A DNA stretch of 48,823 nt from a bacterium (lineage in GTDB: Bacteria > SAR324 > XYD2-FULL-50-16), in contig JAVVEA010000022.1 in the NCBI GenBank assembly GCA_032250835.1, positions 1 through 48,823 on the forward strand, read 5' to 3'. Made by a program: the position numbers and the translations under genes. The notes beneath the pieces are model-generated. The model worked only from the letters and a program-made list of their open reading frames with translations, made no database searches and was not told where the DNA came from. Shown in pieces: positions 1 to 48,823 of the stretch (its first letter is position 1; each line of letters opens with the position of its first letter).

Positions 1-305
1 GGCTTGGCGCTGGCGAGCGAGAGGCCGATAAACCGCATGAAGGAGATCCGGTCGAATAGGGCGTCTTCGGTTTGGGTGTCGCTCAAGTTGTACCAGCGTT
101 GGAGCATCAGCACTTTAACCATCATCAACGGAGGATAGCCCTCTTGGCCGGTGGCATCCTGATTCCTGCCCAAACGCTTCTGGACGACCCGTTCAATCGG
201 CCTCCAATCAATCAACTGCTCCACCTTTTCTAAAAACCCTGCCGAGGGGTGATCAAAAACCAGGGCATCGGCGAGGGTGAAGGAGGTTTCGATTTTGCGC
301 TTCAT
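1..305 (-). CDS. IS5-family transposase, N-terminal part (runs off left edge)
   Basis: Not in ORF track; own translation from ATG at 305: MKRKIETSFTLADALVFDHPSAGFLEKVEQLIDWRPIERVV...GQEGYPPLMMVKVLMLQRWYNLSDTQTEDALFDRISFMRFIGLS, the typical IS5 (DUF772-type) N-terminal signature. Confidence 0.9.
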   Translation of the reverse strand, partial: MKRKIETSFTLADALVFDHPSAGFLEKVEQLIDWRPIERVVQKRLGRNQDATGQEGYPPLMMVKVLMLQRWYNLSDTQTEDALFDRISFMRFIGLSLASAK

Positions 306-395
306 GGGGCTTCTCCGCTAGAGTTTTTGAAACTATAGCATAATATATCAGTATATTAAAGCGAAAAATGTAGGTTTTCCCCGTGCAGCGGTCTT
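1..395 (-). mobile_element. IS5-family insertion sequence, left end (partial)
   Basis: Transposase start plus a candidate terminal IR reading AAGACCGCTGCACG on the - strand near 395, resembling GAGACC..TGCA IS5-subgroup ends; the other end is outside the window so the boundary is approximate. Confidence 0.65.
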
Positions 396-424
396 AAAGA
401 ATCTTCCCCCAAAAGGAGGCCGTT

Positions 425-646
425 GTGCGCAAAGAACCTTATATAGTGGACGTGAAAGCCGGGCAAACCTATCATTTTTGCCGGTGCGGCTTGAGTAAGA
501 CCCTGCCCCATTGCGACGGCTCCCATCAAGAGGTGGGCGTAGAGCCGATGGTGGAAACCTTTGAGGGGGACCGAACCGTCTATATCTGTGGTTGTTTTAA
601 GTCCAGCAGTCGCCCCTATTGCGACGGGACCCACACAAAGTTGTGA
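425..646 (+). CDS. CDGSH iron-sulfur domain protein (two CDGSH motifs, MiNT/CISD3-like)
   Basis: CRCGLSKTLPHCDGSH and CGCFKSSSRPYCDGTH motifs; AGGAGG RBS before the GTG start. Confidence 0.92.
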   Translation: MRKEPYIVDVKAGQTYHFCRCGLSKTLPHCDGSHQEVGVEPMVETFEGDRTVYICGCFKSSSRPYCDGTHTKL

Positions 647-726
647 AAGCGGGTTGACTCTGACTTGGCAAAGCACAGGTAAATCTGCAATTCTGGGGCG
701 AATTGACTTCTTCTTCTTTGGGTCCT

Positions 727-1884
727 ATGAAGCGGATTTACCTTTTTCTATTGTTGCCCCTGTGGGTCGGTTGTGGTGGTGGCGACACCCTTTCGGTGGT
801 CAGTAAGCGTTGCTTGAATATCGACGTCCCCGCAGGCTATACGTTGCCCGACACGGGGCAACGTACCTGCTATGACCAAAGTGGGGACCAGATTTCCTGC
901 CCCGCCTCCACGGCAGATGCCTACGGCCAAGACGCCCAATACAGCCAAGGCCGTGATTTTATCCTCTGCGGCCACCATAAAGTCTTCTTCGACAACCAAA
1001 CGGGGCTCTACTGGGTCCGCGGCACCCAAAGCCGCACCACCTATGAAGCGGCCTCAACGGCCTGCGACGGCTTGGAAATAGACCAGCTTTCCAATTGGCG
1101 GCTGCCGAACCTGCGTGAATTGAGCAGTCTCTTAGACTATTCGGGTACGGTGGACGCTAGCAGCTCGGGCGCGCCCAGCAATCCCTTCATTATCGATAAT
1201 CTGGCCTTTAGCTACGACAGCAGCTCGGACACCACCGGTGACCAAACTATCCAGATGATGGGCCAAAGCTGGACCAGCACCGCCCGCCCCGATCTGACCA
1301 GTTCGCATTATACAGTCAACTTTTTAACCGGCAACATCGAGAGCGACAACACCAGCGACAGCACCGCCGACGCTTTTTATCGCTGTGTTCAGGGGACCGA
1401 ACAGGGGATGGTTAGCCGCTACACCAGCTTGGGCGATGGCACCAGTCAAGACGCCACCACTGATCTGATGTGGCAGCAAACCGCCAGCAACACCCGCTAC
1501 AGCTGGCAAGAGGCGCTCGCCTATTGCGAAGGACTTGAACTGGGCGGCTATACCGACTGGCGTTTGCCCAACATCAGCGAATTGCAAAGCCTAGTGGACT
1601 ATGGCAACGCCACGGTGGGGCTGGATACCCAGTATTTTGGCTACAGTCATGACACCGGCACCCTCGGTTATTATTGGAGCGGGACCACCGATGAGGAAAC
1701 CCCGGCTTACGCCTTTTATGTCTGTTTTGGCCCCTGCTCTAACGCCGACAGTACCGCTGACGTGATGGGCCCCGGTGCGGTCCGTTCGGGCCCCAAATAC
1801 GACGACGGCAACCTGCCCACCTCGATTGGCGCCTACCAAGATTATGTACAGGCGAGTAACTATGTACGGTGTGTCCGTAATTGA
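727..1884 (+). CDS. DUF1566 (Lcl-domain) lipoprotein
   Basis: Signal peptide with lipobox LWVG-C from ATG 727; LPDTGQxxCY..GQDAQY, two DxxTGLxW...WRLPNxxELxSLxDY repeats, terminal YVRCVR. Confidence 0.85.
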   Translation: MKRIYLFLLLPLWVGCGGGDTLSVVSKRCLNIDVPAGYTLPDTGQRTCYDQSGDQISCPASTADAYGQDAQYSQGRDFILCGHHKVFFDNQTGLYWVRGTQSRTTYEAASTACDGLEIDQLSNWRLPNLRELSSLLDYSGTVDASSSGAPSNPFIIDNLAFSYDSSSDTTGDQTIQMMGQSWTSTARPDLTSSHYTVNFLTGNIESDNTSDSTADAFYRCVQGTEQGMVSRYTSLGDGTSQDATTDLMWQQTASNTRYSWQEALAYCEGLELGGYTDWRLPNISELQSLVDYGNATVGLDTQYFGYSHDTGTLGYYWSGTTDEETPAYAFYVCFGPCSNADSTADVMGPGAVRSGPKYDDGNLPTSIGAYQDYVQASNYVRCVRN

Positions 1885-2023
1885 GGAAAAGGGTGCTTTT
1901 TTAACTACCTGTTGGAAAAAGACATTTATTTTACAAAGGCCCTGTTGCAAGGAACCATAAGGGTTTAGAAGTCAAATATAGCTCTTTTGGGGGCTAAAGA
2001 GCCTGCTTGCGGCAGAATAAAGA

Positions 2024-2052
2024 TAGACAAGCGCTTCGGGCTCTTGTAGTCT
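2024..2052 (+). promoter_or_regulatory. sigma70-type promoter for the DEAD-box helicase leader
   Basis: TAGACA-N17-TAGTCT. Confidence 0.45.
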
Positions 2053-2057
2053 CGGGG

Positions 2058-2435
2058 CAGACTAAGTCAAAGATTTGGTCCTAAAGCCGTTCCTGCTTAA
2101 TCAAGCATCCGGCACCACGCCTCCGGGCGTATCCTATAGGGTCGACTACCACTGGACCCGAAACTAACCACCAGTCAGTGGATCAAGGTCCTGGTGAGCC
2201 ACCGGACCAGGAATCCGCATCCAATCGCTTACCGCAGAATCGGAAGATTTTGGGCCACTACCATAGCCCCTCCTTTTCCGTCGGCGCGGTGAATCCAACG
2301 GGCTTATCGGCCCTGTGGGGTTTGAGCCACCCCTCCCAACGTAGACTATATCGGTCCCGCGGTTGAGCTAAAGGCTCCCGAGGACCCAAGAAAAACGGCG
2401 GCAAGACCGCCAACAAACCACAGTATAGGTAGATT
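2058..2435 (+). promoter_or_regulatory. candidate long structured 5' leader of the DEAD-box helicase
   Basis: ~380 nt without a credible ORF, containing serial hairpins (ACGCC-TCCG-GGCGT; CCACTG...CAGTGG; TCCTGGT...ACCAGGA; GGTCC..GAGC-TAAAG-GCTC..GGACC; GGCGG-CAAGA-CCGCC). Confidence 0.4.
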
Positions 2436-3797
2436 TTGTTAAAATTTGAAGAACTGGCACTCATTCCCGAACTGATCCAATCGCTCAAGTCCGCGGGCTA
2501 CGATACGCCCACCCCGATTCAAGCCCAGTCTATCCCCCACTTATTAGAAGGCAAAGACCTTTTGGGTATCGCCCAAACCGGTACCGGCAAAACCGCCGCT
2601 TTCGCTTTGCCGATCTTAAACCACTTAGCCCTTTCGGGCGGTCGGGCCAAGCCGGGCCATTGCCGCGCTTTGATCCTGACCCCGACCCGCGAGTTGGCCT
2701 CGCAGATTTTCGATAGCTTAAAAACCTATGGCAAAAACCTGCGCATGCACAACACCGTGATCTTCGGCGGCGTTAACCAGAACCCCCAAGTTCGCGCCAT
2801 GCTGCGCGGTGTGGATGTTTTGGTGGCTACCCCCGGTCGCTTGATGGACCTGATGAATCAGGGCCAAGTGCATTTGGGCCAAGTGGAGGTCTTTGTCCTC
2901 GATGAAGCCGACCGCATGTTGGACATGGGTTTTATCAACGACATCCGCAAGATTTCGGCAAAGGTGCCCCAGCAGCGCCAAACGTTGCTCTTCTCGGCTA
3001 CCATGCCCAAAGACATCGCCGCGCTGGCCGCCAGCCTGCTCAAAGACCCGGTCCGGGTGGAAATCAGCCCCGAGTCGACCACTGTTGAGCGGATCACCCA
3101 AAAGGTGATGCTGGTCCAGAAGAGCCAAAAGTCCGCTTTGCTGCGCGACATCTTGGCCATGGAATCCATTGATCAGGCCTTGGTCTTTAGCCGCACCAAG
3201 CGCGGTGCCGACCGGTTGGTCAGTGACCTGAGCCGCTACGGGGTCCCTTGTGACGCCATCCACGGCAACAAAACCCAATCGGCGCGTCAGCGTTCTTTGG
3301 GTAACTTCCGCTCTGGTAAGTTGCGGGTTTTGGTGGCTACCGACATCGCCGCGCGCGGTATCGACGTCGCCGGGATCAGCCATGTGATCAACTACGACCT
3401 GCCCAACGAGCCGGAATCTTACGTACACCGCATCGGTCGTACCGCAAGAGCCGGACGCGAAGGCACGGCGATCTCTTTTTGTGATGCTTCGGAACGGCCC
3501 TTGTTGCTCGCTATTGAGCGCTCGATCCGCAAGAAGTTGCCCCGGCACGAACACGACCGGATCGACTTTACCGCGCCTCATCATCAGGAATTGCCCTTGC
3601 AGCCTGAAGCCGCCTTGGCCGCTCAGAAAACCCATAGCCAAAAGCACAAGCCCAAGACCCACGGTACCGCTGCGGTAACCGCCGGTCCCGGTGCTGCTGC
3701 GGGCAATGGTGGTTCGAAGCGCCCCTCGCGCCGGATGGTGACTTCGGCCCCCGCTGGTGGCCCTTCTAGAAGGCCTTCACGCCGTAAGGTAGTGTAA
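2436..3797 (+). CDS. rhlE: ATP-dependent DEAD-box RNA helicase, RhlE type
   Basis: Q motif, [34 protein letters not shown]; basic disordered C-tail. Confidence 0.92.
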
Positions 3798-3801
3798 TCA
3801 A

Positions 3802-3826
3802 AACCCAAGCATTTTTTGCTTGGGTT
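3802..3826 (+). terminator. hairpin after the helicase (possible terminator)
   Basis: AACCCAAGCA-TTTTT-TGCTTGGGTT 10-bp stem; weak U tail. Confidence 0.5.
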
Positions 3827-3892
3827 CCTCGGAAAAATGGGGTTATGCTGGGCTCAAATTCGAGTCCAGTGAACCTCATTCAAGAGGAGCCA

Positions 3893-4225
3893 ATGTATTC
3901 AAATTCTTTAGCCAAACCCTTGGCTGACTCCCCCCGACCTTACCGATCTCAAGATTCCAGCCCTATTTGGTCTACCCAGGTAGCCTTGGCTAAAGCCCAA
4001 AAGCTGGGACTTAAGTTAAGTGCCGAAGCTTGGGCTGTGGTGCAGACCGCCAGGGAACTGGGGCAGTCCCAAGGAACCCTACCTCACCTTTACCTTTTGG
4101 TGGGCCATGCGGGGCGGCAGATGAATCTTAGCCAAAAACGCGCCCTGCGCCGCTTGTATCAGCTTTTTGGCGGCGACCCCAGGCCGCGTCTGGCCTATTT
4201 AACAGACCTACAGTTGGCCCCTTAG
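3893..4225 (+). CDS. TusE/DsrC-like protein lacking C-terminal cysteines
   Basis: GAGGAG RBS before ATG 3893; W..QVA...A...GLKLS.EAW.VV..AR...P.L....LY.LF.G.P pattern of the DsrC family, but no Cys anywhere. Confidence 0.6.
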   Translation: MYSNSLAKPLADSPRPYRSQDSSPIWSTQVALAKAQKLGLKLSAEAWAVVQTARELGQSQGTLPHLYLLVGHAGRQMNLSQKRALRRLYQLFGGDPRPRLAYLTDLQLAP

Positions 4226-4237
4226 GCCAAGCCAACC

Positions 4238-4266
4238 TTGAAGCACCTCGACAGATCGGTTATAAT
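4238..4266 (+). promoter_or_regulatory. sigma70 promoter
   Basis: TTGAAG-N17-TATAAT upstream of the GST gene. Confidence 0.65.
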
Positions 4267-4303
4267 AAAGGTTCAATGAACTTTACCGAAAGGATGAGGA
4301 ATC

Positions 4304-5257
4304 ATGGGGCGGTTAGTAGACGGCCAATGGCAAGACGACGATTTTGTGAACAAACAAGGCAGCGGGGCTTTTGACCGCGCGCCTTCAGCGATCCGCGACT
4401 GGGTCCGCGCCGATGGCAGCACCGCCTTTGGCCCCCAAGCGGGCCGCTACCACCTTTATCTTTCTTGGGCCTGCCCCTGGGCCCACCGCACCCTGATTTT
4501 ACGCGCCTTGAAGGGGTTGGAATCGGCCATCGGCGTCAGCTTTGTGGACGCGCTGATGGGCCCCAAGGGTTGGAGCTTTTCGACTCCTCCGGGCCATCAG
4601 CCCAAGGGCCTGCCCTCGCCCCGCTTCCTGCACCAACTCTACCAATACCATGACGCCCATTATAACGGCCGGGTCACGGTGCCGCTGCTTTGGGACTGCC
4701 AGACCGACCGGGCGGTGAACAACGAGTCTTCTGAAATCATTATCATGTTGGATCAGGAATTCCAGCAAATCGCCCAAGACCCAACCGAATATTACCCCGC
4801 CGCCCTGCGCCCGCAAATCGACGAGCTCAACGCCTGGATCTATGAAGAGGTCAACAACGGCGTCTACCGCTGCGGCTTTGCGGGGACTCAGGGGGCCTAT
4901 GAAGAGGCCTTTGCCCAACTCTTTGTCGCCTTGGACCGCTTAGAGGGCATCTTGGGAACCAACCGCTACCTGACCGGGGACCGCTTGACGCTGGCCGACT
5001 GGCGGCTTTTCACCACCCTGATCCGCTTCGACGCCGTTTATGTGGGGCACTTCAAGTGCAACCTGCGCCGCATCGCCGACTACCCCAACCTACAAGGCTA
5101 CCTAAAGGAACTCTACCAAATGCCCCAAGTCCGCCCAACGGTAGATTTCGCCCAGATCAAAACCCACTACTACGCCAGCCACAAAAGCCTAAACCCCCAG
5201 GGCATCATCCCGATAGGGCCTTGGTTGGATTTGGAGGGACCCCATATGCGGGGTTGA
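4304..5257 (+). CDS. yqjG: glutathionyl-hydroquinone reductase (Xi-class GST, YqjG/ECM4 family)
   Basis: GRYHLY..ACPWAHR, GRVTVP.LWD, NNESSEII, NNGVYRCGFA, RFDAVY..HFKCN, IK.HYY.SH. Confidence 0.93.
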   Translation: MGRLVDGQWQDDDFVNKQGSGAFDRAPSAIRDWVRADGSTAFGPQAGRYHLYLSWACPWAHRTLILRALKGLESAIGVSFVDALMGPKGWSFSTPPGHQPKGLPSPRFLHQLYQYHDAHYNGRVTVPLLWDCQTDRAVNNESSEIIIMLDQEFQQIAQDPTEYYPAALRPQIDELNAWIYEEVNNGVYRCGFAGTQGAYEEAFAQLFVALDRLEGILGTNRYLTGDRLTLADWRLFTTLIRFDAVYVGHFKCNLRRIADYPNLQGYLKELYQMPQVRPTVDFAQIKTHYYASHKSLNPQGIIPIGPWLDLEGPHMRG

Positions 5258-5316
5258 GCAAGCCCCCGCACGAGCGGGAACAGGGCGAGGAACTCTGAAA
5301 ATCAGGGGATAAACTT

Positions 5317-5335
5317 AGTATGCTGTCACCTGATT
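5317..5335 (-). repeat. boundary motif copy 1 (AATCAGGTGACAGCATACT on - strand)
   Basis: Matches the shared GGTGACAG motif; a partial + strand copy AATCAGGGGA lies at 5300-5309. Confidence 0.75.
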
Positions 5336-5469
5336 ACGTTGACTTGCCTAAAAGAGCTTCAAAACTTTGCGGGGAAAAGCCCTTTCGTTAGATGTGAGCT
5401 AGCAGGATCGAAGGCAATGGCCAGACCAAGAAACAGGTAATTCAGTTCCCAGATTCGACATCTTGAATC

Positions 5470-5498
5470 TTGATTTGCGTGCCGAATAGGCATACAAT
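5470..5498 (+). promoter_or_regulatory. sigma70 promoter of the BrnT-like TA operon, probably leaderless
   Basis: TTGATT-N17-TACAAT ending 5 nt before ATG 5504; TGCC-N5-GGCA palindrome in the spacer. Confidence 0.55.
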
Positions 5499-5503
5499 CA
5501 CCC

Positions 5504-5752
5504 ATGAAGAATAAATTTCGGTGGAATCCAAAGAAGAACATCCTGCTAGAAAAGACACGTGGTGTCTCTTTTGAAGTGATCGTTGCCCTGTTTGAAACCG
5601 GGAAATTCACCGTCAGGCGACACCCTACAAGGCCGAATCAAAAAATCGCTACCTTGGTTTTGGAGGGTTATCCCTGGGATGTGTCCTTTGTGGAAGAAGA
5701 AAGCGGAGTGTTCTTCTTGAAGACCGCCTACCCCAACCGGAAGCGAAAATGA
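5504..5752 (+). CDS. BrnT-like type II toxin
   Basis: 82 aa; F.WN..KN..L...RGVSFE..., FLKTAYPNRK; 4-nt overlap with antitoxin. Confidence 0.8.
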   Translation: MKNKFRWNPKKNILLEKTRGVSFEVIVALFETGKFTVRRHPTRPNQKIATLVLEGYPWDVSFVEEESGVFFLKTAYPNRKRK

Positions 5753-6051
5753 GCAAGAAACGAGACTACAACGATCCGAAGATGTTTGAGCCAATGGACG
5801 CCGAAGAAGCGGAGTTGATGGCCGAGGCGGACAGCTATGTATCTTTAGACGAATCCGAGTCGGAACGCATCAAAGAAGCGCTGCAAATTGCCGCCAAGAA
5901 CAGCTTGAAAAAGACCGAACGGACGAACATCCGCATCAGCGAGGCCGACTTGGAAGCGCTAAAGCTATTGGCTGCTCAAGAAGGGGTGGGTTACCAAACC
6001 CTCATCTCCGGCATTCTGCACAAGGTGGCTTCGGGGCAGTTGGAGGTTTAG
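5749..6051 (+). CDS. BrnA/CopG-like antitoxin
   Basis: C-terminal RHH KTERTNIRISEADL..LK..A..EG..YQTLI..ILH. Confidence 0.85.
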   Translation: MSKKRDYNDPKMFEPMDAEEAELMAEADSYVSLDESESERIKEALQIAAKNSLKKTERTNIRISEADLEALKLLAAQEGVGYQTLISGILHKVASGQLEV

Positions 6052-6097
6052 TCAGGTTAGCTGCGATAGGCCTGAACGCTCCTTGTTTAAGGTCTCA

Positions 6098-6158
6098 AAA
6101 ATTAGGGGACAGTTACCTAAATTTCGAAATCAAAAATCAGTATACTGTCACCTGATTT
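6098..6158. repeat. boundary motif copies 2 (+, ~6098-6123) and 3 (-, ~6133-6158), inverted pair
   Basis: AAATTAGGGGACAGTTACCTAAATT on +; AAATCAGGTGACAGTATACTGATTT on -; each is itself a short stem-loop. Confidence 0.85.
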
Positions 6159-6388
6159 CACGGAATTCGCTAAATGAGCAATTGATCGGCAAATATCTTG
6201 ACCAAGGGATACGCTCCCAAAACAGCGGTATTCTCTGGGTCGTGAATAAAACAGGAAAACAGTTTCAAAAGGATGATGGAACTTTGACAAGCTTTGAGGA
6301 AGCCATTGAGATACTGAATATTGAAGCGCAACCAAAAGCTTTAGAGTGGGGATTAGCTGGTCTTCAGGTGATTGGGGCGCAACTTTAA
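6159..6388 (+). pseudogene. 3'-terminal fragment of a larger gene, truncated at the motif
   Basis: Frame SLNEQLIGKYLDQGIRSQNSGILWVV...LQVIGAQL* has no start/RBS of its own after the motif; resembles (from memory) C-termini of large NACHT/STAND proteins. Confidence 0.4.
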
Positions 6389-6415
6389 AGCGGTTTTCGA
6401 ATCTAGGGATTTACG

Positions 6416-7783
6416 ATGCTTTATGATGTTTTTATTTGTCACGCAAGCGAAGATAAAGATGCATTCGTACGCCCTTTGGCGGATAAGCTTAAAAACAGTC
6501 ATTTGGAAGTTTGGTACGATGAGTTTTCACTTTCCGTAGGAGATAGTCTTCGGGAGTCGATTGATAAGGGCCTTGCAAAGTCGCGTTTTGGAATCGTCGT
6601 GTTAAGCCCAGCTTTTTTTGAAAAGAGTTGGGCGAAGCGGGAACTAAACGGGTTGACCTCTCGTGAAATGAACTCCTCTGACTCCCTGATCTTGCCAATT
6701 TGGCATAATGTCAATCTTGATCAAGTCCTAGATTTCTCACCTCCCTTGGCCGACAAAAAAGCCATTGTTTCTAATGAAGGCATAGACTTTGTTTGTTTCG
6801 AACTATTAAAAAAACTACGTCCTGATGAAAGCCCTTTGTTGGTAGCAAGAGACGAGCTAATCCATTTCGGCTTGAATCCGCCGGTTGTGACTGATGAATA
6901 CTGGCTTGATGTTGTTGAAGCGTCCAATCGTATTCCATGTTGGGGATTTGTCCCTCCGCCTGGTGTCGACTGGGGAAGATGGACCTTCCCGTTGCCCAAT
7001 TTTCAAAGTAAGGGAGAATATCGGGGAGTTCGGCTTGCATGGACTGCAATGCAAATGCAGTGGGAAAAGGAAGCTGAACGAATACCTATCACACAAATTA
7101 CCCCTCCTGAAATTGTGCAGGAATTTATACGTACGCAGCCAGGGCTTAGGGAGATTTGCCATAAATACCCAAACTTACTAGCCGAATATGCACCTCAGCT
7201 TACAATCGTAGGGTATGGCGGTGAATTCGAAGAAGATTTTAAGCAATTGCTGGAGGACTCTGAAAGGAAACGGAGGGAACAAAAAGATACGATTTCTGGC
7301 ACCGGCCTAACGATAAACAAGGAAGTGCCCAAGTGTGATCAAAATATTGCCTTGCGACACCCAACTTTCGGTGATTATGAGTCAGATATCGTTGCAAGTC
7401 AGTTTGTCAGCGGGGATTTGGGCGGTCCTCATGTTAAGTATTATCGGACTTTCGATTATCTCGTGTGGTTGCTTTCATCAGATTCTGAATGGTTACCTAC
7501 ACCGATTTGGGAAACGCTTATAGAAGGCATAAAAAAGTGGAATACTTGGCTTCCGAATGATTCCATGGAGGAATTCTCGGCTCCTTTTATCCAATCAATT
7601 GCAAGGGCGAAAACCTATAAAACCTTTCAATTTGGCAAGAAAACACAAGCATCGTTAAAACAGATAATTGAGCAAGCAGCCAGGAATATGGCTTTGATTG
7701 GAGATGTAGATGAGGTGTATAATAAATTTATTGCGCAGGGTTTTATTCAGGAGTATTTTAAGCGTAGCAAAAGAGCTCGATAA
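6416..7783 (+). CDS. TIR-domain protein (N-terminal TIR_2 plus unknown ~320-aa C-terminal region), candidate defence protein
   Basis: YDVFICHASEDK..FVRPLA..L....VWYDEF.L.VGDSLRESIDKGL..SRFGIVVLS..FF.K.WAKREL; visibly AT-richer than flanks. Confidence 0.88.
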   Translation: MLYDVFICHASEDKDAFVRPLADKLKNSHLEVWYDEFSLSVGDSLRESIDKGLAKSRFGIVVLSPAFFEKSWAKRELNGLTSREMNSSDSLILPIWHNVNLDQVLDFSPPLADKKAIVSNEGIDFVCFELLKKLRPDESPLLVARDELIHFGLNPPVVTDEYWLDVVEASNRIPCWGFVPPPGVDWGRWTFPLPNFQSKGEYRGVRLAWTAMQMQWEKEAERIPITQITPPEIVQEFIRTQPGLREICHKYPNLLAEYAPQLTIVGYGGEFEEDFKQLLEDSERKRREQKDTISGTGLTINKEVPKCDQNIALRHPTFGDYESDIVASQFVSGDLGGPHVKYYRTFDYLVWLLSSDSEWLPTPIWETLIEGIKKWNTWLPNDSMEEFSAPFIQSIARAKTYKTFQFGKKTQASLKQIIEQAARNMALIGDVDEVYNKFIAQGFIQEYFKRSKRAR

Positions 7784-7824
7784 TATCATCTCCAGGGCTC
7801 TTTTACTAGGATTGTGACAAAATC

Positions 7825-7850
7825 AAAATCAGGTGACAGTTACCTATTTT
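7825..7850 (+). repeat. boundary motif copy 4
   Basis: AAAATCAGGTGACAGTTACCTATTTT. Confidence 0.85.
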
Positions 7851-8716
7851 TTCGCCCCTAAATCCCAAGAACTGGGATGTACGGCTCTTAGGTTCCCTTT
7901 TGCGAGCGGCTTAGAGCCCCTAGCCGCGCTAAGCAGCTCCGAAGCTAGGGAGTCGGCTTCGCCGACGGTTAACACAGCAACACTAGCAGTGCTCGCATCA
8001 CTACGCCCGCAGCCCCCTCTGCTCTTAGCTTTGAAAATTCTTGGGAGGATAGGGTCTTTTGATACCCCCATTGGTGAGACGCTTAGAGCCCCTAGCCAAG
8101 CATAGCGTTAAGAAAGCCAACTGTCTGACCTTCGAGCGCAGCGAGGGCGAGTTTTGGCTTTTAGCGTAGCTTGGCGTAGGGGGTCTTAGCGGTGAGCCTT
8201 TGGGGGCTGGTTTTTTTGCTTCTTTTCCATTGGGTGTTGGCTTCGCCAACTGTTTAGGCTACGCAACACTCGCTGGCTCGCGTCGTCACACACGTCGCCC
8301 TCGGCCTGCGGCCTCGAAGCTCCTTAGTGAGCCAAAAAAGAAGTCCCAACTCTCAATTTCTTCCAGCAATTTTGTGCCTCCCATTGGCCAGAAGGGAAGA
8401 GCCTTGCGAACCGAGGGATTCACGCCCTCAAGCGTCGCTGCGCTCACGGCACTCAGTAGGACGGGTTTTAGGCGGAAAGCCCCCGCAAGAGCCGGAACAG
8501 GACAAAGCGCTCTTGCGGGGAGGGGCGTGAGCCCCCTTGGGGAACCGGACCGGGGGGCGGCCTGAGTTGAAATCTTAAACCTGTGCGGCCAGAATTTGGT
8601 CCATCTCGCTGGCCAACAGGTCCAGGTGTTTTTTCTTCTCGTCGGCCATCCCCATAAAGAGTTTTTTGGAGTTCTCCTTGGTCGCTTGTTCCGAAAGGCG
8701 GGTATAAAAGTCATTG
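7851..8716. repeat. diverged, partly rearranged direct-repeat copy of ~9529-10358
   Basis: Shared blocks: GGTTCCCTTTTGCGAGCGGCTTAGAGCCCCTAGCCGCGCTAAGCAGCT; GGCTCGCGTCGTCACACACGTCGCCCTCGGCCTGCGGCCTCGAAGCTCCTTAGTG; AAGCCCCCGCAAGAGCCGGAACAGGACAAAGC... Confidence 0.85.
8575..8712 (-). pseudogene. 5'-truncated duplicate of the last 46 codons of the rhodanese-rubrerythrin gene
   Basis: Reads DFYTRLSEQATKENSKKLFMGMADEKKKHLDLLASEMDQILAAQV* versus intact DFYTRLSEQASKDDSKKLFMEMADEEKKHLGLLAGEMDQILAAQA* (10221-10358). Confidence 0.9.
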
Positions 8717-8740
8717 AAATCAGGTGACCGTATACCTAAT
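8717..8740 (+). repeat. boundary motif copy 5
   Basis: AAATCAGGTGACCGTATACCTAAT, 4 nt from the truncation point of the gene fragment. Confidence 0.8.
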
Positions 8741-8804
8741 CTGTGGATTGGAAAAAATGGTTAAACTGCCCCATGATTTTCTGATGGTTCAATTTTAATT
8801 TCGC

Positions 8805-8833
8805 TTTACAATACTATTGCCTTAAGATATGCT
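8805..8833 (+). promoter_or_regulatory. sigma70 promoter of higBA
   Basis: TTTACA-N17-TATGCT. Confidence 0.55.
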
Positions 8834-8858
8834 TTTCTCGAAATCACTAGGCAAAAGA

Positions 8859-9140
8859 ATGATCCAAAGCTTCAAAAGCAAGGAAACGGAAAGGCTCTTT
8901 GACGGGCGGCCCGTCAAAGGTTTCGCGAAGGAGCTGCAAAAGAAGGCCCTGGTGCGGCTCATGTGGCTGCATCGGGCCACCTTGGTCGAAGACTTGCGAG
9001 TTCCTCCCTCCAACCGCTTGGAGGCGCTGTCGGGCGACTTAAAGGGGTTTCATTCCATTCGCGTCAACCGGCAGTTTCGCATCCTCTTTCGTTTTGAGGG
9101 CGGCCATGCTTACGACGTGGCCTTAACCGACTACCACTAA
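8859..9140 (+). CDS. higB: HigB-type (RelE/ParE superfamily) toxin
   Basis: MIQSFKSKETERLF...DLRVPPSNRLEAL.GD..G.HSIRVN.QFRI.FRF....AYDV..TDYH; start taken at ATG 8859. Confidence 0.92.
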   Translation: MIQSFKSKETERLFDGRPVKGFAKELQKKALVRLMWLHRATLVEDLRVPPSNRLEALSGDLKGFHSIRVNRQFRILFRFEGGHAYDVALTDYH

Positions 9141-9148
9141 AAGGGACC

Positions 9149-9439
9149 ATGACGGATTTTATCGAGCTGACGCATCCTGGAGAGCAGGTCAAGGAGATCC
9201 TGGAAGAGTTGCATCTGACGGTGTACCGGGCCGCCAAGCTGATGGGGATTCCCGCCCCCAGGCTGGATCGGATCACCAAGGGCAAGCGGTCGATCACTCC
9301 CGATAGTTCCATTCGTCTGGGGTTGCTGTTCGGCCAAAGCCCCGCCTTTTGGCACAACATCCAGGCCGACTACGACTTCCGCAAGGCCCGCCAAGAAATG
9401 GGCGAACTGCCCGATATCTCGCCGATCAAGACGGCATAG
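9149..9439 (+). CDS. higA: HigA-type HTH antitoxin
   Basis: HPGE..KE.LEEL.LT.Y..AK.MGI...R...I..GKRSIT.D..IRLG..FG.S..FW.N.Q..YD. Confidence 0.92.
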   Translation: MTDFIELTHPGEQVKEILEELHLTVYRAAKLMGIPAPRLDRITKGKRSITPDSSIRLGLLFGQSPAFWHNIQADYDFRKARQEMGELPDISPIKTA

Positions 9440-9456
9440 AATTACCCGAACTGAAT

Positions 9457-9485
9457 CCGCCGCCTGTTTTACGATAAGGCGGCGG
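9457..9485. terminator. GC hairpin after higA
   Basis: CCGCCGCCT-N11-AGGCGGCGG. Confidence 0.45.
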
Positions 9486-9503
9486 CGAAAACTGGGATTC
9501 TGT

Positions 9504-9528
9504 AATACGGTGACAGTTACCTAATTTT
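9504..9528 (+). repeat. boundary motif copy 6
   Basis: AATACGGTGACAGTTACCTAATTTT. Confidence 0.85.
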
Positions 9529-10220
9529 TGCAGCGTTCAGCCCCAAGACCTGCGGAGTAAGGGCCTTGGGTTCCCTTTTGCGAGCGGCTTAGAGCCCCTA
9601 GCCGCGCTAAGCAGCTTCGAAGCCGTCAGGCTGAGGGCTGCGTGGGTAGCAATGCGAGCCGGCGAGCATTGCCAAGCCAAAAGCCAAACTGTCTGAGCTT
9701 CGAGCGTTGGGGAGTCGGCTTCGCCGACGGCTTACATGAGCGACACTCGCCGGCTCGCGTCGCTACGCCCGCAGCCCTCACTTCGTTCGGTGCTGCTTGG
9801 CGAGAGAGGTGTAGGGGGTCTTGAGCGCGAAGGTGAGGGCTCGTTTCTTTGTTACATTTTAATTGGAAGTTGGCTTCGCCAACGGCCTAGGCTGCGCGAC
9901 ACTCGCCGGCTCGCGTCGTCACACACGTCGCCCTCGGCCTGCGGCCTCGAAGCTCCTTAGTGGGCCAAAGGCCCCTGGACCCCACTTAGTTTATAAACGG
10001 CGAGGCTAGCCTCCCAACCTAAATCTGGCCAAAACCCAGGACTTGCGGGATATGGGTCTTGGGTTCCCTTTTACGGGCGGTTTGGTGCCTCAGGGTACTC
10101 AGTAGGGCAGGTTTTAGGCGAGAAGCCCCCGCAAGAGCCGGAACAGGACAAAGCACTCTTGCGGGGAGGGGCGTGAGCCCCCTTGGGGACCCGGACCGGG
10201 GGACGGCCCGAGTAGAAAAC

Positions 10221-11051
10221 TTAAGCCTGCGCGGCTAGGATTTGGTCCATCTCGCCAGCCAACAGGCCCAGGTGTTTTTTCTCTTCGTCGGCCATTTCCA
10301 TGAAGAGCTTTTTAGAGTCATCCTTAGAGGCTTGCTCAGAGAGGCGGGTATAGAAGTCGAAGGCCTGGGCTTCGATGGCCATGGCCAAGCTAAAGACCTC
10401 TTCGTTAGAAGTCATGCGGGGCAGGACCTGCTGGGCCAACTCGTCGATCTTAAAGCCGCCTTCCATGATCCCTTGGTAATCAGCGGGGATTTCGGCAAAT
10501 TCGCCCTTTCCGCCCTTGGAGATCAGGTTTTCTTTGTGGTGGTCCTCGAAGCTGGCGAGGCGCTCTAGTAGGGTTTTGAACTCAGGCTTATCGACTTTTT
10601 CGGCCAACTTGTGGTAAAAGGCCTGTAGACCCGATTCCATGGCGTAAGACATAGCCAGCGCGTCGGGGTACTCGGCGTCGGCACCGATTAAGTTGAGGTT
10701 ATGGGCCACCGGACCCGCCGCCGAGAGGCCGACCCAGCTGCTATAGCCACCCTGGACGTCGTAAAGCTCAGTGAAACCCATTTGGGCCATATGTTGGGCG
10801 GCAGCAGCGCTGCGGCGGCCCGCATGGCAGTAGACGAGGGTCGGCTTGCTTTTGTCTAGGTCCACTTGGCTCGCGACCACTTGGTCTAGGGGGATCAAGA
10901 CCGAGCCGGGGATGTGGCCCTGTTCGTATTCGCCGGGCTGGCGCACGTCAACCAACTGATAAGATTCCGTTGGGTGGTTTCGGCAGTATTCACGGGCCTC
11001 AACAGGGCTGATCAATTTTACATTGTGGGTCATCACATCATTCCACTGCAT
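10221..11051 (-). CDS. rhodanese + rubrerythrin/ferritin-like fusion protein
   Basis: DVRQPGEYEQGHIPGS, active-site YCHAGRRS; C-terminal ExxH pairs (EDHH, EKKH); GAGG RBS favours ATG 11051. Confidence 0.88.
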   Translation of the reverse strand: MQWNDVMTHNVKLISPVEAREYCRNHPTESYQLVDVRQPGEYEQGHIPGSVLIPLDQVVASQVDLDKSKPTLVYCHAGRRSAAAAQHMAQMGFTELYDVQGGYSSWVGLSAAGPVAHNLNLIGADAEYPDALAMSYAMESGLQAFYHKLAEKVDKPEFKTLLERLASFEDHHKENLISKGGKGEFAEIPADYQGIMEGGFKIDELAQQVLPRMTSNEEVFSLAMAIEAQAFDFYTRLSEQASKDDSKKLFMEMADEEKKHLGLLAGEMDQILAAQA

Positions 11052-11139
11052 ATTCACCTCTAAATGGCGGTTAGATCATCGGTGCAACTGACTTAAAAAC
11101 CCGGCAAAACAATCGCTACGAGGTTCAAAAAAGAAGTAG

Positions 11140-11168
11140 TTGCAAATATACATATATTCATATATTAT
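11140..11168 (+). promoter_or_regulatory. sigma70 promoter with AATAT-N4-ATATT palindrome upstream of persulfide dioxygenase
   Basis: TTGCAA-N17-TATTAT; contains AAATAT-ACAT-ATATTCA-T-ATATTA. Confidence 0.55.
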
Positions 11169-11214
11169 CCATGTAAATTAATCAAGCCAAAGCATCACTT
11201 TTTTGGAGGAAGAC

Positions 11215-11937
11215 ATGGCTAAACCGTTAGAGTTCCGGCAATTGTTCGATGAAGAGACCAGTACCTTCACCTACCTTTTATTTGATGGCGCGACTAAAGA
11301 AGGAATTTTGATCGACTCTGTACTAGAGCAGGTGGACCGCGATGTTCAATTGCTCAAGGACCTTGGGGTCAAGCTGGTCTATACCTTAGATACCCACGTC
11401 CACGCCGACCACATCACCGGGGCGGGCAAGCTTCGTGAGCAGTTGGGCTGTAAGTTTGGGTTAGGTAAAGGTGCGGGGCTCGAATGCGCGGACCTATTGA
11501 TGGCCGACGGCGAGACCCTTGAGTTCTCGGGGCATCAAGTCAAGGCTTTGGCCACTCCCGGCCATACCGACGGCTGCACTAGCTTTTTGATCGACGACAT
11601 GGTCTTCACCGGCGATGCGCTGTTTATCCGCGGTTGCGGCCGCACCGACTTCCAGCAAGGCAGCCCCGAAAGGCTTTGGGACAGCGTCAAAAACCAACTC
11701 TTCACCCTGCCCGATGCCACCAAGGTCTACCCTGGACATGACTATAAAGGCATGACCATGACCACCGTGGCCGAAGAAAAGGCGCTGAATCCGCGCTTAG
11801 GCGGCACCAAGACCAAAGAAGAGTTTGTCCAAATCATGAACAATCTCAACCTGCCCTACCCCAAGAAACTGGACGCTTCGCTCCCGGCGAACCTGGCCTG
11901 CGGGATGGTACTCAAGGAAGCAGCGGCTAGCGCATAA
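11215..11937 (+). CDS. persulfide (sulfur) dioxygenase, ETHE1-type metallo-beta-lactamase fold
   Basis: FRQLFD..TST.TYLL, THVHADHITG, TPGHT, GDALFIRGCGRTDFQ, PGHDY, C-terminal NLACG; GGAGGA RBS. Confidence 0.92.
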   Translation: MAKPLEFRQLFDEETSTFTYLLFDGATKEGILIDSVLEQVDRDVQLLKDLGVKLVYTLDTHVHADHITGAGKLREQLGCKFGLGKGAGLECADLLMADGETLEFSGHQVKALATPGHTDGCTSFLIDDMVFTGDALFIRGCGRTDFQQGSPERLWDSVKNQLFTLPDATKVYPGHDYKGMTMTTVAEEKALNPRLGGTKTKEEFVQIMNNLNLPYPKKLDASLPANLACGMVLKEAAASA

Positions 11938-11970
11938 GTCGCCCTTGATGGACCCGAATATTTAAGGCAT

Positions 11971-12008
11971 AAAAAAGGCTTCAGGGCATTGCTCTGAAGC
12001 CTTTTTTT
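11971..12008. terminator. bidirectional rho-independent terminator
   Basis: AAAAAAGGCTTCAGGGC-ATT-GCTCTGAAGCCTTTTTTT between convergent genes. Confidence 0.9.
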
Positions 12009-12036
12009 GTTTGCCCTCCCCTTTCTCCATGCCGCC

Positions 12037-12534
12037 TTAGGGGGTCTGTTCGACCACCTTATATCGGGTATGGCAATCAGAACAGTTTTTTAAGATAGCC
12101 ACCAGGCCGCGCTGGATTTGCGGAGCCTCCGCTCCCGCACGGGCCTGTTCGGCTAGGTCGTCAAACTGGCCGTGGACCACAAAGCCCGCCTTTTTGAAGT
12201 CCACCGGTAGCTGCAACATCACCCTGGACGGAATGTTGGCCAAAGCCGCACCGCCCGCTTTGCTGGCGATCTCGGCCACTTGGTCGGTTTTGCCTTCGGC
12301 CAGGGCAAGGTTCAGTTCCGTAACCCGGCCAAAGAAGTTGGTCATCCCTTGGTGTACAATCGCGCGGTCTTCGGGCTTGAGGCCCAAGGCGATCCGGTCA
12401 TCGGTGGAGTCCACCGGGTTTCCGCGGAACATCATCACCGCGAAGACCACCACCGTAAGGGCCCAAAGGCCTAAAGCCAGGAGAGTTAATTTGTTTGCTT
12501 TCATGGGTAAAGTTGGAGGGTTGATTAACGCCAA
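12037..12534 (-). CDS. membrane-anchored monoheme cytochrome c (class II / c'-like)
   Basis: N-terminal TM helix, helical body, single C-terminal CSDCH; start may be ATG 12504. Confidence 0.75.
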   Translation of the reverse strand: MALINPPTLPMKANKLTLLALGLWALTVVVFAVMMFRGNPVDSTDDRIALGLKPEDRAIVHQGMTNFFGRVTELNLALAEGKTDQVAEIASKAGGAALANIPSRVMLQLPVDFKKAGFVVHGQFDDLAEQARAGAEAPQIQRGLVAILKNCSDCHTRYKVVEQTP

Positions 12535-12611
12535 ATTCCTTTAAGCCATCAGCAGGCTGGCTTAGATGGGCTCTTGCTATGGCTTGGGAGGAATAAAAAA
12601 TTAAAAATTAC

Positions 12612-12641
12612 TTGTTAAATATGGCGATATTCAGATATTAA
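12612..12641 (+). promoter_or_regulatory. candidate rnf promoter/operator
   Basis: AAATAT-GGCG-ATATTCA-G-ATATTA, near-identical to the box at 11144-11167. Confidence 0.45.
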
Positions 12642-12699
12642 AGCACCAAAACCTTACCCCTGACAAGCCCTTAAAAACGCTTTCAACTAGAGGAACGCT

Positions 12700-14022
12700 T
12701 TGAAACTATTTACCTTCAAAAAAGGCGTCCATCCCAATCCAGAGAAGAAATTCACCTGTGCCAAGGTGGTGGAAACTCTGCCCTTGCCTAAGGAGGTGTT
12801 CATCCCCCTCCAGCAGCATATCGGCAAGCCCGCCAAGGCTGTCGTCAAGAAGAAGGATCTGGTCAAGACCGGACAACTGATCGGCGAGGCCCAAGGCAAA
12901 TTTTCCGCAAACATTCATTCTAGCGTGACCGGCGTAGTCAAGAACGTGGGCCTCTTCCAACACCCGATGGGATCTCGCGTAGAGATGGTGCATATCGTCA
13001 CCAGCGGTGAGGATGATTGGGACCTGTTGCCCCGACCGGCGGACTGGAAAAGCGCCAGCGCCGAAGAGTTGAATGAAGTGGTCTTTAAGGCCGGTATTGT
13101 GGGCCTCGGGGGTGCGGTCTTCCCGACCCACATCAAGCTAGACCCCCCAAAAGAAAAAAAGCTCGACGCCTTCATCCTTAACGGCTGCGAATGCGAACCT
13201 TACCTTACCTGTGACCACCGGATGATGGTGGATTTTGCCGACCGGGTTTTGGACGGGATGGCCATCGTGATGCGTATCCTCAACTTAACCAACGGATATA
13301 TCGGGATCGAAGACAACAAACCCGATGCCATCGAAAGGATGCGCCAAAAAGTGGCCGAGCGTGGGGAACCCTGGAAAGTGGTGGCGCTCAAAACCAAATA
13401 CCCCCAAGGGGCTGAAAAAATGCTGATCAGCGCTGTCTTGAAGCGGCAGGTGCCCGAAGGGGGCCTGCCAGCGGACGTTGGCGTGATCGTTAATAACGTA
13501 GGGACGGCCATGGCCATTGCCGACGCGGTGATCGATGGTAAGCCGCTGACCGAACGGGTGGTTACCGTCACCGGCGACGGCGTGGTGGAGCCGAAAAACG
13601 TGATGGCTCGGGTCGGCGATACCTTCGCTAGCGCTTTAGAGTTCTGCGGCGGGCTCAAGAACGAAACGATCCAGGTCTATATGGGCGGCCCCATGATGGG
13701 CATGAGCCAGTTCCATATGGAGGTGCCGATGGTCAAGGGGACCAGCGGCATTGTGGCGGTCACCAAGGTGGCCGAAAAGCGCAACAAGACCTATGCCTGC
13801 ATCAAATGCAACGCCTGTGTTTCCGCCTGCCCGGTTCATCTATTGCCCAACCGGCTCAGCCGCCTGACTGAAAAGGGGCAACCCGAAGAGGCCCACAAGC
13901 GGGGGCTGATGAACTGCATCGAGTGCGGTTCCTGCGTTTTCGTCTGCCCCAGTTCGATCCCTCTGTTGCAATGGATTCGGATCGGTAAATTTAAAATAAA
14001 CCGCCTTCCTAAGGGAGCCTGA
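12700..14022 (+). CDS. rnfC: Rnf complex subunit C
   Basis: GVHP, PLQQHIG.PA, GIVGLGGA.FPTH.K, NGCECEPYLTCD, YPQGAEK, GGPMMG, two CxxCxxCxxxCP. Confidence 0.96.
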   Translation: MKLFTFKKGVHPNPEKKFTCAKVVETLPLPKEVFIPLQQHIGKPAKAVVKKKDLVKTGQLIGEAQGKFSANIHSSVTGVVKNVGLFQHPMGSRVEMVHIVTSGEDDWDLLPRPADWKSASAEELNEVVFKAGIVGLGGAVFPTHIKLDPPKEKKLDAFILNGCECEPYLTCDHRMMVDFADRVLDGMAIVMRILNLTNGYIGIEDNKPDAIERMRQKVAERGEPWKVVALKTKYPQGAEKMLISAVLKRQVPEGGLPADVGVIVNNVGTAMAIADAVIDGKPLTERVVTVTGDGVVEPKNVMARVGDTFASALEFCGGLKNETIQVYMGGPMMGMSQFHMEVPMVKGTSGIVAVTKVAEKRNKTYACIKCNACVSACPVHLLPNRLSRLTEKGQPEEAHKRGLMNCIECGSCVFVCPSSIPLLQWIRIGKFKINRLPKGA

Positions 14023-15065
14023 TGAGCGAAGAGACCCAGGTGCCTGAGGCGGCACCCGAAGAACCCAGTAAAAAGAAGCGAGACCCCAGGGAAAAGCTTT
14101 TTCAGGCCGATCTTCCCTTGGTACTGACCGCTTCGCCCCATGATTATAACGTGACCACCACGCCCCAGATCATGTGGAGTGTGGTTGCGGCCTTGGCCCC
14201 GACGGTCGGGGTGGGCGTCTATCTATTTGGCCTGCAGGCCCTGGCTTTGATTCTGGTTTGTGTGGTTGCTGCCTTGGCGACCGAGGCGGGTATCAACCGC
14301 CTTAAAGGCGAAGCCTTTACCTTGGGCGACGGCAGCGCCGCCCTGACCGGTCTGCTCTTGGCGCTGACCTTGCCTCCGGGGCTTTCGTTGTTTTCCGGCG
14401 CTTTGGGCTCCATTTTTGCCATCGCCGTAGGCAAGCAGATCTTCGGCGGCTTGGGCTACAACATCTTCAATCCCGCCCTCTTGGGCCGTGCCTTCTTGCA
14501 GGCCAGCTTCCCGGTGGCTATGACCAGCTGGATCTATCCGGGCACCGCCAAGTTCGCCGCCATCGACGCGGTCAGTGCGGCGACCCCGCTGGGCCTGTTT
14601 AAGTTCGAACAAAAAGCCACCCCCTATTTGGACCTAATCATCGGCAACATCGGCGGCTCCATTGGGGAGACCTCGGCGTTGGCCGTATTGGTCGGCGGGT
14701 TGTATCTGGTTTATAAAAAATACGCCGACTGGCGCGTGGTTACGGGATTTTTGGGCTCTACCTTGGTGGTCGGGGCGTTGGTTTACCTGCTCGACCCCAC
14801 GGCCTACCCCACCCCGATCCACCATATCTTGGCGGGCGGTGCGCTGTTCGGGGCCTTTTTTATGGCCACCGACATGGTCACCAGCCCGGTCAACCCGATT
14901 GGGTCTTGGATCTTTGGGATCGGCTGCGGCTTTTTGCTGGTGATTATCCGGGTCTTCGGCGGCCTGCCCGAAGGGGTGATGTATTCGATCTTGTTGATGA
15001 ACGGCGTAACGCCGCTGATCAACCGCTACACCCGGCCCAAATACTTCGGGGAGGCGAGCGCATGA
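14022..15065 (+). CDS. rnfD: Rnf complex subunit D
   Basis: SPH, GKQIFGGLGYNIFNPALLGR, DAVSAATPL (FMN site), GGSIGETS, FMATD.VTSP. Confidence 0.96.
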   Translation: MSEETQVPEAAPEEPSKKKRDPREKLFQADLPLVLTASPHDYNVTTTPQIMWSVVAALAPTVGVGVYLFGLQALALILVCVVAALATEAGINRLKGEAFTLGDGSAALTGLLLALTLPPGLSLFSGALGSIFAIAVGKQIFGGLGYNIFNPALLGRAFLQASFPVAMTSWIYPGTAKFAAIDAVSAATPLGLFKFEQKATPYLDLIIGNIGGSIGETSALAVLVGGLYLVYKKYADWRVVTGFLGSTLVVGALVYLLDPTAYPTPIHHILAGGALFGAFFMATDMVTSPVNPIGSWIFGIGCGFLLVIIRVFGGLPEGVMYSILLMNGVTPLINRYTRPKYFGEASA

Positions 15066-15757
15066 AATCGGTAAAGATCGTTTTAGTGCTCACCCTGATT
15101 GCCGTATTCTCCGGCGGGCTTTTGGCCCTTTGGGACAGCCACACTTCCCCGTTGATCGAGGCGAACATGCTGGCGGAGTTAGAAAAGGGCATCGCCAAGG
15201 TCTTACCGGAGCACGACCGTTACCAGAAGTTTGAACCGGAAGGCCTGACCTGTTATGTGGGCTATAAGGATAACCAGCCCGTTGGCGTAGCCTTCGAGAC
15301 TTCGGGGCCGGGCTTTCAGGGCAAAGTTTCGGTGATGGTGGGGCTCAAACCGGATTTTAAGGAGATGACCGGAATCGAGGTGATCTCCCAGATCGAAACG
15401 CCGGGTTTAGGCACCAAGATCGTTGACGACCCTAGCAATAAACAAGACAGCAAGTGGTTCCCTAAGCAGTATAAGGGCCTCTTTACGGACCAGCCCTTAG
15501 AGGTAGTCAAAAACCAAAAGGCCCAGGGGAATTATCAGGTTGAGGCCATTACTGGGGCCACCATCAGCTCCAAGGCCGTCTCGCGCATCATCAGCTTAGG
15601 CGTGGCGGCGGCTCGCCCCCAGTGGGAAAAAATAGCAGCGCTGGCTTTACATCCTCCGGCCCCAGAGCCCGCCGCTGCACCGACCGAACCGATGCCGCCA
15701 GCAAAGCCAAAGGAGGCGCACCTAAGCGAACCCGAAGCAGCAACCCATTCAGAGTAA
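15062..15757 (+). CDS. rnfG: Rnf complex subunit G
   Basis: ATG 15062 overlapping rnfD stop; N-terminal TM, ETPGLG, AITGATISS FMN-binding motif; Pro/Ala-rich tail. Confidence 0.93.
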   Translation: MKSVKIVLVLTLIAVFSGGLLALWDSHTSPLIEANMLAELEKGIAKVLPEHDRYQKFEPEGLTCYVGYKDNQPVGVAFETSGPGFQGKVSVMVGLKPDFKEMTGIEVISQIETPGLGTKIVDDPSNKQDSKWFPKQYKGLFTDQPLEVVKNQKAQGNYQVEAITGATISSKAVSRIISLGVAAARPQWEKIAALALHPPAPEPAAAPTEPMPPAKPKEAHLSEPEAATHSE

Positions 15758-15763
15758 CGAAAA

Positions 15764-16372
15764 ATGGCCAAAAAACCGAACCCTATAGGCTATGAATTCG
15801 CCAAGGGGCTGTGGAATGAAAACCCGGTGCTCGCTTCTTTGCTGGGCCTTTGCCCCGTTTTGGCGGTAACCAACTCCGCCGAAAACGGGCTGGCTATGGG
15901 CTTGGCTACGGCTTTTGTGTTGATCAATTCCAGCCTGATGGTTTCGGCTTTGCGCAAAGTGATCCCTAAACAGGTCCGCATTGCCGGGTATATTGTGATT
16001 ATCGCCAGCTTCGTGACGTTGGCGGACCGCTTTTTGGCGGCCTACTTCTTAGAGATCAGCAAATCCCTGGGGCCTTATATTCCCTTGATCGTGGTCAACT
16101 GCTTGATCTTAGGCCGCCAAGAGGCCTTTGCCAGCAAAAACGGGATCGGGCGGGCCTTGACCGATGCGTTGGGGATGAGCGTGGGCTTCACGGCGGTTTT
16201 GATTGTCTTAGGCGGAATCCGCGAAATCTTTGGTTCCGGTTCCTTTTTTGGTCTGGTCCTTCTGGGCGATTGGTTTGAGCCTTGGATGGTGATGATCTTG
16301 CCGCCGGGGGCCTTCTTTACCTTAGGGCTGATGATCGCTGCGGCGAACCGCTACAACCAAGGGAGGGCTTGA
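15764..16372 (+). CDS. rnfE: Rnf complex subunit E
   Basis: ENPVL..LLGLCP.LAVT, IPLIVVNC.ILGR.E.FA, PPGAF. Confidence 0.96.
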   Translation: MAKKPNPIGYEFAKGLWNENPVLASLLGLCPVLAVTNSAENGLAMGLATAFVLINSSLMVSALRKVIPKQVRIAGYIVIIASFVTLADRFLAAYFLEISKSLGPYIPLIVVNCLILGRQEAFASKNGIGRALTDALGMSVGFTAVLIVLGGIREIFGSGSFFGLVLLGDWFEPWMVMILPPGAFFTLGLMIAAANRYNQGRA

Positions 16373-16950
16373 TGGAGCTGATCTTACTGTTTATTTCGGC
16401 GGCGATCGTCAATAACTTCGTACTCAGCTACTTTCTGGGCATCTGCCCCTTTGTGGGCGTTTCGAAGAAAATCGACGCTTCGGTTTCTATGGGCATTGCG
16501 GTGACCTTTGTGATGACCATCACCGCCGTGACCACTTGGTTGATCTACCATCTAATCTTGGTACCCTTCCATTTGGAAATCTTGGAGTACGTTTCTTTTA
16601 TTTTGGTGATCGCCTCTTTGGTCCAATTGGTGGAAATGTTCATCCGCAAGATGAGCAAGCCCCTTTATGATGCTTTGGGCGTCTATCTGCCCTTGATCAC
16701 CACCAACTGCGCCATCTTAGGTTTGGCGCTCTTTGCGGTGCTGCGCGAATATAACTTCATGCAAAGCTTGGTCTTTAGTCTCGGGGCCGGGGCGGGCTTT
16801 ACGCTGGCGATGGTCTTGATGGCGGGCATCCGTGAAGAACTAGAACTTTCCGAGGTGCCCCGCCCCTTTCAGGGCGCGGGCATCACCTTTATTGTCGCTG
16901 GTTGTCTGGCGCTGGCCTTTATGGGCTTTGCCGGTTTGATTACAGCTTAA
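16372..16950 (+). CDS. rnfA: Rnf complex subunit A
   Basis: ATG 16372; NNFVL..FLGICPF.GVS, YLPLITTNCAILG, AGIRE, AFMGF. Confidence 0.96.
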   Translation: MELILLFISAAIVNNFVLSYFLGICPFVGVSKKIDASVSMGIAVTFVMTITAVTTWLIYHLILVPFHLEILEYVSFILVIASLVQLVEMFIRKMSKPLYDALGVYLPLITTNCAILGLALFAVLREYNFMQSLVFSLGAGAGFTLAMVLMAGIREELELSEVPRPFQGAGITFIVAGCLALAFMGFAGLITA

Positions 16951-16959
16951 GGAGTCCTG

Positions 16960-17859
16960 ATGGATATGCAATCGTTGGTGGTGGCTATGGGGGCCATGGG
17001 CGGTATGGGTGCGCTCTTTTCGGCGGGCTTGGCCTTGGCGGATAAAAAACTGCACGTCGAAGAGGACCCCCGCATTGAGCTGCTGGTCGATGCGCTGCCC
17101 GGTGCGAACTGCGGCGGCTGTGGGGTGCCGGGCTGCGGGGCCTTTGCGGAAGCCTTGGTCAACGGCAAGGCCTTGGTGAATGGGTGCCCGGTCAACAATG
17201 CCGACGGTGTCGCCGAACTGGCCGAGATTATGGGCGTCGAGGCCACCGCCGGGGTGCGCCAGGTTGCTCGGGTGCTCTGCGCCGGTGGGGACGCCGAAGT
17301 GGCCACGCGGGGTGAATATTTGGGGGTAAAGACCTGCTTGGCCGCGCACATGAACCACGGCGGCGAAAAGCTTTGTGAGTATGGCTGCATGGGCCATGCC
17401 GACTGTGTGGCGGTCTGCCCTTTCGACGCCATCCACATGAACGACAACGGACTACCGGTGGTCAGTGACGACAAATGTACGGGCTGTAACAACTGCGTGA
17501 TCGCCTGTCCCCGAGACATCATCGAGCTGGTGCCGGAGAACAAAAACCTATTCATCTTCTGCAAATCCAAAGACGAGGCCAAGCATGCCCGCTCGGTTTG
17601 TACCGTTTCTTGTGTCGGCTGCGCCGCCTGCGCCAAGGGTGCGGGGGGCGACTTGATCTGTATGGATGGCTATTTGCCCAGGATCGACTACAGCCAATAC
17701 GGCGAGGTGGATATTTTGCCCACCGAAAAATGCCCCAACAACAGCTTGCGGATCTATGGCCAGCATTCCACGCCGACGATCAACGGCTTGGGCCCCAAGC
17801 GTAGCCTGCCCGTAGAGGCCCCGGTGGCCGAAGATGCCACCGAAACCAGCGAGGCCTAA
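16960..17859 (+). CDS. rnfB: Rnf complex subunit B
   Basis: VEEDPR, LPGANCGGCG.PGC, multiple ferredoxin Cys motifs. Confidence 0.95.
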   Translation: MDMQSLVVAMGAMGGMGALFSAGLALADKKLHVEEDPRIELLVDALPGANCGGCGVPGCGAFAEALVNGKALVNGCPVNNADGVAELAEIMGVEATAGVRQVARVLCAGGDAEVATRGEYLGVKTCLAAHMNHGGEKLCEYGCMGHADCVAVCPFDAIHMNDNGLPVVSDDKCTGCNNCVIACPRDIIELVPENKNLFIFCKSKDEAKHARSVCTVSCVGCAACAKGAGGDLICMDGYLPRIDYSQYGEVDILPTEKCPNNSLRIYGQHSTPTINGLGPKRSLPVEAPVAEDATETSEA

Positions 17860-18275
17860 TGGAACGGGGCCGTGTCCAGTCGGTTGAAGGGGAAATCGCC
17901 TGGGTCCAGATGCAAGGTAGTGATGCCTGCCATAGCTGTGGGGCTAAGACCATCTGCCGCACCGATGGCGAGGGGCAGCGTAACTTGGCGGTATACAACG
18001 GCCTCGGCGCGCTACCGGGGCAATGGGTTGAGGTAGCCGAACGGGGCCATATTACCTTAAAATTAGCGGGCATGCAATTTGGTTTGCCCTTGCTGGGGTT
18101 ATTGGCGGGGATTGGCTTGGCGGCCCTTTGGATGCCGCCTCTAGGGCTGCCTCCTGAGCTGGTTCAAGGCCTTTGCGGGATTTTGACCATGCTGGCTTCG
18201 GGCGGTATCACCTATGCCTGGGCCCAGCGCGTGGCTAGGAGCGGACCGCTGTTTGAAGTACTCAACTTAGCCTGA
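17859..18275 (+). CDS. rseC: RseC/MucC-family protein
   Basis: ACHSCGAKTIC, G..V.V, two C-terminal TM helices; coupled to rnfB. Confidence 0.8.
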   Translation: MERGRVQSVEGEIAWVQMQGSDACHSCGAKTICRTDGEGQRNLAVYNGLGALPGQWVEVAERGHITLKLAGMQFGLPLLGLLAGIGLAALWMPPLGLPPELVQGLCGILTMLASGGITYAWAQRVARSGPLFEVLNLA

Positions 18276-18367
18276 GCCGTTCACTTTCTCTTTCTGCTCT
18301 GCTATCCTCTTCCTGTTCCTTCTAAACGCCCGATTTTTACGGGCTTCACCGAAGCTACAAGAGCAGC

Positions 18368-18985
18368 GTGGACGAGCATAAAATCAGCGAAGAATCGATT
18401 CGCAAAGCCACCGGCCAGGGGCGCGAATATTGGTTTGGTCTGTTGGACCCCTTTAAGGAAGCCGACCACCGCCGTCGGGTCGCCGCGTTGAGCGAGGCGG
18501 GACTGGATTCGAAGTGGTGGCAGCAGACCCTAGCCATCGAATATGAAAAGGCCCACCGGCTCCGCGCCGTGGGTGAAACCGCCGAGTCCGGCTGGCAATT
18601 GGGGATGCAAAAAACCTTAACCATCGAGCCCCAAATCCTTTGGGACTTGATGGTTGCCCCGGCGGGACTGGCCCTTTGGCTGGGACGATTGGATCACCTT
18701 CCCGAAGCAGTGGGCGAAAGTTTCACCACTGCCGAAGGCATTCAAGGTGAAGTCCGCAGCTTTGAGCCGCCGCTCCGTATCCGCCTTCAGTTGTTAGACC
18801 CCCAAGACGAAGAGCCCAAACGCCTGCAATTGACGCTGGTGCCTAATGGTTTTAAGACCTCACTGCGGGTCCATTGGGAATTGCTGCTCGACGCCAATGA
18901 ACGCGAAGCCAAGCATTCGGAGTGGAAAGGTCGCCTTGAGGCACTTGAGGCCTATCTCACCCCAAAGGAAACTAAGGCGCTTTGA
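18368..18985 (+). CDS. SRPBCC/AHSA1-like protein with DUF4287-like N-terminus
   Basis: IRKATG....WF.LLD...WWQQTL...YE; C-terminal START-like pattern ending H..W...L..L. Confidence 0.6.
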   Translation: MDEHKISEESIRKATGQGREYWFGLLDPFKEADHRRRVAALSEAGLDSKWWQQTLAIEYEKAHRLRAVGETAESGWQLGMQKTLTIEPQILWDLMVAPAGLALWLGRLDHLPEAVGESFTTAEGIQGEVRSFEPPLRIRLQLLDPQDEEPKRLQLTLVPNGFKTSLRVHWELLLDANEREAKHSEWKGRLEALEAYLTPKETKAL

Positions 18986-18999
18986 GCCGCGCCGAAGAC

Positions 19000-19028
19000 T
19001 TGGATATTTCAGGTAGTCCTGTTAGAAT
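19000..19028 (+). promoter_or_regulatory. sigma70 promoter (extended -10)
   Basis: TTGGAT-N17-TAGAAT with TGn. Confidence 0.5.
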
Positions 19029-19063
19029 CAAAGATAGGGGGTGTAACTACCTGGAGAACTACC

Positions 19064-20158
19064 TTGTTCAATCCCTTTAAACGAACCAACAAGTACATTC
19101 ATTTCTTAGAGAAAGAGGTCTTCAAGCCCGAGGTGTACCTGCTCTTTGAAGAGGTTTTGCGGATGGTCCAGGTCCTGTTGGCCGACGCGATCAAACGGGC
19201 CCACGGGTCAGGGTTTAAGGCCAAACGCCGCATCGAAGAAATGTTTGCCGAGCCTCCCTCGGCCCATGCGGGGCAGTTCAAAAATCTCTATTACCTGCTT
19301 TACTTCAACGAAATCGCCCAGACCGTGGGGCCTGTTAAAAACTACAAGTTGGTTTTAACGGACCAGCACATCAAATACGCCACCCAATTTGTAGAGCAAA
19401 ATCCACGGATGATGCTCAAGTTCAAGGCGGACCTACAAAGCTTTTTAAATCTCTATAAAAAGACCCAATTGGCGGCTCTAGAGCCCGCCGAGCAAAAAAA
19501 TCGAGCTGATTTACTGCGTCGGTTAGCAGCCTCCCTGGGGCCCTTGGGCTTTAAGGCCGTCGCCGGAGCGGACGGGTATTACCAAGTGGAACCGGAGCCT
19601 GCTCGGCGCAAGCAACTCTACGATGCTTGGTACGGCAGCGGCCAAGCGGGGTTTTTCGCCAAATTCTTGAGCCGATTCCAAGGGCCCGAAACAGCTTATT
19701 CGCAGTATCTAAAAAAGACGCGGCGCAGCAAAGCGGTGCGGGCCCTGGCCGACCTAGTCTGCAACCAGTACCCCTTCGGCAATCCCACCAAAATAAAAAC
19801 GCTGATCACCTTTAGTGTCATAGTCTTAGAGGAAATAACGCCCAAAATCCAAAAATCCATCGACGAAGAAAACCGCAAACGAGTCCGGCAGTCCCATTTT
19901 TTCAACGCCGATCTAAAAAAGCTCTCGGGGCATATAGAAAAGCGCTCCGGAGAATATTACGACCAGTTGGGGGTGGACCTCAATTCCTTCATCACCGCCA
20001 TCCGCCGTATCGAAGGCGGCGTCAACCGCCCCGATGAGGCAGAACTGCAAGCCCAGAAAGAGCGCTGGAATCAGATCAAAAAGGCCTTAAATGATCTGTC
20101 CTTTGATTATACCGAAACACCCGACGCTAAGGTGATGAAACTGACGGGGTCTCACTAA
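19064..20158 (+). CDS. hypothetical helical protein
   Basis: 364-aa ORF with GGAG RBS and promoter; no recognised motif. Confidence 0.75.
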   Translation: MFNPFKRTNKYIHFLEKEVFKPEVYLLFEEVLRMVQVLLADAIKRAHGSGFKAKRRIEEMFAEPPSAHAGQFKNLYYLLYFNEIAQTVGPVKNYKLVLTDQHIKYATQFVEQNPRMMLKFKADLQSFLNLYKKTQLAALEPAEQKNRADLLRRLAASLGPLGFKAVAGADGYYQVEPEPARRKQLYDAWYGSGQAGFFAKFLSRFQGPETAYSQYLKKTRRSKAVRALADLVCNQYPFGNPTKIKTLITFSVIVLEEITPKIQKSIDEENRKRVRQSHFFNADLKKLSGHIEKRSGEYYDQLGVDLNSFITAIRRIEGGVNRPDEAELQAQKERWNQIKKALNDLSFDYTETPDAKVMKLTGSH

Positions 20159-20298
20159 AGATTTTCACCCTTGTATCTGAGGGGGAGGATCCATTTAAGG
20201 TGAAGAGTTTTTCAAAAAATTCATTCAAATATTCGCTTCTATGAGGTAAATTGCGCATTAGATTTAATGTCTAGATTACATTTAACTGGGGAGAGGCC

Positions 20299-22374
20299 AT
20301 GCGATTGACAATCAAACATAAGGTGATGATGATGGTCGGCTTGGCGACAGTCTCCACCGGGTTGGCCGTTAACCTACTGTTTAGTTATGGGGTCTATCAA
20401 GATAGCCAGCGGGGATTAGAAGAATACCGCCACCAATTGGAAGTGGACAAAAAGGACGCCCTGAAGACCTATGCCCAAATCGCTCTCAAGGCAATCGAGC
20501 CCATTTACCAACGTTCCAAGCCCGAAAATATCGGCAACCTGCTAGAAGACCGCAGTCATGATTTTAAGTCGTTGCTGCAATACCTCGCCGCGCATAGCCA
20601 GGGGAAGGAGACACAAAAGGCAGTCCAGCAGTTGATCCAAGAATACCGTTATGGCGGCGGAAACTATTTCTGGGCCCAAAAGGGGACTCGGATGATCCTG
20701 CACCCGACCAACCCCAGCCTCAATGGCCGTGACCTATCGGATCAAGTGGATTCAAAAGGCAAAGCCTTTTTTGCCGAAATAGCCGGGGCTTTGGCTTCTC
20801 AAGACCAAGCGACGGTAAGCTATTACTGGAAAAACCCCCGCACCGGGCAAGAGGAACTAAAGGTCAGTCGGGTCTTCCTGTTTAAGCCCCTCGGTTGGAT
20901 CATCGGTACCGGGGCCTTTTATTCGGACCTGCAAGAACAACTCAAGACCGAGGCGGCGCAAATCGTGGGCAACTTGCGCTACGGTGATTCGGGCTATTTT
21001 TGGATCAACGACTACCAGCCCCGCATGGTGATGCACCCGGCCAACCCTAAGCTGAACGGGGCGGATCTGAGCCAAAACCAAGACCCTAACGGGGTGTTTT
21101 TGTTTAATGAGATGGTCCAGGTGGTCAAACAAGCCGGGGAAGGCTATGTGAAGTACCACTGGGCCAAGCCGGGCTTTGATGCGCCCCAGCCAAAAATTTC
21201 TTATGTGGTTGGTTTTAAAGATTGGTCTTGGATCATCGGTACCGGCGTTTATGTTGAAGAAATCGACCGATTTGTGGCCGAAGAAGCCCAAAAGACCCGT
21301 GCCGCGCTGGTGGCGATGGTGCTCTGGTCGGGGCTGGCTACCTTAGCGGTCTTGGCGGTCTTGGCCGCGCTCTTCTTGTGGCTGATCCACCGCCAAATCA
21401 ATTTACCGCTGCTGCGGATTGCGCGGGATGTAGGTGGGGCCTCGGATCAGGTCTTGGTGGCCAGCGAAGCCATTGCCGATGCGGCCGACCATTTAGCCAG
21501 TTACTCTAGCGAACAAGCGGCGAGTTTAGAAGAAATCTCTTCGACCTTATCCCAGGTATCGGCCCAGACCCATTCGAACGCCGACGCCGCGCGCGATGGT
21601 GCGGGGCAGATGCAGAAAGTATTAGAAGAGGTCGCCGCCGTGGTCCAAGGGGCCCAAGAAGCGGCCAGCCTCTCGGCTGAAACGCGGGGAGCTTCGACCC
21701 AAGGCGTGAGTAGTATGGATGAAATCAGCACCGCCATGAATGACATCCAGAGCTCTTCTGAAGAGATCACCGGGATCATCGAGGTCTTAAGCGAAATCAC
21801 CCACAACACCAAAATCTTGGCCACCAATGCGGCCATCGAGGCGGCCCGCGCAGGTGAAGAAGGCAAGGGCTTTGCCGTCGTCGCCGACGAGGTATCCCAA
21901 CTGGCCGAAAACTCTAAGACCTCGGCCAAAGAGATCGCTCAACTGATCAAGACCGCTAATTTGAAGACCCGCTCAGGCAGCGAATTGGCCCAAAAGGGGG
22001 CCAAGGTATTGCAGAAGATCGAAGCCCAGGCGGAGCAGTTGTCTTCTTTGATGGAGCGCTTAGCCCAGGCGAGCCGAGGTGAAGAAGAACTAATCCACCA
22101 GATGGCCCAGAGGATGGACGAAATTGTGGTGGCTTCTTCGGAGCAGGCCGAAGGGCTCACCCAGGTAGCCAAATCGGTGGCCGAGATCGACGAGGCCACC
22201 CAGGCCAGTTCGGCGACTGCCGAAGAGTCCGCTTCGGCTTCTAAGGAACTGGCCGCTCAGGCCCGCGCCTTGGCGGACATGGTCGAAGATTTCAGTTTAC
22301 TGATTGGCGTCAGGCTAGATACCAGCTTATACAAGGGCCCGGTGGTCAGTCTGCGCGACGCCAAGCGGTTGTAG
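20299..22374 (+). CDS. methyl-accepting chemotaxis protein with two Cache_2 sensor domains
   Basis: TM, two RYG..YFW...MHP..P.LNG.DLS...D..G...F repeats, TM, TKILATNAAIEAARAGEEGKGFAVVADEV. Confidence 0.95.
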   Translation: MRLTIKHKVMMMVGLATVSTGLAVNLLFSYGVYQDSQRGLEEYRHQLEVDKKDALKTYAQIALKAIEPIYQRSKPENIGNLLEDRSHDFKSLLQYLAAHSQGKETQKAVQQLIQEYRYGGGNYFWAQKGTRMILHPTNPSLNGRDLSDQVDSKGKAFFAEIAGALASQDQATVSYYWKNPRTGQEELKVSRVFLFKPLGWIIGTGAFYSDLQEQLKTEAAQIVGNLRYGDSGYFWINDYQPRMVMHPANPKLNGADLSQNQDPNGVFLFNEMVQVVKQAGEGYVKYHWAKPGFDAPQPKISYVVGFKDWSWIIGTGVYVEEIDRFVAEEAQKTRAALVAMVLWSGLATLAVLAVLAALFLWLIHRQINLPLLRIARDVGGASDQVLVASEAIADAADHLASYSSEQAASLEEISSTLSQVSAQTHSNADAARDGAGQMQKVLEEVAAVVQGAQEAASLSAETRGASTQGVSSMDEISTAMNDIQSSSEEITGIIEVLSEITHNTKILATNAAIEAARAGEEGKGFAVVADEVSQLAENSKTSAKEIAQLIKTANLKTRSGSELAQKGAKVLQKIEAQAEQLSSLMERLAQASRGEEELIHQMAQRMDEIVVASSEQAEGLTQVAKSVAEIDEATQASSATAEESASASKELAAQARALADMVEDFSLLIGVRLDTSLYKGPVVSLRDAKRL

Positions 22375-22460
22375 GGATTAGGGCTAAAGGTTGGCGCTAG
22401 CTACCGGTTGATGGCCCTGTGGGGGAGATGGGGGGGGTCCGCTCTTTTAGGAGGTCGGTT

Positions 22461-23180
22461 ATGTTGGCATTGCACCAGGTGGTTAAACGCTTCGGCGGCA
22501 AAGTAGTGGTGGCCGGTCTGGACCTTAAGGTGCCCCAGGGAAGCATTTACGGCCTGTTGGGGCCTAATGGGGCCGGCAAAACCACCTTGATCCGCATGAT
22601 CGTAGGCTTGCTGGACCCCGACCAAGGAGAAATCGAGCTTTTGGGCGGCAGACCCAGGGATCTAGGCGTGCGCCGCCGCCTCGGATACATGCCTCAAGAT
22701 TTGGCCCTTTACCCTGGCCTGAGTGTGGCCGAAAACCTCAAGTTTTTTGGGGTCTGTTACGGCCAAGTGGGGGCTCAACTGGAGTCACGCTTAGATGAAT
22801 TGTTGGCGCTGCTGGAGTTGCAAAAAGAGGCTGACCAACTGGTCGAGCACCTGTCGGGCGGAACGGCCCGTCGTTGCCTGCTGGCCAGCACGCTAATCCA
22901 CCGCCCCGATTTTTTGGTCCTCGACGAGCCAACTGCTGGGGTGGACCCCCTGTTGCGCCGAAAAATTTGGCACTGGCTCACCGATTTGGCCCAGTCGGGG
23001 GTTACGATCTTGATCACCACCCACCATATTTCCGAAGCCCAGGCCTGCAACGAGGTCTTGTTCATGAGGCACGGCCAAAGCCTGGATAAGGGCTCGCCCC
23101 AAGAGCTAATGGACCGCTACGGGGCGGCGGATTTGGAAGCGGCCTTTTTGTCGGCCACCTTGGACCGGGGGGGAAGGTGA
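22461..23180 (+). CDS. ABC transporter ATP-binding protein
   Basis: GPNGAGKTT, LSGG, LDEPTAGVDP, ITTH; GGAGG RBS before ATG 22461. Confidence 0.93.
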   Translation: MLALHQVVKRFGGKVVVAGLDLKVPQGSIYGLLGPNGAGKTTLIRMIVGLLDPDQGEIELLGGRPRDLGVRRRLGYMPQDLALYPGLSVAENLKFFGVCYGQVGAQLESRLDELLALLELQKEADQLVEHLSGGTARRCLLASTLIHRPDFLVLDEPTAGVDPLLRRKIWHWLTDLAQSGVTILITTHHISEAQACNEVLFMRHGQSLDKGSPQELMDRYGAADLEAAFLSATLDRGGR

Positions 23181-24346
23181 AACTACAGTGGATCGCTTGG
23201 AGGTTGGTGTTGGAGATCCGGCGGGACCGCCGTACCCTAGCCATGTTTTTCCTGGTGCCCCTGGTGGTGATGACGCTCATCTATTATGCCCTGCAAGGAG
23301 ACGAACAGGCCGATCTGGCGGTGGTCACGCGCGGCGTGGCCCGTCTTTGGGACTACCCGATCCGTTCGACGCTGGGCCAAGAGGATAACCTACGCTTGGT
23401 GGACCTGGACTTGGACGACCAAGAAAACGACCCATTGGTGATCGAAGCGGCGATTCGGGCCGCGCTGGTCCAAGGCAAAGTGCAAGGGGTCTTATACCTC
23501 AATACCAGCCTGCTAGAAGAGCGCTTTTCCGGCGGACGCGGGCAGTTGCATCTTTACCTCGAAGGAAGCCGACCCACCGCTTCGGCGGACATCTTGTCCG
23601 GCATCGCCTCGGCCATGGACGACCTAGCCGAACAATTACCGGTGGTGGTCGATGAAACCTGCTCGGCCGAATGTGCCGCCTCGGTCAACAGCAAAGCCTT
23701 GGAGTTGAAAAAACACTTCCTTTACGGCAATGAGGACTACCGCACGATCGACTACTTCCTTCCTGCCTTTCCGCCATTGTTGGTCTTTTTTTTCACCTTC
23801 ATCATCACCATCATCACCTTCCAACGCGAACGGGCCCGCGGTACCTTGGCGCGGCTGTTGATTGCCCCCTTTTCCTTTGCCCAAGTGGTTTGGGGGTATG
23901 TCTTGGGCTTTTTTGTGTTCTTCTCGGTCCAATCGGCGATCGTGTTGGCCTATGTGCTGGTTCTATTGGAAATTCCGGTGACCCTGTCGCAGGTAGTCCA
24001 ATTGGGGCTCTTGACCCTTTTGTTGATGACCGTGGCTTTGATGATGGGGCTCTTCGCTTCCTTTTTGGCTAAAAATGAGTTCCAGGCGATCCAGTTCATT
24101 CCCCTGGCGATTTTGCCGCAGATATTTCTTTCGGATATGATCTGGCGGATCGAAACCTTTCCCGTCGTATTCCGCTGGATTGCCTACAGTTTCCCTTTGA
24201 CCTATGCCAACTGGGCGGCACGCGATCTGATCCTCAAAGGGATCCCCCTGTGGCAAGAGGGCCCCGAATTGGCGGCCTTGATAGGGTTTATGCTGTTGTT
24301 TTTGTTTGGGATGATGCTTTTCGTCAAGCAGCGGCGTGCCCTATAA
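23177..24346 (+). CDS. ABC-2 type transporter permease
   Basis: RRDRRTL N-terminus, RER..GTL.RL..AP, six TM helices. Confidence 0.92.
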   Translation: MKLQWIAWRLVLEIRRDRRTLAMFFLVPLVVMTLIYYALQGDEQADLAVVTRGVARLWDYPIRSTLGQEDNLRLVDLDLDDQENDPLVIEAAIRAALVQGKVQGVLYLNTSLLEERFSGGRGQLHLYLEGSRPTASADILSGIASAMDDLAEQLPVVVDETCSAECAASVNSKALELKKHFLYGNEDYRTIDYFLPAFPPLLVFFFTFIITIITFQRERARGTLARLLIAPFSFAQVVWGYVLGFFVFFSVQSAIVLAYVLVLLEIPVTLSQVVQLGLLTLLLMTVALMMGLFASFLAKNEFQAIQFIPLAILPQIFLSDMIWRIETFPVVFRWIAYSFPLTYANWAARDLILKGIPLWQEGPELAALIGFMLLFLFGMMLFVKQRRAL

Positions 24347-24466
24347 GGGGCCAAAAATTTACTGCTCAGCCCCCGCCAAAAGCTTGATCAGCCCGATTGG
24401 GGTAAGAAAGGCTTGGCAGAGCGGTCAAAGAAACATAGGTTCAGGTTGAACTTTCCCTAAAAAGCT

Positions 24467-25045
24467 ATGAACCTTCGACCTAAAGTTGCGCTGGAAACCC
24501 TGGTGGAAGGGAACCAACGCTTTATTACCGACCAATCCAGACACCCGCACGAGTCCACCTTGACCCGTCGTGCCCTCTTGGACGGCCAAAACCCCATGGC
24601 CTGTATCCTCGGCTGTTCCGATTCGCGAGTTCCGCCCCAGCTGGTCTTTGACCAAGGCTTGGGCGATTTATTTATGGTGCGGGTCGCCGGGAACCTACTC
24701 GACGGGGTCACTTTAGGAAGTCTGGAATTTGCGGTGACGGTGCTTGGGGTGCCCTTGGTTTTGGTTTTGGGCCATGAAGACTGCGGTGCTGTCAAGGCGG
24801 CCATCGCCGTAAATCAGGGGGGAACGCCCAATTTACACCACCTGACCGACCGCATCCAGCCGATTTTAAAGCTCTGCAAAAACCCCAGCGACCTAGACGA
24901 AGCGGTGCGGACCAACGCCATCGAAGTGGCCCGCAGGCTACGCCAAGAAACGGTTTTTAGTGAGCGGATCGCCGACGGGTCATTGTTGGTAGTGGCTGCT
25001 TACTATGACTTGGCAACTGGCCACGTGGACATCTTAGAACGCTAG
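24467..25045 (+). CDS. beta-class carbonic anhydrase
   Basis: GNQRF, GCSDSRVPP, FDQGLGDLF.VRVAGN, GHEDCGAV. Confidence 0.95.
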   Translation: MNLRPKVALETLVEGNQRFITDQSRHPHESTLTRRALLDGQNPMACILGCSDSRVPPQLVFDQGLGDLFMVRVAGNLLDGVTLGSLEFAVTVLGVPLVLVLGHEDCGAVKAAIAVNQGGTPNLHHLTDRIQPILKLCKNPSDLDEAVRTNAIEVARRLRQETVFSERIADGSLLVVAAYYDLATGHVDILER

Positions 25046-27240
25046 TCTACCGCCTCGATCAGCTCTTTGATGAAGTCATAGACCTGAGACTGCCTTGAGG
25101 TCTGGTACTTGGCCAGGGTGCTGCCGGTGCCGATCTTGACAGCATAGCCACCCTCTTGGATCACCGAGAACATATCTTCATCGGTCCGGTCGTCGCCGAT
25201 GGCGATAGGTAGAACCTCTTCGCCTTGCTCGGCGATTTGGTGTAGGTACCAGCGGCAAAAATGCCCTTTGTCGGCTTCAATGCACCGCACTTCAATGTTC
25301 ATCTTCCCTTCAATCACCGTCACCGCTGATTTAGCCAAGGCCGCTTCCAACTCAAAGTGCAGCTTGATCGCCTGATAACGGGCAAAGTCTTTGGGCGAGT
25401 TGCGGTAGTGGAAGACCAGCGCATAATCCTTGCGCTCCACAAAGGAGTCAGGCACCCGGTTGGCGAAGTCGGTCATGAGGTTCAGGGCGTCGTCATACCA
25501 CCGCAAATCCGAAGTGACCAAAGAGTTCCAGGTGCGCTTTTGGTGGTCATAATACTTGGCCCCATGTTCACCGGCCATGTCGACCTTCAACCGCCCCAAT
25601 TGTTTTTCTAAAAAGTCACGGGGCCGCCCGCTGGTGATCACCAAGCGGACCTGCCGCTTTTTGGCCAATTGTTTGAGTAAATCCAATTCGTTGGCTTTCA
25701 AGATAGCGTCTTCGGGCCGGTTGCGGATCGTTACTAGGGTGCCGTCGTAGTCCATAAAGATCACCAGCGGCTTATTGCCGCGCAATGCGGCCAGCTTACG
25801 TACAAAGGCCTTGGGTTTTAAGACCTGACCGGTTAAATGGTCCTCTTCGGGTTGGGTCACATGATCCACGTAGCGCCTGAAGGTGGTGGCCCAATCGGTG
25901 GCGGTATAAGACTTGAGGAAGTCCAACATGGTATTCTGGCGGCGCCTGCGCTCAGCGAGGCCCATTTTCAGTGCCTCGGCGAGCCGGTGGGCGGTCTCAT
26001 CGATATTCCAGGGGTTGATGGGCATCACATGGCTTAAGGTGGAAATCGCCCCGGCGAACTCGCTCAGCAGGATATTGCCTGGATTATGCTTGTTTTGGGC
26101 GGCCACAAATTCCAAGCAAACCAAGTTCATCCCGTCACGCTTGCTGGTCACCAGTAGGGTATCGGCCAAGCGGTATAAGGCCAAAAGCTGGTGGTTGGGG
26201 ATGCTTGAATAGAGGTAGTGGATCGGGCTGTGGGCGATGTCGCCAAACTTACCGTTGATGGACCCTACCATTTCTTCTAAGCGACTTTTCAGCCCTTTAT
26301 ATTCAGGCACGTCGGTCCGGCTGGGTACGGCTATTTGGACCAACTGAACTTTACCGCGCAGTTTCGGGTAAAGCTCTAACATCCGCTCGAAGGCCTGGAA
26401 CTTGAGGTCGATTCCTTTGATGTAGTCTAAACGGTCCACGCCCAAAACCACTTGTTCTTCCACTAGGCCCTGTTGCAAGCGGGCTAACTCACCCTTGACC
26501 GGTGCCGCGTTGGATTTTTTTATGATTGAATGGGTGTCGATACTGACCGGGAAGACACCCAACTGGGCCTTGTGCCCCTCGTGGGTGATCGAATAGAGGT
26601 CTGTTTCGAGCCCTAAGGTCGAATAAACGCCCGAGGCGAAGTGCCGCAGGTAAGAATAGTCATGAAAGCCCACCACATCGGCGGCCAGGAGAGAGGTCAA
26701 GATCTCTTTGCGGGTCGGCAATTGGCGGAAGATTTCCGAGGTCGGGAAGGGGACATGTAAAAAGAAGCCGACCCGGAATTTCTTTTTCATTTGGCGCAAC
26801 ATGCCGGGCAGTAAAAAGAGGTGGAAGTCGTGGATCCACACCAAATCACCCGGTTCGGCGACCTTTAAGATTTCTTCAGCAAAGCGTCGGTTGACCTCCA
26901 CATAAGCGTCCCAGTTGCTTGCCAAGTGCCGCACCAGATTTGATTCATAATGCAGCAAGGGCCAGAGTACATCGTTGCAATAGCCGTTGTAGTAGGCATC
27001 AAATAGGTCTTCTTCGACCACTACGGGATGGTAAGATAGCGGATCGGAGCTGGGTTTCCGGACCGCTAAACCCTCGGCCAGTTCTTGACTGGCCGCGCCA
27101 ATCCAAAGCTTGCGGTTTTTTGTCTTGATTCCGTTGACCGCGGTGACCAACCCCCCCGAACTGGCCGTGATTTTGCCTTTTGCTGCGTCATATTGCAGGG
27201 GCAGTCGGTTGCTGACGATGATCCACTGGGCTGAGGACAT
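25042..27240 (-). CDS. otsAB: bifunctional trehalose-6-phosphate synthase/phosphatase
   Basis: VSNRLP, SSGGLV, WIHDFHL, FLHVPFP, DRLDYIKG, RDGMNLV; HAD domain DYDGTL, GDDRTDED; start at ATG 27240. Confidence 0.93.
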   Translation of the reverse strand: MSSAQWIIVSNRLPLQYDAAKGKITASSGGLVTAVNGIKTKNRKLWIGAASQELAEGLAVRKPSSDPLSYHPVVVEEDLFDAYYNGYCNDVLWPLLHYESNLVRHLASNWDAYVEVNRRFAEEILKVAEPGDLVWIHDFHLFLLPGMLRQMKKKFRVGFFLHVPFPTSEIFRQLPTRKEILTSLLAADVVGFHDYSYLRHFASGVYSTLGLETDLYSITHEGHKAQLGVFPVSIDTHSIIKKSNAAPVKGELARLQQGLVEEQVVLGVDRLDYIKGIDLKFQAFERMLELYPKLRGKVQLVQIAVPSRTDVPEYKGLKSRLEEMVGSINGKFGDIAHSPIHYLYSSIPNHQLLALYRLADTLLVTSKRDGMNLVCLEFVAAQNKHNPGNILLSEFAGAISTLSHVMPINPWNIDETAHRLAEALKMGLAERRRRQNTMLDFLKSYTATDWATTFRRYVDHVTQPEEDHLTGQVLKPKAFVRKLAALRGNKPLVIFMDYDGTLVTIRNRPEDAILKANELDLLKQLAKKRQVRLVITSGRPRDFLEKQLGRLKVDMAGEHGAKYYDHQKRTWNSLVTSDLRWYDDALNLMTDFANRVPDSFVERKDYALVFHYRNSPKDFARYQAIKLHFELEAALAKSAVTVIEGKMNIEVRCIEADKGHFCRWYLHQIAEQGEEVLPIAIGDDRTDEDMFSVIQEGGYAVKIGTGSTLAKYQTSRQSQVYDFIKELIEAVD

Positions 27241-27373
27241 AGGGTCTCTGGTATTTGCCGTTGTCGAGGTCAGGGTTAAAAAGCTTTGGCGTCCCACCAA
27301 CTTGCCAGGGTCCACCAAGGCGGTCTATGCTGATTATACTTCCTTAGGGCCATTGAAACACATCCGGGCAATA

Positions 27374-29158
27374 ATGACAAAGTTCCATCAGTATAATTTC
27401 GGCATCATCGGCAATTGTTCTTATTTGGCCTATATCAACCAGGAGGCGAACGTCGTCTGGCAATGCTGGCCGCGCTTTGACTCCAGCTTCATCTTCGGCG
27501 GACTGATGGATAAAGAAAAGGGCGGCTATTTTTATATCCGCCCGGCTAGCGAAAAGTATTACAGCCACCAATACTACTTGCCCAACACCAACATCTTGGT
27601 CACCGAGTTCCGCTGCAACGACGGAGCCTACCGGGTTTTGGATTTTGCCCCACGGTTTAAGTTATATGAACGCTGGTATAAGCCCTTGCTGCTGGTGCGT
27701 AAGGTAGAACTGCTTTCGGGCACGCCGAAGATCAAGGTCGGCTGCTCGCCCCGGGGTCGCTATGGGGAACTAATACCCAAACCGCTTCAGGGCAGCAACC
27801 ACATCGAATACCACAAGCTTGATGAGGCAGTGCGTCTGACCACCAACATCGCCAAGACACACATCATGGAAGAAGAGGCCTTCTGCCTGACCGAAACCAA
27901 ATATTTGGCCTTAAATTATGGCCAAAATTTTGAAGCCGCTTTGGAGGACACCTGCGAGGAGTTTTTGCGGAAAACTCAGCTCTATTGGCAAACCTGGGCA
28001 CAGCGCAGCGGTATTCCGGGGGTTTATCAAGACCAAGTGTTGCGCTCGGGCATGATCCTTAAATTGCACCAGTACGACGATACCGGTGCGATCATCGCCG
28101 CCGGTACCACCAGCCTGCCCGAATCACCGGGGTCGGGCCGCAATTGGGATTATCGTTATTGTTGGATCCGAGATAGCTACTATACCCTCGAAGCACTCAA
28201 CTTCATGGGCCACTTTACGGAGCTACAGCGCTACTCGCACTTTATCCAAAACATTGTGCAGGGCGAGATCAACGGGGTTCAGCCGATGTACAAGATCACC
28301 GGCCATGGGGCTATTGAAGAGCGGGAACTGGATCTGGAGGGGTATCTGGGCAACAACCGCCCGGTCCGTATCGGCAACGCCGCCTACCAGCAGGTTCAGT
28401 ATGATGTCTTTGGCCAGATATTGCTTTCCCTCTTGCCGCTGTATGTTGACAGTCGTTTCCAGCATGACCCGGCCCCGCCGACTTCGTTGGTGGAGCGCTT
28501 GTTGGGCAAAATCGATGAGGTGATGGACGAGCCGGACGCCGGGATTTGGGAATTTAGGGGGCTTAAGCGCAAGCATTGCCACACCTACCTGTTCCACTGG
28601 GCTGGTGCCAGGGCGGCCAAAAAAATTGGGCAAAAGTTCTTTAATCAAGAACTGGTAGCCCATGCCGAAAATTTAGAGGCCCGCTCTAGGCAGATGATCG
28701 AAAAATGCTGGCGGCCCGAAAAGGGGTTTTATGCCAGCACCATCGACGGGGACGATGCCGATGCCAGTGACCTGCTGCTGATCATCCTCAACTATCTTGA
28801 ATATGATTCGGACCGGGCCCGCAGCCATCTGCAATATTTAGAGCGGGAATTGTATGCAGGCGAAGGTTTGCTCTATCGCTACCGCCATGCCGACGATTTT
28901 GGCTCGCCGGAAAGCGCTTTTTTGGTTTGTAGCTTTTGGTATATTGAAGCGTTGGCCTGTGTGGGCCGGATTGATGACGCCATCAAGACCTTTGAAAAAG
29001 TCTTGGGCTACGCCAACGGGATGGGCATGTTCTCCGAAGACATCTGCCCCACCGACGGGAGCCAGTGGGGCAACTGTCCCCAAACATACAGCCATGTAGG
29101 GGTGATCAACGCCGCGTCCCGCATCGCCACCAGATTAGATCGGCCATTTTTCCATTAA
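27374..29158 (+). CDS. glycoside hydrolase family 15 (trehalase/glucoamylase-like)
   Basis: IIGNC, TTSLPE..G..RNWDYRYCWIRD, PVRIGN.AY.Q.Q.DVFG, GIWEFR, F.VCSFW, GN.PQTYSH; start ATG 27374. Confidence 0.93.
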   Translation: MTKFHQYNFGIIGNCSYLAYINQEANVVWQCWPRFDSSFIFGGLMDKEKGGYFYIRPASEKYYSHQYYLPNTNILVTEFRCNDGAYRVLDFAPRFKLYERWYKPLLLVRKVELLSGTPKIKVGCSPRGRYGELIPKPLQGSNHIEYHKLDEAVRLTTNIAKTHIMEEEAFCLTETKYLALNYGQNFEAALEDTCEEFLRKTQLYWQTWAQRSGIPGVYQDQVLRSGMILKLHQYDDTGAIIAAGTTSLPESPGSGRNWDYRYCWIRDSYYTLEALNFMGHFTELQRYSHFIQNIVQGEINGVQPMYKITGHGAIEERELDLEGYLGNNRPVRIGNAAYQQVQYDVFGQILLSLLPLYVDSRFQHDPAPPTSLVERLLGKIDEVMDEPDAGIWEFRGLKRKHCHTYLFHWAGARAAKKIGQKFFNQELVAHAENLEARSRQMIEKCWRPEKGFYASTIDGDDADASDLLLIILNYLEYDSDRARSHLQYLERELYAGEGLLYRYRHADDFGSPESAFLVCSFWYIEALACVGRIDDAIKTFEKVLGYANGMGMFSEDICPTDGSQWGNCPQTYSHVGVINAASRIATRLDRPFFH

Positions 29159-29260
29159 TCATATAATCAAATAATAGAAGATAATTTCGAATAAAATGGA
29201 GACGAAAAGATTGTTTCTCTGATAGGTTTATCGCTATGTAACCGCATTGGAAAGCAATCT

Positions 29261-29503
29261 ATGGACTATCCTAAACTGAAACGTTTGGCGCTCAATGACG
29301 AGGGCTTTATTTTTGATCCGCTGACGGGCAATAGCTTTGTGGCCAATGCCACCGCCCAAGTAGCGTTGCAGGTCATACGCGAGGGCGGCGGCATCGCCGG
29401 GGCGGCGGCGAAAATTTGCCAAGACTTTGACGTGAGCCCTGAACAAGCCGAAGAAGATTTGCGCGAATTGCTGGCCCAATTGTCTTTAGAAAAGCTGGTC
29501 TGA
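29261..29503 (+). CDS. PqqD-family / RiPP recognition element (RRE) protein
   Basis: 80 aa; LA.NDEGFIFDP.TG.SF..N.TA...L..I......I...FDVS.EQA..DL..LL.QL....LV three-strand/three-helix pattern. Confidence 0.85.
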   Translation: MDYPKLKRLALNDEGFIFDPLTGNSFVANATAQVALQVIREGGGIAGAAAKICQDFDVSPEQAEEDLRELLAQLSLEKLV

Positions 29504-29505
29504 AG

Positions 29506-30543
29506 ATGGCTCGATTCACGCTGGCTGTGTCGGGCTTAAATGCCTCGGAAAACCCCGCTCCGGGCGTTGGCGTTGCCCGCAGCCTGTTAGAAGACCCAGA
29601 TTTAGATCTGCGGTTGGTCGGCTTGGTGTACGATGCCCTAGAGCCCGGTGCTTATCTGGACTGGTTATTCTCTAAAAGTTATTTGATGCCCTACCCCTCG
29701 GGCGGCAAAGACGCCTTCTTGAGCCGCTTGGCCCATCTGGCCCAGCGTGAATCGGTGGACTTCTGCCTGCCCACCCTAGACCTGGAAATCCCCCTTTACA
29801 TCCGCTACGCCGACGAAATCAAGGCCATGGGCCTTAAGACCTGGCTGCCCGAAATGGGCCCCTTTAAGGAACGGGGCAAAGACCAACTGCAACGTTTGGC
29901 CCAGGTGATGGGCCTTAAAGTCCCCCAGACCGAGATGGTCACGAGCCCCCAGGAACTAGAAGAAGCCTGTGAGAAGGAGGGCTTCCCTCTGCTGATCAAG
30001 GGGGCCTTTTATCAGGCCACCGAGGTTTGGACCATGCCCCAGGCCTTAGCGGCCTATCATTCGATTGTAGCGATCTGGGGCTATCCGGTTTTGGTGCAGG
30101 AGCGCATCGAAGGCGAGGAAGTCAATCTCGTTGGGGTCGGCGACGGGGAGGGCGGAAGCCTAGGTGAGGTGGCGATCAAGAAGATGTCGGTGACCAAAGA
30201 ACGCAAGATTTGGTCTGGCGTGACCATCCACCAACAAAGCCTCAGTGACGCATCAAGCGCTTTCCTGGGCCATTACCGCTGGCGCGGGGCCTATGAGATC
30301 GAATGTTTGGTGCGCGACGAGGCGCTGTATTTGATCGAGATCAACCCCCGTTTTCCAGCCTGGACCTACTTTGCCACCGGCGTAGGCGTCAACCTTCCGG
30401 CGCGGATGGTCAAAGCGGCCATGGGTATCGACCCCGGCCCGAATCCTAGCTACGCCCCCGGTAAGCTATTTATGCGCTATACCTACGAATGCATCAAAGA
30501 CCTTAAGGAATTCCAAAACCTGACCCTCCACGGCGAAACATGA
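29506..30543 (+). CDS. ATP-grasp ligase (CarB/PylC-like)
   Basis: N-terminal PAPG.GV.RSL; GFPLLIKG, VQERIEGEE, EIEC, IEINPRFPAW. Confidence 0.88.
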   Translation: MARFTLAVSGLNASENPAPGVGVARSLLEDPDLDLRLVGLVYDALEPGAYLDWLFSKSYLMPYPSGGKDAFLSRLAHLAQRESVDFCLPTLDLEIPLYIRYADEIKAMGLKTWLPEMGPFKERGKDQLQRLAQVMGLKVPQTEMVTSPQELEEACEKEGFPLLIKGAFYQATEVWTMPQALAAYHSIVAIWGYPVLVQERIEGEEVNLVGVGDGEGGSLGEVAIKKMSVTKERKIWSGVTIHQQSLSDASSAFLGHYRWRGAYEIECLVRDEALYLIEINPRFPAWTYFATGVGVNLPARMVKAAMGIDPGPNPSYAPGKLFMRYTYECIKDLKEFQNLTLHGET

Positions 30544-31892
30544 AAAAGGAGTACGAAAAGCCTCTGATCCAACGGCTCAAGACCGGCTTGCTCAATAAAT
30601 TTGGTGCCGCACCTTATTATAGCCGTAAGATCAGGAAAGACATCGACGGCGTCTTGATCCAAGATCTAGTGGAGCAATACGGCTCGCCGTTGTTTGTGTA
30701 CTCTGAGCGCCATATCCGCCAAGAGGTGCGCAGCCTAAAAGAACAGTTCGCCACCCGTTACCCCAAGGTGGAGTTGGCTTGGTCTTATAAAACCAACTAC
30801 CTTAAAGCGATTTGCGCGCTGATGCACCAAGAGGGGAGTCTGGCCGAGGTGGTTTCGGCCATGGAGTACGAAAAGGCCCGTGCCCTGGGCGTGCCCGGTA
30901 AGGACATCATCTTTAATGGCCCCCACAAATCCCGCGCCATCTTAAAGCGCGCCCTAGAAGATGGGGCCAAGATCCATCTGGACCACTTTGAAGAGTTGTT
31001 AGAGCTTGAATCGCTGGCTGATGAATTGGGCCTTCGCCCCCAGGTGGGCTTGCGGATCAATTTGGATTCGGGCATCTACCCCCAATGGTCCCGCTTTGGC
31101 TTTAACTTAGAATCAGGGCAGGCCTTTGAAGCCGCTCGGCGGATGCACGCCAAAGGCAAATTGACCCTGGATACGCTGCATTGCCATATCGGCACCTACA
31201 TCATGGAACCTAAGGCCTACGCTCAGTCGGCCGAAAAACTAGTGGCCTTGGCAAAGAAGCTGAAGGACGATCTGGGCTATCAGATCACCCGCCTAGACTT
31301 AGGCGGCGGATTCCCCTCTATGGGGCGTCTCAAGGGCCAATACCTGCCACCGGAAGTTTCCAACGCCAGCCTGGAAGGCTTCGCCGAGGCAATCTCAACG
31401 GCGCTCTACGCCAACCTTCCCCCCGGCGACCTACCTCAACTCTACTTAGAGTCGGGCCGGGCTTTGGTAGACGAAGCGGGCTTTTTAGTGACCAGTATCG
31501 TCGCCGCCAAACGTCTGCCGGACGGACGGCGCGCCTATGTGGCCGATGCGGGGATCAACCTGCTCTACACCTCCTTCTGGTACCGCTTTAACATTGAGTT
31601 GGAACGGGACATCAAAGGGGCCAACGAGCCCAGCGTGCTTTACGGCCCGCTGTGCATGAATATTGACGTGATCGACGAGGGGACCCAATTGCCGGGGCTC
31701 TCTAAAGGGGACCGGTTAATTCTCTCGCCGGTAGGGGCCTACAACCAAACCCAATCGCTCCAATTTATCGAATACCGGCCGAATGTGGTGCTGGTGCGTG
31801 AAAACGGGCAAGTGGATCTGATCCGCGAAGCCGAAACCCTTGAAGATATCGAGAGACGTGAATGTCTGCCAAAGGACCTGAAGCTTTCTTGA
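30540..31892 (+). CDS. PLP-dependent decarboxylase, Orn/DAP/Arg (fold III) family, LysA/BtrK-like
   Basis: GSPLFVY, WSYKTN (PLP Lys), HCHIGT, DLGGGF, ESGRALV, GPLCMNID, GAY; motifs diverge from housekeeping LysA. Confidence 0.88.
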   Translation: MKKEYEKPLIQRLKTGLLNKFGAAPYYSRKIRKDIDGVLIQDLVEQYGSPLFVYSERHIRQEVRSLKEQFATRYPKVELAWSYKTNYLKAICALMHQEGSLAEVVSAMEYEKARALGVPGKDIIFNGPHKSRAILKRALEDGAKIHLDHFEELLELESLADELGLRPQVGLRINLDSGIYPQWSRFGFNLESGQAFEAARRMHAKGKLTLDTLHCHIGTYIMEPKAYAQSAEKLVALAKKLKDDLGYQITRLDLGGGFPSMGRLKGQYLPPEVSNASLEGFAEAISTALYANLPPGDLPQLYLESGRALVDEAGFLVTSIVAAKRLPDGRRAYVADAGINLLYTSFWYRFNIELERDIKGANEPSVLYGPLCMNIDVIDEGTQLPGLSKGDRLILSPVGAYNQTQSLQFIEYRPNVVLVRENGQVDLIREAETLEDIERRECLPKDLKLS

Positions 31893-33940
31893 AAGAACAC
31901 GCCGGGGCCCTGCTCAATAGCTTTTCGGAGGTTTACTTCATCAACAGCCGGTTGGTGGGTTTGGCTTTCTTGTTACTGACCTTGGCCAATCCCCGGTTGG
32001 CTCTTGCCGGTTTGATTACCCTGGCGGCGGCCTATGGTTTCGCTAGGTTGGTCGGCCTGCGTGAAGAATTTTTGCAGTCCGGCTACTATACCTACAATCC
32101 GCTGCTAGTGGGTTTAGGTCTGGGCTCGGTTTATGGGGTTTCTTGGCTGAGTCTTTTGTTGTTGTTGCTCGCCGGGGTGATGACGCTGGTGGTGACCCTC
32201 GCCATGGCGCGGGTTTTTTATTGGTACCTTGGTCTGCCGATCTTGAGTCTGCCTTTTGTGGCGGTGATCTCGGCCATGACGCTCGCCAGCGGACATTATT
32301 CGAACCTCTTTGTGGCCAGCTTTTATCCCGCCCCGCACCTGCCCGAGTTGCCCCTGCCTTTATGGGCGTTGGGTTATTTTAGGTCTTTGGCGGCCATTTT
32401 GTTTTTGCCCCATTCCCTGCTGGGCTTGGGTTTGGCGGTGATCCTGCTGTTGGCTTCGCCGCTTTTGTTTGGTTTGTCCGTCGCCGGTTATTATACAGGC
32501 AGTCTGGTTTCGGCGGCGATGACCGGGTCTTGGGAAGGGGCTTTTTTAAACCTGAACCATTTTAATTATATCCTGATTGCTATGGGGATCGGCGGGGTTT
32601 TTCTAGTCGCTAGTCCGCGCAGCTTTCTGATTGCTATGTTGGCCGTGGCCAGTTCGGTGGTGTTGGTCGATGCGGTGATGGTCTTTTGGGCGACCTATGG
32701 TCTGCCGGTTTTGACGCTACCCTTTAACTTGGTGACTTTGGGTTTTGTCTATATTTTGCGGCTCTTGGGGAATCCCTTGGTGGCGCGGCGGGTGATGTCC
32801 GCGCCCGAAGCGACGCTAGATTATCACCTTTCGGTGACCAGCCGCTTTGACGATTGCCCCATCGCTTTGGCCCTGCCCTTTGCGGGCAGTTGGACCGTTT
32901 GGCAAGGCTTTTCGGGACCCTGGACCCACCAGGGCCCTTGGGCTAGGGCCTATGACTTTATTTTGACCGACGGCGAAGGGCAGTCTTTTCGGGGTGAAGG
33001 AGCCGAGACAAAGGATTATTTGGCTTGGGGTAAGCCCGTTTTGTCTCCCTTAAGTGGCCGGGTGGTGCGGGTGGTCAAACACCATGCGGACCAAAAGATT
33101 GGGCAGATAGACCAGCAGAATAGCTGGGGGAACTTAGTGATCATCCAGACCGAGGACGGTTGGCATGTGGAACTAAGCCACTTCCAAAAGGACAGCCTGC
33201 GCGTCGCCGAAGGAGATTGGGTGGAGCGCGGTAGCCTGCTGGGTCTTTGTGGCAATTCGGGGAACTCGCCTCAGCCTCATATCCACGTGCAGGTTCAAAT
33301 TGGCTCACGGATCGGGGAGTCTACCCTGGACTTCCGCTTTTCGGGTTATTTGGGCGCTGCGGGTTATGTCACCAAAGGATTGCCCGAGCCGGGCACCTGG
33401 GCCGAATCGCTGCCTCCGGCTCCGCCCGGGGTGGCCAGTTTCCCGCTAACCGAAAAGTTGGTCTTTAAGGCCATCCATGGCAAGGGCGAGCGGGGCTTGG
33501 TGACCTGGGAAGTGAAAATGGACGCCGAGGGGACCTACTATTTCGATAGCGGTAAAGGCCAATTGTATTTTGGCCGTATTGGCGACTGCCACTGCCACTA
33601 TACCTTGGTTGGTTCCGACCTTTCTTTAAAAACGCTTTTCTTGGCTTTGCCGCGTTGGCCGTTGACCGAGCGGCGGGAGCTAGAATTTTCGGAGTCCTTA
33701 CCTTTAGGGCTCCTTTACGGACCCATAATGCGGCGGGTATTGCTGCCTTTGGGGGCCTTTTATCATCAGCTGGGGCGTCCCTTCGGGCGTTACCGGCTAA
33801 AAAACGGGGAGATTCGGGGGACCGTTAGCAGCGGTTGGGGCAAAAAACAGGTAGATACCTGGGCTCAAATTGACTTGCAAAAGGGACTGCGGGGCTTTTC
33901 AGCAATGGAATGGACCTATATGAGGGTAGAGGATGAGTAA
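31889..33940 (+). CDS. urea-transporter-fold membrane domain fused to M23 metallopeptidase
   Basis: ~10 TM helices with duplicated YN..LVG / LP.L.LPF signatures; then H......YDF, WGN.VII, LSH, GNSGNSPQPHIH; start probably TTG 31889 overlapping the upstream TGA (ORF track: 31862). Confidence 0.85.
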   Translation: MKEHAGALLNSFSEVYFINSRLVGLAFLLLTLANPRLALAGLITLAAAYGFARLVGLREEFLQSGYYTYNPLLVGLGLGSVYGVSWLSLLLLLLAGVMTLVVTLAMARVFYWYLGLPILSLPFVAVISAMTLASGHYSNLFVASFYPAPHLPELPLPLWALGYFRSLAAILFLPHSLLGLGLAVILLLASPLLFGLSVAGYYTGSLVSAAMTGSWEGAFLNLNHFNYILIAMGIGGVFLVASPRSFLIAMLAVASSVVLVDAVMVFWATYGLPVLTLPFNLVTLGFVYILRLLGNPLVARRVMSAPEATLDYHLSVTSRFDDCPIALALPFAGSWTVWQGFSGPWTHQGPWARAYDFILTDGEGQSFRGEGAETKDYLAWGKPVLSPLSGRVVRVVKHHADQKIGQIDQQNSWGNLVIIQTEDGWHVELSHFQKDSLRVAEGDWVERGSLLGLCGNSGNSPQPHIHVQVQIGSRIGESTLDFRFSGYLGAAGYVTKGLPEPGTWAESLPPAPPGVASFPLTEKLVFKAIHGKGERGLVTWEVKMDAEGTYYFDSGKGQLYFGRIGDCHCHYTLVGSDLSLKTLFLALPRWPLTERRELEFSESLPLGLLYGPIMRRVLLPLGAFYHQLGRPFGRYRLKNGEIRGTVSSGWGKKQVDTWAQIDLQKGLRGFSAMEWTYMRVEDE

Positions 33941-34874
33941 GAAGACGTTGGTATTAGTTTTAGTTAGCTTGTTGGCCAGCGTTCCGGCCTGGGCCTACGA
34001 GCGCCCTTCGGGTGCGGTTTTATCGGCAGGGCAGACGGGGTTTAACGCTGAGGCCAGCCGCGATTCGATGTCCCAGGTTGCGGTTTATGCCTCCACTCCG
34101 ATGGATTTAGCCTTTACCTGGGAGTTCGCCGCAGACCAAACCAAGGTGACCTTTAAAGACGCCGATACCGATGCGGTACAAGAAACCAGCGGTACCATCG
34201 CATTGGGTTATGCAGGGTTTAACCACTCCTTTGCGCTGGGCTACCACGGGATCAGCAGCACCTCTGATTACAACAAAGGTGCCAGCGGCGTGGCCTTTGA
34301 TTATCTGTATTACGAAGGCTTTAACTGGTCAGCGGGATTGCATTACGGGCGTTCCAATTACCCTAACTTTATTGTTGATTATCAAGAAGTCACCACCACC
34401 ACGAGAAGCGCCCCCATCCCCGGTCAACCGCCCACACAGACGACGACCACGACCTACGAAGAGGTTACGGGTTTAACCATTAACCAAGTGGGCCTGACGG
34501 CTTCGAAGTCTTTAGGGCTTTATTTCGGACTAGACCTAGGATTAGACCAAATCATGATCAGCCCGGCGATCTACGGCCAAAAGGCCACCTCCTTTTCTTC
34601 GGCTTCCGCCGGGCTTCGTGCTTATTGGAGCACCTTTGCCTTTAACCTCAGCACCTACAGCGGAAAGCGTTTTGGTTACCTAGGGGCGCATGCCTTAGCG
34701 ATGTACAGCAACACCAACATCTACCAAAGCGGCGTTGCCTTCTCGACCCGCTGGACCATGGGGCCCAGCAGTGCCTTGACCGTAGCTTACAACCAGGATA
34801 ACTATCTAGAGTCTGAGTCTGGTCCGACGATGACCGGTTCGGGCCTTTCTGTAGCCCTTGGTTTGAGCTTCTAA
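33933..34874 (+). CDS. putative outer-membrane beta-barrel protein
   Basis: Signal peptide (AWA), alternating aromatic/Gly strands, C-terminal VALGLSF. Confidence 0.7.
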   Translation: MSKKTLVLVLVSLLASVPAWAYERPSGAVLSAGQTGFNAEASRDSMSQVAVYASTPMDLAFTWEFAADQTKVTFKDADTDAVQETSGTIALGYAGFNHSFALGYHGISSTSDYNKGASGVAFDYLYYEGFNWSAGLHYGRSNYPNFIVDYQEVTTTTRSAPIPGQPPTQTTTTTYEEVTGLTINQVGLTASKSLGLYFGLDLGLDQIMISPAIYGQKATSFSSASAGLRAYWSTFAFNLSTYSGKRFGYLGAHALAMYSNTNIYQSGVAFSTRWTMGPSSALTVAYNQDNYLESESGPTMTGSGLSVALGLSF

Positions 34875-35503
34875 TGCGAAAGTTGTTGGTCCTTTTTGTG
34901 TTGTTACTTTGGGCAGCGCCCTTGTGGGCGCAGAACGAAGTAGCTGAGGCCTACCAGAGGTCTTACGCGCTGGAATCGGCGCAGGACTATCCGCGTGCCG
35001 CTGCGGCGTTGATCCCCCTGTGGGAGGTGCATCCCCAAGGGTACACGCTCAACCTGCGGCTTGGATGGCTCTATTACCTACAAAACAAACAGGCCAACGC
35101 GATCGAGCATTATACCCGAGCAGTCCAAGCCTATCCTCTCTCGTTAGAGGCTCGGCTTGGATTGTCTTTACCTTATCTGGCCCAGCGGCGCTGGAGCGAG
35201 GCCGAACAAATCCTGACCGATGTGCTCAAGCGGGACCATTACAATTTTTATGGGAATCTCTACTTGGCGCGGGTGTACCGCTTTGAAGGCAAGTTGGAGT
35301 TGGCCGAAACTTTGCTGATGCAGACCCTGTATCTTTACCCCACCAATAGCCAACTGTTGCTTGAATGGGGCGAGGTATTAACGGCCCAAAACAAGGTTGA
35401 ACAGGGGCGTCAGGTGTTGGCGGACCTGTTGGTCTTAGACCCAGAAAACCTCCGGGCCAAGGCCTTGCTGAAAGTTTTAGCGGTTGCTGAACGGCATGAG
35501 TGA
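34874..35503 (+). CDS. exported TPR-repeat protein
   Basis: Signal peptide (LWA-Q); TPR helices e.g. LRLGWLYY....A...Y..A....P. Confidence 0.85.
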   Translation: MRKLLVLFVLLLWAAPLWAQNEVAEAYQRSYALESAQDYPRAAAALIPLWEVHPQGYTLNLRLGWLYYLQNKQANAIEHYTRAVQAYPLSLEARLGLSLPYLAQRRWSEAEQILTDVLKRDHYNFYGNLYLARVYRFEGKLELAETLLMQTLYLYPTNSQLLLEWGEVLTAQNKVEQGRQVLADLLVLDPENLRAKALLKVLAVAERHE

Positions 35504-36386
35504 CTACCGAGGTCGCTTCGCCCCCACACCGAGCGGCCCCTTGCATTTCGGCAGTTTGGTCGGGGCCTTAGGCAGTTATTTGGCCGCTAAGTCCCAATCG
35601 GGCGCTTGGCTCCTCCGCATAGATGACCTAGACGGGCCCCGGGTGGTCAAAGGGGCGATTGATCAGATATTGCGCCGCCTCGAGGCCTTTGGGCTGTTTT
35701 GGGACGAGTCGGTCCGTTACCAAAGCCAAAGATACCCAGAATACCAAGCCGCCCTAGACCAATTGATCGAGCGGGGCTTGGCCTATCCCTGCCATTGTTC
35801 GCGCAGCCAGTTGGGCCAAAGCTCCCAGGCGGGAATCGAAGGGCCTGTTTATCCGGGCACCTGCCGCCTGACCCCTGGGGCCGGGGAGCTTCGGTCCTAC
35901 CGCCTCTTGACCCAAGGGGCTCCCTTGGTGTTTGAAGACGGCAACCTAGGGGTCCAGCGCCTGGATTTAGCCGCCCAGGTGGGCGACTTTGTTTTGTGGC
36001 GCGCCGACGGGGTTTTTTCTTACCACCTAGCGACGGTGGTGGATGAGCAGTTAGATGGCATCACCGAACTGGTGCGCGGTGCGGACCTGTTGGTTTCGAC
36101 CCAACGGCATTTGTTTCTGATGGACCTATTGCGTCAGCCACGTCCGCGTTGCCTGCACCTTCCGGTGGCGCTGGATGCTCAAGGAGAAAAGCTGAGCAAA
36201 CAGACCCTAGCTCCTCCATTAGAGCCGGGCCAAGAGGGGCGGTTGCTTTTTTTAGCGCTGGAATTTTTGGGCCAATTCCCGCCTGAAGATATGCGCGGTG
36301 CCCCACCGGCTGAACTGCTCGCCTGGGGCGTGGCTCATTGGATGCCCCAAGCGCTGGGCGGTCAAGCAACGCGCTTAGCCCCTTAG
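35496..36386 (+). CDS. gluQ: glutamyl-Q tRNA(Asp) synthetase
   Basis: GRFAPTPSGPLHFGSL, RIDDLD, CHCSR..YPGTC Zn site, VRGADLL, KLSKQ; no anticodon-binding domain. Confidence 0.92.
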   Translation: MSDYRGRFAPTPSGPLHFGSLVGALGSYLAAKSQSGAWLLRIDDLDGPRVVKGAIDQILRRLEAFGLFWDESVRYQSQRYPEYQAALDQLIERGLAYPCHCSRSQLGQSSQAGIEGPVYPGTCRLTPGAGELRSYRLLTQGAPLVFEDGNLGVQRLDLAAQVGDFVLWRADGVFSYHLATVVDEQLDGITELVRGADLLVSTQRHLFLMDLLRQPRPRCLHLPVALDAQGEKLSKQTLAPPLEPGQEGRLLFLALEFLGQFPPEDMRGAPPAELLAWGVAHWMPQALGGQATRLAP

Positions 36387-38368
36387 GGGAGGTAGGCGAT
36401 CCGGTTGCGGCCCTGGTCTTTGGCTTGGTAAAGTGCGCGGTCGGCCCGCGCTAAGAGGTCTTCCAGGCTTTCTGAGTTGTCGCGCAGCCCGGAAATCCCG
36501 ATACTGACGGTCAGGGGGACGGGCTCTTCTCGGTCGGATTGTAGGCTCAGGGACTCAACCTGGGCACGGATCCTTTCGGCGACAATGTCCGCGCCGCTGC
36601 TCGGTGTTTCCGGCAAGATCACCCCAAACTCTTCGCCGCCCAACCGGCCCATAAAGTCCATGGAACGCAGGTGTCCGTTGACGGCCTGCACAAAGGCGAC
36701 AATCGCTTGGTCCCCTTGCTGGTGCCCGAAGCGGTCGTTGATGTGCTTGAAGTGGTCTAAATCCATCATCAATACCGACAAATGCCGCCCAAAGCGTAGA
36801 TTGCGTTGCAACTCTCGTTTGGCTTGCTCTAAAAAGTGACCACGGTTAAAACAGCCGGTCAGGGCGTCGGTCGTTGCTTGGAGGTGGAGCTTTTCGGTTA
36901 GTTCCACCCGCTGGGTGATGTCCACCAAGCCGGTGAGCATCATGGGTTTGCCCTCAAATTGGATCGGGCAAGAAGACAGATTGGTCCAGAAAACCCGCCC
37001 CGAAGGATTGATCACCTTTACTTGCATATCTTTCACCAACCCCTTCAGCTTGAGTTCTTCGGCGAAGCGGAGGCGGTCTTCGGGGTTGCCGTAAAACTCG
37101 TTGGCCGAGCGGCCCACCGGATTGATCCGGGCGTCTTTAAGGAACAGTTCTCGGGCCTTGAGGTTGATCTGACGGATCACCGCGCCCTGGGTCTCGGTCA
37201 GCATCATGGGCACCGGAGCCATCTCGAACAACTGTAGGTAGCGCTCTTTGGAGGCCTCTAACTCTTCCTGGGCGGCACAACGCGCCCTGACTTCTTTACG
37301 CAGGTTGAAGTTCAGCCGCCCCACCCACGCCGCAATGCCCGCAACCAGCAGCGCCAAGGCCCCGACCCAGGCTAGGCTGGTAAAGGCCCAGCGGTAGTCC
37401 TTTTTCTCCGGGTGATACAAGAAGCCCTCTAGGTCGATGGGGCCCGATAGGTTAAAACTCGCTTGATAGGTTTCCCCGATTTTCTGCCACCGTTTTTCGC
37501 TCATGTGCCCCAGTTCCACCATGTCGGGGAGGATCAACTCGCGCATGGCCTGGGCTTCATAGCGCAGGTGGTCTAGCGACTTTTCGGGGGCGTAGTGTTG
37601 GTGGATCTGTTGGACCATCTCTTCGGGGTGGTCTAGCGCGTATTGCCAACCCTTTAGGGACGCTCGCCGGAAAGAGGCGACCCGTTCGGGGTGTTGGTTC
37701 AATTCCTCCTCGGAGGTGAAGAGCACGTCGGTATAGTAGTCGATCCCATATTGGCGCGGGCTGATCGCTCGCCAGGGGATGCCTTGTTGCTGTAGGTAGT
37801 ATGGCTCGTTGGTGCTGTAGGCATGGAAGGCGTCTACTTTGCCTTCAATCAAGTCCTCAATCCGATAACTCATGGGGCGGATGTCCAGCTTTTGCGGATC
37901 GATCCCCTCTTGCGCCAAGGTGGCCCAGAGCTCTAGGCTTTCTGTTTTAGGTAACATCATCAACCGCTTGCCCACCAAGTCATGCAGGTTGCGGATACCT
38001 GAGTCAGCGCGCACCAGCCAGATGGAAGGGGCTGTTTGAAAAAGCGCCGCTATCGCCACCACCGGTTTCCCCTGCATCCGCAATAGCAAGATCCCCGCAT
38101 CGCCGACGGCATAGTCAGCCAAGCCGGAGACCAAAATATCCGAAGCTATGCCTAGTTTTTGGCTGGCAGCCCGGATTTCCACGTCTAACCCTTCGGCGGC
38201 ATAATAACCTTGCTTCTGGGCGGCGTAATATCCGGCGAATTGGAACTGGTGCAGCCAGTGTAACTGAAGCACCAGCTTTTCTTTGGGCACCTCGGCCTGC
38301 AAGGGACCCAAGCTACCCAGCAAACAGCCGAGGGCTAAACAAAATTTGCCAAATAGTTGCTTTTTCAA
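36383..38368 (-). CDS. diguanylate cyclase (NMT1/THI5-like periplasmic domain, TM, PAS, GGDEF)
   Basis: LQL.W.HQFQFAGYYAA..GYY...GLDVEI; TDALTG..NR, DLDHFK.IND.FGH..GD, RxxD I-site, GGEEF. Confidence 0.93.
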   Translation of the reverse strand: MKKQLFGKFCLALGCLLGSLGPLQAEVPKEKLVLQLHWLHQFQFAGYYAAQKQGYYAAEGLDVEIRAASQKLGIASDILVSGLADYAVGDAGILLLRMQGKPVVAIAALFQTAPSIWLVRADSGIRNLHDLVGKRLMMLPKTESLELWATLAQEGIDPQKLDIRPMSYRIEDLIEGKVDAFHAYSTNEPYYLQQQGIPWRAISPRQYGIDYYTDVLFTSEEELNQHPERVASFRRASLKGWQYALDHPEEMVQQIHQHYAPEKSLDHLRYEAQAMRELILPDMVELGHMSEKRWQKIGETYQASFNLSGPIDLEGFLYHPEKKDYRWAFTSLAWVGALALLVAGIAAWVGRLNFNLRKEVRARCAAQEELEASKERYLQLFEMAPVPMMLTETQGAVIRQINLKARELFLKDARINPVGRSANEFYGNPEDRLRFAEELKLKGLVKDMQVKVINPSGRVFWTNLSSCPIQFEGKPMMLTGLVDITQRVELTEKLHLQATTDALTGCFNRGHFLEQAKRELQRNLRFGRHLSVLMMDLDHFKHINDRFGHQQGDQAIVAFVQAVNGHLRSMDFMGRLGGEEFGVILPETPSSGADIVAERIRAQVESLSLQSDREEPVPLTVSIGISGLRDNSESLEDLLARADRALYQAKDQGRNRIAYLP

Positions 38369-38507
38369 CGTCCCTTCCCCTTCTTTTATGGTCCAAGAGT
38401 ATCTTGCCGCAGCCGAGGGGTTCTGCCAACTAACAGATTGTTAAGGGCTGGCCAAAAGCAGGGCTTTAGTCTAGCAATAGGCTAGGGTAAACGTGAGGGC
38501 CCGGCCT

Positions 38508-39374
38508 ATGTTATGGTTTGTTTTTGCTCTGGCCACTGCGCTGTCGGTGGCGTTCCAAGACAGCTTGGCCAAGCGGCTGTTCGGCGGCGGTAGCCCGGCT
38601 AGGATGCTGGGTTTTGTCTTGCTTTACAGTCTGCCTTGGGTGGTGCTGGGCTGGTCGTTGGTTGAGCGCCCGCCCTTGGGCCCTGAGTTCTTCTGGGGTT
38701 CTGCCCTTTTGCTGCCGCTCAATGGGGTGGCTATGCTGCTCTACATGCGGGCCATCAAGCTCTCGCCGCTATCCTTGACCATGCCGATCTTGGCCTTTAG
38801 CCCCGCCTTCTTGATTTTTATCGGTTGGGTGGTCTTGGGAGAGGTTTTGAGTTGGTGGGGGATTTTTGGGGTCTTGGTGATCATGTCGGGCGGCTACTTG
38901 CTGCATTTGGACCGCGACCAAACCAGCCTTTGGAGCCCCTTTGGCTCGCTTTGGGCCGATCCGGGCAGCCGGGCGATGCTGGGGGCGAGCTTGCTTTTTG
39001 CCTTTGCGGCCGCCTTAGGTAAATTCAGCCTGAGCCACGCCAGCCCGTTGTACTTTGCCTTCAGCTTCTTTACGGTCCACAACTTACTGATTTTAATCGT
39101 CTTGCGAGCCTTTGGCCAGATCTCGTTGCGCGACCTATTGAGTTATTGGAAGTCCGGGGTTTGGGTCGGCGGCCTATATGCCTGCCAAGTTGTGTTCCAT
39201 CATCTAGCGGTGGCGCTGACCCAGACGGCCTACATGATCTCCGTCAAACGCCTGAACATGGTCTTTTCGGTGGGCTTGGGCCGGTGGGTCTTTAAAGAGG
39301 AAAACACGGGCCAGCGGTTGCTGGCCTCGTTGTTGATGCTCGCCGGGGTGGCGGTGATTTACCTATTGGGCTAG
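38508..39374 (+). CDS. DMT/EamA-family transporter
   Basis: ~10 TM helices, two EamA repeats (SPLSL..P......LGE; FKEE...R). Confidence 0.88.
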   Translation: MLWFVFALATALSVAFQDSLAKRLFGGGSPARMLGFVLLYSLPWVVLGWSLVERPPLGPEFFWGSALLLPLNGVAMLLYMRAIKLSPLSLTMPILAFSPAFLIFIGWVVLGEVLSWWGIFGVLVIMSGGYLLHLDRDQTSLWSPFGSLWADPGSRAMLGASLLFAFAAALGKFSLSHASPLYFAFSFFTVHNLLILIVLRAFGQISLRDLLSYWKSGVWVGGLYACQVVFHHLAVALTQTAYMISVKRLNMVFSVGLGRWVFKEENTGQRLLASLLMLAGVAVIYLLG

Positions 39375-40159
39375 GCGGCTACCGGAGACAGGCGCTGGAT
39401 GTCGAGCAAGACGTCGTCCCAGAAGCGGATGCGGGCCTTTACGGCGGCAATGGCCGCCTCTTCAGCCTCGCGCTGGTAACGGGGGTCGTCTTTGCAAAGC
39501 TCGGTCAGCGTCATCATCGAGAGCGGGCCGTGGTGGTCTTGGTCTAAGAGGATGTGGCGCTCAAGGTAATAATGGAAAAAGGGGGCCTGCTCTTGGGGGC
39601 AGTTCATCTGCTTTAAGAGCGAGCGGAACATGGTCGGGATGATGTGCTCGCGGCCCAAAGCGAAGGCGGCGGCGACCTTGTGGGGTTTGCCGCTGGTGAT
39701 GAAGCTGAAGGTGGTCTGCATAAAGCGCTTCGAAGCGTCGGGCACCTCGACTTGACGGCAAGCCACCTCAAAGCCCTTCATCTTAGCGATCCGGGCAAAT
39801 TCGCGGACCTTTGTGGTCGAAGCGCCAACCTCTTCCATGGCCTTCAGGTACATCTCATAATGGCTTAGGTAGCCCTTGCCGTCGGGCAAGGTGTCGGTCT
39901 CTTCTTCTAAAACCATTTCGTTGATGAACCGCTGGATCATCGGGTTTTTGTGGGGAGACCAGGGGTAACCATGGGGGGCGATCACCCCTTGGATGGTCTT
40001 AACCAAAGACATAAAATCCCAAACCGAAAAGACATGCCGCTCCATAAAGAGGCGGAGTTGGTCCATATTGCGGATGGCATGATAGACCGGGTGGTTTTTC
40101 AGCTCTTCGCGCAGCGGGGTGATGTTTTCTAAGGGGAAATCCATGGGCATACCGGCCAT
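39371..40159 (-). CDS. DUF3050 family protein (heme-oxygenase-like/TenA-like fold)
   Basis: HPVY.....L..FMERHVFSVWDFMSL.K, INE.VLEEETD, SHYEMY..AM, GREH.IP.MF, YLERHI.LD...HGP, RIRFWD; start uncertain (40159/40150/40144). Confidence 0.85.
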   Translation of the reverse strand: MAGMPMDFPLENITPLREELKNHPVYHAIRNMDQLRLFMERHVFSVWDFMSLVKTIQGVIAPHGYPWSPHKNPMIQRFINEMVLEEETDTLPDGKGYLSHYEMYLKAMEEVGASTTKVREFARIAKMKGFEVACRQVEVPDASKRFMQTTFSFITSGKPHKVAAAFALGREHIIPTMFRSLLKQMNCPQEQAPFFHYYLERHILLDQDHHGPLSMMTLTELCKDDPRYQREAEEAAIAAVKARIRFWDDVLLDIQRLSPVAA

Positions 40160-40234
40160 TGGGGTTGTTGTGGGTCTATGGTTGTCCTTTACCCCATTTG
40201 GGGCGGCTAGGCAAGGGTTCAGCGGCTTGGAATT

Positions 40235-40269
40235 TGTTGGATTCGCTACAAAATGTCGAAAGCCTTACA
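40235..40269. promoter_or_regulatory. two tandem NifA-type upstream activator sequences
   Basis: TGT-TGGATTCGCT-ACA (40235-40250) and TGT-CGAAAGCCTT-ACA (40254-40269), both TGT-N10-ACA. Confidence 0.7.
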
Positions 40270-40338
40270 AGTCTTTGGATCTCGCCAGATTCTTGTAGAT
40301 CGTTGGTGCCCATAGGCTCGCGGTAGATTTGGCGATTT

Positions 40339-40354
40339 CGGCACGACCGCTGCA
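40339..40354 (+). promoter_or_regulatory. sigma54 (-24/-12) promoter
   Basis: CGGCACG-ACCG-CTGCA versus consensus TGGCACG-N4-TTGCW. Confidence 0.75.
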
Positions 40355-40410
40355 AAAGTCCCCTGAAGGAACCACAAGGCCCCCAGAACCCACAAACCCC
40401 CTGATAAACC

Positions 40411-40605
40411 ATGAGCGAAGAACAAAAGGAATTAAAAAAAGAATTGGCCAAACTCCGCCGCTTGGCGACCGATATTGCCGGTCAAATCCACGACATTGTT
40501 GAAGACAGCTTGTGGGACAAATATGGCGAGATGCCAAAGCTGAGCGAAGAACTAGTCGCCCGCTGTGAGGAAGTGAGCCAGTTTAAAGCCGCAAACGGGC
40601 TCTAG
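40411..40605 (+). CDS. CCE_0567/DUF683 Rop-like small protein (nif-associated family)
   Basis: 64-aa helical hairpin with ELKKE..KL...A......HD..E..LW. Confidence 0.7.
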   Translation: MSEEQKELKKELAKLRRLATDIAGQIHDIVEDSLWDKYGEMPKLSEELVARCEEVSQFKAANGL

Positions 40606-40607
40606 GC

Positions 40608-41720
40608 TTAAAACTTCAAGGTGACGGTGAGGTAGTTGATGGCGTCAAGGCTGATCAGGGAATCTAGCTGGTTGGCCTGATCCTTAAGGTAAATCCACAT
40701 GTATTCGCCTTTGTAGCTGAGCGACCAGTTGTCGGCATAGGTCCACTCTAGGCCCACTTCGGTGCGGGTCATAGTGACTTGGTTATCGCTGCCTAGCGGG
40801 CTCGAACTGAGCGGTGCGGCGAGGTACATCACCCCGCTGGTGGAACTGCCACAGCCTAAGTTGAGCAGCATACCGTCGATGCCGGGGACCGGAATTTGCG
40901 ATACCTGCAACATCAATCCCTGGATGGAGAATTTGGGGTGGTAAAGGTCGTATTCGCGCACCGACCCTGTACTGTTGTGCACCAAGACCGGCTTTTGGTA
41001 GATTAGGTCAAAGTAGGTGTAGCGCGCGGGCCAGCCGAAGATTTGGCTGTCATAGGCGATGCCTAACTCTTCTAGATGGATGTCGATCCAATACAGATTG
41101 CCCGGCGTTAAGGCGGTTACGGTCGGCGAATCATCAAAGGGTACATAGCCCACTTCTTGGCCGTAGGCGCTTTTGATGGAAACTTCGGTGTTAAAGTATT
41201 CTTCGCGCAACAAAACCACCCATTCGGGCATTTGATAAAAAGGGGCCAAGTCGGAAGACAGCCGTTGGACTTGGTTTTTTTTCTGGGTTAGGTCTGTGTC
41301 GGACTGACCGCGAGGGTCCAAGGGGTTGACCCTTACCGCCTCGTTGGGGTTGAACTGCCCAAATTGGGTTTCGTAGCGGAAGCGCTGCACGCCGCCTTGG
41401 GCTTTGTCGCCGACCACTTCAAAGAAACAAGAGCCCTTGGCGGTCCCGTCGGCGGCCATCACCGCGCCGGTCACATTTTGTTTAGCCGTTGAATAGACGA
41501 TGGAGACGTCGTCATAACTGCCGAGGTAGACGAGGTTACAGCCCACCGAACTCTGCCCGCCGAAGATGCTCTTGGCTTGCCCGATGCGGTTTTGCACCTC
41601 TTGCCCCGCTTGCTGGACTGCGCCCTGAGCTCCGCCAAAAGCGGCTTGCCCTTGGGCTTGACTCAAGCTAGGCCAGCTGGCCAGAAGGGTTAAAAAGAGG
41701 AAAAAGCGGATCGGGGACAT
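40608..41720 (-). CDS. hypothetical exported protein, possible outer-membrane protein
   Basis: Signal peptide (SQA), Gln/Gly/Ala-rich linker, beta-rich C-terminus ending YLTVTLKF. Confidence 0.7.
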   Translation of the reverse strand: MSPIRFFLFLTLLASWPSLSQAQGQAAFGGAQGAVQQAGQEVQNRIGQAKSIFGGQSSVGCNLVYLGSYDDVSIVYSTAKQNVTGAVMAADGTAKGSCFFEVVGDKAQGGVQRFRYETQFGQFNPNEAVRVNPLDPRGQSDTDLTQKKNQVQRLSSDLAPFYQMPEWVVLLREEYFNTEVSIKSAYGQEVGYVPFDDSPTVTALTPGNLYWIDIHLEELGIAYDSQIFGWPARYTYFDLIYQKPVLVHNSTGSVREYDLYHPKFSIQGLMLQVSQIPVPGIDGMLLNLGCGSSTSGVMYLAAPLSSSPLGSDNQVTMTRTEVGLEWTYADNWSLSYKGEYMWIYLKDQANQLDSLISLDAINYLTVTLKF

Positions 41721-41987
41721 CTTGGCGTTAGCTAAGGGTTCCTCTCCTTAACGGCATTTGCCGCCAAAGCTTTAATCCAAGGTTAGGCTTTTGGTTGCTT
41801 GGGGGACGCTGGTTGTTTACCCCCCTGCCGGGCTCAGCACTTTTGACCTCACCTAGGTTGCCCCAGATCAGGGCCCAGCCTCCCGCTGCCCCGACGTTTT
41901 CCCGCCCCATGGGTTGAGGCCGATTAGAGCGCAATGGATTTAGCGCTCCATCCCACTAGGTTCCTAACAACGCCCCAGTAAATCCCC

Positions 41988-42016
41988 TTGACGCCTCACC
42001 GCGGTCAAGCTACCTT
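41988..42016 (+). promoter_or_regulatory. sigma70 promoter of tRNA-Gly
   Basis: TTGACG-N17-TACCTT followed by a GC-rich discriminator. Confidence 0.7.
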
Positions 42017-42036
42017 AGCGCCACCTCCAAGATGAA

Positions 42037-42112
42037 GCGGGAATAGCTCAGTTGGTAGAGCATCAGCTTCCCAAGCTGAGGGTCGCGAGTTCGAATCTCG
42101 TTTCCCGCTCCA
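42037..42112 (+). tRNA. tRNA-Gly(CCC)
   Basis: GCGGGAA acceptor stem pairs with TTCCCGC, D loop AGTTGGTA, anticodon arm TCAGC-TTCCCAA-GCTGA, TTCGAAT, encoded CCA. Confidence 0.98.
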
Positions 42113-43102
42113 AAAAATTTCAAGTAGTTAGCCAAGAATCGTATCGCGGACCTCAGGTGAAGAAGCTGAGGGCCAGGGCCGGATTCCGGCTTTTGTCCAA
42201 CCGAGTTTGTTTGGGGGCGATTGCTGGTTCAGGCAACGTTTCTGGCTTCCAAGCAGAGGGTCGCAACATACTTAGTCAATTGGCCACAGATATAGAATCC
42301 GCGACTGAGGCCCCTGTCTAGACGCGTACAAATGACAGAATAATGCCAAACCCGAGTTTTGCGGCAAATTGGAACGGACCAGAACGGGTTCAAAAGGATT
42401 GGGGCTTATGGTTTGTTTCGGGCGGTGGCCGTTACCATCGTAGCCTCCATTTACCTTGAGAAGTATCTTGGAATTTTTCGCCCATCACACAGGAGAACAA
42501 GAAGCCATCAGCGTCACTGAAGGCGCATCACCACAGTAACCCCAGCGTTCGCCGGGATATCCCCAGGCCAAGGCCCGAACTGGAAGCGAGCGCTTACACG
42601 AATTGTGCTAATTGCTTGGTTCTCTGAGCGGTTGGCCTTTTTTTACGAGTTGGAGAATATTTATTCCCTCTTTCAAGGGCAATATCGCTTGGGTCCAGGT
42701 TTTACCCGGCCTACCTCTTCGAATGCCGAGCCGGACTCGGCTTCTTGCTTAGTAAGGCAGTAACGCTGCAAGGGGCCGCACAATGCCTTTGGACCCCTCT
42801 GATTTGGGCCTGCCATTTATAGTAGTCTACAGTTAGTTAGAATTGATTTGAGTCAGTTACAACCGGCGTACCGGGTTAATTTAAACTAATCAGAAAACCA
42901 AGAAATAATTATTATTTGACCAAAATGGATATTTTTCCTAGGTGTTTTACCTAGATATTTTTGTGTTGAGGGGGGTATTCTTCCGGCTGTTTTTAGATGG
43001 TCGGTCGATAGCCACAGCTTTTACTGTTGTATATTTTTTACATTGATTTGCCCGATTGAAACGTCCGTTTGTTTCGATTGGGCGCCTGTTAGGATAGTAG
43101 CT

Positions 43103-46100
43103 ATGTCTGCGAATTTTGTTTCGAGGTTAGTTCTTCCCTTCCTGGCTCTCACCTTCTTGGTGAACACCGCCCAAGCCAACATCACCGAAGACGGCAGCTT
43201 CACCCACGCTATCCCCCTACAAACGCCCAGAGCGGTCAACGGCATGGCCCCCCAATTGGCCCTTAGCTTCGACAGCCAAGCAGGCAACGGCGTCTGTGGG
43301 ATTGGCTGCAACTTGGCGGGCTTCGGGGCAATCTACCGCACCGAACAAGACAAAGGCATCCACTTCGGCGACGCGGACCATTATGCAGGCCCCAACGGAT
43401 TATTGGTGGACGTCTCGGGCAGCCGCACCTTGTTTCGGACCAAACACCGCACCGGAGCTAAGTATGAGCCCGCGGGTTCTTGCGGTCTCGCCGCAGAGCC
43501 CTGTAGCTGGACCGAAACGCTCCCCAACGGAACCAAGAAGTTTTACGGCGCAACCAATGATTCGCGCATCGAGGCCCTAGGGCGCAGCGGCGCGGTGCGC
43601 GTCTGGGCACTGAGCCGGGTGGAAGACTTACAGGGCAATGGCTATGACATCCAATACCTCGAAGACGGCACCGGGGCCTTTTATCCCCAGGTGGTGCTTT
43701 ATGATTCAAGCCGAATCGAGTTCCAATGGCAGGACCGCCTAGACTATACGCCTCAGTACCAAGGCGGCGGTATGGTCAGTCAAACCAAGTTGCTTTCGAA
43801 AATTTTGGTGAAGACCGCCGGGCAATTGGAGCGCTCTTACCGCTTGCTTTATGAGATCAGTGCCGACACGGACCGGAACCGCCTGATTGCCTTTATGGAG
43901 ATGGCCTCAGACGACCAGCATATCTTAAAAACCCAGCGCCTAGATTGGCAGGATCAAACCAGCCAAGGGGCTCCTAACGTTACCCCCTTCGGTCAATTGA
44001 CCCCCGACCCCAACTTGCTCGCCGACCCGAATATGCAACTGCGGACCGGCGATTTTAACGGCGATGGGAAGACAGATTTTGTCGTGACGGATTCTAAATT
44101 ATCGGTTCACCTTTACACGGCCAACGCTTCCGGTGGCTTCACAGATGCGGGAGTTATTTCTTTTTTTACGGGCATGACGTCCATTGGCACCGCGCCGATG
44201 AAACTTCATGTCCTCGATTTTGATGGCAGTGGGACCGACGACATCATTTTGCAAGGCAGTAGTGATGCGGCCGCAACGGACGTGCAAGCTCAAACCTGGT
44301 TTCTTTCCGGGAACGCTGCCGGGGGGTTCCACCCCATTACGGAAATCTCCAGAAGTAGTGCCCACACGAATCATGCATCGAGAATGAACCTCCCTCAGGG
44401 GTCCTTTTTTCATCAAAGCGTTACCTTCGACTTTGATGACCTCAACGGAGATGGGCATAAAGACATCGTGCTGTTTTCCTCTATTACGGGAGGGGCCGTT
44501 TCAGACTTTCAGGTTTATGACCGCTACCAATTCGATCAATGCTGGATGCGCTACGTTCCCCCGCCAGGGGCGCTTTCCAAAAATTATCAGTTAGTTTCCT
44601 TCGACCTGGACGACAACGGCAGCACCGACCGGATCTTGCAGCCCTATTTTGCCACCGATGCGGCCTTTATGGAAACGAGCCACGTCATGACGCTCGGGGA
44701 CGGTAGCCCCATTCCTGCGAATGCGGACCGCCGAACCGTTCAAATCTTCAACCGCCCCTTTTGGCAAGACATCACCTATAAATGGGGCACCAACCCCAAC
44801 CTGTGGGCAGCCCAGAATTATCAGATCATGCACCTCGACCTGAACCGGGACGGCAAACTGGACATCATCTTCCGTCCCACCCAGGTGACGCGCATGGTGT
44901 ACATGATGCTCAACAACGGCGACGGCTTTGACAACGTCCAAGAGATCAGCGCTAGGTGGGGCCTGACCGAAGCCATTTGGGCGGCGGACCAATATGACAT
45001 CGCTAGATTAGACTTAGAGGGCGACGGCCGCACGGACCTGATTTTTTCTTCAAAAACTACGGCCAAACCCTCGTACATCCTCAAGGGGGCGGTCTCCGGC
45101 TACTTTGAAGACGCCGTGGTCCTCAACGGACAGTATGGCGTTGCCGCCAATGATTGGAGCAGCGCCAACAACCGGTTGGTGGTGGCCGATTTTAACGGCG
45201 ACCAGCTTTCGGACTTGATGCTGGTGGGCAATACGAAAGATTCAGCAAGGGTGATCTACGCCGCCACCGGCAAGCGGGACGCCCTGGTGGCGGTCCGCAA
45301 TGGGCTAGGCGGTACGACCCGCGTAAAATACCAATTGCGCAGCAACCACCCCGGCGCGATCTCCACCGCCGCCAGCCCCACGGCCCCCAGTTCCAAGCCC
45401 AACCGTGGGCCCACCTATCTGGCGGTGGAAGAAGCGACGGACAACGGGCGGGGCCTGACTTCCACCAAACGCTACCAATACCTCAACGGGCGCTATATTT
45501 CCGGAAACCGCCTGACGGCCCGCAACCTCGGCTTTGAGCAGGTCGTTGAGACGCAGGTGGAGACCGGGGCCCAGCAGGTGAAGCGCTTTATGCAAGATAC
45601 CCTCTTGCCGCCGGTACCGGTGAAAACCGAACAATTTGACGAGACCGGCCAGTTGATGGCCCGCAGCACCCGAACTTGGCAGCAGGTCATTTACCCAGAC
45701 GGGACCGAGTCGATGCTGGTGCTTAAAGAGCTTAACGAGCGTTTTGAAGGGGGTCAATTGGAGGTCAGCCAAGAAACCACCAGCACCTATGACGCCTACG
45801 AATACCCCCTGACCCAGCAGGTCTGCACCAACGGGGATTGCGCCGTGACCACCAATACCTACCAGCACGACCCAACCCAATGGGTCTTTGGCGAGCTGGT
45901 CACCAGCCAAACCACCCACGGCGGCCTGCTGCTTTCAGCGAGCCGCAACAGCTACCAAAACCACTTACCCACCCAGCAGGAAGCCTATTTCTGCCCCCAG
46001 GCCGAAACCTGCGCTATGGGTCAGGGCAGTTGGAAGATTTTAAAACAGGTGGAGTATGACGCCAAGGGAAGGCCCGTCAAGGTGACGGACGCTTTGGGCC

Positions 46101-48823
46101 GCGCCAGTACAGTGACCTACGACCCCCAATTCCCGGCGCTGCCTTCGGTGTCCACCAATGCGCTGGGCCACCAGCAAAAAATGAATTATGACGCCCTGGG
46201 CCGTTTGGCCAGTCAAGTAGACGCCAACGGCAACCGCACCGAATATGCCTATGATCTCTACGGACGCCCTTTAGAAAAACGCCTAGCCGACGGCGGCCTG
46301 ACCCGCTACAGCTATTCCAGCCTCGGCGACCCTACCGGGCAATACAAACAGCAAAGCACCCTGTTCAGTCGCGCCGGGGAACCCCAGGTCTTTAGCACCC
46401 AAACCGAGTATTTTGACGGCCTGGGAAATAGCTACAAAACCATACACCTAGGCGACGACAGCGCCCCGATCTATCAGCTCAAGGAAAACCAAGTGACCCT
46501 AGGCAAGGTCACCCAAAAGACCAGCCTGCCCTATAGCGAAGGGAGCACGATCCAGTGGAGCCAGTCGGTGGTGGACCTGCGCGGGCGGCCTGTGATGCAG
46601 ATCCAACCGGACGGAACCAGCCAAAGTTATGTTTATAGCCCCTTGGAAACCCAGGTCCAATTGCCCAATGGGCAAGTCCAAAAGAACTTAAAAGACCCCT
46701 GGGGCCGGACCGTTCAGCTCACCGAGCCCAACGGCAAGGTCACCTTATACACCTACGACCCCGCCGGACGGGTGACTTTGGTAGACCTGCCCGGCGGAAA
46801 CCGGGTACAGCAGTTTTACGATGGCTTTGGCCGGGTCCGCCAGATGACCGACCCCACCATCGGCACCAGCACCTACCAATACGACCTAGCGGGCAACCTA
46901 TTGCAAAGCACCGACAGCCAAGGACGCACCACCACTCAGGTCTTTGATGCTTTGAACCGGATGGTTTTAAAGCGCTCTCCGGGCGGGTCTGAGTTTAAGC
47001 TGACCTTTGACGATGCCGCCGTGGCAGGCGGCACCGGACGCTTGACCCAGGTGGACGGGCCGGGCCGTATTGTTGAGTTGGGCTATGACAAGCGGGGGCA
47101 AGTCACTTTGCAGTCCATCCAGCTTAAGGCGCTGCCGGGCATCCGCTTCGTCAGCGAAGTGGTCTATGACTTGGCGGGAAGGGTACGCGAAAAGAAGCTA
47201 CCCCAGTTTGGTCCCTTCCCCCGCAGTGTGCAGACTTTCGCCTATAGCGAAGGCGGCAACCTCACCAAGATCGGCCTGAACGGCAATGTTTTGGCTGAGT
47301 ACGGCGGCTTTGACGCCGCCGGACGGGTGGGGCGCGTCACCTTCCAGCCGAGCACCAACCGGGCGGTACACAGCACCTATAGCTACAACGCCAAGGGCTT
47401 GCCCGAGACGGCCCAGGCCAGCGACGCCCTGTCCAACAAGATTTTGGACCTAAGGTACCAATACAATGCAACGGGCCACAAAACGGCGATCCAAGACCTG
47501 AGCGGTACCCAATTGCCGGACTACATGGCCGCCACGGGCTTTGATACCAGCCAAACCTTCGCCTACGACAACCTAGGCCGCCTGACCCAAGCCAGCGGGG
47601 CCTATGGACAGCAGGCCTTTGGGTACGATGACCGCACCAACCTGAACTTCGCCAGCGGCCAAAATGCCAACAGCTACCAATACAACGGCGACCGGTTGGT
47701 TTCGGGTGCCGGATTGAGCCTGACCTACGACGGCTACGGCAACCTGACCCGCAAGGTGCAAAATGCGCTGACCTGGGACTATGGCTACAACGACTTGAAC
47801 CAACTGATTTCGGTCCAAAAGGACGGGACCCTGGTCCAAGAAATGGCCTACGACATGGCCGGGATTCGGTACTTAAAAAAGCTCTACGACCCTGCCGGGG
47901 CCCTGGCTTATACCCAATACGATCCGGTCCCGGAGTTGCGTATCCGCTACCAGCCAAGCGGAACGATCCAGGTGACCAAGCAACTGACCGGGCCGGGCGG
48001 CAAACAATTGGCTAGCTTTGACGAAACCTTCAGTAGCGCCCACCTGGCCCAAGGGGGGCAGTGGGCGGCCTACGCCAACCGCTTTGACGACCACACCCTC
48101 ACGGGCTTCTTCTTTGCGGCGGCCTACCGGGGCCTAGGGTTCTTGTCCCAGCCGAAGGTGGCCCAGCGGTTGCCTGCGGCGGCGGTGGCGTTGCTCTGCT
48201 TGCTGTTGCTGGTACTTTGGTTTAGGCTCTGGAAGCTGGACCCGAACTTTGCGGAAAGCCAGTTTAACCCCTGGCAACGGGGCATGGCCATGGGGCTGGT
48301 TTTCGTGGTGATGTGGGTCGCCTCTTGTAACAACAATTCTTCTTATTCCGACACCACGCCCTTCACCGAAACGCCGGGCGACGCGCCGAGCACCATCAGC
48401 GACGAAACCGTAACCGTCGAAAGTGCCGCCGCCGCGCCGACCGGCGGGACGGTGACCACTGCCGACGGCAGCGCGTCGGTGGGTAATTGGGCCTTTTTTC
48501 ATAGCGATCCGGTGCAGTCTACCTCTTTGGTGACCGACGGGGCGGGCAAGCTGGCCGCGCAGATCAACCACCTGCCCTACGGCGAGGTGGACGCCGCCCA
48601 CTCGGTGGGCAGCGCCGAAGCGCTCAAGCAGTGGGCGAGCTACACAGGCCAGGAACAGGACCCTGAGACGGGCCTGATCTATTACAAGTTCCGCTACTAC
48701 GACCCCAGCTTGCGGCGCTTCATCAGCCCCGACAACATGGTCCCCGGCGGCGGACGGGACCCCCAGGCCTTCAACCGGTACGCTTATGTGTTGGGGAACC
48801 CGGTGGATTTTAATGACCCCGAC
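43103..48823 (+). CDS. large Sec-exported SpvB/TcdB-like + FG-GAP + YD/RHS-repeat protein (3' end beyond window)
   Basis: Not in ORF track (no stop in window). MSANFVSRLVLPFLALTFLVNTAQA signal; DGSFTHAIPL..P...NGMAPQLALSFDS..GNG..G.G; seven DxxxDG-type repeats (e.g. GDFNGDGKTD); many YD..GR repeats; RHS core YTGQEQDPETGLIYYKFRYYDP.LRRF.SPD...NRYAYV.GNPV.FNDPD at the edge; both ends are in the same frame (1907 codons). Confidence 0.92.
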   Translation, partial: MSANFVSRLVLPFLALTFLVNTAQANITEDGSFTHAIPLQTPRAVNGMAPQLALSFDSQAGNGVCGIGCNLAGFGAIYRTEQDKGIHFGDADHYAGPNGLLVDVSGSRTLFRTKHRTGAKYEPAGSCGLAAEPCSWTETLPNGTKKFYGATNDSRIEALGRSGAVRVWALSRVEDLQGNGYDIQYLEDGTGAFYPQVVLYDSSRIEFQWQDRLDYTPQYQGGGMVSQTKLLSKILVKTAGQLERSYRLLYEISADTDRNRLIAFMEMASDDQHILKTQRLDWQDQTSQGAPNVTPFGQLTPDPNLLADPNMQLRTGDFNGDGKTDFVVTDSKLSVHLYTANASGGFTDAGVISFFTGMTSIGTAPMKLHVLDFDGSGTDDIILQGSSDAAATDVQAQTWFLSGNAAGGFHPITEISRSSAHTNHASRMNLPQGSFFHQSVTFDFDDLNGDGHKDIVLFSSITGGAVSDFQVYDRYQFDQCWMRYVPPPGALSKNYQLVSFDLDDNGSTDRILQPYFATDAAFMETSHVMTLGDGSPIPANADRRTVQIFNRPFWQDITYKWGTNPNLWAAQNYQIMHLDLNRDGKLDIIFRPTQVTRMVYMMLNNGDGFDNVQEISARWGLTEAIWAADQYDIARLDLEGDGRTDLIFSSKTTAKPSYILKGAVSGYFEDAVVLNGQYGVAANDWSSANNRLVVADFNGDQLSDLMLVGNTKDSARVIYAATGKRDALVAVRNGLGGTTRVKYQLRSNHPGAISTAASPTAPSSKPNRGPTYLAVEEATDNGRGLTSTKRYQYLNGRYISGNRLTARNLGFEQVVETQVETGAQQVKRFMQDTLLPPVPVKTEQFDETGQLMARSTRTWQQVIYPDGTESMLVLKELNERFEGGQLEVSQETTSTYDAYEYPLTQQVCTNGDCAVTTNTYQHDPTQWVFGELVTSQTTHGGLLLSASRNSYQNHLPTQQEAYFCPQAETCAMGQGSWKILKQVEYDAKGRPVKVTDALGRASTVTYDPQFPALPSVSTNALGHQQKMNYDALGRLASQVDANGNRTEYAYDLYGRPLEKRLADGGLTRYSYSSLGDPTGQYKQQSTLFSRAGEPQVFSTQTEYFDGLGNSYKTIHLGDDSAPIYQLKENQVTLGKVTQKTSLPYSEGSTIQWSQSVVDLRGRPVMQIQPDGTSQSYVYSPLETQVQLPNGQVQKNLKDPWGRTVQLTEPNGKVTLYTYDPAGRVTLVDLPGGNRVQQFYDGFGRVRQMTDPTIGTSTYQYDLAGNLLQSTDSQGRTTTQVFDALNRMVLKRSPGGSEFKLTFDDAAVAGGTGRLTQVDGPGRIVELGYDKRGQVTLQSIQLKALPGIRFVSEVVYDLAGRVREKKLPQFGPFPRSVQTFAYSEGGNLTKIGLNGNVLAEYGGFDAAGRVGRVTFQPSTNRAVHSTYSYNAKGLPETAQASDALSNKILDLRYQYNATGHKTAIQDLSGTQLPDYMAATGFDTSQTFAYDNLGRLTQASGAYGQQAFGYDDRTNLNFASGQNANSYQYNGDRLVSGAGLSLTYDGYGNLTRKVQNALTWDYGYNDLNQLISVQKDGTLVQEMAYDMAGIRYLKKLYDPAGALAYTQYDPVPELRIRYQPSGTIQVTKQLTGPGGKQLASFDETFSSAHLAQGGQWAAYANRFDDHTLTGFFFAAAYRGLGFLSQPKVAQRLPAAAVALLCLLLLVLWFRLWKLDPNFAESQFNPWQRGMAMGLVFVVMWVASCNNNSSYSDTTPFTETPGDAPSTISDETVTVESAAAAPTGGTVTTADGSASVGNWAFFHSDPVQSTSLVTDGAGKLAAQINHLPYGEVDAAHSVGSAEALKQWASYTGQEQDPETGLIYYKFRYYDPSLRRFISPDNMVPGGGRDPQAFNRYAYVLGNPVDFNDPD

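Follow-up and report, generated by a model that had tools for sequence, protein, structure and literature searches.

The short repeat that recurs between toxin-antitoxin (TA) and defence genes in this window (the whole 48.8-kb stretch of DNA analysed) very probably belongs to the REP (repetitive extragenic palindromic) family, a known kind of repeat rather than a new class of recombination site. The reading favoured here, with high confidence, joins a REP/REPIN family and a single RAYT with an island that is a mosaic carrying repeats at its joints. The unusual feature is placement: the repeat is strongly associated, statistically, with TA and defence genes. Positions 5298-10220 in all likelihood form a small TA/defence island, bounded by a GST-like core gene on the left and a rhodanese core gene on the right (Table 1). 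In three relatives the rhodanese/rubrerythrin orthologue adjoins an MBL gene.

Table 1. Features of the island and of the core genes on either side of it (positions in the window).
Feature	Position	Strand	Evidence
GST-like gene, left core flank	4304..5257	+	Pfam GST_C_2, GST_N_2
Partial copy of GC-rich hairpin module, second arm not following	5260..5296	.	81-84% to 8477-8513 and 10123-10159
REP 5312-5335(-), overlapped by + half copy at ~5300-5311	5300..5335	-	39.7 bits; joint fold dG -5.8 kcal/mol, z -2.9
Putative BrnT-like toxin, 82 aa	5504..5752	+	BrnT_toxin 16.4 bits, E 0.011, under cut-off
BrnA/CopG-type antitoxin	5749..6051	+	Pfam CopG_antitoxin 5.1e-6, BrnA_antitoxin 3.4e-4, both slightly under cut-off
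REPIN-type doublet, REP 6100-6123(+) / REP 6134-6157(-), 10-nt spacer	6100..6157	.	Position matrix; dG -9.0, z -3.3
NACHT antiphage protein C-terminus remnant, cut at REP outer end	6159..6388	+	NCBIfam HyoA model, E 3.4e-5
TIR-domain defence-type protein, 455 aa	6416..7783	+	Pfam TIR_2 73.8 bits; PADLOC PDC-S66 6.7e-60, ThsB 1.1e-35
REP, short-loop variant	7827..7850	+	28.0 bits
GC-rich modular dispersed repeat, copy (second repeat family)	7851..8572	.	75-89% to 9528-10220
Copy of rhodanese/rubrerythrin gene tail, last 45 codons + stop	8575..8712	-	83% DNA identity; 5 nt from REP 8718
REPIN-type doublet, REP 8718-8741(+) / weak REP 8755-8778(-)	8718..8778	.	33.1 and 22.1 bits; fold not significant
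HigB toxin	8829..9140	+	Pfam HigB-like_toxin (PF05015) 60.7 bits
HigA antitoxin	9149..9439	+	TIGR02607 78.2 bits vs cut-off 47.7
REP, short-loop variant	9504..9527	+	22.9 bits
GC-rich modular dispersed repeat, resident copy	9528..10220	.	Comparison with 7851..8572
Rhodanese + rubrerythrin-like gene, right core flank	10221..11057	-	Pfam Rhodanese, Rubrerythrin

A 24-mer consensus search together with a position matrix recovers all six copies listed in the first-pass annotation and adds to them a weak seventh, from the matrix, and a half copy on the + strand that was read by eye. The annotation's own 25-mer, with up to three mismatches, finds four copies in the window against none expected from 100 shuffles. 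Elsewhere in the 48.8 kb the matrix scores no copy at 14 bits or above, so within the window the motif is confined to this locus, as had been noticed. The orientations given for it also hold: the BrnA-type pair and the TIR gene each lie between inverted copies, HigBA between direct ones. The first gene pair had been named BrnTA. Its antitoxin is of the BrnA/CopG type, with scores of 21-28 bits, slightly under the cut-offs, and the putative toxin falls below the 34.5-bit BrnT_toxin cut-off; a second BrnA-type pair in the genome has a partner ORF to which this toxin ORF is 35% identical. HigBA has the type II TA layout, with the gene for the HigB-like toxin first and that for the HTH antitoxin HigA second. 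GC content is 40-46% in the TIR part of the island and 52-58% in HigBA.

Three sequences had been described as cut off at the motif, and two of them are gene tails, from a NACHT gene and from the rhodanese/rubrerythrin gene, while the third (5260-5296) is a partial copy of a hairpin module. All three abut AATCAGG, the 5′ end of the REP, which for doublets is the outer end. The ORF that carries the NACHT remnant (6083-6388) matches only residues 1353-1424 of the 1430 in the antiphage model and scores far under the model cut-off. The copied rhodanese tail is still in frame, ends in an intact stop and differs from the resident gene by 13 synonymous and 8 non-synonymous codon changes. The GC-rich repeat beside it, used as a BLAST query (7851..8572), gives 139 matches on 20 of the 43 contigs.

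Applied to the whole genome with a threshold of 14 bits, the position matrix detects 71 copies on 16 contigs, against none for a reversed control. Naively called ORFs of at least 100 aa make up 90.5% of the genome, but only 13 of 70 copies lie wholly inside one and 57 lie outside. Adjacent pairs (up to 150 nt apart) are convergent in ten cases, the REPIN arrangement, tandem in eight and divergent in none. In a relative from another genus, G015, the doublets measure 52 nt. Of 18 further genomes in the family, the relatives compared being from other genera, 9 contain a REP 19-mer; of 12 genomes outside the family, none does. The motif had been called a stem-loop, which does not hold for single copies: as single-stranded DNA they fold at -0.3 to -3.1 kcal/mol with z-scores that are not significant. 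Inverted doublets do fold: the one at 6094-6163 has a dG of -9.0 kcal/mol (z -3.3), and one on contig C5 has a dG of -20.9 (z -6.2).

The link proposed earlier to an enzyme of the TnpA(REP)/RAYT type is borne out. A Y1_Tnp search of the genome returns a single match, C43:2516-3175, which scores 42.9 bits with Pfam and 63 bits (E 2.6e-17) with NCBIfam REP_Tyr_transpos, under the 80-bit cut-off, and carries HUH (NHIHLL) and Tyr (ARYVERNP) motifs. This gene is enclosed by inverted copies, REP 2442(+) and REP 3169-3192(-), and its orthologue in G015 (63% identity) has the same REP flanks. When a profile of nine RAYT orthologues is compared with the PDB, the top match is 4ER8, E. coli TnpA(REP) (E 6.3e-5), ahead of the IS200/IS605 transposases (2XM3, 2A6M and others; E 0.006-0.27). 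A single-sequence phmmer search of the PDB misses TnpA(REP), and with a score under the NCBIfam cut-off the enzyme is thus distant from the E. coli one. IS200/IS605 elements share the Y1/HUH fold family with it, but in the present genome a single transposase gene is accompanied by a far larger number of repeats. Transposases of the IS200/IS605 kind recognise hairpins on single-stranded DNA. Judged from sequence, the inverted doublet (REPIN) is most likely the mobile unit, which this RAYT would copy genome-wide. Ends of MITEs or insertion sequences were considered and rejected, since the conserved information in the matrix is limited to about 25 nt and no transposase gene other than this single-copy one has the motif at its flanks.

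Distances from the motif to the starts and stops of genes are 40-170 nt, and its ends are rich in A and in T. Such features would suit a regulatory element of TA/defence operons (an operator or else a bidirectional terminator) in place of mobile DNA. This is very unlikely, as the motif is found at either side of a gene and next to genes of unrelated kinds, flanks the transposase in two genera, forms doublets of fixed orientation and, at single sites, tandem runs two to three copies long (C43 53060-53153 and G015 L062), and folds as a single copy no better than shuffled sequence. A regulatory function may be a secondary role.

A reading of the repeats as attC sites that have degenerated, and of the array as integron cassettes whose integrase has been lost (CALIN), is extremely improbable, even though layout and cargo are cassette-like and three relatives that carry the repeat (G015, G004 and G016) possess genuine IntI proteins scoring 448-463 bits against a 265-bit cut-off. 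No such protein is found in the genome studied here, where the best TIGR02249 score is 67 bits against 265, and the integron-integrase model has no match on this contig, in agreement with the first-pass annotation. No REP is seen in the DNA around four IntI genes, which covered roughly 0.6-5 kb towards the contig start and 0.7-4 kb in the opposite direction. Sites of the attC type bear core and inverse-core triplets at their ends and are longer than the 24-52 nt of the present unit. The absence of attC architecture that had been reported is upheld: neither the matrix nor 37 listed copy pairings from G015 have conserved flanking positions, so the core and inverse core are lacking. In addition, copies occur on 16 separate contigs and adjoin a Y1 transposase gene on both sides. 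Integron arrays and integrase-less attC clusters resemble the present system in having runs of small accessory and TA genes split by hairpin-forming repeats, most clearly in G015; the present system differs in lacking IntI and attC cores, in its shorter, dispersed sites, and in having a Y1 enzyme in place of a tyrosine recombinase.

REPs are usually taken as marks of old, stable DNA. In this genome a recognised TA or defence ORF stands no more than 600 bp from 12 of 23 REP clusters (23 of the 30 were scanned) and from 29 of the 71 copies, but beside none of 60 random intergenic gaps, whose flanks comprise 114 ORFs; the unit is a 600-bp distance for the clusters and the immediately flanking ORFs for the control. 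About half of the clusters flank ordinary or unrecognised genes, the former including QueA, GDP-mannose dehydratase, a sigma-54 activator, a cold-shock protein and GFA. In G015, REPIN doublets stand between runs of small, mostly co-oriented genes encoding glyoxalase, GNAT, HEPN-nucleotidyltransferase (three copies), VapBC, MazE-PIN, HicAB, ParE, cupin and GFA, a cargo resembling that of integron cassettes.

This enrichment, the G015 runs, the three truncations at AATCAGG ends and the position of the RAYT gene itself between inverted REPs are what would be expected if REPIN-bounded modules were true cassettes, excised and inserted by an enzyme that acts on REP hairpins (the RAYT or a different one), in a non-integron capture platform. 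The first-pass annotation had proposed such a platform, driven by a recombinase encoded elsewhere. A recombinase, the RAYT, does exist elsewhere in the genome; capture that accumulates cargo is unsupported, because REPs also adjoin ordinary genes, HigBA is shared with a genome in which neither nearby REPs nor a RAYT was found, BrnA-type cassettes are divergent and no duplicated cassettes were found in the G015 arrays. HigBA (8795-9438) is 88% identical over 644 nt to DNA of a genome from a different genus (G007:C19), where the matches found to 20 kb of other window DNA are 63-75% identical. The HigBA of G007 has no REP-like copy in the roughly 1.5 kb to its left or right, and a search of that genome found no RAYT. 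HigBA has thus been exchanged between genera without visible REP involvement, and in G007 it adjoins TumE/HVO_A0114, so that TA modules cluster there without REPs. The three BrnA-type cassettes of the present genome share 35-56% protein identity and are alike in DNA only in their REPs, which indicates that these paralogous cassettes are old and that the REPs are younger than, or independent of, their cargo. Among 16 G015 loci compared, no near-identical cassette occurs at two places. Moreover, modules between REPINs face the 5′ ends of REPs, while the RAYT inside its REP pair faces 3′ ends. Excision and insertion of whole cassettes is accordingly unlikely.

In the favoured mosaic reading, the island would comprise at least three modules of different origin, the BrnA-type pair, the NACHT remnant with the TIR gene, and HigBA, with the joints between them occupied by REP/REPIN copies and by the second, GC-rich repeat family. 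Modules may enter from relatives by recombination anchored in a neighbouring conserved gene, which would account for the duplicated gene tails. REPINs would accumulate at break-and-join points and, as hairpin-forming repeats, probably help to create them, so that truncated sequences would come to lie at their outer ends. The RAYT would then mobilise repeats and not cassettes. A further proposal is that REPIN doublets and the single RAYT have been co-opted in this lineage as joints of an integron-like but integrase-free system that gathers and shuffles small accessory, TA and anti-phage genes, either by RAYT action on REP hairpins or with shared REPs serving as portable points of homology and breakage at which relatives' DNA could enter. 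The G015 arrays and the truncated flanks in the window would then share one explanation, yet the proposal is improbable.

The closest relatives of this system are those described for gamma-proteobacteria, where the cited literature places REP/RAYT systems. The E. coli REP/BIME and TnpA(REP) system, as outlined in PMC3333891 ('REPtron', PDB 4ER8), likewise has a short intergenic repeat in inverted pairs and a single-copy Y1/HUH transposase always flanked by it. The account given there of E. coli TnpA(REP) has it requiring a GTAG tag; the present repeat lacks GTAG, is AT-rich (33% GC) and is weakly palindromic as a single copy, and its 71 copies compare with 584 REPs reported for E. coli K-12. 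The consensus contains neither GTAG nor CGTC, tetranucleotides which, by the descriptions in PMC3333891 and PMC3733652, define E. coli-type superfamilies and not every RAYT group. Some E. coli strains are noted to carry hicAB TA genes at the tnpA(REP) site (PMC3333891). Pseudomonas REPIN-RAYT systems, as presented in PMC3116915, PMC3337134, PMC3390384 and PMC5581495, share with this one fixed inverted REP doublets as the likely mobile unit, one cognate REP-flanked RAYT per genome and a repeat common to the lineage; their spacers are 60-70 bp against 4-60 nt here, and 500-1500 copies are reported, beside which the 71 of this genome are few. Mobile elements and strain-specific genes in Pseudomonas are stated to fall in REP deserts (PMC3390384), whereas half of the clusters scanned here lie beside TA/defence modules. 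With placement opposite in this way, neutral accumulation may be only part of the explanation.

What looked like a new class of recombination site thus resolves into a REP/REPIN family with its own RAYT. The placement may matter, about half of the scanned clusters lying at TA/defence joints although REPs usually mark stable DNA. If the association is causal, it bears on the benefit of REPIN-RAYT systems to the host and on the assembly of defence islands. A single-locus parallel, as reported in PMC3184786, is ccdO157 between folA and apaH of E. coli, a chromosomal TA module at a variable position between genes where a REP is often present, REPs being suggested to add to plasticity; here the REP-TA association is genome-wide and measured against a control. 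Contig C43 carries a second locus of the same anatomy, in which a 125-nt copy (94%) of an NiFe-hydrogenase gene tail adjoins HicAB, REPs and the GC-rich repeat.

The motif that recurs in the island (5298-10220) is a REP/REPIN family (REP, repeated motif of ~25 nt; REPIN, inverted REP doublet) with its REP-associated tyrosine transposase (RAYT), set in an island of toxin-antitoxin (TA) and defence genes. The initial 25-mer occurs four times in the window with at most three mismatches and never in 100 shuffles. All six copies reported in the first-pass annotation were recovered by a 24-nt consensus and by a position matrix trained on 38 copies, together with an extra weak seventh, and the matrix located no further copy elsewhere in the window. 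A genome scan with a motif matrix, the check which that annotation had proposed, finds 71 copies (at least 14 bits) on 16 contigs of the source genome (3.66 Mb, 43 contigs, the window being all of contig C14) and none in the sequence read backwards as a control. ORFs of at least 100 aa, which make up 90.5% of the genome, wholly contain just 13 of 70 copies. REP neighbours no more than 150 nt apart form 10 convergent, 8 tandem and no divergent pairs. The GC content of the REP is only 33% against 55% for the genome, and its 19-mer was found in nine of 18 further genomes from the host's family and in none of 12 outside it. The motif had been described as a stem-loop, which holds for inverted doublets (6094-6163, -9.0 kcal/mol, z -3.3; a doublet on contig C5, -20.9 kcal/mol, z -6.2) and fails for lone copies, which fold no better than shuffles (-0.3 to -3.1 kcal/mol, z +0.8 to -1.6). 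Half copies (~first 12 nt) come immediately before many full copies here and in G015, a relative from a different genus (C5:40440, C41:117505 and C43:893; G015 loci L063, 3270, and L065, 1763).

The earlier proposal of a HUH/Y1 enzyme acting in trans is backed by a single Pfam Y1_Tnp match (42.9 bits) in the whole genome, a gene on contig C43 flanked by inverted REPs, the second of which overlaps its stop codon. An orthologue in G015, 63% identical, has the same flanking arrangement. The protein carries HUH (NHIHLL) and tyrosine (ARYVERNP) motifs. Among NCBIfam families it scores highest on 'REP-associated tyrosine transposase' (E 2.6e-17; 63 bits, under the 80-bit cut-off). A PDB search with the single sequence gave one chance-level match; a profile of nine orthologues placed E. 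coli TnpA(REP) first (4ER8, E 6.3e-5), ahead of IS200/IS605 transposases. Copy number, placement, orientation and the flanked Y1 gene are defining features of REP/REPIN-RAYT families as set out in passages of PMC3333891, PMC5581495 and PMC3390384. It departs from described systems in having no GTAG tag, low GC and a modest copy number, and its RAYT is distant from the E. coli enzyme. Other identities were considered. Matrix information is limited to ~25 nt and nothing is conserved past that length, which rules out the REPs as ends of a longer element, Tn7-like or otherwise. The copies are far too few for a DNA uptake sequence, and the spacing, judged by eye, does not fit a sigma-70 promoter.

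Coordinates of features (window positions unless a contig is given; source genome unless marked G015)
Feature	Position	Strand	Remark
REP	5312-5335	-	24-nt consensus, position matrix
REP	6100-6123	+	24-nt consensus, position matrix
REP	6134-6157	-	24-nt consensus, position matrix
REP	7827-7850	+	24-nt consensus, position matrix; short-loop variant
REP	8718-8741	+	24-nt consensus, position matrix
REP	9504-9527	+	24-nt consensus, position matrix; short-loop variant
Weak seventh REP	8755-8778	-	consensus/matrix searches
REP half copy	~5300-5311		by eye
BrnA/CopG-type antitoxin			between REP copies; preceded by 82-aa ORF with weak BrnT match
TIR protein			455 aa, between REP copies; Pfam TIR_2; PADLOC PDC-S66, 6.7e-60
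HigB and HigA			between REP copies; profile matches
Partial GC-rich hairpin module	5260-5296		
ORF matching NACHT model tail	6083-6388		
Rhodanese tail copy	8575-8712		last 45 codons and stop
Rhodanese/rubrerythrin gene	10221-11057		
GC-rich repeat	7851-8572, 9528-10220		
RAYT gene	C43:2516-3175		219 aa
REPs flanking RAYT gene	C43:2442; C43:3169-3192	+; -	
Split PIN_3 gene	L009 (C1:79500-85500), 3003-3538		
ParE fragment	C38:151187-151306		profile positions 47-89; 44-aa open frame
REP-flanked segment	C5:40456-45999		five ORFs without Pfam families
REP-flanked segment	C41:112897-117594		847-aa PLD-like protein, 551-aa ORF
Palindrome-like words	C39:6611-7664		
Hydrogenase tail and its copy	L026 (C43:48000-56000), 4143-4267 and 5576-5700		
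REPIN-punctuated loci L062-L064	G015 C84:131500-137500, 163500-173500, 177000-182284		

The source genome has a real placement bias of REPs toward TA and defence genes. The copies form 30 clusters, of which 23 were scanned with Pfam; for 12 of these a recognised TA or defence ORF is no more than 600 bp away, the families comprising PIN_3, HTH/DUF6932, Fic, DUF433, CopG/BrnA, TumE, ParDE, HicAB, HigBA and TIR. Counted by copy, 29 of 71 REPs are near such an ORF, with unscanned copies taken as negative. In the control, none of 114 ORFs flanking 60 random intergenic gaps (from 20 random 20-kb regions) belongs to TA/defence families; the units compared are not identical, the clusters are possibly non-independent and the ORFs were naively called. 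In the converse test the genome was scanned with four TA families, and REPs lie beside three of five ParE, neither of two PIN, one of three HigB-like and two of five CopG-antitoxin matches, a single C40 locus being counted under both ParE and HigB-like. Single cases appear in passages of the literature, namely a REP at the variable TA site ccdO157 (PMC3184786) and hicAB replacing tnpA(REP) (PMC3333891); a search of the literature, supplements aside, found no genome-wide REP-TA association. Among individual loci, a PIN_3 toxin gene between convergent REPs is split into two overlapping ORFs by an apparent frameshift and adjoins an HTH/DUF6932 pair, and a ParE fragment ends 6 nt from a REP doublet. 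Segments on C5 and C41 have REP doublets on both sides and may be REP-bounded islands.

Neighbouring sequence had been reported as cut off at motif copies, and the remnants bear this out. One ORF aligns solely with the C-terminal ~70 residues of a NACHT antiphage model that spans 1430 positions (E 3.4e-5, well under the model cut-off). The GC-rich hairpin module beside the GST-like gene is a partial copy; an alignment is ambiguous as to whether an ~81-nt insert bearing a REP simply splits the module, with a possible second arm near 5377-5385. A third remnant copies the end of the rhodanese/rubrerythrin gene. Its frame and stop are intact and it differs from the full gene by 13 synonymous and 8 non-synonymous codons, a pattern that points to a working orthologue and argues against decay after internal duplication. 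A copy of the adjacent GC-rich repeat and a REP accompany it (7827-8712 against 9504-10358, 75-89%). This second repeat family is modular, with ~70-nt sub-units and internal inverted repeats; a 693-nt query has 139 BLAST matches spread over 20 of the 43 contigs, C11, C22, C33, C38, C39 and C42 among them. Its copies often start right after a REP of the short-loop type (C14 7827 and 9504, C22 329869, C13 47063, C43 53097). Rfam, run over 4000-12000 at a permissive threshold, returned just a far sub-threshold Mcr7 (20 bits against 380) and no match for the repeat. On C39 a short, G/C-rich, palindrome-like word occurs six times on one strand at intervals of ~170-290 nt.

The evidence at hand does not support the further claim of a gene-capture platform, and several results count against cassettes carried by REPs. 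The HigBA promoter and both genes (8795-9438) are 88% identical over 644 nt to contig C19 of G007, a genome from a different genus. The matches that G007 gave to a further 20 kb of the window are 63-75% identical, and its rhodanese orthologue has 42% protein identity. The G007 HigBA has no REP-like sequence in the ~1.5 kb to its left or right, a search of G007 for a RAYT was negative, and the module adjoins a TumE/HVO_A0114 pair (L099, G007:C19:104618-108260, 1500-2290). The HigBA module thus moves without the repeat, and TA modules form clusters in its absence. In the same locus HigBA is preceded by 62 nt that duplicate the HigA tail, 85% identical to the 3′ end of the window's HigA. The three BrnA-type pairs of the source genome share 35-56% protein identity, with DNA similarity confined to the REPs. 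No duplicated cassettes were found among 16 REP-rich G015 loci, whose self-comparison gave nothing beyond a 155-nt REPIN with a long spacer and a single gene fragment at 80%. REPINs enclose the cargo with their REP 5′ ends towards it; the REP pair around the RAYT gene instead points its 3′ ends at the gene.

The island was probably assembled by repeated import of modules from relatives in which the same conserved gene is followed by different cargo. One module end would recombine within that gene and the other would join illegitimately; the REPINs, which lie at the joints, may favour joining as hairpin-forming repeats. GC differs by module (TIR 40-46%, HigBA 52-58%). Either copy may be the resident or the imported one. 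A metagenome scan using the rhodanese protein yielded no relative. In three related genomes (G010, G006 and G013) the rhodanese-MBL pair is kept without the GST side, which leaves no definable empty site. The anatomy of the rhodanese tail copy recurs on C43, where the 3′ tail of the gene for a NiFe-hydrogenase large subunit is copied over 125 nt (94%) next to HicAB, three REPs, the GC-rich repeat and the full gene.

In G015, 52-nt REPIN doublets punctuate long series of accessory and TA genes that are small and mostly point the same way (glyoxalase, GNAT, three copies of HEPN-nucleotidyltransferase, VapBC, MazE-PIN, HicAB, ParE, Gp49/HTH, cupin, GFA and GrpB), a cargo which we take to resemble that of chromosomal integron cassettes. 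The first-pass annotation was right that integrase and attC architecture are lacking: the best integron integrase score in the source genome is 67 bits against a 265-bit cut-off, and no attC-type conserved ends are seen at REPs in its matrix or in the G015 copies. Genuine integron integrase genes (438-463 bits) occur in three relatives (L078, G015:C89; L079, G004:C26; L080, G016:C157; L082, G015:C77), with no REP copy in the DNA around any of the four (roughly 0.6-5 kb towards the contig start and 0.7-4 kb the other way). Three of these genes are 0.6-1.4 kb away from where their contig starts, so the assembly does not include their adjoining cassette arrays; the copy on G015:C77 carries an in-frame TAG.

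Follow-up and report, generated by a model that had tools for sequence, protein, structure and literature searches.

The stretch of DNA analysed here, which we call the window, comes from a bacterium and is 48,823 nucleotides long (GCA_032250835.1 JAVVEA010000022.1:1-48823). Between positions 29261 and 35503 it contains six open reading frames on the + strand, all at the coordinates given in the initial annotation of the sequence. That annotation described six co-oriented genes that are separated by gaps of 2 nt or overlap each other, and the ORF coordinates bear this out: the 2-nt gap between genes 1 and 2 is followed by overlaps of 4, 31, 8 and 1 nt up to gene 6. The six tightly packed genes are a real operon. 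Promoter and terminator scans gave signals no higher than those of shuffled sequence, and Rfam showed no RNA family near the operon. Gene 6 is overlapped by 20 nt by gene 7 (35484..36386, + strand), which encodes GluQRS, a tRNA glutamyl-Q34 synthetase (NCBIfam NF004314, 346.7 bits, over the cut-off). Among the best 80 related loci, no other than the closest relative (L001) has GluQRS after the cassette, and gene 7 is probably a passenger outside the cassette.

Starting from a single protein, the search for related loci gave no matches, and an alignment-based search was needed. There were 304 pattern matches in a genome collection in which each species is represented once, and 258 of these encode a relative of the gene 4 protein, a fusion of a urea-transporter-fold channel and an M23 zinc peptidase (UT::M23). 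They belong to Aquificota, Gemmatimonadota, Verrucomicrobiota, Planctomycetota, Calditrichota, the giant sulfur bacteria and others. The best 80 of the 258 relatives were kept for the comparison of loci, and 57 of these loci have at least 2.9 kb of upstream flank. The order PqqD, ATP-grasp, decarboxylase, UT::M23 is kept in 50 of these 57 loci, so the co-occurrence of the genes in other phyla, mentioned in the initial annotation, is confirmed, and the linkage of the cassette genes is far beyond chance. Two of the other seven loci are partial and five have no PqqD, ATP-grasp or decarboxylase gene nearby; three of these five genomes carry a cassette-type decarboxylase on a different contig (58-61% identity), and the remaining two have the variant decarboxylase/ATP-grasp pair that is described below. 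The cassette is patchy, with a full-length UT::M23 in 4 of 40 relatives, and is therefore accessory; the patchiness does not indicate a function.

Gene 1 (29261..29503, + strand, 80 aa) encodes a stand-alone PqqD-type recognition protein (RRE). It matches Pfam PqqD with 36.4 bits (cut-off 23.4), and the genome has no second PqqD match; the NCBIfam model lasso_PqqD_Strm gives an E value of 1.1e-10, which is under the cut-off of the model. A profile built from 20 orthologues has the B1 proteins of lasso peptide systems as top matches, namely TfuB1 (6jx3, E 9e-11) and TbiB1 (5v1u, E 2.5e-9). The initial annotation saw no precursor peptide in the operon, and we arrived at the same result: in 54 loci, the stretch of 600 nt that precedes gene 1 contains 205 small ORFs in all, none of which is shared beyond close relatives, and the junctions within the operon are too tight for a precursor gene.

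The "missing" peptide is most likely the N-terminal tail of the decarboxylase encoded by gene 3. Its residues 2-13 (30543..30578, + strand) form a putative docking tail with the motif Y5-x-x-P8-x-I10, recognised by motif and complex model. The pattern Y..P.[ILVFM] was found in 54 of 57 complete decarboxylase N-termini and W..P.I in the other three; it is the same motif as the YxxPxL of lasso leaders, as given in the part of PMC6784204 available to us. In a three-chain complex model the PqqD protein and the tail reached an ipSAE of 0.76, while the best of three controls reached 0.02. Of 80 solved complexes, 58 attain the ipSAE mark used, as do 2 of 110 mismatched pairs; this calibration is only roughly valid here because we used our own alignments and three chains. 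Separate runs share at least 69% of contacts, with a partner pLDDT of at least 82; the confident PqqD contacts are with decarboxylase residues 2-13 only, and the modelled contact is a strand addition. Potentially, the pass may reflect a memory of the solved lasso B1-leader complexes in the model. When the decarboxylase was replaced, the PqqD protein and the ATP-grasp enzyme were not confidently placed against each other (0.02), which is no support either way. Thus, the RRE of the initial annotation is present, but PqqD is modelled on the decarboxylase tail and most likely does not deliver a free peptide. The lasso B1 proteins remain the nearest known relatives, with the same YxxPx[L/I] motif and the same kind of strand addition, here modelled; in the cassette, however, a 450-aa enzyme provides the "leader" as its own N-terminus, in place of a short precursor. 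No lasso B2 leader protease or cyclase was found among the seven operon proteins of this locus (Pfam, NCBIfam, E up to 0.01).

Gene 2 (29506..30543, + strand, 345 aa) encodes an ATP-grasp ligase of the branch that resembles carbamoyl-phosphate synthase (CPS). The Pfam ATP-grasp scores are under their cut-offs, and so are the NCBIfam PRK12767-type CPS-like models, with an E value of 1.7e-19. A search with the single sequence found no informative solved relative; the profile has 2pn1 as top solved match (E 7e-15), an entry titled "Carbamoylphosphate synthase large subunit" and nothing more, followed by the CPS large chain. The mean column identity over 18 orthologues is 70%, and the residues E278, N280 and R282 of the ExNPR motif are invariant.

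Gene 3 (30540..31892, + strand, 450 aa) encodes a PLP decarboxylase with the alanine-racemase fold (Orn_Arg_deC_N, 119 bits) that is similar to FigC/FslC. Its top solved match is the N-citrylornithine decarboxylase 7kh2 with 200.9 bits, compared to 136 for DAP decarboxylase and about 81 for BtrK. Across phyla the mean column identity is 74%, and C372-M373-N374-I375-D376 as well as T344, W347 and Y348 are invariant. The Met after the catalytic Cys is the same as in FigC, and the specificity helix with T344/W347/Y348 lacks both the Asp found in ODC/ADC and the Arg found in DAPDC. We mapped the FigC residues through an alignment and the part of PMC7857480 available to us, and found that the citrate contacts H357 and R387 correspond to I375 and Q405 in gene 3. 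These contacts are replaced, and therefore the substrate probably carries a neutral group instead of citrate at its far end.

The initial annotation considered that gene 3 might be the only lysA of the genome. This is not the case, since gene 3 scores 222.6 bits against the lysA model, under the cut-off of 297.9, and a true lysA with 357.3 bits is found on another contig (C22). For these reasons we rejected gene 3 as a DAP decarboxylase; the residues for the far carboxylate and amine of DAP are also replaced. In the genome, which is 97% complete, we found no other decarboxylase of this fold, no pyruvoyl ADC, no agmatinase and no OKR-type decarboxylase over the cut-off, while spermidine-synthase-like genes and one group-II decarboxylase are present. 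We therefore stop short of calling the cassette the diamine source that fills a polyamine gap.

Gene 4 (31862-33940, + strand) encodes the UT::M23 fusion protein of 692 aa, with UT and Peptidase_M23 in one chain; in the part of PMC12998343 available to us this fusion appears solely as a domain architecture. Residues about 16-300 (31907..32761, + strand) form the UT-fold channel domain (Pfam UT, 194 bits), and the model superposes on the Desulfovibrio urea transporter 3k3f with a Z score of 34.9 and an rmsd of 2.8 A over 313 residues. We compared it with the eight-position urea recognition motif and its Q-T-T-Q relay, as described in the part of PMC11589576 available to us. At Y78, S129, F234, T285 and V24/I179 the motif is retained or changed conservatively, and the two LPxxS/TLPF stretches are retained together with the aromatic residues of the pore. 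On the other hand, the pore glutamines are replaced by E23 at the inner and A178 at the outer position. Among 75 sequences, the inner position is E in 64, D in 5, G in 3, R in 1 and a gap in 2, and the outer position is A in 58, S in 12, T in 3, C in 1, G in 1 and never Q; the first T of the relay is S in 74 of the 75. The ten-helix fold is thus shared with the urea transporters dvUT, UT-A and UT-B, but "urea transporter" here denotes a fold and not a function, because the glutamines of the urea relay are missing, judged by a published motif that may not hold for bacterial urea channels such as dvUT. The transporter half of the fusion in the initial annotation stands only in this sense.

The M23 zinc-peptidase domain (residues about 333-519, 32858..33418, + strand) matches Pfam Peptidase_M23 with 49.3 bits (cut-off 28.7) and has structural matches at Z 12-14 to Csd1-Csd2 (5j1l), LytM and lysostaphin. 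H356, D365, H440, H473 and H475 are invariant in all 75 sequences; the spacing between H356 and D365 is 9 residues, compared to 4 in the usual HxxxD. In the chain, it comes after the tenth UT helix. Lysines and arginines are found in the N-terminal segment (K4, K11) and past the last UT helix (R300, R310, R311, R329), and there are none in the loop between the repeats (144-166). From this distribution and the ten helices we predict that both ends of the protein, and hence the M23 domain, are probably cytoplasmic. Cleavage of peptidoglycan in place, as implied in the initial annotation, is therefore unlikely. A C-terminal beta-rich domain (residues about 521-692, 33422..33940, + strand) belongs to no family and has no Pfam match up to E 10; within the model of the 692 residues it weakly resembles the lipid-binding beta shells of vitellogenin/apoB and the putative lipoprotein 4fvs (Z 9.0-9.1). 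The same domain also follows M23 in UT-less proteins of 316 aa (Atlas cluster, 122 members).

The last two genes probably encode envelope proteins, as the initial annotation held. Gene 5 (33933..34874, + strand, 313 aa) has a signal peptide-like start and no family match, and AlphaFold2 predicts an outer-membrane beta-barrel with 14 strands (pLDDT 91.2, pTM 0.81). Its best overall Foldseek match is OmpG (2iwv, TM 0.63/0.70, rmsd 4.9 A), with FadL and TodX also high, and jackhmmer shows it to be homologous with the gene at the same position in 37 other loci. Gene 6 (34874..35503, + strand, 209 aa) encodes a TPR protein (TPR_19, TPR_16 and other TPR families) with a signal-peptide-like N-terminal segment, which is thus predicted to be secreted. 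Of the 64 loci with enough flank, 53 encode a relative no more than 2.5 kb downstream of the UT::M23 gene.

In eight loci (L084-L091) we see a variant form, in which UT::M23, an optional barrel and the TPR gene are followed by three genes; L036 and L038 represent two of the same contigs a second time, cut differently. The variant decarboxylase is of the fold-I Orn/Lys/Arg type (OKR_DC_1, E 1e-70), the variant ATP-grasp enzyme is unrelated to gene 2 (NF005096, 536-539 bits), and the third gene, found in 7 of the 8 loci, is a PF03417 amidase/acyltransferase. None of the eight loci has PqqD, and the cassette-type decarboxylase is absent from the variant genomes (best 26-28% identity). With two non-homologous decarboxylase/ATP-grasp pairs on one envelope unit, the variant form suggests that this unit serves one chemistry, that is, an ATP-dependent amide bond and the decarboxylation of a basic amino acid. 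According to the part of PMC7857480 available to us, rhizoferrin biosynthesis has both ligate-then-decarboxylate and decarboxylate-then-ligate routes, and the same acyl-diamine is possible by either. The two forms of the cassette, however, need not share a product, because the variant has the extra PF03417 gene and no PqqD. Among 59 loci that have the variant pair away from UT, 44 also have a carbon-nitrogen hydrolase, 35 a class-III aminotransferase and 25 an aldehyde dehydrogenase.

Our tentative proposal, which may well turn out to be wrong, is that the cassette makes a mono-acylated diamine-type amide that is released at the channel. In the cytoplasm, the ATP-grasp enzyme would join a carboxylic acid to the side chain of an amino acid via an amide, and the FigC-like decarboxylase would then strip the alpha-carboxyl, leaving a product whose two ends would be a neutral amide and a free amine. 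PqqD would clamp the lasso-leader-like tail of the decarboxylase and thus fix this enzyme in the assembly. The product, or a precursor trimmed by the M23 domain acting as a cytoplasmic zinc amidase, would be freed at the inner mouth of the UT pore, which would have been retuned from urea by the change of the inner glutamine to glutamate and of the outer one to a small residue. From there it would pass the periplasm and the outer membrane via the TPR protein and the OmpG-like barrel. In this scheme, we infer the substrates, the order of the steps, the transport direction, the product and what M23 does, and this last point is the least secure. A UT pore is narrow and may not let an acyl-diamine pass, and the pore of gene 4 might carry a by-product or nothing.

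Several known systems resemble parts of this scheme. In FigA/FigC (FslA/FslC) of rhizoferrin synthesis in Francisella and in SbnH of staphyloferrin B synthesis, a side-chain amide is likewise made by a ligase and then decarboxylated by an enzyme with the alanine-racemase fold. Their ligase, however, is an NIS synthetase and not an ATP-grasp enzyme, the cassette has no MFS exporter and no sign of a link to iron, and PqqD, UT::M23, barrel and TPR protein are without counterpart there. In the butirosin pathway, BtrI/BtrJ/BtrK, an ATP-grasp enzyme and a decarboxylase of the same fold act on a tethered amino acid, and the initial annotation drew on BtrJ/BtrK. The idea of an amide or amine made by a ligase and a decarboxylase fits the FigC-like site and the variant loci, but the analogy itself has to be revised: BtrK is a weaker match than FigC/FslC, no phosphopantetheine carrier protein family was matched among the operon proteins, and the small protein of the cassette is a PqqD fold that would sit on the tail of an enzyme. 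In the Puu gamma-glutamylation of putrescine, an ATP-dependent ligase masks one amine of the diamine and a hydrolase later unmasks it. The sister module of the variant, with its aminotransferase, aldehyde dehydrogenase and hydrolases, presumably has a similar outline, a likeness of domain content only, as the enzyme families differ.

A different role for the tail is conceivable but unlikely, namely that it is itself the substrate or scaffold of the chemistry. PqqD would present the stretch behind the YxxPxI motif, with N19, K20 and G22, and the ATP-grasp enzyme would load an amino acid on K20 or staple the tail; the decarboxylase would edit the loaded residue, and M23 would cut off the product or the tail. 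Leader-bound RREs steer enzymes to the adjoining residues in RiPP systems, the peptidase lies in the same operon, and no precursor gene was found upstream of gene 1. In addition, 20 orthologues spread over many phyla all keep G16, N19, K20, G22 and Y27, and these residues precede the part of the decarboxylase that can be aligned to lysA and FigC. On the other hand, these residues could just pack on the enzyme and there is no sign of a modification, gene 2 is of the CPS/PurD branch and not of a solved peptide-modifying type, and the variant loci seem to do the task without PqqD and with a decarboxylase of another fold. A more specific version, which we consider rather improbable, is that the ATP-grasp enzyme loads the tail at K20, the decarboxylase edits its own tail or that of its dimer partner, and M23 releases the amide into the pore. 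Such a route would be similar to the LysW or peptide-scaffold pathways, but without a separate scaffold gene; if true, a scaffold-based synthesis of small molecules would be joined to a dedicated route through both membranes.

The flow could also be inward, with barrel, TPR protein and UT pore importing a small amide that M23 hydrolyses at the cytoplasmic end of the pore, and with ligase and decarboxylase processing the pieces. UT channels are passive and bidirectional, OmpG-like barrels are uptake pores, and the neighbours of the variant pair away from UT look catabolic. We nevertheless regard uptake as improbable, as ligases that consume ATP and decarboxylases adapted to conjugated amino acids are typical of synthesis, and there is no conserved regulator or catabolic partner beside the main form. 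Although characterised M23 enzymes cleave peptidoglycan cross-links, LysA-type enzymes act on DAP, and barrel and TPR protein are in the envelope, a role in the cell wall, in which M23 would cut peptidoglycan peptides while ligase and decarboxylase remodel the stem peptide or its precursor (e.g. at the free D-centre of DAP), is very unlikely, given the predicted location of M23 inside the cell, the replaced DAP residues in gene 3 and a UT pore that a muropeptide could not pass.

The preferred reading, an acylated diamine released at the channel, would have consequences beyond this locus. Relatives of UT::M23 occur in 258 places and in many phyla, and the literature searched gives no product, phenotype or name for them; neither the operon nor the variant module was found to be described in it, and no characterised pathway was matched, in agreement with the initial annotation. 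Three elements, each of them unusual, meet in the cassette: a recognition protein from antibiotic-peptide pathways that, according to the complex model, would hold an enzyme via a built-in leader, a urea-channel fold without the urea relay, and a cell-wall-type zinc peptidase predicted to lie inside the cell. If the product is indeed a released small acyl-diamine, it would represent a new and common class of bacterial metabolites or signals with its own export path. Some carriers are in culture: proteins of cultured Persephonella and Hydrogenothermus strains are among the relatives, and the variant is carried by cultured Shewanella surugensis DSM 17177.

The ORF check places six co-oriented genes at 29261..35503 on the plus strand, exactly where the initial annotation had put them, with one gap of 2 nt followed by overlaps of 4, 31, 8 and 1 nt. 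The products are, in order, a PqqD protein (Pfam, 36.4 bits), an ATP-grasp enzyme of the carbamoyl-phosphate-synthase-like branch (Pfam and NCBIfam), an Orn/DAP/Arg-type PLP decarboxylase (119 bits), a urea transporter (UT) domain (194 bits) and an M23 domain (49.3 bits) within a single protein (UT::M23), a protein of 313 aa without a family, and a TPR protein (Pfam/NCBIfam). The GluQRS gene (35484-36386, TTG start) overlaps the TPR gene by 20 nt; of the best 80 of 258 loci, it adjoins the cassette only in the closest relative, L001.

To find related loci, we searched a collection with one genome per species using an alignment of 16 UT::M23 proteins. The 304 pattern matches included 258 relatives, of which the best 80 loci were retained. 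These come from Aquificota, Gemmatimonadota, Verrucomicrobiota, Planctomycetota, Calditrichota, Nitrospinia, Cloacimonadota, WOR-3 and others, and include relatives of Thiomargarita and Beggiatoa; the nearest among these 80 of 258 lies in a Candidatus Lambdaproteobacteria genome (56% identity). Neighbourhoods of the 80 loci were compared by tblastn with the window proteins, scoring the upstream side in the 57 loci with at least 2.9 kb of flank and the downstream side in the 64 with at least 2.3 kb. The order PqqD, ATP-grasp, decarboxylase, UT::M23 was found in 50 of these 57 loci, which bears out the expectation that the genes co-occur in other genomes. Two loci (L043, L059) have a partial upstream set, and in five (L004, L005, L036, L038, L044) all three upstream genes are absent nearby; the genomes of L004, L005 and L044 hold a full-length cassette-type decarboxylase on a different contig (58-61% identity). 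A TPR relative lies at most 2.5 kb downstream of UT::M23 in 53 of 64 loci and not in the other 11. In one planctomycetal locus (L048) the set is rearranged on one strand, with UT::M23, barrel and TPR followed by PqqD, ATP-grasp and decarboxylase. Since only 4 of 40 relatives of the window genome (same family up to same class) have a full-length UT::M23, the cassette is accessory and patchy, yet very widespread.

The fifth product is modelled as a 14-strand barrel (pLDDT 91.2, pTM 0.81), with OmpG as the best structural match (TM 0.63/0.70, rmsd 4.9 A) and FadL and TodX also ranking high. Owing to its fast divergence, tblastn detects it only in L001 among the best 80 of 258 loci. UT::M23 is followed by the TPR gene in 49 of the 80, and in 37 of these 49 the two are separated by an ORF of 250 aa or more; all 37 were recovered by jackhmmer from the window protein. 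Both the barrel and the TPR protein begin with signal-peptide-like segments.

The best solved relative of the decarboxylase is FigC/FslC, the N-citrylornithine decarboxylase of the rhizoferrin route (7kh2, 200.9 bits), compared with 136 bits for DAP decarboxylase and about 81 bits for BtrK. That it is not the sole lysA of the genome was confirmed: the true lysA, on contig C22, scores 357.3 bits against 222 for the cassette enzyme (cut-off 297.9). Through the FigC alignment we located in the enzyme the positions treated in section 8 of PMC7857480. At these positions, a Met follows the catalytic Cys, as in FigC, the specificity helix carries T344, W347 and Y348 without the Asp of ODC/ADC or the Arg of DAPDC, and the FigC citrate contacts H357 and R387 are replaced by I375 and Q405. 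The Met, T344, W347, Y348, I375 and Q405 are invariant in the orthologue alignment. By these residues, the substrate is probably an amino acid with a masked, neutral far end rather than a conjugate of citrate. The ATP-grasp enzyme is far from all solved enzymes in a single-sequence search; its profile comes nearest to 2pn1 (title only "Carbamoylphosphate synthase large subunit") and next to the CPS large chain.

As for other polyamine genes, the window genome has the spermidine-synthase family at three loci (four matches) and one group-II decarboxylase on contig C8. Across the whole genome we were not able to find any alanine-racemase-fold decarboxylase besides lysA and the cassette enzyme, an OKR-type decarboxylase over the cut-off, a pyruvoyl arginine decarboxylase or an agmatinase.

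The strongest evidence for the business of the UT::M23 unit comes from a variant of the locus. In L036 and L038, UT::M23, an optional barrel and TPR are followed by a fold-I Orn/Lys/Arg decarboxylase (865-912 aa, OKR_DC_1 E 1e-70, LdcC-like) and an ATP-grasp enzyme of another family (509-529 aa), which matches NF005096 at 536-539 bits, under its cut-off of 684, and shares almost nothing with the cassette's ATP-grasp. PqqD is absent from both loci, and the cassette-type decarboxylase was not found in the two variant genomes tested (best 26-28% identity). A search with the variant ATP-grasp gave 59 loci: UT::M23 and TPR stand directly upstream in eight (L084-L091, including Shewanella and Moraxellaceae), a fold-I decarboxylase adjoins it in 49, and a PF03417 (AAT/C45) gene follows it in 51. 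A decarboxylase and an ATP-grasp ligase thus serve the same envelope unit in two unrelated pairings, one in the main and one in the variant loci, and it is this that argues most strongly that the unit deals with an ATP-made amide and the decarboxylation of a basic amino acid. Ligate-first and decarboxylate-first orders can converge on one acyl-diamine, as in the two rhizoferrin routes (PMC7857480).

Outside the UT context, the variant ATP-grasp occurs with a carbon-nitrogen hydrolase (44/59), a class-III aminotransferase (35/59) and an aldehyde dehydrogenase (25/59). In L092-L142 we see a second module that combines these three with a large Orn/Lys/Arg-type fold-I decarboxylase, the NF005096-type ATP-grasp and the AAT/C45 protein of PF03417 (for example L119:3400-12458, L126:4834-12445 and L142:3269-12457). 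It is widespread in Myxococcota, Planctomycetota, Gemmatimonadota, Acidobacteriota and Proteobacteria and looks like a masked-diamine pathway; we found no description of it in the literature searched.

The initial annotation had seen no precursor peptide, and this stands: among 205 small ORFs upstream of the PqqD gene in 54 loci, none was kept beyond close relatives. About 31 residues of the decarboxylase precede the part that can be aligned to lysA and FigC, and within this stretch Y5, P8, G16, N19, K20, G22 and Y27 are invariant in 20 orthologues. After removal of four of 61 sequences (L034, L039, L040, L061; N-terminus or anchor pattern missing), the N-terminal tail reads Y..P.[ILVFM] in 54 of 57 and W..P.I in three. 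The best profile matches of PqqD are the lasso B1 proteins TfuB1 and TbiB1, and the leaders that these bind carry a YxxPxL motif, according to the excerpted text of PMC6784204. In a three-chain model of the full decarboxylase, the ATP-grasp enzyme and PqqD as scored partner, PqqD reached an ipSAE of 0.76, compared with 0.02 for the best of three controls. Of 80 solved complexes 58 attain this mark, as do 2 of 110 mismatched pairs; the calibration is only rough here because of the self-made alignments and the three chains. The runs share at least 69% of contacts with a partner pLDDT of at least 82, and the confident modelled interface joins decarboxylase residues 2-13 to PqqD residues 17, 24-32, 35-36, 52, 54-58, 66-67, 69-70, 73-74 and 77. 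The model lends support to tail binding by PqqD; since solved B1-leader complexes exist, resemblance to them may explain its pass. The same tail figures in another reading, in which it is itself the scaffold or the substrate, and which we consider unlikely.

The AlphaFold2 model of UT::M23 (pLDDT 85.8) matches urea transporters with Z 35 and M23 domains with Z 12-14, and residues 521-692 weakly resemble lipid-binding beta shells (Z about 9). We aligned the eight positions of the urea recognition motif, as given in the excerpted text of PMC11589576, through human UT-A2 and tallied them over 75 family members. The aromatic and hydroxyl positions are retained (Y78, S129, F234, T285); the inner glutamine position of this reference is Glu in 64 sequences, Asp in five, Gly in three, Arg in one and a gap in two, and the outer one is Gln in 0 of 75. 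Lys and Arg precede the first helix and follow the last, and the loop joining the repeats lacks both; from this placement both ends, and hence the M23 and C-terminal domains, should lie inside the cell. Five positions of M23, each His or Asp, are invariant (75/75), with a spacing from the first His to the Asp of nine residues, not four. M23 and the same C-terminal beta domain also occur together without UT, in 122 proteins of one Atlas cluster (316 aa, mostly Pseudomonadota), a free-standing form of the putatively cytoplasmic half.

Our best reading, held tentatively and at somewhat less than an even chance, is acyl-diamine synthesis in a PqqD-held assembly with M23 release at the UT pore and a path outward. 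The ligase and decarboxylase would make a mono-acylated diamine-type amide, and PqqD would grip the leader-like tail and so hold the decarboxylase within the assembly. At the mouth of a UT pore retuned by its acidic residue, a cytoplasmic M23 amidase would trim or free the product; the TPR protein and barrel would finish the outward path. That the cassette imports and degrades a small amide seems to us improbable, and that it remodels the cell wall more so: the M23 domain, unlike that of a wall hydrolase, is predicted to lie inside the cell. What probability remains beyond these four readings we leave to some explanation that we have not thought of.

The cassette misses at least one defining feature of each family considered. 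At this locus it is without the precursor gene, B2 protease and cyclase of a lasso-type RiPP pathway, without the NIS synthetase and citrate contacts of FigA/FigC, and without the carrier protein of BtrI/J/K; its decarboxylase scores under the lysA cut-off, and its UT domain, in the human UT-A2 alignment of the motif as excerpted, has lost the glutamine relay of urea channels. It is most like a "ligate, then decarboxylate" step of the FigA/FigC type combined with a lasso-type docking device. No characterised pathway matching it was found in the literature searched, as had been expected, and in our judgement the system is of a type without prior description. The excerpted text of PMC12998343 gives UT plus M23 as a bacterial domain architecture and mentions neither function nor neighbours.

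Upstream of the cassette, at 25042-29158, the minus strand encodes a bifunctional trehalose-6-phosphate synthase/phosphatase and the plus strand a GH15 trehalase-like protein. For the GH15 gene, the longest ORF (TTG at 27110) runs about 200 nt into the synthase gene, which makes a later true start probable. Convergent with the operon end, a minus-strand gene (36383-38368) encodes an NMT1/THI5-like binding, PAS and GGDEF diguanylate cyclase protein. Among the best 80 of 258 loci, none of the trehalose, GH15 and GGDEF genes recurs beside related cassettes. Elsewhere in the window, 6001-8000 has a G+C of 0.44, compared with 0.51-0.61 in adjoining stretches, and may be foreign DNA.
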